A stretch of DNA of 57,331 nt from Candidatus Thorarchaeota archaeon. Lineage in GTDB: Archaea > Asgardarchaeota > Thorarchaeia > Thorarchaeales > Thorarchaeaceae. The position numbers were made by a program, and so were the translations under genes. Of the stretch, positions 1-57,331 are shown piece by piece. Numbering within the stretch: the stretch's first letter is position 1; every line of letters starts with the position of its first letter. Location: NCBI GenBank assembly GCA_016840855.1, contig JAEORO010000025.1:1-57331 (forward strand). The letters run 5' to 3'. The notes below the pieces were generated by a model. It was not told the origin of the DNA and did no database searches. It was given only the letters and a program-made list of their open reading frames with translations.

Positions 1-31
1 AGGAGTTCCTTGACAGGCACAGGTATTCACT
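1..31. repeat. Intergenic repeat copy 1 (truncated by window edge)
   Basis: AGGAGTTCCTTGACAGGCACAGGTATTCACT matches 978-1008 at 29/31 positions. Confidence 0.85.
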
Positions 32-41
32 GTAGGGTTTT

Positions 42-857
42 TCAAGGAGGTCCTTTGGCAATTTTTTCCAAGTACTTATCGAAATCATCTCCCATCATGA
101 CTTCAACATACCAAGTGACGCCAAGAGTTTCGGATTCGTCAATCCACGAGTCTTTTTCAGGATCACCAGTTGATACCCCTATTATTACCATGTCAAAGTC
201 CTTCATGGATCCTCGATGCTTCTTGACATAGTTTGCGACATCGGAGTAATCATTCAATTCCATGTTTCCATCTATCCCTAGTGGAAATATACCATTGTAT
301 TTTGTTGCTCTTCGGAATGGAGCTTTTATTGGCCATGTTCCTGCACACCATATTGGTACACGTGGTCGCTGAATGGGGCGAGGATTGAAAGTGACCTCAT
401 GAATATTATAGTGTTTCCCAGAGAATGAAAATGGTTTACCAGACCAAAGCCCCTCAAGAATTGCTAAAGACTCGTCTAGTTTCTCAGCTCTTACTTTGAG
501 ATCAGTATTTTCTCCAAAACTTCCATAATCATTATCAGAAGAACCCCCTAATCCAACTCCTAAAATGAACCTTCCCTTAGAAAGAATATCTAAAGTAGCG
601 ACCTCCCTTGCTACCTTCTGTGGTCGTCGTCTTGGTAGAGGAGTCACTGTTGTACCGATTCGAATTTTTTCTGTGCGTGTTGCTATGGCTGCAAGTGTGA
701 TCCATGGATCTGCAATCAATTCATCCTTTCCCGCATAATTGTGGTCCCACATAAAGAAACCATCCCACTTTGCATCTTCAGCAGCAACTGCCAATTCAAG
801 GAATTTAATGGGATCTCCTTGAAGTGCGAAGTTAGAGATATAGACTCCGTATTTCAT
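42..857 (-). CDS. LLM-class (luciferase-like) flavin/F420-dependent oxidoreductase
   Basis: AVAAEDAKWDGFFMWDH, DPWITLAAIATRTEKIRIGT, ATLDILSKGRFILGVGLG, PRPIQRPRVPIW motifs. Confidence 0.9.
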   Translation of the reverse strand: MKYGVYISNFALQGDPIKFLELAVAAEDAKWDGFFMWDHNYAGKDELIADPWITLAAIATRTEKIRIGTTVTPLPRRRPQKVAREVATLDILSKGRFILGVGLGGSSDNDYGSFGENTDLKVRAEKLDESLAILEGLWSGKPFSFSGKHYNIHEVTFNPRPIQRPRVPIWCAGTWPIKAPFRRATKYNGIFPLGIDGNMELNDYSDVANYVKKHRGSMKDFDMVIIGVSTGDPEKDSWIDESETLGVTWYVEVMMGDDFDKYLEKIAKGPP

Positions 858-954
858 CCCAGTTCACAAATGAATGAACTCAGTAATCTAGTAATATTGT
901 GTTCACTCGCTTTATCTGAGTGATTCTTTTCTGATGTTATTTACAAAGTCTTTC

Positions 955-1008
955 GTCAATCAATCCTGCAATGAAGCAGGAGTTCCTTGACAGGCACGGA
1001 TATTCACT
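955..1008. repeat. Intergenic hairpin repeat copy 2
   Basis: GTCAA..TCCTGC-AATGAA-GCAGGA..TTGAC imperfect hairpin; right arm 978-1008 nearly identical to 1-31. Confidence 0.8.
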
Positions 1009-1192
1009 TTGACTGACTTGAGTTGAAACTTCTAAAATTGGTCTGTCTGCTCTGATTAATAAGCAAACAAAAACATAGTAGGAGGAGTTCTGCGAAGGAA
1101 AAGGGAAGTAGCTTCACAACATTGACTCCGAGCGTGTAGACTTGCATAAACAAACCTCAATCATGTTTGTCGCAGTATCGGAGAGAAAATAC

Positions 1193-3091
1193 ATGCATGG
1201 AAAAAATGGTGTCTTTTTGATTGCGGTTAGTTTGATGCTCGTATTGCTAATCGGAAATATGATGCCAATAGATAACTTAGATGGTCAAACTCCTTGGATA
1301 AATGAAGCAATGAAAGAACCAGAGACAAGACCAATTTCTCTTGCAAGTACACCTCATACTCCTATTATCATTGATGGAGATGCTAACTTCTCAGCCACAG
1401 CAATATTGGAGGGATGGCCTGGCGATGGTTCATCTGAAACTCCGTACATCATTTCTGGACTGGATATTAACCTTGATGACAATCCGGGCCACTGTATTAG
1501 CATCAGCAATACTCTAGTTAATTTTACCATTAGAAATTGCAATCTGGTTGGTGCAAGCGTAGATCCTGGTTCTGGAATATACCTTGATAATGTCCAGAAC
1601 GCAAGAATCGTTGATAACTTCTGTCAACATAATACTCACGGGGTTTTCATACTAGGACGAGGAAGCAGGAATTGTAGCTTGATAAATAACACATTTACAC
1701 ATAACACAATCAGTGGAATTCAGCTAGTTGCATCACTAAATATTACAGTCACACAAAACAATTGCAGCAGTAACTATTATGGTATCAATGCTATCGATCT
1801 CATTGGTCAAAGCGGGCATAGCGGAGATCATGTTATTGAGAGTAATATGTGTTATAATAACACCTATGGCATTAGTTTCGGAGACACCAATGTTGAAAGT
1901 ATTGGCCCTATGCGTAATATTGTGAGAAATAATAACTGCAGCGCAAATAACGAAGATGGTATCTGTCTCATCACCCCATGCTACAGTTCATTCATCAATA
2001 ATAGTTGTAATGGAAATGGAGCTGCTGGCATTAGTTTGGGTGATATGGCTTCACACTGCATTCTGGTCGAGAATAATTGTAGCGAAAATGGACAATCTGG
2101 TATGTACTTGGGAATGAGTGTCTGGGAAAACAATATCACTGACAACCTTTTCAGTATGAATGGCCAATATGGTATTTTCTTAGAATGGTTTACGGGACTC
2201 AACAATTTCGATTGGAATACGTTTAGTGACAACTTAATTGGCAACGCTCGTGATGACGCAGACGACAATAATTTCGATTACAACTTCTGGTCGGATTACG
2301 TGGGCACTGATGCAAACGGGGATGGTTTTGGTGATACCGCTTATACTTCTGGAAACATCATTGATAACCATCCATTGATGTTTGCACCAACAAGACCTAG
2401 GTGGATTGAAACGCCCACAGATCAGACTATTGAGTTTGGTACTCTGTTTGTCTATGACCTCAATGCAACAGCACCAGCGCCAATTTTCTGGTCTGTTATT
2501 TGGGACTCTTGGACAGCTCAGTTCACAATCGACAGCCAAGGAGTGTTAGAATCGATAGGAACTCTCTCTCTAGGCGACTACGAATTACAAGTTACAGTAA
2601 CCAACTTTTACGGTGATAGCATCTTCGCCAGATTTGAAGTGAACGTTGTGCATACCTTCGATACAACTGCTCCAAGCTGGATTGATACACCCATGGATTT
2701 GACGATTAATTATGGTCAGGGAGTAGATTTGTTTATTCATGCTCTTGACCATTCAGGAATCTCTCGCTGGACAATCAACAATACTGAACACTTCTCATTG
2801 AATGCTACTTACTATGACCTGGGAAGCACTATCCGAATTACTAACAAATTACCTTTAGAGCCAGCGTCATATGGTCTGAACATTACGGCGTATGACCCAT
2901 TTGATAATTATTGCTCTGCTACGTTTACTATAACGGTTCTTGAAGTTCCTATTTCATCAACAACTACAACAACACAAACCAGTACTTTAGTTGATGAGAT
3001 AGATCCGCTTCTTGTACTTGGATTGGGAGCAGGAATCGGATGTGCAATAGTGATTGTCATTATCGTTATTCTTCGAAAGAGATCTTCCTGA
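1193..3091 (+). CDS. Membrane-anchored cell-surface protein: parallel beta-helix (NosD/pectin-lyase-like) repeats, Ig/cadherin-like domains, Thr-rich linker, C-terminal TM helix
   Basis: Hydrophobic N-terminal signal after ATG 1193; repeated NNxCxxNxxGI units; STTTTTQT linker; LLVLGLGAGIGCAIVIVIIVIL followed by RKR. Confidence 0.85.
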   Translation: MHGKNGVFLIAVSLMLVLLIGNMMPIDNLDGQTPWINEAMKEPETRPISLASTPHTPIIIDGDANFSATAILEGWPGDGSSETPYIISGLDINLDDNPGHCISISNTLVNFTIRNCNLVGASVDPGSGIYLDNVQNARIVDNFCQHNTHGVFILGRGSRNCSLINNTFTHNTISGIQLVASLNITVTQNNCSSNYYGINAIDLIGQSGHSGDHVIESNMCYNNTYGISFGDTNVESIGPMRNIVRNNNCSANNEDGICLITPCYSSFINNSCNGNGAAGISLGDMASHCILVENNCSENGQSGMYLGMSVWENNITDNLFSMNGQYGIFLEWFTGLNNFDWNTFSDNLIGNARDDADDNNFDYNFWSDYVGTDANGDGFGDTAYTSGNIIDNHPLMFAPTRPRWIETPTDQTIEFGTLFVYDLNATAPAPIFWSVIWDSWTAQFTIDSQGVLESIGTLSLGDYELQVTVTNFYGDSIFARFEVNVVHTFDTTAPSWIDTPMDLTINYGQGVDLFIHALDHSGISRWTINNTEHFSLNATYYDLGSTIRITNKLPLEPASYGLNITAYDPFDNYCSATFTITVLEVPISSTTTTTQTSTLVDEIDPLLVLGLGAGIGCAIVIVIIVILRKRSS

Positions 3092-3111
3092 ATACAAATA
3101 GTCTGTTGCTA

Positions 3112-3186
3112 GTAAATATCTCCAGAGTGTTTTTGTCTTGGCATCGTAACGACACAAGAATTTCTTGATTGAAACAGATATTCTAC
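3112..3186. repeat. Degenerate hairpin repeat copy 3
   Basis: 3156-3183 matches 1-28 at 20/28 ungapped positions; inner TCTTG/CAAGA stem and outer GTAAATATCT/AGATATTCTAC inverted repeat. Confidence 0.55.
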
Positions 3187-3218
3187 CTGAAATCGTTGAC
3201 TAGTGAGATATCAAAGAT

Positions 3219-4682
3219 TCATTGAGGTTCCATAGATTCCATATCCTCTACGCTTCTCTCAGTAAAAGACTCCTGTTTTGCCTCATCAAGAATTGGCATT
3301 GGATACGAGAGACCCTTTCTCACCAATAATACACCGATTACTGAGATCGCTGCACAGAAGACCAATGCCGGAATAAAGCCCACATTCTCAATAGCAGGTC
3401 CAACAATAAGTATCTGAGGGATAGCAAAAAGCATCGTTACTGTTGGCATAAGAGAATATACGCTATTACGAATGTTACTTGGCACTATATCGATGAGGAC
3501 GCGTTGAGTCAAGATGTTGGTGAATCCGTAGAAAAGCCCACCCACAGAGAAGGCAATGAACATTAATATGACTGGAATGAGTGATTCCAAGGGAATAGCA
3601 AGTAAGAGAATTTCTGTATTGGGGAAATAGAATTCAATTATTGGGCCAGCTGCTATAGGTTGAAAGACAAAGACGATTGCTGCGAAGAAAAGGTAGAATG
3701 CAAATCCACAATTTTGTATAAGCTGAAATCTTGGTATCCATTTTCTTGGTTCGAATCTTTGAGACCAAACTCCAGATCTCTCATCAGTAAAGATTCCTGG
3801 GATTCTTATGATTGTTCTAAAACTGGCTACTGCAACATCTGTGAGCATATAGACATAGAATAATGGAAATATGATGAAGTAGGACCAGACAATAATTGTG
3901 CTTATACTCAACGTACTTCCGATAATGAGCCATTTTACCAAAGGATCAGAATTTAGAAATCGCATTCCAGATTCTAAAATATCGAAGTAAGCACCCTCTT
4001 TGGGACGCTGGTCTCGCATTTCTTTCACTTCTTCAAAATCTTGGACCAGTTTCAGAATTAGAAGTGCAACAATAACGCATACGACCGCCTCGAGTTGAAA
4101 TACCCAAGGACGACCTAACAATGCTGCGAGAACACTCCCCGGAACAATCGCTATCATTGTACACAGAGTAACCAACATCATTAATCTGCCTTGAAAGATA
4201 CCATATTGCTTCCTGTTCTCATCACCAGGCATCGCAACACGGAAATTGTTGTCAAACCAAGCTTGCCACGCACCACTTTCTTGTGAACCTCCTATCCCGA
4301 TTAGTATGTATATTAAAATGAAAATGGGAAATGGAGTATCAACTACCACAATAGATGTTAGGAAAAATGCTACTCCAAAGCACAGGTACGCTGAGCATAA
4401 CACATACCGATGGCCGATGTGGTCTCCTAATGATCCAGTTGGGTAATCGAATAATGTTTGAATGACAAGTTGAATGACAAGCAAAATACTGACCAGTGCA
4501 AGACCTTGAATATATTGTCCGGATCCGCCCCCTAAAGCTTCAGCAATGAAGATTATGTGAAAAGTTGATGATAGAGCGAGAATGCCCGTTAGAAAGGGCA
4601 TCAACATCATCATGATTTTTGCAAGACGAAGCAATCGTTCATTCGAATCTGTGAACCCAAAGAACGCAGACGTCCTACTCAC
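3219..4682 (-). CDS. MFS transporter
   Basis: About 12 hydrophobic segments; DYPTGSLGDHIGHR motif-A-like loop; ESGAWQAW. Confidence 0.85.
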   Translation of the reverse strand: MSRTSAFFGFTDSNERLLRLAKIMMMLMPFLTGILALSSTFHIIFIAEALGGGSGQYIQGLALVSILLVIQLVIQTLFDYPTGSLGDHIGHRYVLCSAYLCFGVAFFLTSIVVVDTPFPIFILIYILIGIGGSQESGAWQAWFDNNFRVAMPGDENRKQYGIFQGRLMMLVTLCTMIAIVPGSVLAALLGRPWVFQLEAVVCVIVALLILKLVQDFEEVKEMRDQRPKEGAYFDILESGMRFLNSDPLVKWLIIGSTLSISTIIVWSYFIIFPLFYVYMLTDVAVASFRTIIRIPGIFTDERSGVWSQRFEPRKWIPRFQLIQNCGFAFYLFFAAIVFVFQPIAAGPIIEFYFPNTEILLLAIPLESLIPVILMFIAFSVGGLFYGFTNILTQRVLIDIVPSNIRNSVYSLMPTVTMLFAIPQILIVGPAIENVGFIPALVFCAAISVIGVLLVRKGLSYPMPILDEAKQESFTERSVEDMESMEPQ

Positions 4683-4809
4683 GCAAACACCTAATATCGT
4701 TCAAATAGCTAATTAATTAATATGTTGGCTGATTGTACAAGATAACCTATTGTCCAGTTTTACGGAAAAAGGAATAATTTGCTGCTAAATAGGTGAATCA
4801 ATCCCATAC

Positions 4810-5157
4810 TTATTTTGTAAAAATTCCCCAAGATACACCATATAGATACTCTTTGTCTTGCAAGGGAAGGAATCCTGACCATCGAACAACCATGCCACTC
4901 TCTTTTGCTCTACTTTGAAGGAACTCTGGAGTGGTTTCTCTGATATGGTCCAGCTTTTCTTGGAGCATACCTTTTCCTTTTGGTGGAAATCCTTTTCCAG
5001 CGATGCATCCGTCGCACCATCCCTCTAACCATAGGATCTTGTCCTTTCCTTTTATCTCGGCAAAAAGATTACTTGGTATGGGTACATCAGGAACGAGCTC
5101 AGCAACAAGCAAGATTATCTCATCAACAGATGGCATACTCGAATCTGACATTTTCAT
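4810..5157 (-). CDS. Hypothetical protein
   Basis: 115-aa ORF filling the intergenic gap; WLEGWCDGC; no recognised family. Confidence 0.55.
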   Translation of the reverse strand: MKMSDSSMPSVDEIILLVAELVPDVPIPSNLFAEIKGKDKILWLEGWCDGCIAGKGFPPKGKGMLQEKLDHIRETTPEFLQSRAKESGMVVRWSGFLPLQDKEYLYGVSWGIFTK

Positions 5158-5306
5158 ACCTTGATATATTGGTTATCCAATATTATAATGATGTTCTAAG
5201 CAAATCAGTTCTGAATGTCTGTCAAAACATTAGTCGAAAGTTGTCCAAATGTACAGAAACTATAAGTCGCTTCACGGTGTGGAAGATGTGGAGTTTGATG
5301 GTTTAG

Positions 5307-5681
5307 ATGTCTACAAAGGACTTCGACATGGAGTGTCTTATTGGAGTCTGTTTTCTCGTAATTTGGTCCATCATGGCCTTATTCGTTGCAGGCCCCTTTG
5401 GTATACTATTCATTGTCTTTGGAGTACTTGTCTTCATTAATGTGGCTAAAAACAAAGAAGCAGAGAAATCAATGGATTCCTCGAAAATTACACGAATCAA
5501 GCCGCGGAGAGGTGTTTCTCAAGTTTTGACAGTAGATCGAAGAATAATCTATCAAGTACCTGGAAAATGTCCTGAATGCGGCGCTAGTTTGAGTAACGAG
5601 GAAGTCGATTGGGTAGGGCCGCTTCAAGCGAAATGTCCCTTCTGTCGTACCACAGTAGATGCTCAACCAGCAGAGTTCTAA
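5307..5681 (+). CDS. Membrane protein with C-terminal zinc ribbon
   Basis: Two N-terminal TM helices; CPECG...CPFC. Confidence 0.75.
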   Translation: MSTKDFDMECLIGVCFLVIWSIMALFVAGPFGILFIVFGVLVFINVAKNKEAEKSMDSSKITRIKPRRGVSQVLTVDRRIIYQVPGKCPECGASLSNEEVDWVGPLQAKCPFCRTTVDAQPAEF

Positions 5682-5745
5682 GTTTTGCTCTAGAATGATG
5701 ATATGAGCACAGTTAATACAAAGTTTCTATCTCACTTTCCTTACA

Positions 5746-6366
5746 ATGGCTAATATCTTCACAAAACGGACTCTGGAAAAATTCTCAAAACAGGTACCAG
5801 AGCTGGAAGGTGCACTCAAGAAAGCAAACATGAAGCTTGAACCTACTATGCAATCACCATTTGAAATGCTCATAAGATCCATAATCTATCAACAGCTTGC
5901 TTACAAAGCTGCACGGACAATCCTCGACCGATTCATGGGACTTATTGGTAGATTAACACCAAGTAGAGTTCTTGCCAAGACACAGGAAGAGCTTCGTAGC
6001 GTTGGTCTTTCGAGACAGAAGGCATCGTACATTCATAATGTTGCAGAGGCATTTAGCAAAGGAGGGTCACTCTGGAAATATCGAACAATTGAGAGCCTCT
6101 CGAATCTTTCTTCCAAGGAGATATCCGAAATGTTCACACAAATCAAGGGGGTTGGTGAGTGGACTACTCAGATGTACTTGATTTTCTCATTGGGGCGACT
6201 AGATGTTTTATCCGCAGGTGACCTTGGTGTGAGAAAAGGTGTAATGAAGCTCTATGGACTTGATAAGATTCCTACACAAAAAGAGGTTGAGAAGATTGCT
6301 GAACCATGGTCCCCTTTAGAGACCGTTGGCACATATCTTGCATGGCGAGCTGTTGATGAAGATTGA
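5746..6366 (+). CDS. alkA: DNA-3-methyladenine glycosylase II (AlkA/HhH-GPD family)
   Basis: SIIYQQL, LRSVGLSRQKASYI, HhH IKGVGEWT, catalytic GDLGVR. Confidence 0.9.
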   Translation: MANIFTKRTLEKFSKQVPELEGALKKANMKLEPTMQSPFEMLIRSIIYQQLAYKAARTILDRFMGLIGRLTPSRVLAKTQEELRSVGLSRQKASYIHNVAEAFSKGGSLWKYRTIESLSNLSSKEISEMFTQIKGVGEWTTQMYLIFSLGRLDVLSAGDLGVRKGVMKLYGLDKIPTQKEVEKIAEPWSPLETVGTYLAWRAVDED

Positions 6367-6449
6367 ATCAATATTTGTTTCATGCCTTGTCCGAATTGCC
6401 GGTAAATGCAGTTTAATATAGTTAATCTGGCGACATCAATAGATTACAA

Positions 6450-6641
6450 ATGACAAAACATACTATTCAATCACCAATAGATCTTCGTGGACTGGATGAG
6501 TGTATATGCGGTCACAATAGACAAAGGCATGAGGAAAGAAGCAATAATTGCACATCCTGTGACTGCAATCTGTTCTCAAAGACGGTCTATAGTTTCAGTA
6601 AATTGGAAATTCCTGCGGATAATCGTTATGATGCTGAGTAG
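6450..6641 (+). CDS. Small Cys/His-rich putative zinc-binding protein
   Basis: CICGH-x4-H-x6-CTSCDC-x2-F cluster; ATG start in an otherwise empty gap. Confidence 0.55.
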   Translation: MTKHTIQSPIDLRGLDECICGHNRQRHEERSNNCTSCDCNLFSKTVYSFSKLEIPADNRYDAE

Positions 6642-6746
6642 TTCCAGCTATTATTAATCTCGATTTTATCATTGTCTATTCTTCAAATGATTTTCAAATT
6701 GTAAATGTTTAAAATCGCTCATATTCTCAGGGAACATGGTTATAGA

Positions 6747-6971
6747 ATGGCGGAGATACCAACACCTGATGATTTTTCAACTCCAAAAAGTGGGGGGTTG
6801 TACCGGTCGAGGGATGACAGAATAATTTTAGGAGTATGCGGCGGGATTGCTAAACATTACAACATGGATCCAACACTTGTCCGCGTTCTCATGTTTCTTT
6901 TTACACTCACAGTCATCGGAATCCTAGGGTATATCATAATTGGTTTAGTGATTCCTGAAGAACCATATTGA
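6747..6971 (+). CDS. pspC: PspC domain protein
   Basis: LYRSRDDRIILGVCGGIAKHYNMDPTLVR...YIIIGLVIPEE; likely start ATG 6747. Confidence 0.9.
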   Translation: MAEIPTPDDFSTPKSGGLYRSRDDRIILGVCGGIAKHYNMDPTLVRVLMFLFTLTVIGILGYIIIGLVIPEEPY

Positions 6972-7061
6972 ATCTAGTAATCTTTGCCAGTTTACGTTCA
7001 TCTATAAACTTCAAATGGTCAACTAGTATCCAATCTATAGTTCTAATTCTGGGTGAAAACA

Positions 7062-8237
7062 ATGGTCACTAGAACGAGAAAACCTTCAACTCTTTGTGTT
7101 CAAGGTGAACACTCTCAAACATCAGGACCAGCTGTGGTTCCTATAGTCCAGACCTCCACTTTTGTGTTCGAAAACCAGCAGCAGATGCTCGACTCTGTAC
7201 AGGGCAAGACAGGAAAGGATGTTTACACACGTTGGAGTAACCCAACGACAAAAAATGTAGAGGAAAAAATGAATGCTCTCGAAGGAACAGAAGACACTCA
7301 TGTCCTTGCATCAGGTATGGCTGCCATTTCTTCTGCAATTATAGGCCTTGTGAAGAATGGTGAAAAAATTCTCTCTAGTGATTCAATTTATGGTGGGACT
7401 GTTCATCTCTTCAACAAGATACTGTCCCAAAGTTGCATAGAAGTTGATTATGTGGATACCGACGAACTTGCTGATCGGCTCTCTGATTCCTCATCACCTT
7501 ACAAGCTTTGTTTCTTTGAAACTCCTACTAATCCTACTTTGAAGATTGTTGACATCAAGAAAGTTGCTGACTCGGCTCGAGCAACTGGAACCATTAGTTT
7601 GATAGACAGCACATTTGGATCCCCCATTAATCAGAGACCTCATTCATTGGGCGTCGACCTTGTGATGCATAGTGCAACAAAATACCTCGGTGGTCATAGT
7701 GATATCATTGCTGGAACTATCTCTGGATCGAAAGAATTGATGGCTGATGTTCGCAGCGCTGCGAAGCTTCTTGGAGGGACAATGGATCCTTTTGCTTCTT
7801 TCCTCTTAGATCGAGGACTCAAGACTCTAGGTGTTCGAATGGAGAAACACAACTCGAATGGCAGCTTTCTTGCTGAGAAACTGTCTCGTGACTCACGAGT
7901 TAGGAAAGTTCACTACCCCGGACTTCCAAATCATCCACATCATGACATAGCGAAGAAGCAAATGACAGGCTTTGGAGGCATGCTCTCCATCGAACTTGAG
8001 TCTGATTTGACCGGAACGAGTAAGTTCGTAGACTCATTACGGATTTTCTTGAATGCAGTTTCATTAGGTGGAGTTGAGAGCTTAGCAAGCATTCCTGCAT
8101 TGTCCACACATTATGGCATTGATGAGCGTGTTCTAAATGAGATGGATATATCAAGCTCGACTGTCCGGTTATCTATCGGTATCGAGGATCCTGAAGATTT
8201 ACTAAACGATCTGATGGATGGTTTGGAAGCGATATAA
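7062..8237 (+). CDS. Cys/Met metabolism PLP enzyme (cystathionine gamma-synthase/lyase or methionine gamma-lyase)
   Basis: YTRWSNPT, SGMAAI, ETPTNP, HSATKYLGGHSD (PLP Lys), AVSLGGVESL, RLSIGIE; GGTGA SD before ATG 7062. Confidence 0.92.
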   Translation: MVTRTRKPSTLCVQGEHSQTSGPAVVPIVQTSTFVFENQQQMLDSVQGKTGKDVYTRWSNPTTKNVEEKMNALEGTEDTHVLASGMAAISSAIIGLVKNGEKILSSDSIYGGTVHLFNKILSQSCIEVDYVDTDELADRLSDSSSPYKLCFFETPTNPTLKIVDIKKVADSARATGTISLIDSTFGSPINQRPHSLGVDLVMHSATKYLGGHSDIIAGTISGSKELMADVRSAAKLLGGTMDPFASFLLDRGLKTLGVRMEKHNSNGSFLAEKLSRDSRVRKVHYPGLPNHPHHDIAKKQMTGFGGMLSIELESDLTGTSKFVDSLRIFLNAVSLGGVESLASIPALSTHYGIDERVLNEMDISSSTVRLSIGIEDPEDLLNDLMDGLEAI

Positions 8238-8450
8238 TAGGCAGGTATTACGAGCGCAATATGGCCAATTGTTAAGCAATAGGTTTTCGACTGTTCACTG
8301 CTATCGACTCTACCCATTTGAAATTCACGTTTGTGTGATATTAAAAAAACATACTCCTCTAGAATGAACCTAGAAGGCTATTTGAGGCAATATAGAAATG
8401 GTGAATTTCTTCAGACTGGTTATATTCAGATTTTACAATGAGTTTACTGA

Positions 8451-8807
8451 TTGGGAATGACAGTAAATCAAGAATCAACCTATGCTACGTATAAGATTAA
8501 CAGGACAGAGTGCGGAAGATGCTCATGTATAATTGTCTACTCTAGTCCTCAATGTATTCTATGTGATGCCGCTCTTGAGCTCATGTATAGTGTCATTTCT
8601 GATTTTGGTTTACAGCCTTCTGCGGTTCGAGAAGTAGATATTACTAAAAATGATGATGATGGTTGTGGTCTTCCAGCACCAGTTGGCCTGCCAGCTATAC
8701 GTATCTGTGAGGAATTCATAAGTGGTCTTCCTGACATAGATAGTGCTCGTGGTGCAGTCATGCACGCAGTACTCAAGAACTGCTTCTCTGGCGATGACTG
8801 TTTCTAA
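8451..8807 (+). CDS. Thioredoxin/glutaredoxin-fold protein
   Basis: YSSPQCILC (CxxC), EVDI, cis-Pro motif GLPAI, FISGLP. Confidence 0.7.
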   Translation: MGMTVNQESTYATYKINRTECGRCSCIIVYSSPQCILCDAALELMYSVISDFGLQPSAVREVDITKNDDDGCGLPAPVGLPAIRICEEFISGLPDIDSARGAVMHAVLKNCFSGDDCF

Positions 8808-8863
8808 ACCTCAGAAAATGAGCTGCTTCATCTGGTGTTTATCTACAACTAACTCTCTGTTGG

Positions 8864-9157
8864 TTATCTAATTACATGAATGTGGGCCATAGATCTCCAG
8901 ATCTCTGCATTACGTCTGAGTTCCTGTACCTTTTCGATGTCTGCATAATAAAGAGGTTTTCTCATATCCTGTAGGTTTGGTGTCCTTCTACAAAGCTTGC
9001 TGCGTAATAGCGTTTTGAGTGCAAGCGTAACCGTTCTCATAGCAAGACCTGATGATTTTGCCAAGTCTTGTGGGCACATTGGACCTTCTCTATCTAACTT
9101 GTCAAGTACTATCAATGTGCTCTTTGTCAGGTTCATAGATACGCTCATTCTAACCAC
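8864..9157 (-). CDS. MarR-like winged-helix transcriptional regulator
   Basis: LDREGPMCPQDLAKSSGLAMRTVTLALKTL...PNLQDMRKPLY wing. Confidence 0.8.
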   Translation of the reverse strand: MVRMSVSMNLTKSTLIVLDKLDREGPMCPQDLAKSSGLAMRTVTLALKTLLRSKLCRRTPNLQDMRKPLYYADIEKVQELRRNAEIWRSMAHIHVIR

Positions 9158-9251
9158 ACACTTCTCTCAGGCATGAGCTGGCCAATAAACACTATTGGTT
9201 TGCCATTATATCATGCGTTAATATTTTTTCGGCAACTATTTTTATATAAAG

Positions 9252-9276
9252 ATTGCCAATAACGTAATATGGCAAT
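9252..9276. promoter_or_regulatory. Inverted repeat ATTGCCA-N11-TGGCAAT, putative operator between divergent regulators
   Basis: Perfect 7-bp arms just after an AT-rich TTTATATAAA TATA-like box (about 9241-9250). Confidence 0.5.
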
Positions 9277-9335
9277 TGCTTAGAAACCAACCTTAATTGT
9301 ATATTGCTCCCCTTAAAATGTCAAGGTGAAATCCA

Positions 9336-10424
9336 ACGCCACATATAGACCCAAAGGATGTAGAAATCATAGGTGTTATTGATAGGTTTGGGCCAAAGGT
9401 TTCAACTGAAGAAGTAAGCGAACTCTTGGACATTCCAGCCAGAACCGTCAGATACCGTTTGAAAAGACTCCGAGAAACTGGTATTCTAGGTCCTGCTTGT
9501 GTTTTAACATTTGAGCGTAGGTTGGGTCTCGGCGAACATATTTTTCTCGTTGATACAACCAGAAAAGGTACTCACTATCTTCCCGATGTTTTTCATGCTA
9601 TTGACACAATATACCACAATAGTCCAACATATGGAAATTACAATGGGTATATTGCGTTCGCGCTGTATTCCCTCTCTTCACCAAGAATAACACGCAGGAT
9701 TCTTGAAGAACTCCAGAAGACCGAATTAATCTCCGACTTTTTTATCTTTGATATTACTGACTTTATCTACAAGCCTGCGGACTATAGCTTTTACAATTCG
9801 AGTCTTGGTTGGGTTTGGGATTGGAGTGAGTGGAAGGATCAGTGCCAGGATGTTCTTAGGTCGAAGAAACAATTCGACTTTCCAATGGAGGAAGTTCAAT
9901 CTATTGCTGAGTTCGACAAGCACGACATCCTCATCTTAAGGCACATGTTTGATGATAGTGAAATCACACAAAAGAAACTAGCCAATGTTTTAGGCATCTC
10001 AGAAGCTCTTGTAAATAAGAGAATCCGGCGTCTGGAGGATGAAGGTATTATCAAAGGATACAAATCAACAGTGTGCGCTATTGAGAATGAGATTAGTCTC
10101 ATCTGTTTCTTTGAGCTAGAACAACCTGAAGATCCAGTATTGGAAGCATTTCGCAAACTTCCATTTCCAGCTACAATAACTATGGAATCTAAAACCAGGT
10201 TTGGCATTCAGCTCTCACTCAGCGCTAAGAACATGATTGGATTTTTGAAAGGCTTGGATTATCTTAGACCTAACCTAGCATCATGTTTTATCCAAACCAT
10301 CCACGATCCAAAGATGAGCATGGATTCTCATCCATACAATCTATACAACGAAAAAACAGAAAGATGGGAAACGCCTGGAACAGAATATCTACAAGACATC
10401 AGGAATGTCCTAGAAAGAAAATAA
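9336..10424 (+). CDS. Tandem Lrp/AsnC-type winged-helix regulator
   Basis: Two HTHs (EEVSELLDIPARTVRYRLKRL and QKKLANVLGISEALVNKRIRRLEDEGII); frame is open back to ACG 9336, which follows an AGGTGA SD. Confidence 0.8.
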   Translation, partial: TPHIDPKDVEIIGVIDRFGPKVSTEEVSELLDIPARTVRYRLKRLRETGILGPACVLTFERRLGLGEHIFLVDTTRKGTHYLPDVFHAIDTIYHNSPTYGNYNGYIAFALYSLSSPRITRRILEELQKTELISDFFIFDITDFIYKPADYSFYNSSLGWVWDWSEWKDQCQDVLRSKKQFDFPMEEVQSIAEFDKHDILILRHMFDDSEITQKKLANVLGISEALVNKRIRRLEDEGIIKGYKSTVCAIENEISLICFFELEQPEDPVLEAFRKLPFPATITMESKTRFGIQLSLSAKNMIGFLKGLDYLRPNLASCFIQTIHDPKMSMDSHPYNLYNEKTERWETPGTEYLQDIRNVLERK

Positions 10425-10436
10425 CCGTCACTTGCT

Positions 10437-11123
10437 TTACACAACATCAAGAAGAAATGCATTTCCTTCTTTACCAACTGTTTTTAGCACGTTCATTTTT
10501 CTCAAGCAGTATGTCAACCTCTGACCAAGCCGTTTAGAAATCTGTAAAGATTGTACTAACTTGGAATTTGTAAAAGGTCTTTCAAGAGAGTCTGGAATGA
10601 AATGCAGAAAGTCCGACGGGTTCACATAAAGACGCCTATCTATGATTTCAAGCAATCTTCTATCTACTATACTCCATCCTCTCCTGCGCCAACTCCCCTT
10701 TCCGTCTTGGCAACGAATCTCTTCTTCTTCTATCAATATAACCTCCAAGGAGAAATTATGGTGCTGAATAAAACTAGGGATTCTCACAAGCTCATCGAAG
10801 ATGTCTATAAACACGCATCTTTTAGGAGAAAGTCTACGATCTAACGGTGTTGCGCTTTCTGTTGACTGTTTCACAATCCATTTCTTCTGTGCAAGCGGAT
10901 GCACCAATCTTACAGGGTATTTTCTAAGGAGCGTTAACAGCTTTTCCTTGATTTGAGCAAAATTACTAGTCTGAATTTCAATCAATAATCCTTCTTTTAC
11001 TACATCCACAACATACCCATCAACTAAGACCTCTGTTCTCGCTTCACCATTCATGTAAAGTTCCTTCAAGCTGGTGTGCAGTGAACCCTCCCGCAATGTG
11101 CCAATAATCGGGTCCTTTGCCAT
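10437..11123 (-). CDS. PD-(D/E)xK-fold nuclease-like conserved protein
   Basis: E-x-SLH-x-LK, YVVDV...IEIQT pattern; C-terminal wHTH-like segment. Confidence 0.6.
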   Translation of the reverse strand: MAKDPIIGTLREGSLHTSLKELYMNGEARTEVLVDGYVVDVVKEGLLIEIQTSNFAQIKEKLLTLLRKYPVRLVHPLAQKKWIVKQSTESATPLDRRLSPKRCVFIDIFDELVRIPSFIQHHNFSLEVILIEEEEIRCQDGKGSWRRRGWSIVDRRLLEIIDRRLYVNPSDFLHFIPDSLERPFTNSKLVQSLQISKRLGQRLTYCLRKMNVLKTVGKEGNAFLLDVV

Positions 11124-11145
11124 GTGTTTTCACCAAAAGGAATGG

Positions 11146-11667
11146 TTAGAGATGTCTGGTCCAGATTGATGCATCATCATTTGGATATAGTGATGGAATA
11201 TTAGCTACTTCTTTGAATCTGTTTGTTTTGTAGAACTTCCGCGCGATTTCATTTGAACGTTCCATGAACAAGATAAGTACTCTCAATGAATAACCACTGT
11301 TTTTGTAAAATTGAGTCGCATCATCAATCATTGTATCAATCAATTGCGTTCCAATGCTCTGTCGTTTGAAGCCTTCATTAACACCCAATCCAATAATTTC
11401 TACAACTCCATCATCGAGACCTCCTCGAGGTTCCCATGACCCGGTTCCACAAATCATTCCGTCTTTAATTGCAAGAACGGTATTATATCTCAAAACTAAA
11501 TCTTTAGCAAACTTCTGAGCACGACCTGAGTGATCCTCTATCTCCTTTCTATACAAATCCTCTAACAGCAAGATGTCTCCAGAGGTAGCAGGTCTGATAT
11601 CTATCATGACAGCTTTGTAAATAATCCCTAGGTCATTTGTATCTGTCGTTCTATTTGGATTACTCAA
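11146..11667 (-). CDS. GNAT-family N-acetyltransferase
   Basis: LGVNEGFKRQSIGTQL motif A; NEIARKFYKTNRF motif B. Confidence 0.85.
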   Translation of the reverse strand: MSNPNRTTDTNDLGIIYKAVMIDIRPATSGDILLLEDLYRKEIEDHSGRAQKFAKDLVLRYNTVLAIKDGMICGTGSWEPRGGLDDGVVEIIGLGVNEGFKRQSIGTQLIDTMIDDATQFYKNSGYSLRVLILFMERSNEIARKFYKTNRFKEVANIPSLYPNDDASIWTRHL

Positions 11668-12439
11668 TGATTACAACAGCATCAACGAATAGCTCGTATT
11701 CCTCATCCTCATCCATATTAAGTATCAATACCTTTTCTACCTCAAACTCTCCACGAACTTCAAGAAGTTTTGATTGATACAATACCTTCACATTTGAACT
11801 CGCCAACCTCTCTGCAAGTTCTGGATTGATGATAAGAGTTTCATCTGGCGTAAGAAGAATCACGCGTTCAGTGACCTCTGTGAGATTAATTGCAGTATCA
11901 ACTGACTCATCGCCAGAATAGAGAACCAGAGTCCTTCGATTCTTGAACTCATCTAGGTCTTCGACACTAAGATAGACACCTTTGTCTAGAAATTCATCTT
12001 TCCCAACGAGACACTCAATTTCAGATTCCACTTTCTCCTTATCATCAGATACTTCTTCCCCTCTACCTTTTCGATAACTCTTGATTGCTTCATGTAGAGC
12101 ATCAGCAGCAAGGTTAGAGCAATGCATCTTGATTGGTGGCAGTCCATCAAGCTCGTCTGCCACATCCTGACGCGTGAGTTTCATAGCCTCATCCAATGTC
12201 ATACCCTTGACCATTTCAGTCGTCATACTTGTGGTGGCAATCGCTGATCCACAACCAAAGGTCCTAAATTTAGCATCAGTTATGGTATCACCATCGATGC
12301 GAATATAGACCTCCATAATATCTCCACAAGTTGGATTTCCAACTTTTCCTACAGCAACATCATCCCCTTCTAAAGTACCGACATTTCTTGGATTGCGGAA
12401 ATGATCAAGAACTTTTTCACTATATTTGGTTGATTTCAT
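11660..12439 (-). CDS. iscU: Fe-S scaffold IscU/NifU fused to a degenerate thioredoxin-reductase NADPH-binding domain
   Basis: YSEKVLDHFRNPRNVG, GNPTCGD, FGCGSAIA, LPPIKMHCSNLA; extra ~120-aa C-terminal domain. Confidence 0.9.
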   Translation of the reverse strand: MKSTKYSEKVLDHFRNPRNVGTLEGDDVAVGKVGNPTCGDIMEVYIRIDGDTITDAKFRTFGCGSAIATTSMTTEMVKGMTLDEAMKLTRQDVADELDGLPPIKMHCSNLAADALHEAIKSYRKGRGEEVSDDKEKVESEIECLVGKDEFLDKGVYLSVEDLDEFKNRRTLVLYSGDESVDTAINLTEVTERVILLTPDETLIINPELAERLASSNVKVLYQSKLLEVRGEFEVEKVLILNMDEDEEYELFVDAVVIIE

Positions 12440-12445
12440 CTTATA

Positions 12446-13615
12446 TCACCCATTCCTGGTTTTATATATTGGAGATAGTTCTCTAAGTCGTGAAACTACT
12501 TTTGGCACGGCTTCAAGTACTATATCAATGTCATCATCTACGTTGAATCTACCTGTTGTCAACTGGAGCGAACCATGTGCCTCCTCATGCAAAAGACCCG
12601 TAGCAATTAGCGTATGGGATGGCTCAAGCGTTTTCGATGTACATGCTGATCCTGTTGACACAGATATTCCTAGATCTTTGAATGATAGTAGAATTGACTC
12701 GCCTTCAATTCCATCAAATCTAAAATGAGCATTGGATGCAAGCCGGTCTGTTGGATGTCCATTAAGATGGCTATCAGGCACTTCCTCAAGGATTTGCTTA
12801 ATCATCCTGTCCCGATATCTCTGGAATCGCTTAACCTCAGTATCCATCTCTTTCTGCATTATTTCAGCTGCAATACGCATGCCGACTATCCCGGGAATAT
12901 CCTCACTGCCTGACCTAAGACCTCTCTCTTGTCCTCCTCCAATGATGATGGGGTTCACTCGAAATTTCTTCTGCATGTACATAACGCCTACTCCTCTGGG
13001 TCCATACAAGTCGTTAGATGAGAGCGCCATGAGATTGATGTTGTCTTTTCTTACATCAATAGGGACAAGTCCTTCACCAGCCACAGCATCTGTATGAAAT
13101 GCGATTCCCTTCTCCGCTGCGAGTTCCCCTATCTCATGAATTGGTTGGATGGTACCAATCTCGTTACTAGCAATTCCTATTGAAATGAGAATTGTTTGAT
13201 CTGTAATGCGACGTTCTAGCTTTTGCAGGTTTACTTTGCCATATTGATCAACAGGAACTTTTGAAACCGAAAATCCTTCTCTCTCAAGATACTTTGCAAT
13301 GTTGTGTATCGAGATGTGTTCTATCTCTGAAATAATTATGTGGTTGCCCTTGTTCTTGTTCCTAAGAGCATAACCGATGATTCCCAAGTTGATTGCTTCT
13401 GTTGCTCCCGAAGTAAAGATAATCTCATCCTCATCAGCGTTTATAAAGTTGGCAATCTTCTTTCTACTCGCCTCTAATGCCTCTGTCGCTACATCTCCTA
13501 CATGATGTAATGAGGATGGATTTCCAAATAACTCGTGAAAATACTTCGTCATTCCTTCAATTACTCTGGAATCAACTGGTTTTGCACTTTGATAATCGAG
13601 ATAGATTTCTTTCAT
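12446..13615 (-). CDS. iscS: Cysteine desulfurase IscS/NifS-like protein (PLP Lys replaced by Asp)
   Basis: IYLDY, FGNPSSLH, FTSGATE, HTDA, GGGQERGLRSG, STGSACTS; SSNDLYGP in place of SxHKxYGP. Confidence 0.92.
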   Translation of the reverse strand: MKEIYLDYQSAKPVDSRVIEGMTKYFHELFGNPSSLHHVGDVATEALEASRKKIANFINADEDEIIFTSGATEAINLGIIGYALRNKNKGNHIIISEIEHISIHNIAKYLEREGFSVSKVPVDQYGKVNLQKLERRITDQTILISIGIASNEIGTIQPIHEIGELAAEKGIAFHTDAVAGEGLVPIDVRKDNINLMALSSNDLYGPRGVGVMYMQKKFRVNPIIIGGGQERGLRSGSEDIPGIVGMRIAAEIMQKEMDTEVKRFQRYRDRMIKQILEEVPDSHLNGHPTDRLASNAHFRFDGIEGESILLSFKDLGISVSTGSACTSKTLEPSHTLIATGLLHEEAHGSLQLTTGRFNVDDDIDIVLEAVPKVVSRLRELSPIYKTRNG

Positions 13616-13633
13616 TTCTCCATCAACCTATTT

Positions 13634-13987
13634 CTAGAACCACATGGTTGCATCTGCTTCTAGGGCAAGGTCATTGAGTGTTGCAGCTCCAACAATCTTT
13701 AGGTCTGGGTCCAATTCTACCTTTTCCCATCCTAGCATTTGTTTGGACGCCTCGCACACATAAATGGGGATACCCATTTCAATCGTCTTCTTCATTATCT
13801 CTTTAAGACTTGGAAAACTACCCAGCTTGATCTTTTCAGCCGCACCCGGTTGAAGGACCCTCAATGCTTGTCCTAAGAAGTAGACTTTTGCATCAATGTC
13901 CATTGCCTTGGCACTCTGTGCTAGCACAAACGGAGAGTATTGACGTTCGGGATCATCTGATGTTTGTACATATAAGATACTACTCAC
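13634..13987 (-). CDS. DsrE/DsrF-like sulfur relay protein
   Basis: PFVLAQSAKAM, VYFLGQAL, IYVCEAS, IVGAATL. Confidence 0.8.
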   Translation of the reverse strand: MSSILYVQTSDDPERQYSPFVLAQSAKAMDIDAKVYFLGQALRVLQPGAAEKIKLGSFPSLKEIMKKTIEMGIPIYVCEASKQMLGWEKVELDPDLKIVGAATLNDLALEADATMWF

Positions 13988-13990
13988 TCT

Positions 13991-14245
13991 TTATTCCTCC
14001 TTTTTCTTAATGAGAAATCTCTGCACTCCATCTTCAAGACGTTCAAAGCTCAATAGGATATGCCCCGTTCGTTTTGCAAAACGCTTGATGTCCTCCTCAG
14101 CAGCAGGATCATCAGCGAGCATTTCAAGTACTTCACCAGGCTTTATCCTATCAATTGCCTCTCGGGTCTGGAAGAGGGGTTGCGGACAGTATAACCCCAC
14201 ACAATCTAGACTCTCAACTGGCTCCACATCCAACATGGAATTCAC
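13991..14245 (-). CDS. tusA: Sulfur carrier TusA/SirA
   Basis: LDCVGLYCPQP, GEVLEMLADDPAAEEDIKRF; start may be ATG 14236. Confidence 0.9.
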   Translation of the reverse strand: MNSMLDVEPVESLDCVGLYCPQPLFQTREAIDRIKPGEVLEMLADDPAAEEDIKRFAKRTGHILLSFERLEDGVQRFLIKKKEE

Positions 14246-14345
14246 ACCTAACTATCGTTAATTACATCTTATAAATTTGGTTATCTCTCCCTGTTCAATC
14301 GGACTCGTTTAAATCTAAGTTTGTACAGACCACCACTAGCAAACT

Positions 14346-15473
14346 GTGGAAAGTGAATCTATGGTGAAAACTAGCCGAGCTGCAGTTGTTCCAAAACCTA
14401 ATGCTGATTTAATTATCGAAGAATATGAAATCCCTGAATTAGAACCAGGAGCTGCTTTAATGAAGGTTGCTCGTGGAGGTGTGTGTGGTACTGATGTCTG
14501 GCTCTGGCAAGGAAAACTAGCTGGTGTACCTTATCCTTTGATTCTAGGCCATGAGGTTGTTGGCACAATAGAGTCAATTGGTCCAAGACCAATCAAGGAC
14601 CTTGATGGTAATGAATTGAAGGTCGGAGACCGTATTGGTTTTCATGATGTTACGCAAACATGTTTCTCTTGCTATTATTGTTTAATTGCCAAAACCCCGA
14701 CAAAATGTCCAAACAGAAAGGTCTATGGAATCACAATGGATTCAACCAAATTTCCGAGACTAATTGGGGGTTATAGCGAGTATCTTTACCTTTCACCGGG
14801 TACTCATATCATGAAATTGCCTGATCATGTGAGCTTCGATGGTGCGAGTGCAGTTGGCTGTGCTATGCCTACAGCTGTCCATACAGTTCTTCGTAGTCCA
14901 ATGCGCTGGGGATTGAATGTAGCAATTCAGGGTTCTGGTCCCGTCGGACTTATGATCGCAGTTCTTTCAATCGTGAACGGAGCATCAACTGTGACAGTAT
15001 TGGACAAAGCAAGGAATCGTCTTGATATTGCTAGGAAGTTCGGAGTCACTCATACATTGAATATTGGCGAAACCACGCTTGAAGAGAGAAAAGAAACACT
15101 CAGAGAGATTACTGGTGGACATGGTCCAGATATTGTTTATGAAGCAACTGGAAGTCCACAAGCTATCCCAGAAGGAATAGAGCTAGTTAGAGATGGTGGG
15201 AGCTATACAATCTGTGGTCAATACACAGACCATGGACTTGTTGAGATTAATCCGCACTTAATGAATAAAAAGCACCTTGATATCAAAACTGTTTGGGGCT
15301 CTGAAACCATGCATGTCTATACAGGAATCAAGACAATAGCTGATAATTTTGAGCGATTTCCATTCGAATCATTAGTTACTCATCGCTTCTCATTAGACGA
15401 TGCACAGAAAGCACTAGAAGCCCAGGAAAAACAGGTTTCACTTAAAGCTGTCATTCAACCTCATGGTGATTGA
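14346..15473 (+). CDS. Zinc-dependent medium-chain alcohol dehydrogenase
   Basis: CGTD, LGHEVVG, structural Zn CFSCYYC...C, GSGPVG. Confidence 0.92.
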   Translation: MESESMVKTSRAAVVPKPNADLIIEEYEIPELEPGAALMKVARGGVCGTDVWLWQGKLAGVPYPLILGHEVVGTIESIGPRPIKDLDGNELKVGDRIGFHDVTQTCFSCYYCLIAKTPTKCPNRKVYGITMDSTKFPRLIGGYSEYLYLSPGTHIMKLPDHVSFDGASAVGCAMPTAVHTVLRSPMRWGLNVAIQGSGPVGLMIAVLSIVNGASTVTVLDKARNRLDIARKFGVTHTLNIGETTLEERKETLREITGGHGPDIVYEATGSPQAIPEGIELVRDGGSYTICGQYTDHGLVEINPHLMNKKHLDIKTVWGSETMHVYTGIKTIADNFERFPFESLVTHRFSLDDAQKALEAQEKQVSLKAVIQPHGD

Positions 15474-15513
15474 AGTGAAGTACGAAATTGAAAGGGAGAC
15501 GGGTCTTTGATAT

Positions 15514-17364
15514 TTAGTCCGACATATATGGGTCTTCATCCATGTTGATATCGGCATAACCGACATCTCTCAAGAGATCCTCGATGGACTCAGCACCTGT
15601 TACCCAAGATAACGCCCATCGACCATCTTCTTGTAGATATAGCTCAACATCAGGGAGATCTCCAAGTAAATTGTGGTCCATCTCAATAGCATCTTGATAA
15701 GCACCTGCTAATGCCAATACAAAGCAAGAACCCCTTACATTTTCTAATTCGCCTACAGGAATGCCATCACCCATCAATCCCCCTGGTGTAGTCAGGAGTC
15801 TGTTATCTCTTGTAAACCAAACTTCATCTGTGTTTGGCCTGTAGAACTGAGTTATCTCTCCATCTGAATCACAAGTTATGTCAACTAAGCGGACTGTGGT
15901 CTGAGGTCTTATATGGAGGTCTCTAATTGGAACTACAGGGAAATGTTGCTTCACCAGCACATGATCAGCAACACTGTTGAAGACGCTGAAGTTTCCTATA
16001 ACAATATGTTCAGGATGCCAAAAGCTTCTTACTAATCCTTCAATATCATATGATTTTAGATGGAGCTCAACAAGTCTAGCTCTCACAACATCTTCTAATG
16101 TCCCTGTCAACATCTCTTGTTCCATTATGTACTGCATTCCATTAAGATTCAATCCACTATATTTCTCGTGGTAGCTATTCCATATTTCCTTGATTTCATC
16201 GAGTGTTGACACACTCTCGATTCTTTCAATTGTCTTCTTCTCAAAATCCTCAGCATCTTCAGAAACATATTCTCTTCTATTCTCAGGAAATATTGACCGA
16301 ACCTCTAGAGCCTCAACAATAATCATGGACGCCAGTGCTGTAATTCCTCGGCCTGACTCAATCATTATATTTGGTGGTGGGTGTTGACTGTTGCTTCTAG
16401 ACAGCTGCTCTTCCACGCCAGACACGAGGAGATGAGAGTACTGATACATATAGTCTGAAACATGAGAACTAGTGTAGTCAATCGCTAGTCCGCCACCAAA
16501 ATCAATGTTCGCAAGATTTGACAATCCCATGTTTCTCAGTTCCGTATAGATCTTTGTCAGTAGCCTGCCAAATTTTTCAAAAGATTCTATTTTGGTGATT
16601 TGTGAGCCTGCATGTGCAAGGATCGTTTGGACCGATTTTGCAAATCCCCTTTCTTTCAATAGCTTTACAACATCATATAGGTCGTGAATACTCAGACCGA
16701 ATTTGGAATCTCTCCCAGTGGAATGAGACCAGTGTCCCTCAACATTCAGATATGGCTTGATTCGCAATACTAGATTGGTTTCTTCAGCGTTGAACCGGTC
16801 AATAATCAAGCGAGATTCATGAACTGATTCAATAGAGATTGCTATATTATAGCCCTCATCCATACACTCCTTAATTAACTCCAAATACTCCGGGTCTTTT
16901 GCTCCATTACAGACGATGAGCCTATGCTTCTCGTTTGCAATGACGTTTTTAATTAGAAGTAGTTCTGCTTTTGTTCCAGCCTCCAGACCATATTCAGAAT
17001 CAGACCTAATAACGGCTGTAACACAATCCTTGCGTTGATTGACTTTGACTGGATAGATCCCAATGAACTTCCCTTCAAAGCCAAGTTCACTGATCACTCT
17101 TTGAAATGCGGCCTTAAGTTTCTTAATTTGGTACGTAATCAGCTGTGGTACCCGTAGAGTGAATGAGGATGTATATCCTGATTCGTTTCCATTCATCTCC
17201 TTGATTCTTTGAACAATCTCTCTGAAGGTTATAGTGTGTTCTTGAAGTCGTATACAGAGATCACCTTCCTTTGTGATGTCTAGAAAGTGAAGGTCGTTTT
17301 TATTCACACCATAGACTATTCTTGATTTATCTAATGACCAGTTATCATCTACCACTGCATTCAC
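15514..17364 (-). CDS. speA: Biosynthetic PLP-dependent arginine decarboxylase (bacterial/plant SpeA type)
   Basis: YPVKVNQ (PLP Lys), GLEAGTKAEL, CNGAKD, SKFGL, DFGGGLAIDY, ESGR, NFSVFNS, DITCDSDG, GAYQD, HNLLG. Confidence 0.88.
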   Translation of the reverse strand: MNAVVDDNWSLDKSRIVYGVNKNDLHFLDITKEGDLCIRLQEHTITFREIVQRIKEMNGNESGYTSSFTLRVPQLITYQIKKLKAAFQRVISELGFEGKFIGIYPVKVNQRKDCVTAVIRSDSEYGLEAGTKAELLLIKNVIANEKHRLIVCNGAKDPEYLELIKECMDEGYNIAISIESVHESRLIIDRFNAEETNLVLRIKPYLNVEGHWSHSTGRDSKFGLSIHDLYDVVKLLKERGFAKSVQTILAHAGSQITKIESFEKFGRLLTKIYTELRNMGLSNLANIDFGGGLAIDYTSSHVSDYMYQYSHLLVSGVEEQLSRSNSQHPPPNIMIESGRGITALASMIIVEALEVRSIFPENRREYVSEDAEDFEKKTIERIESVSTLDEIKEIWNSYHEKYSGLNLNGMQYIMEQEMLTGTLEDVVRARLVELHLKSYDIEGLVRSFWHPEHIVIGNFSVFNSVADHVLVKQHFPVVPIRDLHIRPQTTVRLVDITCDSDGEITQFYRPNTDEVWFTRDNRLLTTPGGLMGDGIPVGELENVRGSCFVLALAGAYQDAIEMDHNLLGDLPDVELYLQEDGRWALSWVTGAESIEDLLRDVGYADINMDEDPYMSD

Positions 17365-17387
17365 CCTTGCGCTTTGCTGAGGAGTTA

Positions 17388-18860
17388 CTATTCCTCCTCT
17401 TCACGTATGGAGTCAAGCATTCCTTGGAAAGCTCGAGCGAGCTCGCCAATCTCATCATCTTTCGCAATGTATGTTGCATCTACTTGAAGGTCTCCGGTGC
17501 TAAGCGGTTGGTCTTTTATCCTTGCTGCAACATTTCTCTGTGCGAGATCCATTAGATACTGCAATGGTCTTGTAATAGTATTTGAGATGGCAACCGCGAC
17601 AATTCCTGCTACTAGGATACCTCCTATGGTCACAATGATGATGTAGGTTGCTGCTTCTGCATTCTGTTCTATGATTCTCGCTTCAAGACGTGGAATACTC
17701 TCTAAGACCTCATCCAAAGGCACTGAGATTACACAGATGTAACCACCTTTTCCGACCTGCGTGAACACTAGGATTCTTTCATCTCCACCTCGTGTATATC
17801 GCAATGTTCCTGAAGTCCCTTCAGGTACGCTTGTGATTTGGTCAATATTAGCTTGAGTCAATGCTGGTGAGAAATCAGGGTTCACTTCCACATTGAGAAG
17901 ATTTGGCACTCCACTTATGTACTCGTCATCTTCAACCTCTGGGTGTGCAACTACTCCACCATAAGAATCCAAGAGAAATGCGTATCCAGTTTCAAGGATT
18001 TCCACATTGATGATTTTGTCTTTGATGTCTTCTATGGTGATATCACCAGAGATGACTGCAAAAGGAATGCTATTTCGATACACCACTTTTCCTATCGATA
18101 TCAATAGCACACCATCAAACTCATCATAATATGGCTCGACAAATACCATGTCGCCATTTCCATCCCAGATCGTTTGATACCAATATTCTCCTCTTGGATC
18201 GTATGGATCAGCTAACCTTGCCGCATCTGAAATTGGTCCCAGTATGCTACCAGGATAGTTTATGAAGAGTCCATCATCAGCAAACGCAATATAGAGCCAT
18301 CTAAAGGCTAATTGGTTGTGTATTGCTCTAAAAATGTAGTCGATATTTGATACGCGCCCCAGATTGTCAGCGTTTGCAGGAATATCCGCGTAGCTGGAAT
18401 TGTAGTTTGTAGAATCGGTGTTTGCTATATACCAGCTGCTGTATTCCCATGAAACATGAAGGCCATAGTTGGGATCATAGTGATTGTCAGCTGGTGCTGG
18501 AGATACAGAGTCATCTTCAAACAGGAGGTCGTAATACACTTCTCGATATTCATAGGTTGAACTTGGATCAAATAGTGCTTCTAATTCCTCTGCAGCAGCG
18601 GCAATCATTCCTTCTGCACTAGCTAATTTTTGGTTTATCACCAGTGCTGTCTTTTGTGCTGTTTCAACCATGTTTGTTTGAATCTGATTCTCGAGGGCAA
18701 TGGAGCTTTGGTCGCTTGTTGAATTGCCTATTAGGTTCACAAAAGTCAAAGATACAACCCCTGTAACAGCTAGGGAAAGCAGTGAAATTGTTAGAAAGGT
18801 GATAATTACATTAGTTCGGAATTTGCCTTTCTTTCTGGTTTGTGTAGTTGATTGTACCAT
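17388..18860 (-). CDS. Transmembrane dCache_1-HAMP sensor lacking an output domain
   Basis: TM1; YDPRGEYWY...EPYYD...SGDI; GYAFLLDSYGGVVAHP; TM2; HAMP ITRPL...DDEIGELARAFQGMLDSI, then stop. Confidence 0.85.
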   Translation of the reverse strand: MVQSTTQTRKKGKFRTNVIITFLTISLLSLAVTGVVSLTFVNLIGNSTSDQSSIALENQIQTNMVETAQKTALVINQKLASAEGMIAAAAEELEALFDPSSTYEYREVYYDLLFEDDSVSPAPADNHYDPNYGLHVSWEYSSWYIANTDSTNYNSSYADIPANADNLGRVSNIDYIFRAIHNQLAFRWLYIAFADDGLFINYPGSILGPISDAARLADPYDPRGEYWYQTIWDGNGDMVFVEPYYDEFDGVLLISIGKVVYRNSIPFAVISGDITIEDIKDKIINVEILETGYAFLLDSYGGVVAHPEVEDDEYISGVPNLLNVEVNPDFSPALTQANIDQITSVPEGTSGTLRYTRGGDERILVFTQVGKGGYICVISVPLDEVLESIPRLEARIIEQNAEAATYIIIVTIGGILVAGIVAVAISNTITRPLQYLMDLAQRNVAARIKDQPLSTGDLQVDATYIAKDDEIGELARAFQGMLDSIREEEE

Positions 18861-18873
18861 CCCTTTTCACCTC

Positions 18874-21747
18874 CTAGTAGTCAACGGTTGATCCTCCAAT
18901 TTCCATTTGTGCCATCAAGACTCCCACCTTTTCAAACGCTTTCTCAATCTCTAACCTTACGTTTATAGTGTCTACAACAGAGAAATACTGTCCTTGAGGA
19001 ACTCTCTCACATATTGATTCTAGTAACTCTTCTGTCGTGATTGCTTGCCCCGTTTCCTTTGAGATTATTCTTCTATCCGTATCCGCACGATTTCTAAGCT
19101 CTTGTCCAACTCCAATTATTAGCAGATTGACGTCTAGATGATGATCTCGAATAAAGCCCTCGATAGTAAGTGGTTTCTTTCTCTTCATTCTATCCTCTTC
19201 TGTGAGGATTCCCTCCAAAACATCTAATGAGTACGTTTTAGAGCTGTTATCCTGTCCATCAGTTAGAGCAATCACCCACCTATGTTCACTGGACTCTATT
19301 TTCTCAAGTTCTTCAAGTGCTCTTCCAAGAGCATCGTAGAAGGCTGTAGCATAATTTGGATATTTCAGGGAATTCAAAGTCCTAACTATTTTGTTCTCAT
19401 CATCTTCGCGCTCACCCTTTATTGTTAGAGGGAGAAGTTCTCTATATGATGAGTTGAAAACTATCACAGATACTGCATCTTGAGGATTCACCTGACTATG
19501 GAGAATCTCTAATGCACCATTAACTGCAGCTCTAATTCTATTCTGAGCCTGCATGCTGCCTGAGTAGTCAATCACGAATGTTACACTTTTCTTGAACATT
19601 ATAGAGCGTCTTAGTTTCTCTGCTTTCCTCCGAACATCATGACTAGGTTTGTTCTGCTGATCAAGAACATCACCAAGTCGTTGCATTGCGAATACAACCA
19701 GCCAAAGCTCATCTGTTTGCTGGCCATAAGAGATTGCCTCATTATAGGAATCTTCTGCTTTCTTCCATTTTGTTTGGACTTGATGTAGCTCTCCTTTGTG
19801 ATAGTGGATGTAAGCTAGACTTCTCAAGTAGTCTATTTTCTCAGCGATTTCCTTGGCTTCATCATACCTTGATTGAGCTTGACTGTACCGACCATCACGC
19901 ATCATGACAAGACCCATAGCATCATATCGTCTAGCAAGACCATATTGATTCTGAATAGTCCGGTCAATAGCTTCAGCATCCTCTAATAGCTTTAGTGATT
20001 TATCAGTATGACCTCTATCCATCTCAACCAGAGCCATGTTATGATAGAGCGAAGCAATTCTGATGAGCGCATCTTTCTCATCTGCTCCGTTCTCTTTTGC
20101 TTTTTCGAGTAGGTTATTTGCAATAATCATGGATTGTTCATAATAGTCCATTGCATTTCCTACATCTCCGCGTTGCCTGAACACATTTCCTATGTTCTGA
20201 AGCATTGTCTGCTGGCCAACATCAATCTGAAGTCTGCGACTGATTTCCAAAAGGTTCTGATAGTTCGCTAATGCTCTATTGAGGTCTCCTCTAATAAATG
20301 CCTGATTGCCGAATCTTGCAGCTTCTTGGAAACTAAGAAGTGCATCTACTGTGGTTCCGACTTCCTCATATAACGCCCCTGAAGTCGTTATTCCTCGCGT
20401 GAAATCTTGTCGAGCCATCTTGTTCACAAGGCGCGTCATCTCCGTAATTGGTTCAATTACAGATTGGGCTCTACGATACGACACAAGAGTAACAACTCCT
20501 GCAACAATTGCTAAAACAGCTCCCAGAGCTATAGTGAGTATCAGTGTCTGAGTTCCCACAAGATTAAGCATTGCTACTGCAGGCGCTATCACATCAGAAT
20601 CCGGAACTACCACAGCTAGCACATAGTCTGTGTTTGTAACATTTACGAAAGCCATGTGCCAAGTTTGTCCCCCTTTCTGAAATTCTTCTAGTCCCGAGTC
20701 TTCTACTAGAACTGATGAGCTCAATAGATTTCCAAATGCTACTGCCTCTGGACTTGTCATGCTACCGAACTCGAGCTCCTCAATCGGAAGCGGCTCATCA
20801 AATATTCCTAATTGAGGATGTGCAACAACGACTCCATCGCGATCAAGTAAGAATGAGTATCCATTCTCCAAGACCTCGAGATTCAACACATTCTCATTGA
20901 TTGTTAACATTGTAACATCTGCTGACACTACACCAATTAGCGTTCCATTATCATACCTGACTGGTCGTCCCATCGATATTACAAGTCCAACCGAAGGATC
21001 GATATATGGCTCCGTGAATACTATGCTGTTATCACTCGGATTTTGTGTAGCTACATTTGTGTACCAATCCTCTGCATTCGGGTCGTAATCTTCTGTTGGT
21101 AGTACTGGGTTTCCATCGTCGTCCTGTTGGAAATAAATGAGGTCATCAAATGGGTAATTTCTGAATAAGTGTTGGTTGGAAATTCCTAAATCAAATCCCA
21201 TGTATAACCATCTATAGTCTTCATTCATCTCATGAAGAGCTCTAAAGATGTTGACCATATTGGATGAAACGTCCAAAGCATACTGCGTTCCAGGAGATAG
21301 GTCATGAGGATCATCGTTATTCCATGCAAACCTTGGCATGTAATAGCAATCAGTTTCAAATGTGATATAATATGAAAAATACGCCTCTGTAATCTCCGGA
21401 TCTGTTTCAAAAGTCAAGTCCCCCCAATTAGGCTCCTCTGTTGAATCCCAGTAATAGCTATATCGAGGTGTTGCGTTGACTCTCTCATTGAATAGATCTT
21501 CGCAGTAAGCCTCCATCATATAGACTCCATCGACATAATTCTGCCATCTTTCTTCAATGAAAACGCCAGTGTCATTCGAAAGCCTGACTAAGTTCGCTAA
21601 CTCTTCAGCTTTCAACTCCTCCGCAGCATCAGCAGCATTAGCATTAGAAACATCATTGATAGCTATTATCGATAATGAAGAAATCACAAGAATCGGTATC
21701 AATGCTACAACGACAAACGTGACTACAATTCGCTTTGAGATGTTCAT
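18874..21747 (-). CDS. Transmembrane dCache_1-HAMP-TPR-vWA receptor
   Basis: TM1, dCache (YDPNAEDWY, EPYIDP, GYSFLLDRDGVVVAHP), TM2, HAMP (IEPITEM...EEVG), TPR array (NIGNVFRQRGD..AMDYYEQS), vWA with MIDAS IDYSGSM / TAFYDAL / LTDGQDN. Confidence 0.85.
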   Translation of the reverse strand: MNISKRIVVTFVVVALIPILVISSLSIIAINDVSNANAADAAEELKAEELANLVRLSNDTGVFIEERWQNYVDGVYMMEAYCEDLFNERVNATPRYSYYWDSTEEPNWGDLTFETDPEITEAYFSYYITFETDCYYMPRFAWNNDDPHDLSPGTQYALDVSSNMVNIFRALHEMNEDYRWLYMGFDLGISNQHLFRNYPFDDLIYFQQDDDGNPVLPTEDYDPNAEDWYTNVATQNPSDNSIVFTEPYIDPSVGLVISMGRPVRYDNGTLIGVVSADVTMLTINENVLNLEVLENGYSFLLDRDGVVVAHPQLGIFDEPLPIEELEFGSMTSPEAVAFGNLLSSSVLVEDSGLEEFQKGGQTWHMAFVNVTNTDYVLAVVVPDSDVIAPAVAMLNLVGTQTLILTIALGAVLAIVAGVVTLVSYRRAQSVIEPITEMTRLVNKMARQDFTRGITTSGALYEEVGTTVDALLSFQEAARFGNQAFIRGDLNRALANYQNLLEISRRLQIDVGQQTMLQNIGNVFRQRGDVGNAMDYYEQSMIIANNLLEKAKENGADEKDALIRIASLYHNMALVEMDRGHTDKSLKLLEDAEAIDRTIQNQYGLARRYDAMGLVMMRDGRYSQAQSRYDEAKEIAEKIDYLRSLAYIHYHKGELHQVQTKWKKAEDSYNEAISYGQQTDELWLVVFAMQRLGDVLDQQNKPSHDVRRKAEKLRRSIMFKKSVTFVIDYSGSMQAQNRIRAAVNGALEILHSQVNPQDAVSVIVFNSSYRELLPLTIKGEREDDENKIVRTLNSLKYPNYATAFYDALGRALEELEKIESSEHRWVIALTDGQDNSSKTYSLDVLEGILTEEDRMKRKKPLTIEGFIRDHHLDVNLLIIGVGQELRNRADTDRRIISKETGQAITTEELLESICERVPQGQYFSVVDTINVRLEIEKAFEKVGVLMAQMEIGGSTVDY

Positions 21748-21806
21748 TTGCTCTCCACCACTATTTTACTAATCTTCAGAATCAATGATTTCATCCTCAA
21801 TTGTCT

Positions 21807-23246
21807 TTATCCACTCCAAGTGCCCAGTTCATCTAGAAGCTTTCTTTCGAAATCATTGAGGTCTTGTTTCTTTTCGAGTGTGAACTCATCGTCAGACAAT
21901 GAGCCTTGAATTGCTCCCTCACCAAGTAGGATGATAAGGGTACGCCGCAATATTCTTCGATTTACTCCGGTTTCTTGTTCTAGATGACGAATGTCCAATG
22001 TATCAGTTCCACGGAGAAGGTTTCGAAGAGTTCCTTTCACTTTTTGGATGTCGTGTTTTGAAGGTGCTGGAATCTTCTTCTTGGGCTCTGTTCTTACAAA
22101 TGTGTTACCATCAATGTGTCCCTCGATTACATCACTCTGAATCATAGCTTGAAGGCTACGACGTAAATTGTATGCTGCTGGTCTAGGAAGCGTTCTTCTA
22201 AGAATTCTATCAAGTTCCTTGAGTTTTATCCTGTTGTGTTTAGATGTAATCGAATCAATGCTTTCTTGGATATACTCCTCTAGGATATACTCCTCAATCA
22301 TTTCCAATTGAGCTCCGCAAGACGTACAGGTTGACGCTTCTGGTGTTGTTGGTGCACCACAATTCCCACATTTTATCGCTCTTCTGTATAGAACTGTCTT
22401 TGTCGAACCAATCTGCTGTAGAATTACTTTCTCAGTCCTTGTTACCTTTCCTGACTCTTGGACTTCCCAAAAGCTAAGCTTATGGTTTTTTGTACTAACT
22501 ACAAGAAAGGCGACATCTGAAATGTCATCGGGGATCCCGGTAGCCATTGCTCTGGGAATGTCTTCAACATCAAGTCGGGCAATCTCATTCCCATCGATGT
22601 CCCAAATCCGCAGTGTTGAAGAATGGTCCCCGGTAATGAACAAAATTCGATCACTGAATGAAAGAACCGCAAAGACTGAAAGACCTGGACCTAATTGCAG
22701 TTCTTTTAGTTGGTAGCCAGCTGCAGTGAGGACTGTAACCAAACCACTCATTTCAGCTACGACTACTTCCAATTCAGTGTCCTTTGTTATGTCTTCAAGC
22801 CAAACGTCAGCGATAGGGTCTCTCATTGTTCTCGTGAAAATTGTATCCTTGTCATCATTGTATAGTATAACTCGGTTGTTTTCTAATGCAACAACTACCT
22901 CTGCTGCATCATCTCCGTCGATATCACGTGCATCACATGCAACAATATTACTCTCTAGTCTAATGTTCCAAACTGGACTTCCTCTGTGGTCTACAACAAG
23001 GACTTTTTTTCCTACTCCTCCCACAAGAGCATCTTTTCCTTCTCCTTCGATATCAGCTACTGCAATGCATCTGACCTTACTGCTCCACTTTCTAGCACTG
23101 CGAAGAATTCCCTTTGCATCAAAGACTCTGAGCTGGTCACCGTAATCTAGTGAAAAGATTTGAGTGCTGGCATCCTTTCTCTGTCTCACGTACACAGAGT
23201 ACACATTCGCAGAAGTCAACACATTTGCAACTGAGCGAATCTTCAA
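21807..23246 (-). CDS. FG-GAP-type beta-propeller + zinc ribbon + tandem PCI-like winged helices
   Basis: ADIEGEGKD, DIDGDDAAE and DITKDTELE loops; CGNCG-x9-CTSCG; LQAMIQSDVIEGHIDG and LLGEGAIQGSLSD. Confidence 0.7.
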   Translation of the reverse strand: MKIRSVANVLTSANVYSVYVRQRKDASTQIFSLDYGDQLRVFDAKGILRSARKWSSKVRCIAVADIEGEGKDALVGGVGKKVLVVDHRGSPVWNIRLESNIVACDARDIDGDDAAEVVVALENNRVILYNDDKDTIFTRTMRDPIADVWLEDITKDTELEVVVAEMSGLVTVLTAAGYQLKELQLGPGLSVFAVLSFSDRILFITGDHSSTLRIWDIDGNEIARLDVEDIPRAMATGIPDDISDVAFLVVSTKNHKLSFWEVQESGKVTRTEKVILQQIGSTKTVLYRRAIKCGNCGAPTTPEASTCTSCGAQLEMIEEYILEEYIQESIDSITSKHNRIKLKELDRILRRTLPRPAAYNLRRSLQAMIQSDVIEGHIDGNTFVRTEPKKKIPAPSKHDIQKVKGTLRNLLRGTDTLDIRHLEQETGVNRRILRRTLIILLGEGAIQGSLSDDEFTLEKKQDLNDFERKLLDELGTWSG

Positions 23247-23312
23247 TTTCTTCTCTGCACCTTGTGAACACTTGTTGCATAGCCATATAAGTGTGCATAG
23301 ACTTCGAGCAGA

Positions 23313-24392
23313 ATGATGAGCAGTTCAAAGAGTTGCAGGGTTGGCTTTCTCTGGAGTCCTAGTCTAGAAACTTTCAATTTTGGATCAAAGCACCCAATTA
23401 AAGTCGGACGCTTTCAGATGGTGCGTGACTTTCTTGCTGAAAATGATTTCCTTAGCCAGCCAAATGTTGAGATTTTGACACCTCAACCACTATCTGATGA
23501 ACTTTTACGCATGACTCATACAATAGAGTATCTCGATGCAGTTCGAAGAATATCCGAAACCGGTGAAGGTGAGATTGCTATAGATACACCTGGATTTCTT
23601 GGTATTTTTGAGAATGCCAGCATAACATCAGGTGCAACAGTTACCGGGGTTCGTGCAGTAACAGATGGAATTGTAGACCATTTCCTCTCACCAACTGGTG
23701 GATTTCATCACGCCAAATTTGAGTGGGGCGGTGGGTTTTGCATATTTAACGATGTGGCTGCTGCTGTATATGAGTTGAAATCTCTAGGATATCAAAGAAT
23801 CTTAATTGCTGATTTTGATGTACATCATGGAAATGGGACTCAAGCTTACTTTTATGATGACCCAGAAGTCATGCAGATCTCTTTCCACGAAGACCCGGAA
23901 TGGATGTTCCCACATGATGGATTCATCGAGGATATAGGCGAAGGAGCAGGCTGCGGATACAACATCAACATGCATTTTCCTATGGATTCCTGCGATGACG
24001 TCTATAGATATGCCTTCGATGAGCTTGTACCACCCCTTGTAGATTTCTTTCAGCCAGAGTTCATCATTTTTCTCCCGGGTTTCGACGCTCACTATAGAGA
24101 TCGTCTTGCACATCTCAATCTGACAACTGACATTATCAGATACATAACTTCCTACTTTCACGATGCAGCTCATAGATTTAGTCAGGGTCGTTTTGGAGTT
24201 CTTGCGGGGGGTGGCTATACTAATGAATCATTCAAATGGGGTATTGGAATTGTAATGTCTGTCCTCTCAGGCTACAATTATGAACCACCTAAGCAAGAAC
24301 CACCATTTGAAGACGATGAAGAAACATGGACTGCTGTTAAACATAATGTTGAGAAGGTCAAACGATTAGTTTTTCCGATTCTAGGTCTTTAG
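23313..24392 (+). CDS. Zn-dependent histone deacetylase/AcuC/acetylpolyamine amidohydrolase family protein
   Basis: HPIK, GGFHHA, GFCIFND, DFDVHHGNG, GFDAH, GGGY. Confidence 0.92.
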   Translation: MMSSSKSCRVGFLWSPSLETFNFGSKHPIKVGRFQMVRDFLAENDFLSQPNVEILTPQPLSDELLRMTHTIEYLDAVRRISETGEGEIAIDTPGFLGIFENASITSGATVTGVRAVTDGIVDHFLSPTGGFHHAKFEWGGGFCIFNDVAAAVYELKSLGYQRILIADFDVHHGNGTQAYFYDDPEVMQISFHEDPEWMFPHDGFIEDIGEGAGCGYNINMHFPMDSCDDVYRYAFDELVPPLVDFFQPEFIIFLPGFDAHYRDRLAHLNLTTDIIRYITSYFHDAAHRFSQGRFGVLAGGGYTNESFKWGIGIVMSVLSGYNYEPPKQEPPFEDDEETWTAVKHNVEKVKRLVFPILGL

Positions 24393-24404
24393 AAAAATAA
24401 TGTT

Positions 24405-25283
24405 TCAGTTCGAGGGTTTCCAAAAATGGAGTAGATACTCGAAAGTTGTTGTTAGTGTTATGTAATTAGAAGGCCAGCCAAAGATACCAACCTTGTTTAC
24501 AATGTTACGTCTGTCCCAAATTATTGTATTTCGAAGTTCATACCCAACCTTTTGAAGTGTTTCAATTACGTTCACGTGAATTGGTATGCGTTGTCCTTTC
24601 CACCAGTAATCGGAGATATTGATCACACAATTTCCTTTTGGTTTTAGAAGAGGTAAAATTTGCTCAAAGATATTACCTAAGGAGCTAGCGTATTGTTTCG
24701 CATTCATCGTTCCAAGATCTCGAGAGTCTGCGGAATACTGTTGTATTTCAAGGAAATGTTCATTCTCTCTGAGATCTCCACGTTTGCTCTTATTTCTTCG
24801 TTCTCTATTTAGTAAATTCGCATACGGTGGTGAGGTTATACATAGGCTTACTGTTCCCTCCTCAAAATATTCTGATATGTTCAATGCATCGTCATTAATC
24901 GCTATCTGGACTGTTTCATCTTGATTACTCATTAATCGTGTTTTTGCTAACTCAATATATTCTGCTTTAAGATCAAATCCTACCGCATTGCGTCCAAGGT
25001 CTTGAGCTGCCACCAATGTGGTACCAATGCCAACAAACGGATCAATAACAAGTTCGCCTTTATGTGTGAACAATCTAATACATTTCTCAGGTAGCGCGAT
25101 AGGAAAAACAGCAGGGTGAATGTGTTTATCGCGAATATCTCTCTTTTGATAATAGAACTCCCATATTGCAACCTGTGATTGCATCCATTCTTTCGCTGTC
25201 ATACAGTTAATGTGCTTCGGAGAGCAGTCACATGTTTTTTGGTATCCAATCATTAGAGGTTTTGAAATTTCAATCAAGGGCAT
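24405..25283 (-). CDS. Solitary N4-C/N6-A DNA methyltransferase
   Basis: HPAVFP, DPFVGIGT (motif I), ITSPPY (motif IV). Confidence 0.88.
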   Translation of the reverse strand: MPLIEISKPLMIGYQKTCDCSPKHINCMTAKEWMQSQVAIWEFYYQKRDIRDKHIHPAVFPIALPEKCIRLFTHKGELVIDPFVGIGTTLVAAQDLGRNAVGFDLKAEYIELAKTRLMSNQDETVQIAINDDALNISEYFEEGTVSLCITSPPYANLLNRERRNKSKRGDLRENEHFLEIQQYSADSRDLGTMNAKQYASSLGNIFEQILPLLKPKGNCVINISDYWWKGQRIPIHVNVIETLQKVGYELRNTIIWDRRNIVNKVGIFGWPSNYITLTTTFEYLLHFWKPSN

Positions 25284-25548
25284 CAGGTCCTAATCGCTTA
25301 TTACACATATGGCGCTTACTGTTTGTGGCCTATCATTCAGTACTTTCAAATACCGATTGATTGTTAAGATGCTTAATCTATCAGGATACGGGTGTAGGAA
25401 AGCTAGAACGAAGTTACGGATGAATCCACTTAGGAGCTAGGAAGGCATAAAATGCGAAAATGTTGTTTCAATTCTAAAATGCTTCGTTAATAATACACCC
25501 GATTTAATCAAGAAGTCTAAGAAAAATTGAAGCTGGAGTATTCCGGAA

Positions 25549-27024
25549 ATGCCACAGGGTGCTGAAAAACGGGTTCAGAAGAACAAATCAGATAAATCTA
25601 GCAAGAGAAACTCGTTCTTCGATCCCTCGGCAAACAAGACAATTTTGAAAATCATCCTTGACAATGCACATGAGGGTATTGTTATTGTTGGTGATGATTA
25701 TATTCTAGAGTATATCAACGAACCGGGTGCGACAATTTTTGGTGGCAAAATTAAAGATCTAATTGGTTATGACTTCCGTCAATTTTTGCGAGATGATATG
25801 GTAAAGATCGTTGCAGAAAGATATGAACGCAGACGGAGAGGTGAAGAGGTCCCAGAGGTATACCCATTCACTATTATTCGAAAAGATGGAGTGGAAATCA
25901 TTCTCGAAGGACGAGTAGAAATATTCCAGACAACTGACGGTAAGATCAAAACCATTGCTCATTTTCTTGACATAACTCAGCTCCTTAAAAATAGGGATGC
26001 TCTTGAAGAGTCTGAAACAAGGTATAAGTTACTAGTTGAAACTATGAATGATGGTCTCGCAATTGATGATGAATCCGGTAACTTGGTTTACGCCAACGAA
26101 GCTTTTTGTCGAATGCTCGGATATGAATCCTCTGAAATACTTGGTAAAAGATGGACAGATTTCACAGAGGAAATGACTGTAGACGAATTCAACAAAAAAA
26201 TGTCTGAGCGAAAATCTGGAGTTACAGACAGCTATGAACTGAATTGGGTCAGTAAAACTGGAGAAATTATCCCAACTATTATTTCCGCTACTCCATATTT
26301 CGACCGTTCTGGTAAGTTCATTGGTACTTTTGCAGTAATCACTCAAATCTCATCTCAGAAAGAAGCAGAAGAAACTGTCCAGTTCTATCTAGATTTACTC
26401 GGTCATGACATCACTAACCAACTCCAAGTGATCATGACTAGTACTGGACTTCTTGAAGAAGAAGTACCTCCATCTTACATCGTTGATGCAAGAAAGGACA
26501 TTCTTGATGCCGTGGAGCGATGCAATCGGCTCATTACTAAAGTGAAACGTGCTGCTCAAATTCGGTACATTCCACTCTCCCGGATTGATGCGATTCCTAT
26601 TCTAAAGGAGAAAATCAAAGTTTTAGAACGAGTTTATGGAGCCCAAGTGCATGTCCAAGGATTGAAAAAGAATCTCATAGTTGAAGCTGATGTTTTACTA
26701 GGTGAGATGCTCTGGAATCTATTGGAGAATGCAGCTCGTCACAATCCAAAAGAAAGGAAGCAAGTCTGGATTGAATGCGAAGAAAAAGCTGACTCTTATA
26801 ACATAATGATATCTGATGATGGACCCGGTCTCAGTGATTTAAGAAAAAGCACTCTGTTCAAAGAGCGAAAACATGGCGGTGGCGTAGGAATAGCTCTAGT
26901 ATCACAAATGATACGGAAATATGGTGGATCGATTGAAGTTCAAGATAGAGTAGATGGTAAACCTGCTCTGGGTTCAAAATTCATTGTAACTCTTAAAAAA
27001 GCAAAATCTAGAAAGAAGAGATAG
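25549..27024 (+). CDS. Soluble PAS-PAS sensor histidine kinase
   Basis: Two PAS domains; H-box LLGHDITNQL; N-box NLLENAARH; DDGPG; GGGVGIALV. Confidence 0.9.
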   Translation: MPQGAEKRVQKNKSDKSSKRNSFFDPSANKTILKIILDNAHEGIVIVGDDYILEYINEPGATIFGGKIKDLIGYDFRQFLRDDMVKIVAERYERRRRGEEVPEVYPFTIIRKDGVEIILEGRVEIFQTTDGKIKTIAHFLDITQLLKNRDALEESETRYKLLVETMNDGLAIDDESGNLVYANEAFCRMLGYESSEILGKRWTDFTEEMTVDEFNKKMSERKSGVTDSYELNWVSKTGEIIPTIISATPYFDRSGKFIGTFAVITQISSQKEAEETVQFYLDLLGHDITNQLQVIMTSTGLLEEEVPPSYIVDARKDILDAVERCNRLITKVKRAAQIRYIPLSRIDAIPILKEKIKVLERVYGAQVHVQGLKKNLIVEADVLLGEMLWNLLENAARHNPKERKQVWIECEEKADSYNIMISDDGPGLSDLRKSTLFKERKHGGGVGIALVSQMIRKYGGSIEVQDRVDGKPALGSKFIVTLKKAKSRKKR

Positions 27025-27035
27025 TATCTGCACTA

Positions 27036-27329
27036 TCATCGGATGCGGTTCTCAATACGTTCGTAAAGTCCTTCAAAGAAGTCCTTCTTTCTAACCTTTC
27101 CTTTGTTAATAGCGAAGAAGTTGGTTCTTATGCGATAGAGTTTATTCTTAATCTCACTATATTTCTTCAACTTTTTCTTCCCGACCGCATTATCAATAAC
27201 TGTTGTAACAGCTTCCGGAAAGTTGTCAATATATTGGCACTGTTTGATCTGAATATGAAACAGTGTACTTTGAAGAATGTCGTTTCTAGAGATACATTTA
27301 TTCTCCATGGTCATATGCACGGTCCCCAC
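27036..27329 (-). CDS. Small basic hypothetical protein
   Basis: 97-aa ORF converging on the kinase stop and filling the gap; no family recognised. Confidence 0.5.
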   Translation of the reverse strand: MGTVHMTMENKCISRNDILQSTLFHIQIKQCQYIDNFPEAVTTVIDNAVGKKKLKKYSEIKNKLYRIRTNFFAINKGKVRKKDFFEGLYERIENRIR

Positions 27330-27464
27330 AAGTTCGCAAGAGGTTTTATCTTAAGTAAGTTCTAGAAAAAAGCTTCAAGAAATCTAGTAATACTACTCCA
27401 ATATTGCCTCGTGCAGGTCGTAATATGGAACTGTGAAAATAGTAAGATATGGAATTGAAGGGCT

Positions 27465-28160
27465 ATGCGTGTTGCATCTATAATTGACATCAGTCTTGTT
27501 GACGTTCCCGGTATCCCAGTAACTGTACTTTTCACTGCAGGATGCAACTTGGATTGTCCATACTGTCAAAATGCAGAAATCATCGCTCGCACATCTGGCG
27601 AAGAAATGACAATCGAAGATATTGTGCATCAACTTCAAGGAAATCTTACAGATGGTTATTGCATTACAGGGGGTGAGCCTACAATCCATAAAGAGCTTCC
27701 AGATTTGCTGAAAAAACTACGAATTGAAGATACAAAACATATCAATCTCAATACTCAGGGAACAATTCCAGATGTCCTAGAGAAATCGCTTCCTTTCTTG
27801 GATTCAATATGGTTTGATATCAAAACAATTCCTCAGCGTTATTGCGAGGTGACCCGTGTAAAGTACAATCCTTGGCCTCGAGTTGAGCAGAGTATAAAGT
27901 TGATTCTCGACTCCAATGTTGCATTCTGGCCGAGGACAACATACGTTGGTGGACTTGTCAAACCATCTGAAATTTTAGAAATATCTCAATTGTTAATTAA
28001 TTTGGGATATGCTGGCGAGTATACTGTACAGAATTACGTGAAATCCTCGGGAACACGACCAGATGAAGTGAAAGATTTTTTGGAACCTTCTATTGAAGAT
28101 CTTGAATCAGTTCTCAATCATATTCCCGATGGAGTCAAATTACGTTTAGAATGGCGATAA
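27465..28160 (+). CDS. Anaerobic ribonucleotide reductase activase-like radical SAM protein
   Basis: GCNLDCPYCQN (CxxxCxxC), ITGGEPT, DIK, RTT, QNY. Confidence 0.85.
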   Translation: MRVASIIDISLVDVPGIPVTVLFTAGCNLDCPYCQNAEIIARTSGEEMTIEDIVHQLQGNLTDGYCITGGEPTIHKELPDLLKKLRIEDTKHINLNTQGTIPDVLEKSLPFLDSIWFDIKTIPQRYCEVTRVKYNPWPRVEQSIKLILDSNVAFWPRTTYVGGLVKPSEILEISQLLINLGYAGEYTVQNYVKSSGTRPDEVKDFLEPSIEDLESVLNHIPDGVKLRLEWR

Positions 28161-28269
28161 CACTAACGGTTTGGCGAACACACAGACAACCTTTTAAACG
28201 CCCTAGGAATGACCTTGATTTGAATCTTGCAAGATGCTATGTTCTAACTTGCTGGAGTGATATTCGACA

Positions 28270-29010
28270 ATGTTCCCAACACAGAGCATGGGTTATGACC
28301 GAGCTATCACTGTATTCAGTCCAGAAGGTCGACTGTATCAGGTAGAATACGCTACGGAAGCAGTTCGTCACGGACCACTCGCAGTGGGAGTCAAGGCAAC
28401 AAATGGTGTAGTCTTGGTAGGAGAGAAACGTGCTCCACATCCAATGGCTGATCTTGACTCGCTCAAGAAAATACTACTTATCGATGATCATGTGGGAACA
28501 GCAATTGCTGGTCTGCATGCAGATGCTAGAAAGTTGATAGACCAAGCTCGTGTTCAAGCTCAAATCAATAGACTTAGCTATGATGAACCAATATCAATCT
28601 CTTCATTAGTTGTTAACATATGTGATACAAAACAACTTCATACTCAGTATGGTGGAGTTCGACCCTATGGAGTATCTCTCCTTGTTGCTGGTGTTGACGA
28701 TCATGGTCCTCAACTATATACGACTGACCCATCTGGTTCATTCTGGGGGTGGAAAGCAGCTGCTATTGGAAAAGAAGCTGATGTAGTTCGCGATTTCTTT
28801 GGTGAAAAGTACAAAGATTCAATCTCTCTGGATGGAGCACTTGAATTAGCAATTGAGGGGCTTTTGAAAACGACTGATAAAGCTGATATTGAACCTGAGG
28901 AAAAGGCAAAGACTCTTGAGATTGGTAGAATCGACACTAAAGAGAAACTCTTCACAATTTTGAGCCAGGACGAAGTTGAAACGATATTGAAGACAAGACT
29001 AGCGAGTTGA
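28270..29010 (+). CDS. psmA: Proteasome subunit alpha
   Basis: GYDRAITVFSPEGRLYQVEYA signature; TQYGGVRPYGVSLL; TDPSG. Confidence 0.97.
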   Translation: MFPTQSMGYDRAITVFSPEGRLYQVEYATEAVRHGPLAVGVKATNGVVLVGEKRAPHPMADLDSLKKILLIDDHVGTAIAGLHADARKLIDQARVQAQINRLSYDEPISISSLVVNICDTKQLHTQYGGVRPYGVSLLVAGVDDHGPQLYTTDPSGSFWGWKAAAIGKEADVVRDFFGEKYKDSISLDGALELAIEGLLKTTDKADIEPEEKAKTLEIGRIDTKEKLFTILSQDEVETILKTRLAS

Positions 29011-29904
29011 TTTTTCTATTAGTCTGTTGATAATTAACGAGGCTATGTCAATCTTTGTAACTCGCGATAGTGCACTCCATGAAGGGGCTGCATTTGCTTC
29101 GATCACACATGGTCCATCTGGAGACTCTATGATATCAATACCAGTGTAGTCTAATTTCAGAACGTCTGCAGTCTTGATTGCACATTCTTCATATTCCGGT
29201 GTTAAAGTAGTCAGTTCTGCTCTCCCTCCACCATGCACATTTGTTCTCCATTCTCCTTCAACTCCTTCTGGAATATATCTATACATTGCACCAATTAGCT
29301 CTCCCCCAATTACGAAAGCTCTGATGTCCCGTTCTGGTTTATCAATAACCTCTTGCACGTATAATACTTGACCTAGTTGATGAATGAATTTCATAGCTCT
29401 GTATGTGAGTTCACGATGTTCAGCTCTAATTGCTCCCATCCCTCGTGCACCTATTAATGGTTTAACAATGACATCTCCAACCTTATCGACAAATTCGATT
29501 GCAGCCTCGAGATTCTCTCCAATGTAGGTTTGGGGGACCTTTATTCCCGCCTTATGAAGTGCTGTCAAAGTTGCATACTTGTCCTTTGCTCTTCTAAAAG
29601 AGTATGCAGGGTTCATCACATAGATACCTGCATCTTCAAAATGCTCCAATAGGCTTATTCTGAATGTTATTTGGTCCCCAGTACCGAATCCAATGGTTCT
29701 GACTAATACTCCATTCATGTCCGATATATCTTCATCTTCCAAATGAGTGAATTTGTTCGGGAGCTGAGCAGAAACATCTGGGAGTCTAAATGGTTTCACG
29801 ACATGTCCTTTTGCTTCAATTGCTTCTATTAGACTCTTGGTTGCCCAATTGTTTATGTTTTCATGATAAATGACTCCAAATTTTAACATGGACATGGGTA
29901 TCAC
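28999..29904 (-). CDS. RimK/LysX/MptN-family ATP-grasp amino-acid ligase
   Basis: DKYAT, VIVKPLIGARGMG, YVQE, DIRAFVIG, WRTNVHGGG, GIDIIE, IEANAAP. Confidence 0.9.
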   Translation of the reverse strand: MIPMSMLKFGVIYHENINNWATKSLIEAIEAKGHVVKPFRLPDVSAQLPNKFTHLEDEDISDMNGVLVRTIGFGTGDQITFRISLLEHFEDAGIYVMNPAYSFRRAKDKYATLTALHKAGIKVPQTYIGENLEAAIEFVDKVGDVIVKPLIGARGMGAIRAEHRELTYRAMKFIHQLGQVLYVQEVIDKPERDIRAFVIGGELIGAMYRYIPEGVEGEWRTNVHGGGRAELTTLTPEYEECAIKTADVLKLDYTGIDIIESPDGPCVIEANAAPSWSALSRVTKIDIASLIINRLIEKSTR

Positions 29905-30036
29905 CTGAAAGGACTATTCACTGGGATTTGATTCTCAGTTAAAAGGACTATCCACGATCCTTCTTCTCGATTTTAGACAAACCCAAATACTTTCCAAGTA
30001 TTATTCAATACAGGGAATATATCCGAGTGGCTTTCT

Positions 30037-31044
30037 ATGATAAATGAGCTGATGGAATTATCTGAGAAACTTATTATTGAGCGCAAACAGGATCCCGTTC
30101 TTTTAGCTCGTATGGAGCTTGCCGCTCAGGGACAATCTCCTCAGTTCTTACTAATTTCTCCAATAACCCGAAGTGGTCAGGATTTACAACTCTTCAGTAT
30201 GAATCAAGGTGATGCACTTCATGCAAGTAGAGTACCAAATAATGCGTTACTACCCCCTGACCTAGCTCCAACTTTATTCAAGGGTCCTGCTTCTTATAAT
30301 AGTAAATTCCCTATCAAGAGAGGGGTTATTGTCACATTTGATATTGATGAATCATTGGAAATAATTCGTGAAACTATTGAAAACATCACACATCACCCTG
30401 ATTTACGCTCATTACCAATTCTTGCGTTTCAAGTAAACTATGAGAATGGACGAGTAAAAATCATAGTTCATGGGAGAGGTCGTAATTATGAATATGAGAA
30501 CAAGTTCATGCATAGGATTAGGATCCCCGATGAATTAGATGATAGTCTTCTCGTACTAATTTGTTCAGACTCTAGAGTTAGCCCTCCTAATTCATCCAAA
30601 GGAGTTCCAATGTCAATCCCGACATTAGGCGGATATATCCCTGAATATCGTCATAATGGGGACGAAACTAGCCAACTGAACCATTTCTTTGAAAAATGGC
30701 TCTCATCAGGTGAAGAAACAAAACGGATATTGATTGTTGCTCATGGCAACTTTGAAGGAGAGGGTTCATCATGCAGCGCGGGAATTGCTTCACTAAATCC
30801 GCAAACAATTTCAAATCCCTCACTTCGACCTGTAATAGAAGAACTAGTACGAGCTGCATCTGTTTTTGAGATTTCTCCTCCCCAAAGTCCTGAAGATCGG
30901 GTGAAGTCGCTAACAAAAGCAACCAAGGCGAATCTTCTTACTTATCCCGCTATTAAAGAGCATCATGACATATACCGACTTGAAATAGAAGAATTGTTGA
31001 TGGATACAGTCACAAATACCCTGTTTCAATTTGATGGAATATGA
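30037..31044 (+). CDS. Two-domain beta-carbonic anhydrase-like protein
   Basis: C-half LICSDSRV and VAHG...CSAG; N-half GQSPQFLLISPITRS resembles a decayed GQxP..CxDSR motif. Confidence 0.55.
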   Translation: MINELMELSEKLIIERKQDPVLLARMELAAQGQSPQFLLISPITRSGQDLQLFSMNQGDALHASRVPNNALLPPDLAPTLFKGPASYNSKFPIKRGVIVTFDIDESLEIIRETIENITHHPDLRSLPILAFQVNYENGRVKIIVHGRGRNYEYENKFMHRIRIPDELDDSLLVLICSDSRVSPPNSSKGVPMSIPTLGGYIPEYRHNGDETSQLNHFFEKWLSSGEETKRILIVAHGNFEGEGSSCSAGIASLNPQTISNPSLRPVIEELVRAASVFEISPPQSPEDRVKSLTKATKANLLTYPAIKEHHDIYRLEIEELLMDTVTNTLFQFDGI

Positions 31045-31712
31045 TAATGACTCGTGTAGGTAACGATGAGATCTTCATATTGATCAATATCTAGAATGAA
31101 TGAATTAAGTTTGAAAATAGGTACAACTGGTACGCCCTCATGAAGTTCTACATCTTCTACCAACCAAGTAACAATCACCGGAATTAATTGGTATTCTCCT
31201 TCTTTTGGTATCTGAATTCTATTAGACAGACTATCTAATTCAGTTTTCAGCTCCTGCGTTCTTTCTTTTTGTTTCTCTGCAGCCGTTTTAAGCGCAGATG
31301 TTTTGCCAGTTCGAATACTCCACATCTTCGCATCAATGGCAATGATAGTATTGCCTTTCAAGCCAATAACATCAATTTCCATTCCTTTAATCAACGAATT
31401 TCCTCTTCTACGAAAACTCTCAACACATTCATAGTTATTCTCAATCAGGATTGAAGCAACAAACCCCTCAAAATCTTTCCAAGTCAGGAGTTCAACTATC
31501 TCAGACAAATTGGCTCCTAGTTGTATAGCTTTCTTGGCAAGTGTGATTCTTTGTACCCTATCAATACAATGGAACTTTTTCTCATCTTGCATCATCCCAA
31601 GTAGCTCAAAGACCTCATCATTCAATTTGTTAGTTTCTGCTAACTCTCCACTCTCTTTTGTTTGCTTGAGAATTTCGATTATGGAATTGCGAATATTTGA
31701 TATCATCTTCAC
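31026..31712 (-). CDS. Mrr/NERD-like PD-(D/E)xK endonuclease-family protein
   Basis: LTWKDFEGFVASIL, EIDVIG...IDAKMW, VPVVPIFKLNSF. Confidence 0.75.
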   Translation of the reverse strand: MKMISNIRNSIIEILKQTKESGELAETNKLNDEVFELLGMMQDEKKFHCIDRVQRITLAKKAIQLGANLSEIVELLTWKDFEGFVASILIENNYECVESFRRRGNSLIKGMEIDVIGLKGNTIIAIDAKMWSIRTGKTSALKTAAEKQKERTQELKTELDSLSNRIQIPKEGEYQLIPVIVTWLVEDVELHEGVPVVPIFKLNSFILDIDQYEDLIVTYTSHYHIPSN

Positions 31713-31770
31713 ATTTCTTCTACCGCGCTAGTTTATAACCTCAATTGATGACAGTGATTTAGGTGGGCCT

Positions 31771-32259
31771 ATGTCTGAGTATGACGGATGGCGTCGTGTC
31801 CTTGACGCATTTGAAAATTGGATATACTATGAGAGCACAGAATTTGGGCCATATACAGCCTATTTTTCATTAGAGAATCTGCAAGATCTCACTAGTAGAG
31901 AAAGAATTAGCTGGATGCAATCTATGTATGATGAGATTATACCCGGACGTGTAGAGAAGTGTAGAAATGCTGGAGTTGCTTTCGAGGACTTTCTTCCCTA
32001 CATGCCAGACCCAGCTGCCCGTGAAGTAGTTCAATCAATGATTGATTTAACGCAGGTTCTCTCTGATGAAATGCTTGGGATGAGCGACACAATGCATTCA
32101 ATGAAAGAGGAATATGAATCAGGTGGGCTCGAAGAACTTGTGTCTTTTCTTACAGATCTTGCAGATGCAGAAGAAAGTATTAGACATCACATGAGTCTTT
32201 TCAGTCAAGGATTTGGAAAGCTCCGGAGCATGGGACTTGAAATGCCTGAACTTGAATAG
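31771..32259 (+). CDS. Acidic alpha-helical hypothetical protein
   Basis: 162-aa ORF with AGGTGG SD and a TATA-like TTTATAA upstream. Confidence 0.65.
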   Translation: MSEYDGWRRVLDAFENWIYYESTEFGPYTAYFSLENLQDLTSRERISWMQSMYDEIIPGRVEKCRNAGVAFEDFLPYMPDPAAREVVQSMIDLTQVLSDEMLGMSDTMHSMKEEYESGGLEELVSFLTDLADAEESIRHHMSLFSQGFGKLRSMGLEMPELE

Positions 32260-32354
32260 GTTCGCAATTAACCGGAAGTAGCATTACAGGGAAAATTTAA
32301 GTACAAACATCAATTTGCTCAAACTGACCCAAAACAAACGAGGTGAAAAACGCA

Positions 32355-32471
32355 ATGGGTACCGAAACAACAACCACTGCCCATCGATATCGGGTCTCGA
32401 ACACAAAAGGTGACTACCATCCAGCAGGTGACTGCCAAATTAGGTCACGAGGTGAATGTGTTCTTAAGTGA
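32355..32471 (+). CDS. Possible 38-aa upstream/leader ORF (MGTETTTTAHRYRVSNTKGDYHPAGDCQIRSRGECVLK)
   Basis: AGGTGA SD at 32341 ahead of ATG 32355; overlaps the next gene in a different frame. Confidence 0.35.
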   Translation: MGTETTTTAHRYRVSNTKGDYHPAGDCQIRSRGECVLK

Positions 32472-32790
32472 CCGTGAGGTCTCCACAACTGCTTTTCAAA
32501 GTCTTGCTGCATCGTTCTTCAGATTAGCAGAAGCTAGGTTGAGCGATACGCAAAAGCAGGTACTAAGAATGAGTAACAAGCTGCTGAACTTTAATGAGCT
32601 GACATTGACAGCTCTTGCGGACCAAGTTTCGCGCAGAAGTACTTTACCCTATAGCACTGTGAAGTGGAACTTACGCTCTCTGAAGAATATGGGCTTGCTG
32701 ACTGGTGGAACTCTTAGTAGTAAAGGGCAGCTAGCCTGTTTAACAAAAGAAGCCCGGATGCTGGCAGACTACTTAGAGGGCAACCTCTAG
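32410..32790 (+). CDS. Winged-helix DNA-binding protein
   Basis: LTALADQVSRRSTLPYSTVKWNLRSLKNMGLL...LTKEA; true start uncertain (possibly GTG 32458). Confidence 0.75.
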   Translation: MTTIQQVTAKLGHEVNVFLSDREVSTTAFQSLAASFFRLAEARLSDTQKQVLRMSNKLLNFNELTLTALADQVSRRSTLPYSTVKWNLRSLKNMGLLTGGTLSSKGQLACLTKEARMLADYLEGNL

Positions 32791-32793
32791 TAC

Positions 32794-32828
32794 AAGGGGA
32801 CACCTACTGTCCCCTTCCTATCTTTTTT
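32794..32828 (+). terminator. Hairpin plus T-tract terminator
   Basis: AAGGGGACA-CCTAC-TGTCCCCTT (9-bp stem) followed by CCTATCTTTTTT. Confidence 0.7.
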
Positions 32829-32900
32829 CATAGCTCTAAAAAGAAGAAATCGGGTGCTGCCCGGTTCTCTACAAGAACTGCGTTGCTTTACGTTCTTGTG

Positions 32901-33617
32901 TCATCGTATCTTCTTCTCAAAGAGCTTCCATCCGTCAGGGATAAGCGCCTTGACCTCATCAAGACTGGTCGATGATGTGATCACGATGTCGACTGATTTA
33001 CTTTCTCCGGGAACCAAATTTCCAAGATTCCACTGAAGTCCAGTCGCCACGTCCATTGGCCCAAGCTCGAGATTGTTTTGTAAATCTGGGAATTCTTCAC
33101 TCACTATCAGTTTTGCTGGTGCTGAGATTTCCCATCGGTCTGGTTCCGGACGTGATGCTAGTGCTACAATTAGAGGGTTTCCATCATATACCAGCATTGT
33201 GCTGGTTTCCTGGTCATAGACACCAACATCGTCTTTGTAGCTAGCTGGACCTCCTATATCAAAGTCCATGAATTCAAATAGCTTCATGTTATTGATTGGT
33301 TGTTCGGTCACATTTCTCGTCTTATGCCGTATAAGCAGCATGGGTTTGTTATGACTCCAAACTTGAATGTCCGTTTGTATCGCTGGCACTCCATCCAATA
33401 ACGGTGAATGACTTAGAGATACCTCAAGCATTCCTTTACCAGTCATTGCTTTTTCTAGGGAGAAAGAGTCATTCTCAGTAGACGCAGCCATGCAGAACAT
33501 CTCATCCACATAGTATGTCAACCAGAATCCACCCTTATACCCTGCTGGATTCCGAAGTAACAGCCGATCCTTTCCGCGGGAATCTATCAGACTGAGGCGC
33601 TTCATGAAGAAACCCAA
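32901..33617 (-). CDS. Hypothetical beta-sandwich protein (carbohydrate-active N-terminal-domain-like)
   Basis: FEFMDFDIGG, DVATGLQWNLGNLVPGESKSVDI; tentative. Confidence 0.6.
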   Translation of the reverse strand: MGFFMKRLSLIDSRGKDRLLLRNPAGYKGGFWLTYYVDEMFCMAASTENDSFSLEKAMTGKGMLEVSLSHSPLLDGVPAIQTDIQVWSHNKPMLLIRHKTRNVTEQPINNMKLFEFMDFDIGGPASYKDDVGVYDQETSTMLVYDGNPLIVALASRPEPDRWEISAPAKLIVSEEFPDLQNNLELGPMDVATGLQWNLGNLVPGESKSVDIVITSSTSLDEVKALIPDGWKLFEKKIR

Positions 33618-33836
33618 ACTACCTCGTCCTCAGGTTACACACTCGACACAGTATGTGAGGTCTAACCTTGGCTTTCGGTTGCCAGTTTCTAAGGTCTCAG
33701 ACATGACCGATCACGCTACCTATGCTAAAGAAACCTATCTCTCTCCTGATATAAACGTCATGCTATCTCAGATATGGTTCAGTAAGTCATAGTTCATAAA
33801 GTTGATAAACCACCCACTATCCCGTGACACGTCTAG

Positions 33837-35078
33837 GTGCATTTTCATATGACAAATCTCACTGTCGAACAACTCCAGAAGTGGTACAAAAAACGGCTTG
33901 TAGACAAATCTAAGGATTTCATTAAGCAAGCTGAGAAAAGCTATCGAATTGTAGAAACCACCTTGAAAGACATTGAGAAGTTATCAAAAGAGTTCAAGGA
34001 TGAAGAAGATGAAGAACTCGAATCTGGAACCATAGCGACACGATTTGCACAAAAGGTTGAGGAGATTGTTTCTGATTTTTATCTTGGCAAGGAAATCACG
34101 TATGAAAACACAGAAGCAATGCAGGCTGAAATTCAACGCTTTATACAAGAATTATGGGGTGCTGGTGCTCGATGGATTCGAAGGATGGATAAGCGTTACA
34201 AGAATGTCATCAAGACCCTCGACACATACATGAAAGAACTCGCTCGGGAAATGAATAAGATAAGCAAACTACTGTATGAATTCAGTTGGGTCAAAGATCT
34301 CGAACGAATTGGAGGTCGTATTAAAACACTGCACGAATTAACCTTCAGTAAAGAGATATTTGAAGAACAAATTCGGCAAGTTCGCCAGAAGATTGAAACT
34401 GCAAAATCCGAATTCGAGTCTGCAAAGAAAGCATATAGTGAATTCTCTGAAACATCCAATGTTGCAGAACTGCTTAGTTTAGATGAACAAGCTGAACATA
34501 TTGGGAGTATTCTGAGGATGAAACTTAATCCACTGAAGAAACAAGTAAAGAAATTCTTCCAACATGATACTGGCATCCGTGTGAGTCCCGTGGGCCAGAA
34601 AGCTTTGACCGATTATTTTGAAGATCCCTACAAAGCAATCGCAGAAGAGTCAGAGGGATATCCTGGACTTAATGAGGGACTAACCGGATTACGTGAAGCA
34701 ATAGAAAGAGGAAAATTGCCTCTCAAAGATCGACTTGCTAGGAGAGCAATAGAAGAAGTTGAGGCAATACAGAATGGTGGCTTACAAAAACTTCAGAATC
34801 AAGCAAAGGAGGTTGAGAACAAGCGTCATACATACGCAGGCTCTGATGTTTACGCAAAGAATGAAAATCTCCAAAATGCAGTAAATGAGGCTAAAAAGAA
34901 TCTAGAATACCATCATAATGATATGTTACGAATTAGAGATGAAATCACGAAGCAGATTGACAAGGTCAAGGAATTCAAGAACCGCATTGAAACAGAGATT
35001 CTTAGTGCATTCAATGAGAAAGTCACAATACAGATTGAAGTCAGTTTAGAACCACTGCTAGATATGTGCCAAATATAA
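33837..35078 (+). CDS. Long coiled-coil hypothetical protein
   Basis: 413 aa, E/K-rich heptad helices; no catalytic motif seen. Confidence 0.75.
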   Translation: MHFHMTNLTVEQLQKWYKKRLVDKSKDFIKQAEKSYRIVETTLKDIEKLSKEFKDEEDEELESGTIATRFAQKVEEIVSDFYLGKEITYENTEAMQAEIQRFIQELWGAGARWIRRMDKRYKNVIKTLDTYMKELAREMNKISKLLYEFSWVKDLERIGGRIKTLHELTFSKEIFEEQIRQVRQKIETAKSEFESAKKAYSEFSETSNVAELLSLDEQAEHIGSILRMKLNPLKKQVKKFFQHDTGIRVSPVGQKALTDYFEDPYKAIAEESEGYPGLNEGLTGLREAIERGKLPLKDRLARRAIEEVEAIQNGGLQKLQNQAKEVENKRHTYAGSDVYAKNENLQNAVNEAKKNLEYHHNDMLRIRDEITKQIDKVKEFKNRIETEILSAFNEKVTIQIEVSLEPLLDMCQI

Positions 35079-35923
35079 CTAGATTGGGGAAAAGGACTTT
35101 GAGAATTCTCGTCACTTCAGAACAAGATATTGCTAGTATGACAATAAAAGACATTCTTATTTCTGAATATGGGTTCTCTCAGACAAAAGAAACCTTCGAA
35201 GGCAATCCAATTTTTTCGATAAGCGAGAATGTCAAGATTATCACAACAAATCGAGATATGATTCATTGCGACCATCTTGAAAATCATTTTGAAACAGAAG
35301 CATTCATTTTTTGTTCAAGACATCGTGCTGAATCAGGAAGACCTGCTCTATTGGTCCATAGTACCGGGAATCTGGGTCCCGAAGCACTATTTGGAGGAAA
35401 ACCATACCAACTTTCTGTATCTGCCCCTTCGCTTGTTTCAACTGCATTAAAGAAGTTGAATGAAGAGCGTAACTGTCTTGGACTAAATGAATTCGATGTA
35501 TCCCTAGAAGTGACTCATCATGGTCCTACATCAATGAAGACGCCGCTTGTTTTTATTGAGCTAGGAAGCTCGGAAGAATATTGGACTCATAAAGAAGGCG
35601 CTAGTGCTGTTGCTGCAGCAGTAATGGATTGTACTAGCGAATCCCTATCTGGCGACTCAGTAATTGGTTTTGGAGGCACTCATTATGCGAGCAAGTTTAA
35701 CAAGATTGTACTAGAAAACAATTACAAGATAGGTCATATCGCCCCCAAACATGCCATAAATGGTTTGACAGAGGATGTTCTGAATCAAATGATTACCCGA
35801 TCGTCAAATCCGATAAAATGTGCTATCATCGATTGGAAAGGCATGAATGCAGAAAATAAGGCACATGTTCTTCCTATGCTTGAAGGTGCTAACATAGAAG
35901 TAATTCGTGCAAAGAATGCGTAA
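35066..35923 (+). CDS. dtdA: D-aminoacyl-tRNA deacylase (archaeal DTD2/GEK1 type)
   Basis: SRH, LLVHSTGN, EVTHHGPT, FIELGS, GFGGTHYA, GHIAPK, IDWKG; real start probably TTG about 35099. Confidence 0.92.
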   Translation: MPNITRLGKRTLRILVTSEQDIASMTIKDILISEYGFSQTKETFEGNPIFSISENVKIITTNRDMIHCDHLENHFETEAFIFCSRHRAESGRPALLVHSTGNLGPEALFGGKPYQLSVSAPSLVSTALKKLNEERNCLGLNEFDVSLEVTHHGPTSMKTPLVFIELGSSEEYWTHKEGASAVAAAVMDCTSESLSGDSVIGFGGTHYASKFNKIVLENNYKIGHIAPKHAINGLTEDVLNQMITRSSNPIKCAIIDWKGMNAENKAHVLPMLEGANIEVIRAKNA

Positions 35924-36048
35924 TTCTGTGCAGAAACTCATATTTTTTCAAAAAAAACCATCTTTCAATCGAGTGACTACATTCCCGAAAGCCTAATTAC
36001 ACTCTCCGACACACAACGGACATTATCGCCACCTAAGTAGGGGATGCT

Positions 36049-36942
36049 ATGGTCACAGAGAAGATTGATGTTGGCATCGAAGATATCCAAGAGAAAGTAG
36101 ACAAACTGTCTGATGAACTTGCCACTCTACGTGATGAGCTAAAAGAGCTTGATACTCTAAAAGAGCTTGATAAGAAGCTTGATGACCTCACTAAATCTTT
36201 GAAAGGAATAGAATCCAAGAAGCTTGATGACATTGCTAAGTCAGTCGCTGATATTGATTCTGCAGTAAAAGAAATGGAAGATTCGAAAGAATCCACAGTA
36301 ATCATAAAGAAGCTTGATGATATGTTAATATCTTTGGCAGATATCGATGCGGTGCCTAAAAGACTAGATGACCTTCAGAATTACATTGCTGGTCTTTCTA
36401 CTATTGAAGATAAGGTTCAGGATCTCTCTGGTAAGTTTGAGGAAACAAATGAGATTGTAGGAATTATTGTACGTCAACTAGATGATATTGAACGGAAATA
36501 CAATGTAGCAATTGATAAGGTCACTGAGGCTGTTGATGCCCTTTCATCTTTTATTCAGAATCAAGATGCTCGATCTGCGGAAGTTGCCAAACCTGCGAAG
36601 AAACCACCTTCTGAAACTGAACCTGAAGAGAAACCCAAGGTCAAAGCTCTAGATAAGGCTAGTTTACCATCAACAATTGACGCACTGATGGATGACTTGA
36701 TGGCTCTTGTTGTGCCACAGACTGAAGCCGCAGAGATGGCTGAATCGCTTGAAGCAGTACGCGACAAGCTTACCACCATGATTAAGGGACACACTCCAGT
36801 TCTATTCCAATTTGGTAAACGTGCTCGTGAACTCAAATCATATCCCCCCACTGCAACATTGAATGAGAATGATATTGCTAGTCTAAGTAGAGAAATTAAA
36901 TCATGGAAAATAAAACTTAAAGAAATGGCTGACAGCAGCTAA
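36049..36942 (+). CDS. Coiled-coil protein with Pro/Lys linker and C-terminal helical domain
   Basis: Repeated KKLDD heptads; PAKKPPSETEPEEKP linker. Confidence 0.75.
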   Translation: MVTEKIDVGIEDIQEKVDKLSDELATLRDELKELDTLKELDKKLDDLTKSLKGIESKKLDDIAKSVADIDSAVKEMEDSKESTVIIKKLDDMLISLADIDAVPKRLDDLQNYIAGLSTIEDKVQDLSGKFEETNEIVGIIVRQLDDIERKYNVAIDKVTEAVDALSSFIQNQDARSAEVAKPAKKPPSETEPEEKPKVKALDKASLPSTIDALMDDLMALVVPQTEAAEMAESLEAVRDKLTTMIKGHTPVLFQFGKRARELKSYPPTATLNENDIASLSREIKSWKIKLKEMADSS

Positions 36943-37048
36943 TCCGCCTTGATTTTTCATCTCATTATATGGTTTGATAAAACAAGGTTTATTTCTATTA
37001 AACAACAATGCGCAACTTGACTCACTTTCAGTGATTCAATAGTACTCA

Positions 37049-37912
37049 TTGAGTTGGATTTTTTCCATCTCTTTCAGATACAAGACTTCAGTGGATTTGA
37101 CGATTATGAATGTTAGGAAACATAACCAAGAATTCGCACAACGATTAGACCTCCTTGATGGCACAGCTGATACACAGCTAGCTCTAGAACTCATTGAGCT
37201 TCATGAGAAGAAGTGTACAGTGTGCCAAGAAGATCGACTAGGTTGTACTGTGAGACCTGCATGTATGAATAGGAATTATCTCAATGCTCTCATCGAGATA
37301 GGCGTCAATCCACAAGATTTGCCAGGATTTTGCTACAGTCAACACCTTGAACAGATACGTCGCTTTATTCTTGAAAAGAAAGGACGAGAAATGACTGATA
37401 GACGAATTCCAATCAAAGATTTGCTATCGATATTGGGAGTTAGTTCCATACGTCATTTCACTACCAAATTCAAGAAAGAGTGGAAAGGATTCTCCTCAGC
37501 ACATGAAGAGAATGTTATGATTGTGAAAGGAGATAATCTGATATTTCACTTTGATTTTGCAAGAGGAATTGTCACCCTCAATCCTCGAAATGATCCAATT
37601 CAAAATTTCGAGGTGTTTAATCTCTATTGTCAGATTTTCTCAAACTATTATGGTCTGAAAATATCGGTCACCGATTTGACTCTAACCTGGTGGCTCCTCT
37701 CGATCAATGTTGAGGGGCTTACTCCGAGTAGTGTAAAGAATCAACTGAAAGCTGGATCAGTAAAAGGCTTTGATGCTATCTATACTTCTGAAACAGATGA
37801 TTCTATCAAAATCCATGCTGAAGTTATAGCTGGAGAGGAATCATCAAATCTTGAAGTAGGTCAATTGAGAAACCTGTTCATACGAGTATCAAAGTTTGAG
37901 AAGCAAGAATGA
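37049..37912 (+). CDS. Cys-cluster hypothetical protein
   Basis: CTVC-x6-C-x5-C...FCY; likely start ATG 37106. Confidence 0.65.
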   Translation: MSWIFSISFRYKTSVDLTIMNVRKHNQEFAQRLDLLDGTADTQLALELIELHEKKCTVCQEDRLGCTVRPACMNRNYLNALIEIGVNPQDLPGFCYSQHLEQIRRFILEKKGREMTDRRIPIKDLLSILGVSSIRHFTTKFKKEWKGFSSAHEENVMIVKGDNLIFHFDFARGIVTLNPRNDPIQNFEVFNLYCQIFSNYYGLKISVTDLTLTWWLLSINVEGLTPSSVKNQLKAGSVKGFDAIYTSETDDSIKIHAEVIAGEESSNLEVGQLRNLFIRVSKFEKQE

Positions 37913-37967
37913 ACTGACAACAATCATACTATGTTATGGTTTCTCTTGTCAGTGGTGGGATGCGTAA

Positions 37968-40900
37968 ATGAGTGATACGGCAGTTACGGAAGTAGTATCC
38001 GTTCTGAAAAAGAATCTTGGCATCACGGATGCTGAGTCCAAGGCTATTCTACCTGTGTACCTTGGTGGAAACATGACTGCAGGTGGAGTTTCTCTTATGT
38101 CCGGAGAGAATCTATCAACAGTCGAGAAGGCTCTTCAACGACTTGTAAAGAAAGGTCTAGTGAAAGAGATTGGTGGTATAGTTCCTGTCTATCGACCTGT
38201 ACCACCGTATTTAGCTCTCTCAGATGAGTTGAAATCTCACTTGAGTGAGATTCAAAATTTGATAGAACAATCTGAGAAGACCTTCAGTTCTAAATCTGAA
38301 GAGATTGATAATAATATTGAGAAGATTATCACCTCTCAGAATAAATCCTTAGATACGGTTAGGAAATCGCTTACTAAATATGAAGATGAGATGATTGAGC
38401 TTGTAAGCAGCCGTATTGAACAAGTCAAATCAACAGCGGCATCAGTCATGGCTTCTGTTTCAGAAGAAGTTGAGGACATCATGAACAAGCTAGACACATC
38501 ATTAGATAATAGACTAGGTGCCAAACTTTCTGAACTACAGGGTGAAATCGACAAGAGTCAACTAAGGTTGGAGAAAGATGTAAAGCGGATTTCCCGGGAG
38601 TTTGACAAATGGTTGAAGGTTGAACGGAAAGCAACGCTGACATCAATCTCTGAATTTGAAATAAAAGCTCAATCCCTAATTGAAGTTGCTCGTAATGCAG
38701 TCACTAAGGCTCTTGAAGCATCTTCTACTGCGTTACAAAATATCACTCAAGAAATGACAAAAGCACTGAGCTCGATGACATCGTCTGCTTCTGATAATGG
38801 TGTCGAGATTCTCAACTCAGTGTCTGAAAATCTCACTCAACTTCTTGTTCATCTCGAAGGTGAACTTGATCAAACTTATTCGGCTGGTCAGGAAGCCCTC
38901 CAAGCAGTTCTGGTTCAAGCTAAAAGAATTCCAGAAGAATTTGGTGAGTTTACTCGGAATAAAATCTTCTCAGCAGCTGAAATCATAGAAGCAGTTAGTG
39001 GAGATATAGATGATTGGAAAGAAGAGGTTTCTAGTTTCATGGATGTCGCATCCCAATCCGTAACCTCTCAACTAGATCAGGTTGCATCTACCGACTCAAG
39101 CTATATTGAAGTACTAAAGAACACGCTCACATCACATATTGAGAAAGTAAATGGGATGATTAGCGAGGAGTATGATCAGGTTCAGGATTTAGCAACGACT
39201 CTTGGCGCTGATTGCGAAACAACCCTCGCAGATACTCGTGTCCTAGTTCTCGAACTTCTGCAAAAGCAGAACGAAACTGAACAAACTTCATGTGATGAGG
39301 CTGGTAAGACACTCTCTTCAGAGCTTGACAAATGGGTGCAAACAACTGTGAATACAATTGCATCGAACCTAAAATCAACCTCTGATGACATTTCTAATAT
39401 TCTCAAAACTGAATCCACTGAATTGAATACATTAGCTGAAGCTATGAATAGTCGGCTGAAATCTGCATTTAACGCTATTATCAAGACTACAGCCACCAAG
39501 AATGAGGCATTAATCACCTCTGTAAAGAAAACTACACACGATTTTGAGGTGAATGTTGGATCAACGCTTGATGAGCTAATCAGTAGCTTTGCCACTACTA
39601 CCGAGAAACAGGTCCTTGACTCAAAGAAACTCTATGAACGTTTGAGAGAACGACTTGATAAAAGGATGAATCAAAGTGTCACTGCGATAACCTCTCAAGC
39701 AGACAAGATTGATTCAGAGATTGATACGATAATCAAACAACAAGTAGATCGCATTGACCAACACACTTTGGGCATTCGGGAAGAATTTCATACTCACCTT
39801 GAAGATATTACACGCCAATTCATTACGCTTACCCAAAGTATGGAAGCCACTTTCAATGGCCTTCTATCAAGTCAAGCAGTTGAAGCACGTGATCTAATTG
39901 CATCGACGCATGGAGAATTCAAGAATACCTTGAAATCTGAAATGACTGGACTTAAGGAAGACTCGTCGAAACTACAAAAAGAATACTCGGCTGAACTTGG
40001 ATTAAAAATTGATGAGGTTGCTTCCTCCGTTGCTTCAGTCAAGCATTCCCTTGATGATTTGGCAGTGAAAAAGAGATACGAGTTGTCAGAGAGTATGGCT
40101 GAAGCTCTTGCAAAGCTTGAACAATCTATTGTTGCTACAGAGGAAAATCTACGAAGCATGGAAACAGGCATTATCAAGCAATTTACCGATAACTATGACC
40201 AAGTAACTCAAGAATTCAATCTTACTGTTGACAGCGCAAGAGATACAATCACTGAACGATTGGACAATGTTCGTGTGGTTACGACTGATGCGTTGGAGAA
40301 AAGCACTGCTGCTGCTAAGAGCGCAGCAGATTCCTTCATCTCAGCACAGAAGGATCACAAACAGAGATTCTTGGCTGACACAAGTAAGAAAATAAATCAG
40401 CTTGCCACTAAGCGAGTTAAGGCATCAAGTCAACAAATTGAAGAATTCCATTCAGAGCTCTCAGAACGTGAAACTAGAGGAGTTAAGGGTCGAAATTCGT
40501 CAAAAGAGGAGGTTATTCAAGCTGTTGAAGCAAGAAGAGCTGAAGTAACCCAGGCATTCGATGCTGCATCAGTTTGGGTGGATTCCACAGTAGCTAATGT
40601 GTCTACGTCACTTGAAACATTTGGTACAAAACTTAGTAATGAACTGACCCTTATGCAAAGAAATCTCCAGAAGACTGCAGATGAGGTTCTTACTTCCATT
40701 ACAGAACGAGGCGATTCTGATATAGCTAAGTTTGCAGATATCACTACGACACTTTTCGAAGATGCAGAATCTAAGGTTGGTGCCAGAATTGATGATTTTG
40801 GAACTAGCTGTGCCTCTGCATTAGCTAAAGGCACTGATGCATTTACATCGCTGCCTAACCAAATGACTGAGAAAATAGTCGAGGTTGATAAAATGATTCT

Positions 40901-41870
40901 CCAAGAAACAAACCAGCATTATGGCATGGTTGCTGAAAAGCTTGCATCCTCGTTTACCGATTTCCAAAGATCATTTGAGTCCGCATCAGAGGAATTTCGT
41001 AATCTTTTGGAACAAGCTTCTATCCAAACCACTGAAAAACGGAATGAGGCTATTAAAACCATCCAAGATAGTGCAAGTTTCACAAATCAACATGCTGCAA
41101 GAAAATTAGAAACAATAGGCTTAGAGCTTAAAACGCAACTTAGCACTCAATCTTCAACTCTCATTGAGAAGAACAATTCTGAAATTACAGCTAAGAATCT
41201 GATATTGACGGAAACCGTCACTCATGCAAGAAATCAATCAAATGAAGAACTTACATTACTCAGACAAACTCGAAGTGACGCACTCTCAAAATTCAGTGAT
41301 CAAGTGGATAAATCGTTCAGAAGATGGTCGAATACTCAGAAGAGTGAAATTGAAGCACTAAACGAAAATGTCAAACAAACCATTACTGGCGTCACTAACC
41401 TGACGACTACGGCCGCTGACACTTTAGGCTCAATACAGGCTGCGAGCGAAAAATTGTTAGACGTATCAACTGAAAGAACTTGGTATCTTAGTGGGATAGA
41501 AGAAGCATGTGCTCATATTAGTGACATGGCAAATCGTGCAGCTGATTCAGTAGTTGTTTCTGTTCATGATTTATCTTGCTTGGATCTAAAGAAACTTGCT
41601 AGGATTAAGACTCCCAAACGGAAAGTCCTAATCATTCCTGAAACAGAAGAACTAGATCCAGCCCTTGAAACCTTGGATGGATGGCGGATAATGCAGACGA
41701 AAACGCCTATGCTCCTCTCAGTTATTGATGAGCGCGAAATTCTAGTCGGGGGCACCACAGCGTCTGAAAAGCACATTGCAATAGTTTCTGAAGATGCAAC
41801 CTATCTCAAGCTTTACCATGATGTATTAGGACCAAGGTTAATCCGCAACCAAGCTGCTTCAGAGATGTAA
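37968..41870 (+). CDS. 1300-aa protein: TrmB-type wHTH, ~1100-aa amphipathic/coiled-coil rod, C-terminal TrmB/PLD-like domain
   Basis: LGITDAESK...TAGGVS...VEKALQRLVKKGLV; C-terminal TWYLSG.EEA..ISDM..RA..SV, IDEREILVG. Confidence 0.75.
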   Translation: MSDTAVTEVVSVLKKNLGITDAESKAILPVYLGGNMTAGGVSLMSGENLSTVEKALQRLVKKGLVKEIGGIVPVYRPVPPYLALSDELKSHLSEIQNLIEQSEKTFSSKSEEIDNNIEKIITSQNKSLDTVRKSLTKYEDEMIELVSSRIEQVKSTAASVMASVSEEVEDIMNKLDTSLDNRLGAKLSELQGEIDKSQLRLEKDVKRISREFDKWLKVERKATLTSISEFEIKAQSLIEVARNAVTKALEASSTALQNITQEMTKALSSMTSSASDNGVEILNSVSENLTQLLVHLEGELDQTYSAGQEALQAVLVQAKRIPEEFGEFTRNKIFSAAEIIEAVSGDIDDWKEEVSSFMDVASQSVTSQLDQVASTDSSYIEVLKNTLTSHIEKVNGMISEEYDQVQDLATTLGADCETTLADTRVLVLELLQKQNETEQTSCDEAGKTLSSELDKWVQTTVNTIASNLKSTSDDISNILKTESTELNTLAEAMNSRLKSAFNAIIKTTATKNEALITSVKKTTHDFEVNVGSTLDELISSFATTTEKQVLDSKKLYERLRERLDKRMNQSVTAITSQADKIDSEIDTIIKQQVDRIDQHTLGIREEFHTHLEDITRQFITLTQSMEATFNGLLSSQAVEARDLIASTHGEFKNTLKSEMTGLKEDSSKLQKEYSAELGLKIDEVASSVASVKHSLDDLAVKKRYELSESMAEALAKLEQSIVATEENLRSMETGIIKQFTDNYDQVTQEFNLTVDSARDTITERLDNVRVVTTDALEKSTAAAKSAADSFISAQKDHKQRFLADTSKKINQLATKRVKASSQQIEEFHSELSERETRGVKGRNSSKEEVIQAVEARRAEVTQAFDAASVWVDSTVANVSTSLETFGTKLSNELTLMQRNLQKTADEVLTSITERGDSDIAKFADITTTLFEDAESKVGARIDDFGTSCASALAKGTDAFTSLPNQMTEKIVEVDKMILQETNQHYGMVAEKLASSFTDFQRSFESASEEFRNLLEQASIQTTEKRNEAIKTIQDSASFTNQHAARKLETIGLELKTQLSTQSSTLIEKNNSEITAKNLILTETVTHARNQSNEELTLLRQTRSDALSKFSDQVDKSFRRWSNTQKSEIEALNENVKQTITGVTNLTTTAADTLGSIQAASEKLLDVSTERTWYLSGIEEACAHISDMANRAADSVVVSVHDLSCLDLKKLARIKTPKRKVLIIPETEELDPALETLDGWRIMQTKTPMLLSVIDEREILVGGTTASEKHIAIVSEDATYLKLYHDVLGPRLIRNQAASEM

Positions 41871-42317
41871 TGTGTAAATAATGGCATCCTCATCAAAATA
41901 ATAGGATGGGACCTTAGATGACTCCTTAAATCCACTAGACTCGTAGAGCTGTCTAGCTGGAAGATTGTGCTCTCGAACCTCAAGACGACATGCTCGTACA
42001 TTATTGACCCTTAAATGGTTTAGAATATGAGATAGGAGTAACCTACCTTGACCTTTTTTCCGTTCAGTTGATTTGATTGCTAGGTTGAGAATATGACCTT
42101 CTCGTTTACGACTATTGATTTCCCATACTGCGTAACCAATTATGCTGCTCTCCTTCTCAATCACATCCATGAATATGCATCTTGATTCTCTCAATGATGA
42201 CTTTCCAGATGCAATGCAGATATTGAAGAAGATGGAATATTCCCATGGGACAGGAAAACTCTCTCGTTCAATATTCATAATCTCTTCGAGGTCTTCCAAT
42301 CTGACTTTCCTTATCAT
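41859..42317 (-). CDS. rimI: RimI/Ard1-type N-terminal acetyltransferase
   Basis: IERESFPVPW, GHILNLAI, LEVREHNLPARQLYESSGF, YYFDEDA. Confidence 0.88.
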   Translation of the reverse strand: MIRKVRLEDLEEIMNIERESFPVPWEYSIFFNICIASGKSSLRESRCIFMDVIEKESSIIGYAVWEINSRKREGHILNLAIKSTERKKGQGRLLLSHILNHLRVNNVRACRLEVREHNLPARQLYESSGFKESSKVPSYYFDEDAIIYTLHL

Positions 42318-42362
42318 TGAATCATTTCACTCCTAGTCAGATGAATGTACCTAGCAATTTCA

Positions 42363-42707
42363 TCACTCTTCTTCAACAGGATTCCCACATGAATAACAAA
42401 ATACTGCTCGTTCAGGAAGAGGATTTCCACAGAAATGACAGGAGGTTTCTACACGTAGATAACTTGGTTTCTGTTTTAATGGTGAGGAATAACGCGCATC
42501 ATCAACCCAATTTTTATTCGCCCACCAAAAGCACATCATGACAATGAAAAGCGTTGATAGCATGATAAATGGAGCTAGGTCTCCAGCAATGAAAAAAGGA
42601 AAGATAAAGAAGTAACTGCCATCTCCAAGGTTCAACAGAGAAATCCCTAAACCTAGAATAATGAATCCAAGTGCAATCACGTATAGTTCTTTTAACCTCA
42701 AATGCAC
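42363..42707 (-). CDS. Membrane protein with C-terminal zinc ribbon
   Basis: Hydrophobic N-terminal half; CHFCG-x9-CYSCG. Confidence 0.7.
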   Translation of the reverse strand: MHLRLKELYVIALGFIILGLGISLLNLGDGSYFFIFPFFIAGDLAPFIMLSTLFIVMMCFWWANKNWVDDARYSSPLKQKPSYLRVETSCHFCGNPLPERAVFCYSCGNPVEEE

Positions 42708-42917
42708 CTCACCTCAGAAATTTGAAAATACTCTGTGATTGAACCGATGGATGCTTCAAATGGTGATTGCCTAATAAATTGTGGCTCAAAACAATGTTTT
42801 TCATCAAATAGAAAAAGCACATAAGACATATCAATCATAGAGTGACATGATTTAGAGATAGCCGCCATTGTAATAATCAGCCGCGATGACTGCAGCATGA
42901 CGTGGGGGTTTTAAATT

Positions 42918-43445
42918 ATGACGCCAACAGACAAGGAGCCAAAAATCAAAAAGGCTTCAAAGGCAAAGTATCTTTTCAAAATAACAGTAGTCGGTCCTGA
43001 AGACTCGTTATTGGATGATGTTCTTTCAACATTCGATCCAGTCGTAAAAGTAGATGGAATTCGAATTGTATCTGCAGATCGCTCTACAGATGACTCTGAA
43101 GTGCGAGCTGTTTTCATGTCACCAAAGCATGCTGCACTCGATATCCTTCTCTCATTGACCTTTAAGGGTGCTAGTGCTGTGATTATTGTTCTGAAAGACC
43201 CTGATCCTGAATTGGAGACTATCTATAGAAATGAAATCAGAGAAAATCTTGGAACTAGCATTCCTACTCGAGTTGTGACAGTTGGATCATCACTCGACGA
43301 ATTCAAACGGAATGAGATACACCACTATTTTGATGAACTCGTAGACGAGATTCTCGCTCTCAGAGAGAAAGAACACATGCTGAAAGAAGCGGAGAAAGAT
43401 AAGAAGAAGAAAATGAAGGTTTCAAAGAAGAAGAGGAAAAAGTGA
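42918..43445 (+). CDS. Rab/Ras-like small GTPase fold with degenerate nucleotide motifs and polybasic tail
   Basis: KYLFKITVVG, TFKGASAVIIV, IPTRVV and YFDELVDEIL align by eye to Rab; no GKS/T, DxxG or NKxD. Confidence 0.65.
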   Translation: MTPTDKEPKIKKASKAKYLFKITVVGPEDSLLDDVLSTFDPVVKVDGIRIVSADRSTDDSEVRAVFMSPKHAALDILLSLTFKGASAVIIVLKDPDPELETIYRNEIRENLGTSIPTRVVTVGSSLDEFKRNEIHHYFDELVDEILALREKEHMLKEAEKDKKKKMKVSKKKRKK

Positions 43446-43491
43446 GACGTAACACGAAGCTTTTTTTCACTTCCATCATGTTTTCAATTCG

Positions 43492-44394
43492 GTGTCAATC
43501 GTGGACTCAGAGAAGAAAAGATCAGATGAATACTGGATGGGTGTCCGTGACTCATTAAGAATGGTTGATAGTTTCATCAAATGGGCACGTAGGAATAAAG
43601 ATCGTGCAAAAACATTGGATGATTTCATTCATGATGGTTTAGTTGCAGCTGCAAAACGATGTGAGTCTTGTTTGAAAGATGATTTAGGTCTTTCATTTGC
43701 TGAGGATGAAGAGAGAATCGATGAATCTTCTGATATTGAACATATCCCACCTGGATATGAAATGGCGTCAACTGAAGATGAATCATATTCGGAAGAGAAT
43801 GTTGATGATGGATTTGATATGACTCCAGATGACATGTCACCTGAATCTTCTGAAGTGCCAATTGAAACTGAAGACGACTCAATCAGTATTGACACTGTAG
43901 GTCGTATTGAAGAGGAAGAGATTGAAGACATATCGATAGATGGACCGACTCGTGAGTTTTCCTCAGATTTCGAGCTTATCGAGCCTACTGATCTTGATCC
44001 AAAACACACGAATATCCATGAAGAATCAGTTCCTCCAGAATCCGAAGTTGAAAGCGATACCACTGGAGATGCCGAGCATGGACCATCCTTTACTTGGGAT
44101 GATTATGAGAGGGCTATAACTCCAGCCAGAGATGAACCAGAGTATAGTGAAGAAGATATCGAACTTCCTCCTCCAGTTGAGATGGAATCCGTTGGTGAAA
44201 CATTTGAAACAGAAACCATCTCTGAACCTCCTGAAATCTCTAATGATGAATCTGAAACCAGCACAATTGACGATGAAGATGTTGATGCTTCCAAAAAAAT
44301 CACACAGCCTCCCCCTCCGCCTCCTCCCCCTGATAGCGATGAGGATGAAGAAGAAAGGCGGCGTCGAGCACGACGACTATTCTTTGGAGACTAG
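43492..44394 (+). CDS. Acidic disordered protein with N-terminal helical domain, polyproline run and basic C-terminal helix
   Basis: About 200 aa D/E/S/P-rich; P8 run; EEERRRRARRLFFGD end. Confidence 0.75.
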   Translation: MSIVDSEKKRSDEYWMGVRDSLRMVDSFIKWARRNKDRAKTLDDFIHDGLVAAAKRCESCLKDDLGLSFAEDEERIDESSDIEHIPPGYEMASTEDESYSEENVDDGFDMTPDDMSPESSEVPIETEDDSISIDTVGRIEEEEIEDISIDGPTREFSSDFELIEPTDLDPKHTNIHEESVPPESEVESDTTGDAEHGPSFTWDDYERAITPARDEPEYSEEDIELPPPVEMESVGETFETETISEPPEISNDESETSTIDDEDVDASKKITQPPPPPPPPDSDEDEEERRRRARRLFFGD

Positions 44395-45422
44395 TCCTCG
44401 TCACCTACGATTTCATGGAAAAGTTTGGTCGCTGCTTCAGCACTATTAACGCCTTTCACAATCAGATTTCCAGCTGGCATGACAGTTACCCGGATTTCAT
44501 GACCAATATTTACTATGAGAAAGCGCTTCCTACGCTCAACATCATATGATGCCTCAAGATTGTTAGCTACAGCTTCAAGGTCCAGCTTTAGTATCTTTCC
44601 AGGTGAAATATTGTAACTTTGCGAACAGAGTCGTGTCACAGATAGTTCATTCTCTTTTTTCTCTTGTTTCATCTGAGGCTGAGAACAAACTAAACAATCA
44701 GCTGCCTTTCCGATATCAAAGAAATCAAAGCTCAAATTACTTGTGTCAATTGTCATCAAACGGTTTGCAAGATCGGGTCCTCTGTTCAAAGCTAATTTCA
44801 ATGCTTCATTTACCTCAACTGAAGCAGCAAATGATAGCAATGTTGGAGAAACTCCAACATTCGCGCAAGTGTTCTCAGGATTGTCCTGAGCGTCACCCAT
44901 AACGCATTGCAAGCATCCAGTTTTTCCTGGTATAAATGTGGTCAGGTTCGCATAATACTCAACAGCTCCTGCAAACACATATGGAATTTTAAGCGTGAGA
45001 CTCGCTTTGTTAACTGCTCGTCGTGCTTTGAATGAGTCTAATCCGTCCACAATTATGTCAACTTGTTTTAGCACATCAACTGCATTTTCGTCATCGATTG
45101 ATACACAGATAGGATCAAATTGCACCTCTGGATTCATTAGCTCAAGATTATCAGCTGCCGCTTCTGCTTTTGGCTTACCAATATCTTGTGTATTGAAGAC
45201 AGTCTGTCTTTGTATGTTTGAAAGCTCAACAATATCTCGATCTACAATTCTAATTCTACCAAATCCTATCGCTGTAAGAAGACGAAGAGCTGGACTTCCA
45301 AGTCCACCTGCACCTAAAATGGCCACTGTTGTATTCATTAGAGTTTCCATATCATCTTCTGAAAAATCACGAAGTGCAAGCATCCGTGAGTATCTTTCTC
45401 TTTGATTATTTGTGAGCTTCAT
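44391..45422 (-). CDS. ThiF/MoeB/UbaA E1-like adenylyltransferase
   Basis: RYSR, GAGGLG, VDRDIVELSNIQRQ, DGLD, CLQC, TCANVG, CLVC. Confidence 0.9.
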   Translation of the reverse strand: MKLTNNQRERYSRMLALRDFSEDDMETLMNTTVAILGAGGLGSPALRLLTAIGFGRIRIVDRDIVELSNIQRQTVFNTQDIGKPKAEAAADNLELMNPEVQFDPICVSIDDENAVDVLKQVDIIVDGLDSFKARRAVNKASLTLKIPYVFAGAVEYYANLTTFIPGKTGCLQCVMGDAQDNPENTCANVGVSPTLLSFAASVEVNEALKLALNRGPDLANRLMTIDTSNLSFDFFDIGKAADCLVCSQPQMKQEKKENELSVTRLCSQSYNISPGKILKLDLEAVANNLEASYDVERRKRFLIVNIGHEIRVTVMPAGNLIVKGVNSAEAATKLFHEIVGDED

Positions 45423-45481
45423 TTCTCAGAATATGAACACGGAAACTCACTTAAAACCTTGGACATGAGATAAAGTGAATC

Positions 45482-46306
45482 ATGGCATTCAGTTCTGAAA
45501 TTGCAATAGCTATCCGAAGAAATCCAAGAGAAGCTTTACAGGTAGCTCTCTCAAAATTGGATGAGCTGATTGCTCCCCCAAAGGGCATTGAACGTGTTGT
45601 TATCAAACCCTCCATATATGATCCTGAATTACCAGGCAATACTGATGCGAAGATTGTACAAGTAGTAGTTCAATTTTTTAATTCCATTGGACCTATCAGT
45701 ATAGTAGAGAGTGATAATCCATTACGAACAGCAGAAGAGGCATTTTCACGATGTGGTTATTTGGAATTTGAAACCAAGAATGTAGGTTTCGTCAATCTCT
45801 CTAAAACAGAAATGATACCTGTTCAATTTGCAGGCTATTATTTTCAAAACCGGAAAATGCCACATATTTTGCACGATAATATGTTCCTGATTAATATAGC
45901 CACATTGAAGGTCGAACCTGATATTTGTGAAATAGGCGCAAGCATCAAGAATCTATTCGGTCTTCTTCCTGAATTAGACAAAAGTGTCTACCATAATTCA
46001 ATAGACTCTGTACTTATGGACTTGTTATATGCTTACAGACCGAATCTCACAGTAATTGATCTTACTGATGTTGTAATTGGGAATCGAATCAATGGCACGA
46101 CAAAACATGTTGGTGGGGTTATAGTTGGTACAGACCCAGTTGCAGTCGACTCATTCTGTTCAAGTCTTCTTGGAATTGACCCTATGCAAGTAAATCACCT
46201 CAAAATCGCTCATTCTCTGGGAATGGGTGAAACAAATCTTGACAGAATTTCAGTCCGAGGTACAGAACATCAGAAAGCGGAATTGAGTAGACTTTTTAAA
46301 AAATAG
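45482..46306 (+). CDS. DUF362 family protein
   Basis: VVIKP, INIATLK, SIKNLFG, GTDPVAVD, HLKIAHSLGMG. Confidence 0.75.
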   Translation: MAFSSEIAIAIRRNPREALQVALSKLDELIAPPKGIERVVIKPSIYDPELPGNTDAKIVQVVVQFFNSIGPISIVESDNPLRTAEEAFSRCGYLEFETKNVGFVNLSKTEMIPVQFAGYYFQNRKMPHILHDNMFLINIATLKVEPDICEIGASIKNLFGLLPELDKSVYHNSIDSVLMDLLYAYRPNLTVIDLTDVVIGNRINGTTKHVGGVIVGTDPVAVDSFCSSLLGIDPMQVNHLKIAHSLGMGETNLDRISVRGTEHQKAELSRLFKK

Positions 46307-46391
46307 GTCATCAGGAAAGACTTTATCATCATGTAAAAGACAGCGATTAGACCTCTAAGGCTCTGTAATTAGTGCCTTCAATCACTAATTT

Positions 46392-47570
46392 GTGGTGCTT
46401 TATATGGACTGGACATCTCACACAATGGAGCGGATTCCCGCTTCTGGTACACTCAAGATGTTTGAGCTAGCAAAACGTATGGAGGCTGCTGGTAAGCGCA
46501 TTTATCACTTTGATATAGGTCAACCTGATTTTCCAACGCCCGACAATATAATCGCTGCTGGAATCGAAGCGCTCAATCATGGTTTTACACGATATACTCC
46601 TTCTAGGGGAATCCCACCACTCCTTAACGGCATTGAGGAACACTATGCTCGTCGTGGAATGGAAATAGATGGGTCAAAAAATGTTATTGTAACGCCAGGT
46701 GCAAAAATGGCTCTGTTTCAAGGATTTCTTAGCACAATAGACGCTGGAGATGATGTGCTGCTACTATCTCCAGCTTGGCCGACATATAGAGTGATGATTA
46801 GAACAGTGGGTGCCAAACCAGTTGATGTAGGTACCTATCCTGGATACATGCTTGATGAAGAAGCCCTCAAAACTGCATGTTCAAAATCAGTGACTGCTTT
46901 AGTAATTAACACTCCAAATAACCCAACAGGTGGGGTTCTTGATAGAGGCCAGATGGAACTCATTCACGACTTAGCAGTAGATCATGACTTTGTTGTTTTC
47001 TCTGATGAGATATACGAAATGTTGGTCTATGATGGCTTTAAACAGACATCAATGCTGGAGATAGATAAAAATCTGGAGCATACCTTAGTCATTAATGGTT
47101 TCTCTAAGACATATTCTATGACTGGCTGGCGACTTGGGTTTGCAGTAGGAAATGAAGAAACCATCAATAATATGGATCTAATTCAACAGAACACAACATC
47201 CTGCGCGGCATCATTTGTTCAATATGCGGGATATGAGGCTCTGAAAGGTGATCAGAGATCTATAAAAGCAATGGCTGAAGAATACCAGAAACGCCGTGAC
47301 TTAATCACTAGCATGTTCTGTAAAATTGAAGGAATACAATGTATCAATCCTAAAGGTGCATTCTATGTTTTCCCTGATTTCTCAGCCTACAACCTAAGTA
47401 GTAACACTCTTGCAGAGTTAATTCTTATGAAAGCCGGAGTCACATCTACTCCCGGAATAGCCTTTGGGAAGAAATATGACAACTACCTGCGCTTTTCTTA
47501 TGCTACAAAAATCTCTGAAATCGAGGACGGTCTAAACGCACTCGCTGAATTCCTTTCTACATTGGCATAG
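46392..47570 (+). CDS. Class I/II PLP aminotransferase (aspartate aminotransferase-like)
   Basis: IGQPDF, NTPNNPTG, SDEIY, NGFSKTYSMTGWRLG, GAFYVF, LRFSYA; likely start ATG 46404. Confidence 0.93.
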   Translation: MVLYMDWTSHTMERIPASGTLKMFELAKRMEAAGKRIYHFDIGQPDFPTPDNIIAAGIEALNHGFTRYTPSRGIPPLLNGIEEHYARRGMEIDGSKNVIVTPGAKMALFQGFLSTIDAGDDVLLLSPAWPTYRVMIRTVGAKPVDVGTYPGYMLDEEALKTACSKSVTALVINTPNNPTGGVLDRGQMELIHDLAVDHDFVVFSDEIYEMLVYDGFKQTSMLEIDKNLEHTLVINGFSKTYSMTGWRLGFAVGNEETINNMDLIQQNTTSCAASFVQYAGYEALKGDQRSIKAMAEEYQKRRDLITSMFCKIEGIQCINPKGAFYVFPDFSAYNLSSNTLAELILMKAGVTSTPGIAFGKKYDNYLRFSYATKISEIEDGLNALAEFLSTLA

Positions 47571-47609
47571 AAGGTACCAATAACAGCTCCTTGACAGGAG
47601 GATTTCCCT

Positions 47610-48188
47610 GTGAATCCAGATAAAGACCAAATCCGTTTCGAATGTACACGGTGTGGTGCATGCTGTCGAGAAGATTCATTATTAGTGACTGTGACTGGTC
47701 GTGATATATCCCGAATATCTTTGGGATTAAATCTTAGTGCAAGTGAAGTGATTCGAGCACTTAATTTCTATCTAATTGAAGGTGCTGAATCACCAGAAGG
47801 TCTTCGAGATATTCCCGCCATAAACACAGAAAAAGGTCCAGCATACATTGCTCTAAAGAAATTAGAAAATGGTGATTGTTTATTCTTGAAAGACAATCTC
47901 TGCATGATACATGTAATTCGACCGATGGTGTGCATGTCTTTTCCCTTCACATTCCTAGATGATGGACATAGTAAGACTTGGGGCTTAAGCGCCAAGAAAG
48001 TGATTTGTCCTGGACTGGGATGTGGGCCTCATGTTGAAAATACTGAATTGCGAGACTTGGCTATCGCTGTGTTGGAAGACCTAGCTATATACCAAGAGTT
48101 CGTCACAGAATGGAACAAGAATGAGAAAAATCCCACCGCAAATGCTATTTTAGAAAAAATTCTTTCAGATTCACGATTTACAATTTAG
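47610..48188 (+). CDS. YkgJ-family (CxxCxxCC) Fe/Zn-binding protein
   Basis: FECTRCGACC, CLFL...CMIH..RPMVCMSFPF, CPG. Confidence 0.85.
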   Translation: MNPDKDQIRFECTRCGACCREDSLLVTVTGRDISRISLGLNLSASEVIRALNFYLIEGAESPEGLRDIPAINTEKGPAYIALKKLENGDCLFLKDNLCMIHVIRPMVCMSFPFTFLDDGHSKTWGLSAKKVICPGLGCGPHVENTELRDLAIAVLEDLAIYQEFVTEWNKNEKNPTANAILEKILSDSRFTI

Positions 48189-48193
48189 AATGT

Positions 48194-49162
48194 CTATAGT
48201 TTAGTTAATATCTGAAGGATATTTCCAAAGTTGTGTTCGACAGTACGACTCTTCTCCGCATACCCTGCAAGTGTTCTCAATCTGCTATCTTTTTCTGAAA
48301 GCTGACAAAACCTGTTAGATCTAATCTCAGCATGTATCTGCTCATTCAGTTCAATTATTTCATCAGAAGACTTCAGAACATATTGAAGCATTTTGATTAG
48401 TAAATTAAACTCATTGATATCCCTGAGCTGGAGAGTTTGACTATAAAACTGAAATTCAAGTCTGGCAAGTTTCTCTCTCATAGCAACGAGATTCAATAAC
48501 CAATCTTCCACTCCATCTTCTGCTAATTCCTGACCAAGTTTCGCCCAATAACTCTGTTGATCTAAAAGTTGAACTAAGTAGGTACGAAGGAATTGGAAAT
48601 GGTCAACGCCACTTTCGATATCATCTTCAGTCCCGATAGGTTGCATCATTTGATCGGTTTGACTATGTTTCACAGCTATCATGAGTGAAAATTTGTCCAC
48701 GTACTTCTTGACTTCTTCAGTTTTTTCTCGCTCTGTTAAAAGATCTGTAAATGTATCTCCAAGTGTAAGGATGAATTTATAGAGACACTCAGAACATATT
48801 TCCGCGTTACTTGTAATCTCTTTTGTAGACAAGAATTGCATTGCATCCTCAAGATCATCTCCTGGGACATCTTTTCCGTGGATTCTTAATATCCATCCCT
48901 GAGAGATACAATATACCTTGTTGTCGGGATAGTTGATATAGATCGATGCATAGCACACATTACCCTCACTCGCACGTTCTTCTTCCATGCTCTCTCTGTC
49001 TTGATGATAGGAGAAGATAGCAGGGTCGATTTCGATTGCTTCAATCTCTAGAACTTTGTCATCATTTACACAGAGTCTTTCGTCTCCAAACACCTTGTAC
49101 ACGGGGCAACCTCTAACAAGTTTGATGTTAGATTTCTGCGTTTGTTCGCCCGTCCCAAGCAA
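48194..49162 (-). CDS. Cys-rich hypothetical protein, paralog A
   Basis: LVRGCPVYKVFGDERLCVND, YCISQ, CSECLYKF, LARLEFQF shared with the next gene. Confidence 0.75.
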   Translation of the reverse strand: MLGTGEQTQKSNIKLVRGCPVYKVFGDERLCVNDDKVLEIEAIEIDPAIFSYHQDRESMEEERASEGNVCYASIYINYPDNKVYCISQGWILRIHGKDVPGDDLEDAMQFLSTKEITSNAEICSECLYKFILTLGDTFTDLLTEREKTEEVKKYVDKFSLMIAVKHSQTDQMMQPIGTEDDIESGVDHFQFLRTYLVQLLDQQSYWAKLGQELAEDGVEDWLLNLVAMREKLARLEFQFYSQTLQLRDINEFNLLIKMLQYVLKSSDEIIELNEQIHAEIRSNRFCQLSEKDSRLRTLAGYAEKSRTVEHNFGNILQILTKL

Positions 49163-49247
49163 CTGTTATTTCTCCATTTTATATCAGTTTCAATTTTAGG
49201 TGCTAAAGAATTGCATCTGATTACCATAAGTCACCATTTAGGAGTTA

Positions 49248-50207
49248 TTATGTAGTATGTGTGTCTATATTGTGTAGTGCAGACACAAGATTGCTGAATT
49301 TGTATTCGGCAATTTTTCTGGTTTCAGCATGTTGAGAAAGCATTTCTCGTATACTTTCTGGGAGCGCATCACGTTCCGTTAGACTATTAGTAATCTCCCG
49401 AATCGAATTGTTAACATTGATGACTTTCTCTGACACACCAACCATGAATCTTAATGTGCTGAGTAAGTCTGTTTCTTCATCTGAATCGTCAAGCGACAAC
49501 ACTTGAAACAAGAAAATTGATTCCAATCTTGCTAGTGTACTATATAGCTCAATCAACTCAATCAGGTCCTCCTCTGCTTCTGCTTTTCTCAGGTTGAGGA
49601 TCATCGATGCCCAATGGGATCTGCTTCTGTTGATCTCTCTAAGGTAACCCCACAGATGGTTAGTGAAGTCTGATTTTCCACTACTACTATCATAATTTGT
49701 TAATTGGATGGCCATGTTCGTTGCCAACTCACGAACATATTTCGCTATTATTTCGTTCCTCTCATCATCTGTAAGAAAGCCTTCTGAGCCTTCCCCCAAG
49801 GTCCTAAGGTACCTATAGAGGCAGTCTGAACAGAGAACTCCGTCTCTGCTCTTCTCCGACGAGGTTACAAACTGCAGAGCATTCTCGATTTCCGCTACTT
49901 TGACATCCTTATTATTAATGCAGATTCGCTGGTTCTGACTCACGCAATAACAAACACCATCATCTCGATCGAGAAACATTAACAAATAACACATACTTAC
50001 ATTATCGCTTCGAAACTCAGCCAGCTGCGATTTTGAGCGAAGAGGAGTGAAAAAACTTGGGTCTACTGAAATCGCATTTATTGGTAAAATACTGTCGTTG
50101 TTTAAGCAGACCTTCTCATCACCAAACTCGCGGTAACAACAGCAACCTCTCACAAGATGCGTCGGTTCTTGTATTGAACTTGAGGTGATGTCTCGGTCTA
50201 CATTCAC
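49248..50207 (-). CDS. Cys-rich hypothetical protein, paralog B
   Basis: LVRGCCCYREFGDEKVCLNN, YCVSQ, CSDCLYRY, LARLESIF. Confidence 0.7.
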   Translation of the reverse strand: MNVDRDITSSSIQEPTHLVRGCCCYREFGDEKVCLNNDSILPINAISVDPSFFTPLRSKSQLAEFRSDNVSMCYLLMFLDRDDGVCYCVSQNQRICINNKDVKVAEIENALQFVTSSEKSRDGVLCSDCLYRYLRTLGEGSEGFLTDDERNEIIAKYVRELATNMAIQLTNYDSSSGKSDFTNHLWGYLREINRSRSHWASMILNLRKAEAEEDLIELIELYSTLARLESIFLFQVLSLDDSDEETDLLSTLRFMVGVSEKVINVNNSIREITNSLTERDALPESIREMLSQHAETRKIAEYKFSNLVSALHNIDTHTT

Positions 50208-50362
50208 TTGGAACGCCTCTGGCTTGACTTACCCTCTTATTCCATATTCATAAATATGAAATAATATCAAGGTTTCTTCAACAGGCTGCCAGTTCCAATA
50301 TGGTGGCGGCTAGTCAAGCCTCAGAATCTGAGTTCGCATTTGAATGAATCTAGGATGTTCGG

Positions 50363-50390
50363 AAAAAGAATGGAGCTTGTGGGGCTCCAT
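50363..50390 (-). terminator. Hairpin terminator after cdrS-like gene
   Basis: ATGGAGC-N7-GCTCCAT stem followed on the minus strand by TCTTTTT. Confidence 0.55.
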
Positions 50391-50397
50391 CATTTAA

Positions 50398-50538
50398 TCA
50401 ACCCCACAGCTCTCTTTTGAGCAAATCACGAATGGCAATTCTGATGGCTTCAGATCTATTTGGATAGAGGTTATTCTCAACAAGCTTCTCTAAACCATCA
50501 ACATAAGTTTCTGGAATGTGCAAGGTTACGAGCTTCAT
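50398..50538 (-). CDS. cdrS: CdrS/aCcr1-like ribbon-helix-helix regulator (46 aa; missing from ORF track)
   Basis: Manual translation MKLVTLHIPETYVDGLEKLVENNLYPNRSEAIRIAIRDLLKRELWG; AGGTGA SD upstream; YPNRSEAIR signature. Confidence 0.85.
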   Translation of the reverse strand: MKLVTLHIPETYVDGLEKLVENNLYPNRSEAIRIAIRDLLKRELWG

Positions 50539-50745
50539 CTCGATAATCACCTAGGTATTTTCAGCGTCATACCCGAATATGGATGTAAGTAATACTAGGT
50601 TGGTATTCAACTTGAACTGGCCGTAACTTGGATATTATCTGAGAACAAGTAGCAATTTGTGTACTGGGTTAATCCTCTAAGCGATATCTTATAACTATCT
50701 TGCATCGACGACCGACTCTGACCAAACCTTAGGTCGTGCAGTAAA

Positions 50746-52860
50746 TTGGATCGACAAAAAGGCATTGATTACCTGTTCAATCCGCGTTCAATAGCAGTCA
50801 TAGGTGCCTCAGCAACAAGAGGAAAACTGGGTAATGACGTCCTTCGAAATTTAGTCGATAGTGGATATAGTGGTCGAATCTATCCTGTGAATCCTCGAAG
50901 CGGCGAGATTCTGGGAATGAAGGTGTATCGTTCGATTTCTGATATTGCGAATAGCCTCGATGTTGCGATTATTGTTATTCCCGCAGAACGCGTACTCGAA
51001 GCTGTAGAAGAATGTGGAAAGAAAGGCGCGAAGGCACTAGTTATCATTACTGCAGGATTCAAGGAAATAGGTCATGAAGGTCAAGAAGCTGAGAAAAAAC
51101 TCATTGAGCTGGCTGAGAAATATGAAATGGTTATTCAAGGACCTAACTGCTTAGGGATTATCAACACAAGTGCTCCTTACAACGCCTCGTTCTCAGCTGG
51201 AACCCCTCGAAAAGGCTCAATCGCATTTGCTTCACAGTCTGGTGCTCTCATGACTGGAATTCTTGATTGGAGTCTCATGGAAAAAATTGGCTTCTCAAAA
51301 TTCGTTAGTCTTGGTAACAAGGCTCACCTGGACGAATCAGACTTTATAGAAGCATTTGGTCGAGATCCGGATTCTACTTTCATACTCCTGTATATTGAAT
51401 CAGTAGTTGATGGTCGAAAGTTCATGGAAGTATGTAGAAAAGTTATTCCTTCAAAACCAATATTTGTGGTTAAATCCGGTGTGAGCGCAGCAGGGGCAAG
51501 GGCTGCATCATCACATACAGGATCATTAGCAGGGAGCGATACTGCTTATGATGTCGCATTCAAACAATGTGGAGTTAGACGCGCAAGTAACATGGCTGCT
51601 CTATTCGATGTAGCCTCTGTCTTTGATGATATGTATCTTCCCTCAGGAAATCGCGTAGCTATCATCACAAATGCAGGTGGTCCTGGAATTCTCACAACTG
51701 ATGCATGTGAGGCAAGTGGTTTACAGATTGCTAAGCTGTCATCTGAAACCATAGAATACCTAAAAAAGAATTTACCTCCAGCAGCTTCAGTTTTCAACCC
51801 AATTGATGCTCTCGGGACTGCACAACCTGAAGATTATGCACTATGCGTTGAGGCATCTCTGAGTGATGAGAATGTCGACTCGGTCATAGTACTTCTAACA
51901 CCCCAAGCTATGACTAAAGAAAGTGAAACAGCTCAAGTTCTAGTTGAATCTCATAGAAAATACCCAAACAAACCACTAGTAGCAGTGTTTATGGGTGGCA
52001 ACTCCATGGTGTACCCTAGAATAATCCTCACAGAGGGTGGCATCCCAATCTTTGACTTTCCAGAACGTGCAGTACATGCAATTGCAGAACTCTATCATTA
52101 CACAATTAGTCGTGATAATCTGAAACATGAGTCAATTCCTTCATTCAAAGTTGATAAGAAAAAAGTTACAGAAATAATCAAAGCTGTGAAAAAAGACAAA
52201 CGGCGTGTACTGCTTGGAAGTGAAGCACACGCGATTGCGGAAGCTTATGGGATTCCTGTTGCGAGAATTAGACTAGCTACAAGCTCCGAAGAAGCGAAAA
52301 TTCTAGCGGAAGAGCTAGGATATCCTGTGGTCTTGAAAATAGCTAGCCCTGACATCATCCATAAAAGTGACATCGGTGGAATTCGCATAGGGCTTGAATC
52401 ACCAGATGAGGTTGAAGATGCTTTTCTTCAAATTCTTGACAATGTTAAGGCTCACATGCCAAATGCAATGATATATGGTGTGGATGTCCAGGAAATGGTT
52501 GACCAAGGGAAAGAATTGATTATTGGTTGTTCGAGAGATGTACAATTTGGTCCTCTTGTGATGTTTGGTGCTGGTGGAATTTTCGTTAACTTCCTCAAAG
52601 ATGTGGCATTTCGTCTTGCGCCGATGACACGTAGTGATGCAAGTGATGTTATCATGGAAACTAAAATGGGCACACTTTTGAAAGGCGTAAGAGGTGAGGT
52701 TCCTAGTGATATCACCGCGATTGAAGACACAATCCTTAGGATCAGCCAACTTGTAACTGAATATGAGGAAATTGTTGAGCTTGATATCAATCCTGCTTTT
52801 GCCTATGAGCGAGGAAAGGGAGTATCAGCTGTCGATGTCAAAATAACAATTGGAGGGTGA
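50746..52860 (+). CDS. acd: ADP-forming acetyl-CoA synthetase, fused alpha+beta
   Basis: PRSIAVIGAS, GPNCLG, SQSGAL, SHTGSLAG (phospho-His), TNAGGPG, NPIDALG, HKSDIGG, ELDINP. Confidence 0.92.
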   Translation: MDRQKGIDYLFNPRSIAVIGASATRGKLGNDVLRNLVDSGYSGRIYPVNPRSGEILGMKVYRSISDIANSLDVAIIVIPAERVLEAVEECGKKGAKALVIITAGFKEIGHEGQEAEKKLIELAEKYEMVIQGPNCLGIINTSAPYNASFSAGTPRKGSIAFASQSGALMTGILDWSLMEKIGFSKFVSLGNKAHLDESDFIEAFGRDPDSTFILLYIESVVDGRKFMEVCRKVIPSKPIFVVKSGVSAAGARAASSHTGSLAGSDTAYDVAFKQCGVRRASNMAALFDVASVFDDMYLPSGNRVAIITNAGGPGILTTDACEASGLQIAKLSSETIEYLKKNLPPAASVFNPIDALGTAQPEDYALCVEASLSDENVDSVIVLLTPQAMTKESETAQVLVESHRKYPNKPLVAVFMGGNSMVYPRIILTEGGIPIFDFPERAVHAIAELYHYTISRDNLKHESIPSFKVDKKKVTEIIKAVKKDKRRVLLGSEAHAIAEAYGIPVARIRLATSSEEAKILAEELGYPVVLKIASPDIIHKSDIGGIRIGLESPDEVEDAFLQILDNVKAHMPNAMIYGVDVQEMVDQGKELIIGCSRDVQFGPLVMFGAGGIFVNFLKDVAFRLAPMTRSDASDVIMETKMGTLLKGVRGEVPSDITAIEDTILRISQLVTEYEEIVELDINPAFAYERGKGVSAVDVKITIGG

Positions 52861-52864
52861 TAGA

Positions 52865-53929
52865 ATGGTCGAAAATATAGTGATTAGTGGAGATACTCTT
52901 ACTGGAAAGACAATGGTTGCCATTGCCTTAGCGGCTAAACTAAGAGAGAAGGGGAAATCTGTAGGTTACTTCAAACCAGTCGGGACAAAGAGCTATGAAT
53001 ACAGTACAAGTACTGAAGATATTGATGAAGACGCGGCCATCATGAAGGATCTTCTTGGTATGAACCAGCGACTCACATGCATAAGTCCAATTGTTCGTAC
53101 TATGTCGAGCTACGATGAGCTGTTGAGAATTGGTCATGATGAACTGATGAATCAAATCATGGATTGCTACTCTGAGATTTCAAAAGGTTTGGATTATATG
53201 ATTGTAGAAGGAACAAAAGCATCTTGGCATTTATTACATGTTGACCTATCAACACCCCAGATAGCAAAGGATCTAACAGCATCAGTAATATGTTTGGTGA
53301 ACTTTCTGGATATTACAGCCATAGATGACATACTTCTTCAAATAGAACTCTTTAAGCAGCATGGTATTGATAATGTAAGCATCGTTCTTAACATGGTGCC
53401 TCCGATGCTCAGAAAGACAGTTACTGAGCAAATTGGACCGTTCCTTTCTGAAAGAGGTATTAATCTCGTAGGAGTCATCTATCGGAATCGTGAGTTGTTC
53501 AGTCCTACTGTTCGAGAGATTCAAAGAGCTCTAGATGGAGAAATGATTACTGGTGCCGATAAATTAGACCTTCTTATTGACCGTTTTATGGTAGGCAGCA
53601 TGGCTCCAGAGAATGCTCTCAAATGGTTTCGACGTGCACATGATAAAGCTGTTATTACGAGTGGTGACAGATCAGATATTTGTCTGACAGCTCTTGAAAC
53701 AGATACTAACTTGCTTATTCTGACGGGAGGTATGGGGCCTGATATTAGGACTGTAGCTCGTGCACGTGAGTTAGGTGTTCCAGTTATGATGACTGCTCAT
53801 GACACCTATACGACTGGGCAGATAGTCGATGGTCTGATTGGAACTGTTACAGTCGATAATAAAGAAAAGTTGGCCATTGTTGAGAAGATTGTAGGGGACT
53901 CACTCGATTTGAGGAAGATTCTCAAATAA
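52865..53929 (+). CDS. BioD-like/DRTGG phosphotransacetylase N-terminal-family protein
   Basis: GKT P-loop, GYFKPVG, VEG, ITSGDRSD, LILTGG; commonly paired with acd; ATG 52865. Confidence 0.85.
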   Translation: MVENIVISGDTLTGKTMVAIALAAKLREKGKSVGYFKPVGTKSYEYSTSTEDIDEDAAIMKDLLGMNQRLTCISPIVRTMSSYDELLRIGHDELMNQIMDCYSEISKGLDYMIVEGTKASWHLLHVDLSTPQIAKDLTASVICLVNFLDITAIDDILLQIELFKQHGIDNVSIVLNMVPPMLRKTVTEQIGPFLSERGINLVGVIYRNRELFSPTVREIQRALDGEMITGADKLDLLIDRFMVGSMAPENALKWFRRAHDKAVITSGDRSDICLTALETDTNLLILTGGMGPDIRTVARARELGVPVMMTAHDTYTTGQIVDGLIGTVTVDNKEKLAIVEKIVGDSLDLRKILK

Positions 53930-53943
53930 CCAAGAGAAAGGCA

Positions 53944-53961
53944 GGGAGCATTCCTGCTCCC
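53944..53961 (+). terminator. Hairpin downstream of the acd operon
   Basis: GGGAGCA-TTCC-TGCTCCC. Confidence 0.45.
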
Positions 53962-54246
53962 AATTCATAAAGAGGGGAACGCACAAGCCGGGAGGAGCAT
54001 TGTGCGCCTAGAACTTACTTGAAATTCTATCATAAGTCAGCTTGTATATTGCAGCCAATACTGGGTTTATACTCAGAGTATGATTGGGAACTGCTCTGGG
54101 TATAATTCTAGGCTTTATTAAAAATTGATAAAAAAACCCATCAAATTGGCTTTTTTGAACCCATTTTCGATGCCTCGGAATACATTTATGCTGGCTCTTT
54201 TTAATCGGAGCCGGTCAACAATAGAAATTGTTGAGGTTGTGTACAA

Positions 54247-55008
54247 ATGGCTTCAGATGCAGAGAGTAAAGCCGCAAGTGAATCTGAAGATGGAGTGAAA
54301 ACTGCGCAAGAGCTTGAATCCTTGAAATGGATTCGAGAGAGACGCTCTATCAGAGAATTCACTGGCGAAAAAATACCTGATGAGCACATCGAGTTGATTT
54401 TGGAGGCAGCGCGACATGCGCCAAGTCCCGAGAATATGCTGATGATGCGTTTTGTTGTAATTCGAGATGACCAAGAAACCAAAGTCTTCCTGGCAAATAT
54501 TGCACAGGAAATGGCTCAGACTGCTTTTGGAGGGGCTCCATTTGAACTTACAAGTGGACGTAACTGGTTTATCAGTGACCCTTACAGAGCTGCTGTCTAC
54601 GCTAGACTAAGAGATGGTGAATTATTTAGGTATCCCGAAAAAAGTGACACTGTTATTATTGTCTGTGCTAGCGAAGCGTGGCATGATGCAGGTTATCTCT
54701 ATCCAAACTCACTTTTTGGTTCTGTTGTCTGTGGTATGGCAGTGCAGAACATGTGGCTAGTTGCCACTGAGCTTGGATATGGTTGTGGGTATGAAGCCCT
54801 TGTTTGCTCGGATCCCCGACATGCTGAATTAATTAGAGATCGACTTGGAATTCCACCAATATGGGAACCACTCACAGCATTTTGTATTGGGAAACGTATA
54901 TCTCCAAGGGCATTAGGTCCTAGTCGAGCTCCTCTCGAAGGACTCATGTATGAGGAACGGTGGGGTAATCCATATACTCGGTTAGCGTTCAGGAAGGAGG
55001 ATAAGTGA
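54247..55008 (+). CDS. Nitroreductase-family flavoprotein
   Basis: RRSIREF, LILEAARHAPSPEN, AVQNMWLVATELGYG. Confidence 0.9.
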   Translation: MASDAESKAASESEDGVKTAQELESLKWIRERRSIREFTGEKIPDEHIELILEAARHAPSPENMLMMRFVVIRDDQETKVFLANIAQEMAQTAFGGAPFELTSGRNWFISDPYRAAVYARLRDGELFRYPEKSDTVIIVCASEAWHDAGYLYPNSLFGSVVCGMAVQNMWLVATELGYGCGYEALVCSDPRHAELIRDRLGIPPIWEPLTAFCIGKRISPRALGPSRAPLEGLMYEERWGNPYTRLAFRKEDK

Positions 55009-55009
55009 T

Positions 55010-55537
55010 ATGGACGTCAATTTCGAAGGCAAAACCCTTGAGAACATGAAGAAACTAGCTGAAGAATCCGGTCTTACCCTTGAAGGGTTAATCGAAGTAG
55101 TTATGGAGCAGTTCTGTGACAATACTGGAGGGCGAGTATACACTGGTAGATGGACTGGTGGTGAGGTGGATGGAGAGAAAGGCTTCCGCTATGTCCCACA
55201 GTGGCCTTTTAGACCTGGCTTCAAGGAAGCTACTGGTGATAAGGTAAAGAAATGGAAATCTGGTGGAAAATCCTTTCGGCCGCATCCAACTGGCGCATGG
55301 CCCTTCTATCCTCGACTCAAGGAAGGAGATATTCAACATGAATATTGGAATACCAAGAAAATGATTCATCAAGCCTTCATTAACGACAGAAAAGGACGAA
55401 TTGTTGTCCTAATGGATGGCGATAAGTTTGATTCATTTATTGATAAAATCAAGGAGAAGAAAGGCAACTTCTGGGCAACAACAATTGATGCTGTGATGCA
55501 TGAGGCTGTTGATGATTGGATGGCAAAGGAGGAATAG
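55010..55537 (+). CDS. Hypothetical protein, possibly two RHH-like modules
   Basis: GGAGG SD; N- and C-terminal strand-helix-helix patterns; internal WPF-x-P-x-x-KE repeat. Confidence 0.6.
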   Translation: MDVNFEGKTLENMKKLAEESGLTLEGLIEVVMEQFCDNTGGRVYTGRWTGGEVDGEKGFRYVPQWPFRPGFKEATGDKVKKWKSGGKSFRPHPTGAWPFYPRLKEGDIQHEYWNTKKMIHQAFINDRKGRIVVLMDGDKFDSFIDKIKEKKGNFWATTIDAVMHEAVDDWMAKEE

Positions 55538-55541
55538 ATCG

Positions 55542-55901
55542 ATGTCGAAGCTACAAGAATTTTTCAAGTTCTTACAGACGCAATGCAACGCAAAAGATGA
55601 TCTCAAGAAACAACTGGCAAGTTGGGTTGGTCCTTACCATGGAAAAATCCTTCAAGTCCATACTGAGGAAGGCTCACAGTACATGGTTGTAAAGAAGGAT
55701 AGGATTGAGTTGCATGAGGGCACATACCCAAGTCCTGATGTAATCTATAAATCAAATTCTGAAACTCTGCTTGGTATCTTCACGGGAGAGGTTCCATTCA
55801 AAGATACGATGAAGGATGGAAGTCTTGAAGTGATTGGTAATGCTAACGAGAGTGACCCTCTTGCTAACCTGATTCTCGCTGTCATGATGGGTGCCATGTA
55901 G
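55542..55901 (+). CDS. SCP2 sterol/lipid-binding domain protein
   Basis: PDVIYKSNSETLLGIFTGE...MKDGSLEVIGN; GGAGG SD before ATG 55542. Confidence 0.8.
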   Translation: MSKLQEFFKFLQTQCNAKDDLKKQLASWVGPYHGKILQVHTEEGSQYMVVKKDRIELHEGTYPSPDVIYKSNSETLLGIFTGEVPFKDTMKDGSLEVIGNANESDPLANLILAVMMGAM

Positions 55902-55907
55902 GAGGTT

Positions 55908-57035
55908 ATGACAATGGTCAATAAGATTGCAGTCATCGGCGCTGGACTAATGGGCGCAGGAATTGCATATGTTTCAGCATGGAATGGTTTCAATGTGAGT
56001 CTCGTTGACATCAAGCAGGAATATGTCGATGCTGGCATGGAGCGTATTCGTTCAGATGTCATGACTGGCATAGATAAAGGGAAAATCTCAATGACTGATG
56101 CAGAAGGTCTAATGAGTAGACTAAAAGCAACAGTAAATCTTGAAGAAGCTGTCAAAGACGCTGATTTGGTCATCGAGGCTATCTTTGAGAATATGGAGGT
56201 CAAGAAGGAAGTTTTTGCTAAGATAGATGCATCTGCTCCAGCACATGCAATTTTAGCTACAAACACGTCATCATTGAGTATTGATGAACTAGCAAATTCA
56301 ACAAAGCGGCATGACAAATTCATAGGTATGCATTACTTCTCTCCTGTCCCAGCAATGAAGCTCCTGGAGCTGGTAATTGGAGAAAAAACAAGTGATGAAA
56401 CTATAGCCACCTGTGAATCTGTTGGCACAAAACAAGGCAAGACTACAGTGAAGGCAAAAAATAGTCCTGGTTTCATTGTTAATCGTCTTCTTATGCCAGT
56501 AATGCGCGAAGCAATATTAATGCTTGAACGGGGAGAAGCAACAAAGGAGGAGATTGACAATGCTATGTTGCAAGTTGGAAAAGCACCTGCAGGACCTTTT
56601 ACATTGGGTGACTTTGTTGGTTTAGATATTGCATACAATGCTATGTCTACCCTTTACAGAGAGATTGGTGATTGTTTCAAGCCTCCTGACACCCTGAAAA
56701 ACATGGTCGAATCTGGTGCTATAGGGATGAAATCCAAAAAGGGATTTTACTCATATGGTGCTGATGTTGTAGAACCTGAAGAACCAAAGGGTGCTGACCC
56801 AAACTGGATTGTAGAACGGTTGCAAATCCCAGCAGTCCGTGAGGCAATGATACTGGTGGACACTGGGATTGCTAACAAAGAAGACATCGACATGGCAATG
56901 AAGCTAGGCGCAAGCTGGCCAAAAGGTCCATTCGAAATGCTTGACCAATTCGGTGTCAACAAAGTTCGTGATTTCATCAAGAAACTCCATGACGAACTAG
57001 GGGACTGTTATTCACTACCAAAGTATTTAGACTAA
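55908..57035 (+). CDS. 3-hydroxyacyl-CoA dehydrogenase with duplicated C-terminal domain
   Basis: GAGLMGAG, IEAIFE, ATNTSS, GMHYFSP, PGFIVNR, two EID/DID..GPF modules. Confidence 0.93.
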   Translation: MTMVNKIAVIGAGLMGAGIAYVSAWNGFNVSLVDIKQEYVDAGMERIRSDVMTGIDKGKISMTDAEGLMSRLKATVNLEEAVKDADLVIEAIFENMEVKKEVFAKIDASAPAHAILATNTSSLSIDELANSTKRHDKFIGMHYFSPVPAMKLLELVIGEKTSDETIATCESVGTKQGKTTVKAKNSPGFIVNRLLMPVMREAILMLERGEATKEEIDNAMLQVGKAPAGPFTLGDFVGLDIAYNAMSTLYREIGDCFKPPDTLKNMVESGAIGMKSKKGFYSYGADVVEPEEPKGADPNWIVERLQIPAVREAMILVDTGIANKEDIDMAMKLGASWPKGPFEMLDQFGVNKVRDFIKKLHDELGDCYSLPKYLD

Positions 57036-57041
57036 AAAGTC

Positions 57042-57078
57042 TGGCAGGGTAATTGTCCCTGCCAATTTCTTTATTTTT
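57042..57078 (+). terminator. Hairpin plus T-tract terminator
   Basis: TGGCAGGG-N7-CCCTGCCA followed by ATTTCTTTATTTTT. Confidence 0.7.
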
Positions 57079-57179
57079 CAAGATATTTACTCAATACGTT
57101 ATTCTTTGCCAACGATAAATATGGTTTATAAGTCGGTCACGACCTCCGAAATAACAAGTCTCCAAAAAGGTGTAAGCAA

Positions 57180-57331
57180 ATGCCAGAATATGAAACAATA
57201 CTGTATTCAAAAGAGGGTTCGTTTCTTTCTCCTGCAAAGAATGTTGCCGTAATTAAGATGAATCGCGTTGATGCAATGAACGCTTTCAATGCCACAATCC
57301 TCGAAGAGCTTGTTGCGGCTTTGAAAGAAGC
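57180..57331 (+). CDS. Enoyl-CoA hydratase/isomerase (5' partial, runs off window)
   Basis: MPEYETILYSKE...VAVIKMNRVDAMNAFNATILEEL, the crotonase N-terminus. Confidence 0.8.
   Translation, partial: MPEYETILYSKEGSFLSPAKNVAVIKMNRVDAMNAFNATILEELVAALKE

Follow-up and report, generated by a model that had tools for sequence, protein, structure and literature searches.

A conserved Asgard receptor-adaptor module, possibly tied to agmatine supply, beside a SpeA-type arginine decarboxylase

Genes A, B and C of the locus described here form a conserved Asgard receptor-adaptor module. They lie in the window (the whole 57,331-nucleotide stretch of Candidatus Thorarchaeota DNA that was analysed) together with a fourth gene, D, which by its sequence encodes a SpeA-type, PLP-dependent arginine decarboxylase (Table 1). 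The first-pass annotation had described four co-oriented genes with gaps of 59, 13 and 23 nt (A-B, B-C and C-D); the ORF list matches this exactly, with all four on the minus strand, and the arrangement is real. Each of the four genes is conserved in tens of genomes, so the array is not a chance one, and a synteny survey found the genes co-conserved across several Asgard families. The first-pass annotation had allowed that the architecture might already be described; we found no published description of an A-B-C-SpeA module in the literature. Its interpretation as a whole is supported in part, and the eukaryote-style scaffold signalling it invoked is at present an analogy.

Table 1. Features of the A-B-C-SpeA locus, in nucleotide positions of the window and residues of each protein
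Feature	Position	Strand	Basis or details
Gene A	21807..23246	-	ORF, 479 aa, TTG start
A propeller, residues 1-264	22455..23246	-	Alignment and model
A helix, residues 270-286; Zn ribbon, residues about 290-315		-	Model, Pfam
A winged helices, residues 319-385 and 397-457, then C-terminal helix		-	Model
Gene B	18874..21747	-	ORF, 957 aa
B TM1, residues 7-30; outside dCache_1, residues about 40-390; TM2, residues 396-425		-	Pfam, hydropathy scan
B pocket motif, Y221-Y229	21061..21087	-	Matches YxxxxRxWY except Glu226 for Arg
B HAMP, residues about 426-478	20314..20472	-	hhalign against C HAMP
B TPR array, residues about 480-716	19600..20310	-	Pfam TPR_12, TPR_2, TPR_MalT
B vWA, residues 722 to about 900	19048..19584	-	Pfam VWA_2, VWA
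Gene C	17388..18860	-	ORF, 490 aa
C TM1, residues 17-45; dCache_1; TM2, residues 401-430; HAMP, residues 425-487, then protein end
Gene D (SpeA-type)	15514..17364	-	ORF, 616 aa, GTG start
SpeA acidic C-terminal tail, D-P-Y-hydrophobic motif	15517..15540	-	Conserved in f1, f8, f10, f13
Divergent neighbour, Hist_deacetyl-family protein (HDAC), 359 aa	23313..24392	+	Pfam E 1.6e-71

Receptor B has the dCache-HAMP-TPR-vWA order first attributed to it. Pfam recognizes dCache_1 (E 6.3e-15), TPR_12 (E 2.1e-16) and VWA_2 (E 9.1e-15), and a conserved C-terminal tail follows the vWA domain. HAMP is not called in B by Pfam; by profile-profile comparison (hhalign), residues 390-485 match the Pfam-called HAMP region of C (probability 98.2%, E 2.9e-14), and in two short members of the B family (P0273 and L094:6054-7790) Pfam calls HAMP directly at the equivalent place. 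The vWA MIDAS (D727-x-S729-x-S731, T801, D830) is intact and invariant in 21/21 orthologues, the most distant at 26% identity, and again in alignment A2. In B, Pfam found no kinase, MCP, cyclase or phosphatase family at E<=0.1, in agreement with the claim that this receptor lacks an enzymatic or MCP output. The solved sequences closest to its TPR array are designed TPRs and the TPRs of LGN/Pins.

Protein C, which is paralogous to the N-terminal half of B (28% identity over residues 6-423), carries dCache_1 (E 3.7e-13) and HAMP (E 4.9e-8) and terminates after HAMP, as expected of the output-less co-receptor it had been taken for. The two genes stand in tandem at 21/21 loci from 8 families, and at further loci wherever the contig permits. 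By their topology, the dCache domains of both proteins face outward.

The best solved relatives of the two sensor domains (E 1.3e-9 to 1e-7) are of the type of PctA, PctB and PctC of Pseudomonas and the Methanosarcina dCache kinase 3LIB/3LI8, which share the two-pass topology with dCache_1 outside and HAMP inside. B and C retain most of the amino-acid motif of these receptors, but carry Glu in place of the carboxylate-binding Arg, and their output is TPR-vWA (B) or none (C) rather than an MCP, kinase, cyclase or phosphatase domain. The only other published combination of dCache_1 with vWA that we found is that of eukaryotic alpha2delta and CACHD1; in the accessible text of PMC8915833, vWA is described as a feature of every eukaryotic dCache_1 protein. 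CACHD1 and alpha2delta-1 give weak dCache matches (E 6.6e-7 and about 0.006). Their vWA is extracellular and inserted within the dCache, whereas that of B is cytoplasmic, follows TM, HAMP and TPR, and has no special sequence likeness to the alpha2delta vWA. MoxR-vWA pairs (CoxD/E type, ternary systems) likewise have a cytoplasmic vWA whose MIDAS is complete and which is thought to seize a partner peptide, according to the part of PMC7159879 that is accessible; in contrast to those pairs, the neighbourhood here contains no MoxR ATPase, and the vWA of B forms the end of a transmembrane receptor with HAMP.

Protein A was first described as a signal-less FG-GAP propeller with a PCI adaptor. The propeller stands, as does the lack of a hydrophobic N-terminus, and A is a cytoplasmic protein. 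Its AlphaFold model (pLDDT 84, pTM 0.80) has 24 strands arranged as a six-bladed beta-propeller, and Pfam gives Beta-prop_CGLA (30.2 bits, cut-off 26.8) and Zn_Ribbon_1 (E 1e-4). The FG-GAP assignment does not hold, with FG-GAP_3 below its cut-off (E 0.044; 14.8 bits against 26.9) and six blades in the model. We also rejected a PCI identity: the match is below the cut-off (E 0.085; 13.5 bits against 22), the helical-repeat part of PCI is missing, and the C-terminal half consists of the Zn ribbon and two plain winged helices. This C-terminal part is modelled (pLDDT 83) as a generic winged-helix fold (Z 6-8) for which DNA-binding and scaffold types come out level in fold searches. The propeller is the sole part of A conserved in every family having it; in families f11, f21, f22 and f23, matches to the A profile span positions about 1-300 only.

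A limited likeness connects A to the BBSome and KICSTOR, in which FG-GAP-like propeller proteins (BBS2, BBS7, ITFG2) occur with TPR proteins, as A does with the TPR-bearing B. Matches to BBS2/BBS7 Pfam families (E 1e-3 to 2e-3) are below the cut-offs. The Foldseek matches of A are generic propellers only: BBSome chains are ranked 2 and 27, KICSTOR chains are ranked 45 and 47, and propellers of the NHL and G-beta kinds score equally. After its own, the Atlas clusters nearest to A are Asgard proteins labelled BBS2/BBS7 (0.87 and 0.85), which we treat as leads only, and the accessible text of a 2026 preprint describes one Asgard-eukaryote cluster as 'BBS7/ITFG2'. A is six-bladed, however, and a likeness built on such weak matches does not imply shared ancestry or function.

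Gene context ties A closely to B. Among the 93 genomes with both positions among the matches listed, A adjoins a B-type gene (<2 kb) in 91, a count that takes in Loki-type variants with HAMP-TPR-vWA but no dCache; in the remaining two, the genes are on separate contigs. In f22, A is partnered by a HAMP-TPR-vWA protein of 578 aa that lacks dCache, and C is missing as well; the gene for this protein is still followed by a propeller/Zn-ribbon gene, which makes HAMP-TPR-vWA plus propeller the constant pair. A profile of A searched against 400 genomes at E<=1e-25 found it in f1 (68/85), f11 (5/22), f20 (1/1), f21 (7/14), f22 (17/135) and f23 (2/4). In the same search, A was absent from f8 (0/31), f10 (0/12), f13 (0/12) and f14 (0/19), where B-C-SpeA is present, so A cannot be the sole route to SpeA.

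Co-folding lends weak support to docking of A on the TPR-vWA part of B. The model of B residues 470-957 with A, built from alignments made for this analysis and with partner pLDDT >=79, scored 0.60 (runs 0.60, 0.00 and 0.62), against 0.00 for the best of three controls; the runs agree in >=0% of contacts, and no interface was returned for this pair. Of 80 solved complexes, 58 reached the mark used for such scores, as did 2 of 110 mismatched pairs; just 7 of the 80 complexes scored 0.60 or less, as did both of the mismatches that reached the mark. What survives of the relay first proposed, from TPR/vWA to a propeller-PCI partner, is the step to the propeller, favoured by gene context even where dCache and co-receptor are missing and weakly by the co-fold; its PCI part does not.

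Gene D matches Pfam Orn_Arg_deC_N (E 2.9e-23), scores 359.1 bits against the NCBIfam biosynthetic arginine decarboxylase (ADC) model NF003763 (cut-off 369), and has SpeA of C. jejuni, E. coli and Vibrio as best solved relatives (E 3.8e-60 to 2.8e-50). No pyruvoyl ADC was found in this genome (G000, 92% complete); SpeA is the only ADC detected there and is therefore a housekeeping enzyme. The suggested connection of the receptor to agmatine production has proved strong at the level of gene order: SpeA and B share a contig in 71 of 87 genomes with both positions among the matches listed, and in 69 of these 71 they are adjacent, within 1.8 kb, a linkage seen in six families and under two gene arrangements. 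In f11, order and strands are altered and the four genes are still clustered.

Natural deletions show the module behaving as a unit. In G386, all that remains between HDAC and SpeA is residues 29-68 of A and residues 349-489 of C; in G312 and G315, SpeA is beside HDAC and A-B-C is gone. A-B-C is thus lost as one block, and SpeA persists after the loss. The HDAC gene, which remains beside SpeA in genomes without A-B-C, is context outside the module. Conversely, B-C-A is present in f21 and f22, where SpeA is absent (0/14 and 0/135) and a pyruvoyl ADC encoded elsewhere is used instead.

The sensor pockets suggest what B and C may bind. The accessible text of PMC8915833 gives the amino-acid dCache_1 motif as YxxxxRxWY...Y[x28]D. 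In B, the C-terminal half of this motif is retained (Y248, 28 residues, D277), and C has the same substitution as B, with Glu225 in place of Arg in Y220-Y228. With the amino-group residues kept and the carboxylate-binding Arg changed to Glu, the likely ligand is a decarboxylated amino compound, and the sequences point to agmatine, putrescine or a related polyamine as the likely ligand of B and C. The Arg is retained in B or C at 0/21 SpeA-adjacent loci, and is retained in L046, L047 and L072 (B), all without adjacent SpeA, and in distant family members. Its loss thus appears to go with SpeA linkage, a correlation across only about two independent contrasts: on a quick, midpoint-drawn tree of B, the Arg-to-acidic switch and the SpeA link each show few changes, at least four and at least two, respectively. 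Receptors without the Arg also occur at some loci with no SpeA alongside (L050 and L089), and B of f13 and f14 has an aromatic rather than an acidic residue at the equivalent position.

Bacteria sense outside polyamines by dCache domains or periplasmic binders that feed a HAMP-containing membrane protein, as in McpU and NspS-MbaA, and the output of these systems is of the MCP or GGDEF-EAL kind. We know of none encoded beside a biosynthetic decarboxylase, unlike B and C.

We tentatively favour a model, which we regard as quite possible though short of probable, in which a mixed B/C sensor of agmatine or polyamine acts through a TPR-vWA platform on A and is linked to the supply of agmatine. B and C, as two-pass membrane proteins, would form a mixed receptor whose dCache_1 pockets bind agmatine, putrescine or a related polyamine outside the cell. 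Through HAMP, the signal would reach the TPR array and MIDAS vWA of B in the cytoplasm, which would serve as a switchable docking platform for cytoplasmic A, so that the step from B to A would be made by protein binding, with no kinase, cyclase or methyl-accepting domain involved. In lineages with SpeA as arginine decarboxylase, the module would be wired to SpeA, matching agmatine production to outside supply. The module may also hold SpeA directly via the conserved acidic tail of the enzyme.

A general amino-acid-type nutrient receptor-adaptor that reports some outside compound to another cellular process, mechanistically separate from SpeA, is unlikely but deserves serious attention; in some lineages SpeA would then merely share its operon or promoter region with the module (co-expression or hitch-hiking). 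In favour of this reading, the wider family and f21 retain the full amino-acid motif with Arg, B-C-A occurs in f21, f22 and f23 without any SpeA, SpeA outlives the loss of A-B-C, and on the B tree the link to SpeA changed only about two times. Against this, the proximity of SpeA, across six families and two orders, exceeds what drift would be expected to leave, and the loss of Arg tracks SpeA linkage even inside a well-supported clade (L072 and L073 versus L048, L049 and L075).

Short acidic peptides at protein C-termini are frequent ligands of TPR domains, and the tail of SpeA, as a lead only, is a possible docking peptide. The TPR or MIDAS of B might bind SpeA itself, for instance by this tail, and hold, release or gate it at the membrane, with A as a separate accessory output. 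The conservation of the tail in four families, its loss from five SpeA genes in genomes without B (G312, G315, G015, G016 and G105) and the occurrence of B-C-SpeA without A in f8, f10, f13 and f14 fit this idea, as does the binding of extended peptide by the vWA MIDAS described in the accessible part of PMC7159879. We nevertheless consider it improbable, since the tail is retained in SpeA genes whose surroundings or whole genome lack B (G388, G389, G334 and a second copy in G333) and differs in f11, although SpeA is linked there.

It is very unlikely that SpeA-made agmatine is released and then sensed outside by B and C, as an autocrine or population-density cue akin to quorum sensing. A synthase gene does adjoin receptors with outward-facing dCache domains and a pocket that fits a carboxylate-free amine, but the housekeeping role of SpeA as the sole ADC detected in G000 speaks against a signalling one, and no exporter is conserved among the neighbourhood gene clusters.

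The integrin head pairs a propeller protein with a MIDAS vWA protein, and the first-pass annotation read the locus in these terms, as a eukaryote-style head of vWA on FG-GAP propeller with a PCI scaffold relaying the signal. The strict linkage of an intact-MIDAS vWA gene to a propeller gene, the weak co-fold support and the weak likeness of A to FG-GAP-like propellers of the BBS2/BBS7 type speak for such a head. We find it hardly tenable: the modelled propeller has six blades, not seven, FG-GAP_3 and PCI are under the Pfam cut-offs, the C-terminal part lacks the PCI helical repeat, both partners are cytoplasmic, the co-fold returned no interface, and the nearest solved vWA by sequence is that of CMG2 (E 0.006) rather than of an integrin. 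A reading as a MoxR-vWA ternary system for conflict or defence can be set aside almost entirely, for although vWA, TPR and propeller domains recur in ternary systems (PMC7159879, accessible part), no AAA+ MoxR or effector domain was found in the 10 neighbours scanned or in conserved neighbour clusters, and the A-B-C module is single-copy and in stable synteny beside a housekeeping enzyme across families.

An Asgard receptor that ends in a protein-docking tail instead of an enzyme may represent a new route for relaying an outside chemical signal.

In our assessment, the cluster encodes a dCache-HAMP receptor that has a new, non-enzymatic output and an obligatory propeller partner. Its four genes specify a propeller/Zn-ribbon/winged-helix protein (A), a dCache_1-HAMP-TPR-vWA receptor (B), a tandem paralogue of B that ends after HAMP (C), and a SpeA-type arginine decarboxylase (D). 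As the first-pass annotation had noted, the four ORFs share one strand, with spacers of 59, 13 and 23 nt. Reading the sequence by eye, we found a TATA-like TTATAT about 43 nt ahead of the A start, a Shine-Dalgarno-like GGTGGAG preceding B, and no long T run in the intergenic regions of the cluster. One 250-nt contig from a marine-sediment metatranscriptome library (a single contig from four RNA-library runs) matches positions 22760-23009, within A, with zero mismatches, and may represent RNA or carried-over DNA; no sequence from these runs covers a gene junction. G000, the window's genome (92% complete), has one copy each of A and B. Proteins sharing 85% identity or more with A or B come from MAGs named Candidatus Thorarchaeota, which places the window in Asgard, and their source labels go no further than 'cache domain-containing protein', 'tetratricopeptide repeat protein', 'hypothetical protein', 'zinc ribbon domain-containing protein' or 'WD40 repeat protein'.

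Coordinates of the cluster, its divergent neighbor and related features in other loci (L, fetched locus; f22, Loki-type family)
Feature	Location	Strand	Description
A	window 21807-23246	minus	ORF, 479 aa
B	window 18874-21747	minus	ORF, 957 aa
C	window 17388-18860	minus	ORF, 490 aa
D (SpeA)	window 15514-17364	minus	ORF, 616 aa
SpeA acidic tail	window 15517-15540	minus	compared with tails in L035-L069
Hist_deacetyl-family gene	window 23313-24392	plus	divergent from A, 66-nt spacer
f22 four-gene row	L094 5302-10238; L095 4224-9110		241-250-aa protein without Pfam match, 578-aa HAMP-TPR-vWA, 148-150-aa membrane protein, 606-609-aa propeller/Zn-ribbon
Module remnant	L055 (G386:C7) ~7985-8454		deletion from within A through B to within C

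The genes travel together well beyond the window's own family. Of 400 genomes in the phylum, 168 have B at E<=1e-10, among them 71 of the 85 in that family (f1), and full-length matches at 30-42% identity occur in f8, f10, f11, f13, f14 and f21. We compared 21 loci, the window and 20 fetched from eight families: the B-C tandem is present in all of them, with SpeA adjoining in 16 and A in 14. In f11 the four genes are clustered in a different order and on different strands, with SpeA divergent from B and A convergent with C; such rearrangement without dispersal argues for selection on proximity rather than inherited order. B and SpeA could both be placed in 87 genomes, 71 of which carry them on one contig, and there they lie within 1.8 kb of each other in 69. 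The proposed polyamine connection is right in its core. The two exceptions are G109 (6 kb) and G368 (180 kb, with an internal stop in B); in the 16 genomes left, B and SpeA sit on separate, mostly short contigs. A, searched by profile at E<=1e-25, was found in f1 (68/85), f11 (5/22), f20 (1/1), f21 (7/14), f22 (17/135) and f23 (2/4) and was absent from f8, f10, f13 and f14, and a five-genome profile check gave the same trend. Where A and a B-type gene could both be placed, they lie within 2 kb in 91 of 93 genomes; the remaining two have them on different contigs, and none has them distant on the same contig. Gene context thus bears out the core of the suggested link between the TPR/vWA end and the propeller.

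The Loki-type family f22 indicates which parts of the arrangement are constant. Its B-type gene, read in two loci from two genera (L094, L095), encodes a 578-aa protein in which a short membrane-spanning start leads into HAMP (Pfam E 1.4e-7), TPR and vWA; dCache is missing, and so is the C gene. Next in the row come a small membrane protein and a propeller protein of 606-609 aa with a C-terminal Zn ribbon. HAMP-TPR-vWA plus propeller is the constant pair, since f22 keeps both while dispensing with dCache and C, and it is the sensor end and the A tail (by our alignment of A) that vary. We regard the f22 pair as the strongest support for communication between the TPR/vWA end and the propeller protein.

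Natural deletions also occur. In G386, residues 29-68 of A and 349-489 of C are the sole module remnants between the Hist_deacetyl (HDAC)-family gene and SpeA, and in G312 and G315 SpeA lies directly beside the HDAC-family gene with A-B-C missing. A-B-C is lost as a block while SpeA stays, which fits one functional unit that is useful, but not essential, to SpeA; A-B-C very probably forms a single functional module. The HDAC-family gene is kept beside the cluster in f1 and adjoins SpeA where A-B-C is missing (L055, L065, L066). Given that it has no NCBIfam assignment and remains after A-B-C loss, it is not counted as a module member; acetylpolyamine amidohydrolase is one conceivable identity for it. 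Across the compared neighborhoods there was no additional conserved polyamine gene, and no conserved neighbor cluster beyond A, B/C, SpeA and the f1-only neighbors; genes seen there include a second LysA/ODC-like PLP decarboxylase (f13), a PP-loop ATPase, an M24 peptidase and a methyltransferase. In the window, a row of DsrE, cysteine desulfurase and NifU-like genes lies downstream of the cluster (11660-13987). Upstream is a PAS-HATPase sensor kinase (25549-27024), which in f1 loci holds its position close to the HDAC-family gene whether A-B-C is present or not.

The receptors themselves combine a familiar input with an unfamiliar output. Pfam assigns dCache_1, TPR and VWA to B, and dCache_1 and HAMP (E 4.9e-8) to C. 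The HAMP of B has no Pfam match, and is recognized by hhalign against the HAMP region of C (probability 98.2%, E 2.9e-14) in a stretch directly after TM2; short family members carry a direct Pfam HAMP at the same position (P0273, E 1.5e-7; L094:6054-7790, E 1.4e-7). By hydropathy, the TM segments of B fall at residues 7-30 and 396-425 and those of C at 17-45 and 401-430, a topology of the usual type with the sensor outside and HAMP inside. The MIDAS of the B vWA domain (D727, S729 and S731 of DxSxS, T801, D830) is invariant in 21 of 21 orthologues, down to 26% identity, and the same columns are invariant in a further alignment. The closest solved sequences of the sensor half are PctA, PctB, PctC and the Methanosarcina dCache kinase. 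The receptor is kinase-free, as had been claimed: Pfam at E<=0.1 finds no histidine kinase, MCP, GGDEF/EAL, cyclase, PP2C or Ser/Thr kinase domain in A, B or C, and NCBIfam kinase and MCP matches fall only on the dCache, HAMP or TPR parts, far below cut-offs. The putative B/C heteromer has about an even chance of being real. In f14, which lacks A, C is longer (665 aa at L041 293-2290, at least 583 aa at L042 9110-10860), and by eye its C-terminal extension looks like HEAT-type repeats.

The dCache pocket points to a possible class of ligand. According to PMC8915833, the amino-acid motif of dCache_1 is YxxxxRxWY plus Y[x27-34]D in the membrane-distal module, and PMC10589655 describes hydrogen bonding of the motif Arg (R126 of PctA) to the ligand carboxyl group. 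In B the motif reads Y221, E226 (for R), W228, Y229, Y248, 28 residues, D277, and in C it reads Y220, E225 (for R), W227, Y228, Y, 28 residues, D. Both therefore miss the dCache_1AA motif at one position only, that of the carboxylate-binding Arg. The amine-sensor motif dCache_1AM is assigned to one archaeal phylum only, Halobacteriota, in PMC10589655, and the archaeal example given there (3LIB/3LI8) matches C by sequence (E 2.1e-7 and 4.5e-8). Among 21 loci in which SpeA adjoins the receptors, Arg occurs in no B or C, the position being E, D, Q, S or aromatic. It is retained by both B and C in f21, by the second B of G065 (L072), by several loci on short contigs and by the consensus sequence of distant members.

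We drew a quick maximum-likelihood tree of 32 B proteins, with a midpoint-drawn root and two long branches flagged. It calls for a minimum of 4 changes in the Arg state and 2 in SpeA linkage, and one contrast (L072 and L073 versus L048, L049 and L075) falls inside a clade with 100% SH-aLRT. The correlation between Arg loss and SpeA linkage is real, though the independent events behind it are few; given that the states changed just 4 and 2 times, we attach no statistics to it. Agmatine is arginine minus its carboxylate. That Arg loss accompanies SpeA linkage suggests that receptors linked to SpeA sense an amine lacking a carboxylate; agmatine, a polyamine or a similar amine is a possible, still tentative, candidate for the ligand in these lineages.

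The probable assignment of D as a SpeA-type arginine decarboxylase (ADC), with arginine as its putative substrate, agrees with the PLP decarboxylase domain Orn_Arg_deC_N of Pfam (83 bits, cut-off 23.4) and with its three best solved relatives, all SpeA, of which the C. jejuni enzyme aligns over residues 30-605. On NF003763, the NCBIfam model for biosynthetic ADC, D reaches 359.1 bits and narrowly misses the cut-off of 369; on TIGR01273 it reaches 353.7 against 624.1. At E<=1e-60, SpeA is present in f1 (75/85), f8 (4/31), f10 (6/12), f11 (4/22), f12 (1/2), f13 (11/12) and f14 (6/19) and absent from f21 (0/14) and f22 (0/135). Neither of the two Thor-type genomes checked (G000, G315) has a pyruvoyl-type ADC (PF01862), and arginase/agmatinase-family genes lie elsewhere in G000. 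The four f21/f22 genomes checked (G138, G142, G201, G250), which lack SpeA, do have pyruvoyl ADC, encoded far from the module, so that over these six genomes the two enzymes look mutually exclusive.

The C-terminus of SpeA offers a lead on how it might contact the receptors. An acidic D-P-Y-hydrophobic tail is conserved in f1, f8, f10 and f13; that of f11, also conserved, is of another kind. The D-P-Y tail is missing from the SpeA of G312, G315, G015, G016 and G105, which are genomes without B, and is retained in that of G388, G389, G334 and the second copy of G333, some of which lack B. It is a candidate docking peptide that could engage the TPR array or the MIDAS. A is not the sole link to SpeA, since f8, f10, f13 and f14 have B-C-SpeA without A. 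One f8 genome without B carries two tandem SpeA copies (L056, G015:C1, 6649-11375), the first in an 886-aa open frame that may include an extra C-terminal domain.

Protein A has no signal or TM segment. Its AlphaFold model (28-row alignment; pLDDT 84, pTM 0.80) contains 24 strands forming six blades (residues 1-264), followed by a helix, a Zn ribbon and two winged helices. Searched with Foldseek, it retrieved generic propellers only, with NHL, G-beta and BBSome chains at similar scores. A separate model of residues 265-479 (pLDDT 83) had no Foldseek match at E<=0.001, and a second fold search gave a flat list of winged helices at Z 6-8, among them Stn1, kleisin, cullin WHB, ORC/Cdc6, ESCRT-II, UFL1/DDRGK1, PCI-type and bacterial regulators. 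The Arg-rich winged helices and the Zn ribbon would suit nucleic-acid binding, and the fold searches, with generic matches only, assign no functional family and do not separate a DNA-binding regulator from a scaffold. The label 'PCI adaptor' in the first-pass annotation is not borne out: the Pfam PCI score of 13.5 bits (E 0.085) is under the cut-off of 22, and in the models each plain winged helix follows a single helix, without a helical-repeat part. The PCI winged helices in the fold search (Z 5.8-6.8) are level with many others, so that the fold by itself does not decide. Likeness to BBS2/BBS7/ITFG2-type propellers is weak, and we treat it as a lead only: Beta-prop_BBS7 and BBS2_Mid reach 18.7 and 18.5 bits, under their cut-offs of 27, the BBSome chains at ranks 2 and 27 of the Foldseek list score no differently from NHL and G-beta propellers, and the Protein Atlas neighbors in this BBS2/BBS7-type test stand at 0.87 and 0.85.

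The proposed docking of the vWA/TPR end on the propeller protein was examined by co-folding B470-957 with full-length A, using custom alignments and three controls. The pair scored 0.60 (runs 0.60, 0.00 and 0.62) against 0.00 for the best control, for which the tool's verdict is 'weak support'. Of 80 solved complexes, 58 pass the mark applied, as do 2 of 110 mismatched pairs, and scores of 0.60 or lower belong to only 7 of the 80 solved complexes and to both mismatches that passed. Partner pLDDT was at least 79, the share of contacts common to the runs was given as 0% or more, and the output named no interface; the pairing thus gained weak support, and the predicted complexes give no contact location between A and B470-957. 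Taken with the gene-context prior, the co-fold amounts to modest support for A-B binding, and we somewhat favor the prediction that A binds the cytoplasmic end of B.

Outside the phylum set, a profile search of 1.84 billion representatives (without taxonomy) returned many full-length, single-stretch relatives of 850-950 aa, along with a long type (1,520-1,640 aa) and a short one made up of HAMP-TPR-vWA; a Protein Atlas search with B430-957 yielded no usable hit. The long forms (P0319, P0321, P0324, P0338, P0355) have a 600-700-aa N-terminal extension, in which the two scanned (P0319, P0338) show no Pfam family at E<=1e-5. A scan of 185,579 species genomes with one peptide pattern confirmed 24 loci among 37 stretches, all archaeal, with submitter labels of mostly Heimdall-, Hod-, Thorarchaeota or 'uncultured archaeon', plus one Bathyarchaeia and one Methanobacteriota. 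The Bathyarchaeia-labelled locus (L079) has B-C-SpeA nearest the f13 type, and the Methanobacteriota-labelled locus (L089) a divergent B-C pair; mislabelling of the bins, or transfer of the genes from Asgard to other lineages, could account for both. The B-type family was found only in archaeal records, nearly all Asgard and from at least eight GTDB families, and the module is likely confined to Asgard, the single-pattern scan being narrow. A Heimdall-labelled genome, G065, has two B-C pairs on its contig C1, at 2.28 Mb (L038) and 1.74 Mb (L072), one with SpeA and A and with Glu at the Arg position, the other alone, its B keeping Arg.

Several known systems resemble the module in part. Compared with other dCache-HAMP receptors, the sensor half of B and C is ordinary and it is the TPR-vWA output half of B, non-enzymatic, that differs. 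MoxR-vWA systems have a peptide-seizing vWA in common with the module, but no MoxR-type AAA+ ATPase is linked to it among 10 neighbors scanned, and we reject membership. In eukaryotic alpha2delta and CACHD1 proteins, dCache_1 and vWA are also joined; there, however, the vWA is inserted in the dCache and extracellular, and the vWA of B has no special likeness to theirs. The integrin head, to which the module had been likened, seats a vWA on a seven-bladed FG-GAP propeller outside the cell, whereas A has six blades and only 14.8 bits for FG-GAP_3 (cut-off 26.9), and both A and the vWA are inside; that comparison does not hold. Bat (BatA/B/C) vWA-TPR proteins can be dismissed, the one match being to the TPR of BatC (E 0.0035, 16.8 bits against a cut-off of 175). 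We found no description of a dCache-HAMP-TPR-vWA receptor, its propeller partner or the SpeA link in the accessible literature; Datasets S1-S3 of PMC8915833, Dataset S2 of PMC10589655 and the cluster tables of 10.64898/2026.10.28.762692 may list these proteins.

Overall, we picture a receptor-adaptor module in which amine sensing is tied to agmatine supply, a model in which our confidence is slightly under even. A far bolder reading seems to us quite improbable: that HAMP-TPR-vWA receptors and an obligatory BBS2/BBS7-like propeller constitute Asgard-wide transmembrane signalling by regulated scaffold docking alone, continuous with eukaryotic machinery. Under it, either BBSome/KICSTOR-type propeller-plus-TPR receptor adaptors would descend from the module, or an Asgard dCache_1+vWA gene would be the source of the alpha2delta/CACHD1 dCache-vWA architecture, now ascribed to bacterial transfer.

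No outside sensors are commoner in prokaryotes than dCache-HAMP receptors, and, to our knowledge, all those described end in an enzyme or chemotaxis domain. In eukaryotes, to which Asgard archaea are the closest lineage, signalling is as a rule based on scaffolds. If the docking of receptor and propeller protein holds, it would add a new kind of signal output to the prokaryotic repertoire. Archaea need agmatine for polyamines, hypusine and the agmatidine of tRNA-Ile, and control of the only ADC would thus matter for growth. The SpeA link supplies a concrete ligand hypothesis, and the dCache-less Loki-type variant suggests that the module is accessible in cultured Asgard relatives.

Follow-up and report, generated by a model that had tools for sequence, protein, structure and literature searches.

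The window analysed here, the whole stretch of 57,331 nucleotides from a Thorarchaeota genome, raises the question of whether two adjacent genes for paralogous two-TM receptors with extracellular dCache_1 domains encode relatives of alpha2delta and CACHD1, the Cache-VWA auxiliary subunits of eukaryotic calcium channels, as the original prediction had it. That interpretation as a whole is partly supported. The two open reading frames, of 490 and 957 amino acids, were as described and are separated by 13 bp, and all four strings quoted from the 490-aa protein are present in it (Table 1). Orthologues of the 490-aa protein (56-95% identity) and of the 957-aa protein (59-93% identity) carry mostly Thorarchaeota names. 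At each of the 14 loci examined, the 957-type gene is immediately followed, on its downstream side, by the 490-type gene. The 957-type gene was found in 37 of the 151 genomes of the phylum sample, which takes in 8 of 27 family codes.

Table 1. Features of the receptor locus, with positions in the window and residue ranges in the proteins.
Feature	Position	Strand	Basis and remarks
SpeA-type arginine decarboxylase homologue (PLP-dependent, biosynthetic)	15514..17364	-	23 bp downstream of 490-aa gene
490-aa receptor gene (P0001)	17388..18860	-	ORF; TM1, extended dCache_1, TM2, HAMP; without output domain
490-aa protein HAMP, residues 425-487	17400..17588	-	E 4.9e-8, 33.6 bits, cut-off 25
490-aa protein TM2, residues 407-425	17586..17642	-	hydropathy 2.93
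490-aa protein Pfam dCache_1 match, residues 139-375	17736..18446	-	E 3.7e-13, 50 bits, cut-off 45
490-aa protein VWA_N-equivalent segment, residues 97-235	18156..18572	-	alignment A2; holds the strings quoted in the original prediction
490-aa protein amino-acid motif, N-terminal half (Y220, R223, W227, Y228)	18177..18203	-	aligned to PctB motif
490-aa protein TM1, residues 14-32	18765..18821	-	hydropathy; 4 K/R before TM1
957-aa receptor gene (P0002)	18874..21747	-	ORF; TM1, extended dCache_1, TM2, HAMP-like linker, TPRs, VWA
957-aa protein cytoplasmic VWA, MIDAS intact, residues 722-885	19093..19584	-	VWA_2 E 9.1e-15, VWA 8.1e-10
957-aa protein cytoplasmic TPR array, residues 480-700	19648..20310	-	TPR_12 E 2.1e-16, TPR_2 8.3e-13, TPR_1 1.8e-7
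957-aa protein putative HAMP-like linker, residues 425-478	20314..20475	-	weak NCBIfam match 406-469, E 0.024
957-aa protein TM2, residues 401-419	20491..20547	-	hydropathy 2.66; RR after TM2
957-aa protein extracellular sensor domain, residues 26-400	20548..21672	-	Pfam dCache_1 match at 217-379
957-aa protein VWA_N-equivalent Cache segment, residues 80-240, ends YDPNAEDWY	21028..21510	-	alignment A3
957-aa protein TM1, residues 7-25	21673..21729	-	hydropathy 2.91; 2 K/R before TM1
479-aa beta-propeller-like protein with zinc ribbon	21807..23246	-	59 bp upstream of 957-aa gene

Hydropathy gives two TM helices for each receptor. As basic residues occur both N-terminally and just behind TM2 in the two proteins, the positive-inside rule would place the N terminus and the TPR-VWA part inside and the Cache domain outside. 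The claim that the 957-aa paralog has the same Cache layout and carries a VWA on the other side of the membrane agrees with Pfam and hydropathy, insofar as the sidedness follows from this rule. In alpha2delta-1 and CACHD1, the VWA is inserted within the Cache domain, whereas the Cache domain of the 957-aa protein is free of an insert and its VWA would be cytoplasmic. Pfam HAMP gave no match at E<=10 in the 957-aa protein, and its residues 429-477 fall within the predicted dimer interface of the complex model described below; the 490-aa protein ends 3 residues past its HAMP domain.

The direct comparison by HMM gave a divided answer: dCache_1 was matched by both proteins, at 50 bits and, for the 957-aa protein, 55.8 bits (E 6.3e-15), while the expected Pfam VWA_N had no match at E<=10 on either receptor, nor elsewhere in the genome (92% complete). 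Across the full domain, amino-acid chemoreceptors of bacteria led the PDB matches, both by sequence (PctB at 1.3e-9 vs alpha2delta-1 at 0.006, and Mlp24 at 1.7e-12 vs CACHD1 at 6.6e-7) and by Foldseek, where alpha2delta-1 came up no earlier than rank 33. By VIA, the model of the 490-aa dCache_1 domain aligned to Mlp37 with Z 21.3 and to alpha2delta-1 with Z 20.4, the latter over 286 aligned residues that cross a model region of pLDDT 50-67. The 490-aa segment as a single sequence (residues 97-215) gave no match at E<=10 in the PDB. Profile A2, made of the pre-motif segment of 15 members of the 490-aa family, matched alpha2delta-1 there as the sole family (13 of 14 distinct sequences, the rest being one spurious match), colinearly over about 99 positions at a marginal E of 0.065-0.18 (16.7 bits), and matched no bacterial chain, though PctA and PctB carry the motif; the equivalent segment profile of the 957-aa family gave no PDB match. 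The alpha2delta-1 strings given in the prediction do appear in the HMMER alignment, at chain residues ~152-246, with the VWA directly after. The YD.R..WY motif itself is a generic amino-acid motif, mapped into VWA_N earlier by Gumerov et al. 2022 (PMC8915833). When models of the N-part were run on 10 bacterial dCache_1 receptors, a small outgroup from 4 genomes, none scored above 8 bits.

The kinship is carried by Asgard intermediates of the Heimdall group. Searched against 1.84 billion representatives, A2 matched only 120 proteins at E<=0.001, including the VWA-inserted P0264 (3e-13), then P0322, P0347, P0350 and P0359; among 20 library matches looked up, the 7 that carry organism names were Asgard in 5 cases, giant virus in 2 and bacterial in 0. 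P0347 is Asgard, being 99% identical to a stretch of the Asgard genome G171, with full-length homologues in 11 further Asgard genomes. The VWA-inserted type is present in three more-or-less separate Asgard families, with the VWA inside the Cache domain at about residues 216-390 in 8 of 8 such ORFs, and among the 80 loci kept in a GTDB-wide scan 6 were full-length, all 6 from Hod-, Heimdall- or Kariarchaeota. The VWA of the Heimdall-group proteins is inserted at the same residue as in alpha2delta/CACHD1. Profile A5 of this Asgard alpha2delta-like (VWA-inserted) family matched CACHD1 at E 3.5e-41 and alpha2delta-1 at E 1.2e-39 in the PDB, the latter in a single colinear stretch spanning both junctions. 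With the P0347 model (pLDDT 84.5), Foldseek ranks 1-14 were all alpha2delta-1 or CACHD1 (9e-31), and VIA aligned 455-510 residues at Z 22-26. The homology between the Heimdall-group family and the dCache_1-VWA module of alpha2delta/CACHD1 is beyond doubt.

By hhalign, this family was joined to the 490-aa segment (98.0%, E 2.8e-13, 123 columns) and to the 957-aa segment (98.8%, E 4.7e-17, 132 columns), and the reading of the receptors as Asgard relatives of the alpha2delta/CACHD1 Cache part is supported by this route. In the window's own genome, A5 matched as Cache proteins only the sensor domains of these two, with E 1.1e-12 on the 490-aa segment and, on the 957-aa sensor domain, 9.9e-15 for the C-part and 3.8e-5 for the N-part. 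The sensor domains of the window have a common origin with the alpha2delta module; given their link to the Heimdall VWA-inserted family and the homology of that family to alpha2delta/CACHD1, the window proteins are cousins and not rearranged alpha2delta. Sequence comparison places both sensor domains in a dCache_1 clade whose known members have so far come from Asgard archaea, eukaryotes and giant viruses, and of which the 'VWA_N-type' segment is the hallmark.

It seems quite unlikely that the two proteins are merely amino-acid receptors of the common prokaryotic dCache_1 kind, in which a generic YxxxxRxWY motif is joined by a chance upstream similarity to alpha2delta. Such receptors would agree with the missing VWA_N match, the bacterial best matches over the whole domain, the universal motif, the silence of the single-sequence segment and an A2 match to alpha2delta-1 that is alone not significant at E 0.065; yet the hhalign signal sits in the upstream segment and not in the motif, the segment is rare among the proteins searched, and it was matched neither in the bacterial outgroup nor in any bacterial PDB chain. 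Of the two outcomes that the prediction had named as contrary to it, the lack of a VWA_N match was observed, while nesting among the 10 bacterial receptors was absent, since these split off as the outgroup of the Cache tree (support 89). The claim that the 957-aa protein is a rearranged alpha2delta type, its VWA shifted out of the Cache loop and into the cytoplasmic tail, is hardly credible, even if one polypeptide holds both domains and the inserted-VWA profile weakly matches the 957-aa VWA (E 1.8e-8). It is contradicted by the VWA tree, in which the 18 cytoplasmic 957-type VWAs form a clade of their own (100, starred), parted by a long starred branch from the Asgard-inserted, eukaryote-inserted and VIT/ITIH-type VWAs; moreover, they reach 25-42 bits on the inserted-VWA model vs 79-91 bits for animal CACHD1-like VWAs, the TPRs stand between the membrane and the VWA, and the A5 alignments (hhalign) pass straight over the insertion point in both receptor families, leaving no scar in the Cache loop. 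On the strength of the separate clade and the low scores, Cache and cytoplasmic VWA form an independent domain combination, the VWA having been acquired independently. If the kinship is real but the Asgard Cache type (in Heimdall, the Cache-VWA type) was gained horizontally from eukaryotes or giant viruses, which we regard as unlikely, it would be uninformative on the origin of alpha2delta. Consistent with such a gain, giant-virus proteins (the P0285 cluster, named Mimivirus LCMiAC02, and P0291, named 'uncultured virus', whose contig is 650 kb long) together with presumed eukaryotic proteins (P0323, P0345) nest inside the Cache clade that holds the 490-type family (97, starred), the eukaryotic domains branch near the root of the ingroup, where the Cache tree lacks resolution, and not within Asgard clades, and the Asgard-inserted VWAs pair with bacterial VIT/ITIH-type VWAs (support 88), not with the eukaryote-inserted ones. 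However, the spread of the 957-type gene and of the VWA-inserted type over Asgard families, the tight and partly overlapping operons with archaeal neighbours, and the presence of VWA-less, VWA-inserted and fused states all within Asgard argue against it, as does a single clade of all VWA-inserted domains, a group named after the tree was seen, which the AU test did not reject (p 0.417). Descent of the module may well have run from Asgard archaea to eukaryotes.

From the complex model, the 490-aa and 957-aa receptors are predicted to dimerise with each other. The model scored 0.64 vs 0.01 for the highest-scoring of 3 controls, a mark that 58 of 80 solved complexes attain, as do 2 of 110 mismatched pairs (counts that hold only roughly, as custom alignments were used), and its runs had at least 78% of contacts in common, with a partner pLDDT of at least 78. 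Cache chemoreceptors and kinases are homodimers, and it is possible, if doubtful, that the two receptors homodimerise separately as bacterial Cache receptors do, the 490-aa protein signalling through another partner or only modulating. The complex test, run without a homodimer control, is blind to a heterodimer versus two homodimers; near relatives of a genuine partner frequently score well in it, and the pass may be due to solved homodimers of Cache receptors. Against separate homodimers speak the margin over the controls, the strict adjacency of the genes, a 490-aa chain devoid of an output domain, and the natural fusion of a sister Heimdall-type pair, both genes of which form one chain in P0264 and P0284; in the Cache tree, the first domains of these fused chains fall in the VWA-inserted clade (99, starred) and the second in the partner clade (96, starred).

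The 490-aa protein has 6 of the 6 amino-acid motif residues, counting Y244 and D273, the roles of the positions being taken from PMC8915833 and PMC10104139. Its motif arginine is kept in 24 of 37 close orthologues and in only 3 of 15 proteins across the phylum, and thus is not ancestral in this family, so that the best-looking match to alpha2delta is partly a reversion or convergence. Among 28 orthologues of the 957-aa protein, the Arg126-equivalent is kept in none, Y121, W128, Y129 and D173 in all and Y144 in 26, and each MIDAS residue (D727, S729, S731, T801, D830) in 28 of 28.

The two receptors, then, probably constitute a conserved Asgard sensor module in which VWA-less cousins of the alpha2delta module pair, sense an amino acid or amine and respond through a VWA. 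Each holds a dCache_1 domain enlarged by a stretch of some 60-70 residues that comes after the stalk helix and before the membrane-distal module's first strands, and TM1, the stalk helix, TM2 and HAMP would be the parts through which the chains pair. The 490-aa chain would supply a complete amino-acid pocket and HAMP with no output, and the 957-aa chain a pocket without the carboxylate-binding arginine, together with the output, in which the HAMP-like linker and TPRs would lead to a MIDAS-intact VWA that may bind a cytoplasmic protein partner. The neighbouring decarboxylase homologue matched NCBIfam PRK05354 at E 4.3e-107 (359 bits, cut-off 369), speA at E 1.9e-105 and Orn_Arg_deC_N at E 2.9e-23. 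A SpeA-type gene adjoins the Cache pair in 12 of the 14 loci and is divergent in 3 of these 12, where the linkage survives inversion; the 1.5-3 kb flanks of the Heimdall-type loci contained none. The constant linkage at the Cache pair points to an amino acid, its amine or both (arginine, agmatine or a polyamine) as the possible signal, and to a possible tie between the module and polyamine metabolism. The 479-aa protein, with weak beta-propeller and Zn_Ribbon_1 matches, is encoded upstream of the Cache pair in 7 of the 14 loci and may be a further member of the sensor system.

The two Cache genes of the window are complete open reading frames lying 13 bp apart on the minus strand, with their coordinates and those of the neighbouring genes collected in the table below. 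Each product carries one dCache_1 domain, the other Cache being the product of the separate gene, and the Pfam model (PF02743) scores above its gathering score of 45 bits in both, with 50 bits (E 3.7e-13) in the 490-aa protein and 55.8 bits (E 6.3e-15) in the 957-aa protein, which bears out the Cache assignment of the original prediction. The 490-aa protein adds a HAMP domain (PF00672) after its second transmembrane helix (residues 425-487, E 4.9e-8, 33.6 bits, cut-off 25). The 957-aa protein has no Pfam HAMP match at E<=10 and only a weak NCBIfam one (residues 406-469, E 0.024), multiple TPR families (e.g., TPR_12, E 2.1e-16) and, beyond TM2 and the TPRs, a VWA domain at residues 722-885 (VWA_2, 9.1e-15 and 55.6 bits; VWA, 8.1e-10 and 39.6 bits), whose MIDAS residues of the DxSxS...T...D pattern, D727, S729, S731, T801 and D830, are each present in 28/28 orthologues. 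By hydropathy, both proteins have two TM helices, with basic residues preceding TM1 and following TM2; because of these positions and flanking residues, the Cache domains would lie outside the cell and the HAMP, TPR and VWA parts in the cytoplasm, according to the positive-inside rule. The hydrophobic stretch 376-394 of the 957-aa protein, with two Asp inside, is read as the probable last Cache strand and stalk rather than as a TM helix. The homologues of the 490-aa protein (197 matches, 120 of them listed at 56-95% identity) and of the 957-aa protein (176 matches, 120 listed at 59-93%) mostly carry Thorarchaeota names, and the Asgard assignment of the pair therefore holds.

Genes of the Cache cluster and its flanks in the window
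Feature	Position	Strand	Remarks
SpeA-type PLP arginine decarboxylase homologue	15514-17364	-	616 aa; E 4.3e-107, 359 bits (cut-off 369)
490-aa protein gene	17388-18860	-	complete ORF
957-aa protein gene	18874-21747	-	complete ORF
479-aa protein, weak beta-propeller matches and zinc ribbon	21807-23246	-	59 bp upstream of the 957-aa gene
Histone-deacetylase-family gene	23313-24392	+	E 1.6e-71, divergent to the Cache cluster

The proposed resemblance to the VWA_N/first-Cache region of the eukaryotic alpha2delta and CACHD1 proteins is faint in direct comparisons. The strings quoted earlier from the 490-aa protein are all present in it, and the alpha2delta-1 strings given with them are printed in the HMMER alignment, with the VWA following directly. 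The expected match to Pfam VWA_N (PF08399) did not appear in either protein at E<=10, with a model built on animal sequences and HMMER filters that drop weak matches, nor in any of the five candidates scored genome-wide (genome 92% complete). In the PDB, the 490-aa protein matched PctB at 1.3e-9, alpha2delta-1 at 0.006 (in the post-VWA part) and CACHD1 at 0.046, and the 957-aa protein matched Mlp24 at 1.7e-12 and CACHD1 at 6.6e-7. The predicted model of the 490-aa protein (pLDDT 69.7 overall, 50-67 across residues 100-160) shows the dCache_1 arrangement, with a long stalk helix bearing two PDC modules and a TM helix on either side. Foldseek did retrieve alpha2delta-1 with this model, but only at rank 33 (E 5.6e-10), behind bacterial Cache domains; in VIA-align, the bacterial sensors gave Z 20-21 over 225-241 residues (Mlp37, PctA and Mlp24: Z 21, rmsd 2.1-2.8, 233-241 residues) and alpha2delta-1 (3jbr_F) gave Z 20.4 over 286 aligned residues at rmsd 4.2.

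A more specific signal comes from the segment equivalent to VWA_N ahead of the YD.R..WY motif. Residues 97-215 of the 490-aa protein found no PDB match by phmmer. The segment profile built from 15 members of the 490-type family across the phylum (A2) matched 14 distinct PDB sequences at E<=10, 13 of them alpha2delta-1 (E 0.065-0.18, 16.7 bits), colinearly over about 99 positions and in the same alignment as that of the original prediction, and it matched no bacterial Cache chain in the PDB. A fusexin match of A2 (E 2.1) was discarded as spurious, and the corresponding profile of the 957-aa family (A3) had no PDB match. Among 1.84 billion representative proteins, only 120 were matched by A2 at E<=0.001, while the dCache_1 total in the census of Gumerov et al. 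is given as 86,346 proteins in 31,910 genomes (PMC8915833). The segment models scored nothing above 8 bits on 10/10 bacterial dCache_1 receptors from four named genomes. The YD.R..WY residues make up the N-terminal part, one half, of the universal amino-acid motif, and were placed inside VWA_N by Gumerov et al. 2022 (PMC8915833). What matters in these comparisons is the segment ahead of the motif.

The link to the eukaryotic proteins is provided by a family of Asgard proteins with a VWA inserted in the Cache domain. A VWA immediately follows the motif in the A2 library matches P0264 (E 3e-13), P0322, P0347, P0350 and P0359, and P0264, P0350 and P0284 exceed Pfam's own VWA_N cut-off, Pfam having been run on 10 chosen proteins of the 120 library matches and the other 110 typed by custom HMMs only. 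P0347 matches part of an Asgard genome (G171) at 99% identity, and in a search of 400 genomes of the phylum its full-length colinear homologues of 26-38% identity were found in 11 further genomes, in three families, and not in the window's own genome. The VWA lies at about residues 216-390 in 8/8 Asgard ORFs tested, the dCache_1 match resumes behind it in 7/8, and 3/8 have sub-threshold VWA_N matches. A locus scan over one genome per GTDB species with the alignment A6, started from one peptide pattern of the VWA, which VWA-inserted Cache proteins of other VWA signature escape, kept 80 loci, six of them with the full-length match (Hodarchaeota 2, Heimdallarchaeota 3, Kariarchaeota 1) and the other 74 with the VWA alone.

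The profile of this family (A5) matched CACHD1 at 3.5e-41 and alpha2delta-1 at 1.2e-39 in the PDB, the latter as one stretch from the VWA_N end through the VWA to the post-VWA Cache with both junctions ungapped, and the next PDB matches were the VWA-only ITIH (118 bits) and the Cache-only PctA (60 bits). With the predicted model of P0347 (pLDDT 84.5), nothing but alpha2delta-1 and CACHD1 filled Foldseek ranks 1-14 (E 9.3e-31 to 3.1e-19), with a fall to E 8.6e-18 thereafter; VIA aligned 455-510 residues of alpha2delta-1 (Z 22.1-26.1) and 469-470 residues of CACHD1 (Z 23.4-23.6), and VWA-only chains reached Z 27.8 with 185 residues aligned. Outside Asgard, the proteins of the large library closest to A5 came from a coral and a sponge and bear the name CACHD1-like (E 1.7e-58 and 4.1e-57), with EukProt transcripts lower in the list. 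The Asgard VWA-inserted family is thus made up of true alpha2delta/CACHD1 homologues. The inserted VWA itself (P0347 residues 217-398) is nearest, by score and by structure, to VIT/ITIH-type VWAs; scores of 140-160 bits were obtained for bacterial VIT-VWA proteins, and ITIH1 aligns to P0347 with Z 27.8 at 29% identity.

In the window's genome, the sole Cache relatives found by A5 were the two proteins of the window (490-aa N-part, E 1.1e-12; 957-aa C-part, 9.9e-15, and N-part, 3.8e-5), besides two VWA-only matches. By hhalign, the segment of the 490-aa family aligned to the VWA-inserted family over 123 columns (98.0%, E 2.8e-13) and that of the 957-aa family over 132 columns (98.8%, E 4.7e-17), both alignments stopping at the VWA insertion point. 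Homology of the pre-VWA segment between the window pair and alpha2delta is marginal when compared directly, and for the 490-aa family only, and strong when compared through the Asgard family, and it is through this family that the common origin of the window Cache and the alpha2delta module is established. The part of the original prediction that saw in these proteins Asgard relatives of alpha2delta and CACHD1 stands on this ground, by way of the segment.

The window pair belongs to the extended-Cache clade of alpha2delta/CACHD1, a provisional clade and not a curated family, and fails membership of alpha2delta/CACHD1 proper, having no inserted VWA, no VWA_N match and one Cache per chain. With the first dCache_1 of alpha2delta-1 to -4 (CACNA2D1-4) and CACHD1 (PDB 9vlg, 8if3, 7mix, 3jbr; 8s7c, 9eq6), which consists of Pfam VWA_N and the Cache part behind the VWA, it has in common the double-Cache fold, the extra segment ahead of the YD.R..WY motif and, in the 490-aa protein, the full amino-acid motif. 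In the eukaryotic proteins, however, a VWA interrupts the distal Cache module immediately behind the WY helix, a second dCache_1 follows in the chain, and the whole is a secreted, GPI- or single-pass-anchored ectodomain, whereas the window proteins lack a VWA at that point, are two-TM proteins with HAMP (in the 957-aa protein a putative HAMP and TPR-VWA) inside, and are not known to have a calcium channel in their context. The alpha2delta subunits associate with the CaV alpha1 channel, and CACHD1 with Frizzled/LRP6. The Heimdall-group VWA-inserted proteins (P0347, P0370 and the loci L028-L044) come from the same phylum, have the same extended Cache and are likewise encoded in tandem, the gene immediately downstream being that of a VWA-less paralogue, but they bear a VWA outside the cell, at the position it has in alpha2delta, and a short cytoplasmic tail, in place of the HAMP or putative HAMP-TPR-VWA tails and the linked SpeA gene of the window pair, and form a clade separate from it in the Cache tree (95, starred). 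At L028-L044, an ORF of 419-490 aa follows downstream and either adjoins the VWA-inserted gene or overlaps with it, and the two such ORFs scanned have Cache/PDC-type matches and no VWA; in the family f14 (L034-L037), an ORF of 480-498 aa precedes the VWA-inserted gene and has no match to the custom Cache/VWA models. The best whole-domain matches of the window pair are the bacterial dCache_1AA receptors (PctA, PctB, PctC, Mlp24, Mlp37, CtaA, Tlp3), with which it shares the TM-Cache-TM-HAMP plan (the HAMP being putative in the 957-aa protein) and, in the 490-aa protein, the six-residue ligand motif; the bacterial receptors are without the extra N-terminal segment (PDB profile search; 0/10 genomic receptors) and end in an MCP signalling domain, whereas the 490-aa protein is wholly without an output domain and the 957-aa protein ends in TPR-VWA.

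In the Cache tree (insert excised, 103 rows, 284 columns, a quick IQ-TREE run under LG+C20 with SH-aLRT only), the 10 bacterial receptors split from all segment-bearing proteins with an SH-aLRT of 89, which is unstarred and comes with long outgroup branches. The Asgard VWA-inserted proteins were grouped with their partner genes (95, starred), the 490-aa and 957-aa proteins fell into separate well-supported Asgard clades, and the eukaryotic domains stood at the base of the ingroup, where the branching is not resolved; the domains with an insert from Asgard and from eukaryotes were not united. The clade with the 490-type family (97, starred) also includes giant-virus proteins and two presumed eukaryotic ones. 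Nested in it is a clade (98, starred) of Cache proteins of 500-600 aa, P0285 and P0291 with their neighbours P0273, P0275, P0288, P0300, P0303, P0312 and P0316, no member of which has a VWA; the viral cluster names in it are Mimivirus LCMiAC02 and 'uncultured virus' (a 650-kb contig), and the presumed eukaryotic P0323 lies inside it and P0345 beside it. The eukaryotic label of P0323 and P0350 comes from a composition reading only, and that of P0345 from a EukProt member in its cluster. Seven of the 20 library matches looked up were organism-named (5 Asgard, 2 viral, 0 bacterial) and 13 were without a name, as were all 10 of the VWA-related clusters looked up, one of which contains a EukProt member.

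The relocation of the vWA to the cytoplasm, also part of the original prediction, is rejected by the VWA tree (60 rows), in which the 957-type proteins have their cytoplasmic VWAs in a separate clade (100, starred), far from each inserted VWA, and the VWA was therefore not moved. A single origin of the insertions in Asgard and eukaryotic proteins is neither established nor rejected by the Cache tree, the AU test and the VWA tree together. One clade of all VWA-inserted domains, a group named only after the tree was inspected, was not rejected by the AU test (log-likelihood difference 4.27, p 0.417). In the VWA tree, the Asgard inserts have bacterial VIT/ITIH-type VWAs as their sister group (88) instead of the eukaryotic inserts, which lie in another group (89), the rows P0392, P0397 and P0443 labelled there as bacterial VIT having no VIT domain and no established origin; this pairing speaks against one simple origin of the insertion, except in the case that the eukaryotic VWAs evolved fast. 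Between the Asgard and the eukaryotic modules, descent may have run in either direction.

From the complex model we infer that the 490-aa and 957-aa chains would form one receptor. The model scored 0.64, the best of three controls reaching 0.01, and this mark was reached by 58/80 solved complexes and 2/110 mismatched pairs, counts that apply only approximately here owing to custom alignments; the runs have at least 78% of contacts in common, the partner pLDDT is at least 78, and the predicted interface follows TM1, the stalk helix, TM2 and HAMP. Homodimeric Cache receptors have been solved, because of which the pass may be owed to likeness with them, and the two chains may form two homodimers, one per chain, instead of a heterodimer. 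Natural fusions of the sister, Heimdall-type gene pair are known among metagenome proteins, P0264 (993 aa) and P0284 (863 aa); in the Cache tree their first Cache falls into the VWA-inserted clade and their second into the partner clade, and they point the same way as the one-receptor reading of the chains. In P0284 the insertion point lacks a VWA; the tail of P0264 is a zinc ribbon.

The amino-acid motif of Gumerov et al. 2022 (Y121, R126, W128, Y129, Y144 and D173 in PctA numbering) is complete in the 490-aa protein when aligned to PctB, with 6/6 residues at Y220, R223, W227, Y228, Y244 and D273. The motif Arg is retained in 24/37 close orthologues of this family and in 3/15 members phylum-wide; since it varies so among orthologues, the ligand specificity has probably shifted within the family. 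At window positions 18177-18203 (minus strand), the motif Arg is confined to close relatives, with Thr, Ser, Val or Pro at the position elsewhere. In the 957-aa family, the equivalent of Arg126 is Arg in 0/28 orthologues (Asn in the window's protein), and the other five positions are retained in 26-28 of the 28. [quoted passage not shown] In the dCache_1AM amine sensors PctD, PacA and McpX, according to the same account (Cerna-Vargas et al. 2023, PMC10104139), the carboxyl-binding Arg is lost and the aromatics and aspartate for the amino group are retained, both as in the 957-aa family, and the full amine motif includes a small pocket insertion. The neighbouring decarboxylase prompts the guess that the ligand of the 957-aa family may be an amine. 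From the gene context it may also be guessed that the receptor signal would be an amino acid and/or an amine (arginine, agmatine, polyamine), and that the output of the 957-aa chain would be its TPR-VWA part acting on a cytoplasmic protein.

Gabapentin and pregabalin act on the alpha2delta subunits, and CACHD1 serves as a co-receptor for Wnt. [quoted passage not shown] The word 'Asgard' is absent from the main text of PMC8915833, and such Asgard proteins may be among the 108 archaeal motif-bearing sequences of its supplements. Our search of literature listings found nothing joining Asgard or Heimdall archaea with alpha2delta, CACHD1, VWA_N or dCache_1, nor a description of the Heimdall-group VWA-inserted dCache_1 proteins. 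An Asgard Cache clade with the same extra segment changes the bacterial-donor picture, and the open donor question gains a concrete testable candidate, since there are Asgard members whose VWA sits at the identical residue and others in which the two chains are fused. The window pair stands for the clade's VWA-less branch and is therefore the natural comparison for what the insertion changed.

It is conceivable, though we hold it rather doubtful, that the Thorarchaeota pair represents the pre-insertion state of the receptor ancestral to the eukaryotic alpha2delta/CACHD1 ectodomain. The ancestral Asgard receptor would then comprise two paralogous extended-Cache chains, one of which would gain a VIT/ITIH-type VWA in its ligand-binding module in the Heimdall group, and a later fusion of both genes, as in P0264, would lead to the eukaryotic proteins with two Caches and one VWA. 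If so, alpha2delta would be inherited from an archaeal ancestor instead of being a bacterial gene acquired at LECA, and the receptor in its archaeal form would sense an amino acid together with the amine that its decarboxylation yields, this sensing being coupled to polyamine synthesis.

The gene order around the pair is conserved. Of the 151 genomes in the phylum sample, 37 have the window pair, and in 14/14 loci the 490-type gene comes immediately downstream of the 957-type gene. The SpeA-type gene adjoins the Cache pair in 12 of these 14 Asgard loci, the remaining two stopping at a contig edge; because it stands on the opposite side and strand, divergently, in three loci (L013, L014 and L016), its linkage to the pair has outlived rearrangement. 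A Cache-HAMP protein without output, predicted to pair with a Cache-TPR-VWA protein that has a putative HAMP, and linked to an arginine decarboxylase, would be an undescribed receptor design. By tblastn, the 1.5-3 kb flanks of the Heimdall-type loci L027-L044 contain none of the SpeA, beta-propeller, deacetylase and dehydrogenase genes. The 479-aa beta-propeller-like protein is encoded upstream of the 957-type gene in 7/14 loci, and the histone-deacetylase-family gene is retained beside the cluster in five of the 14 (L019, L020, L024, L025 and L026).
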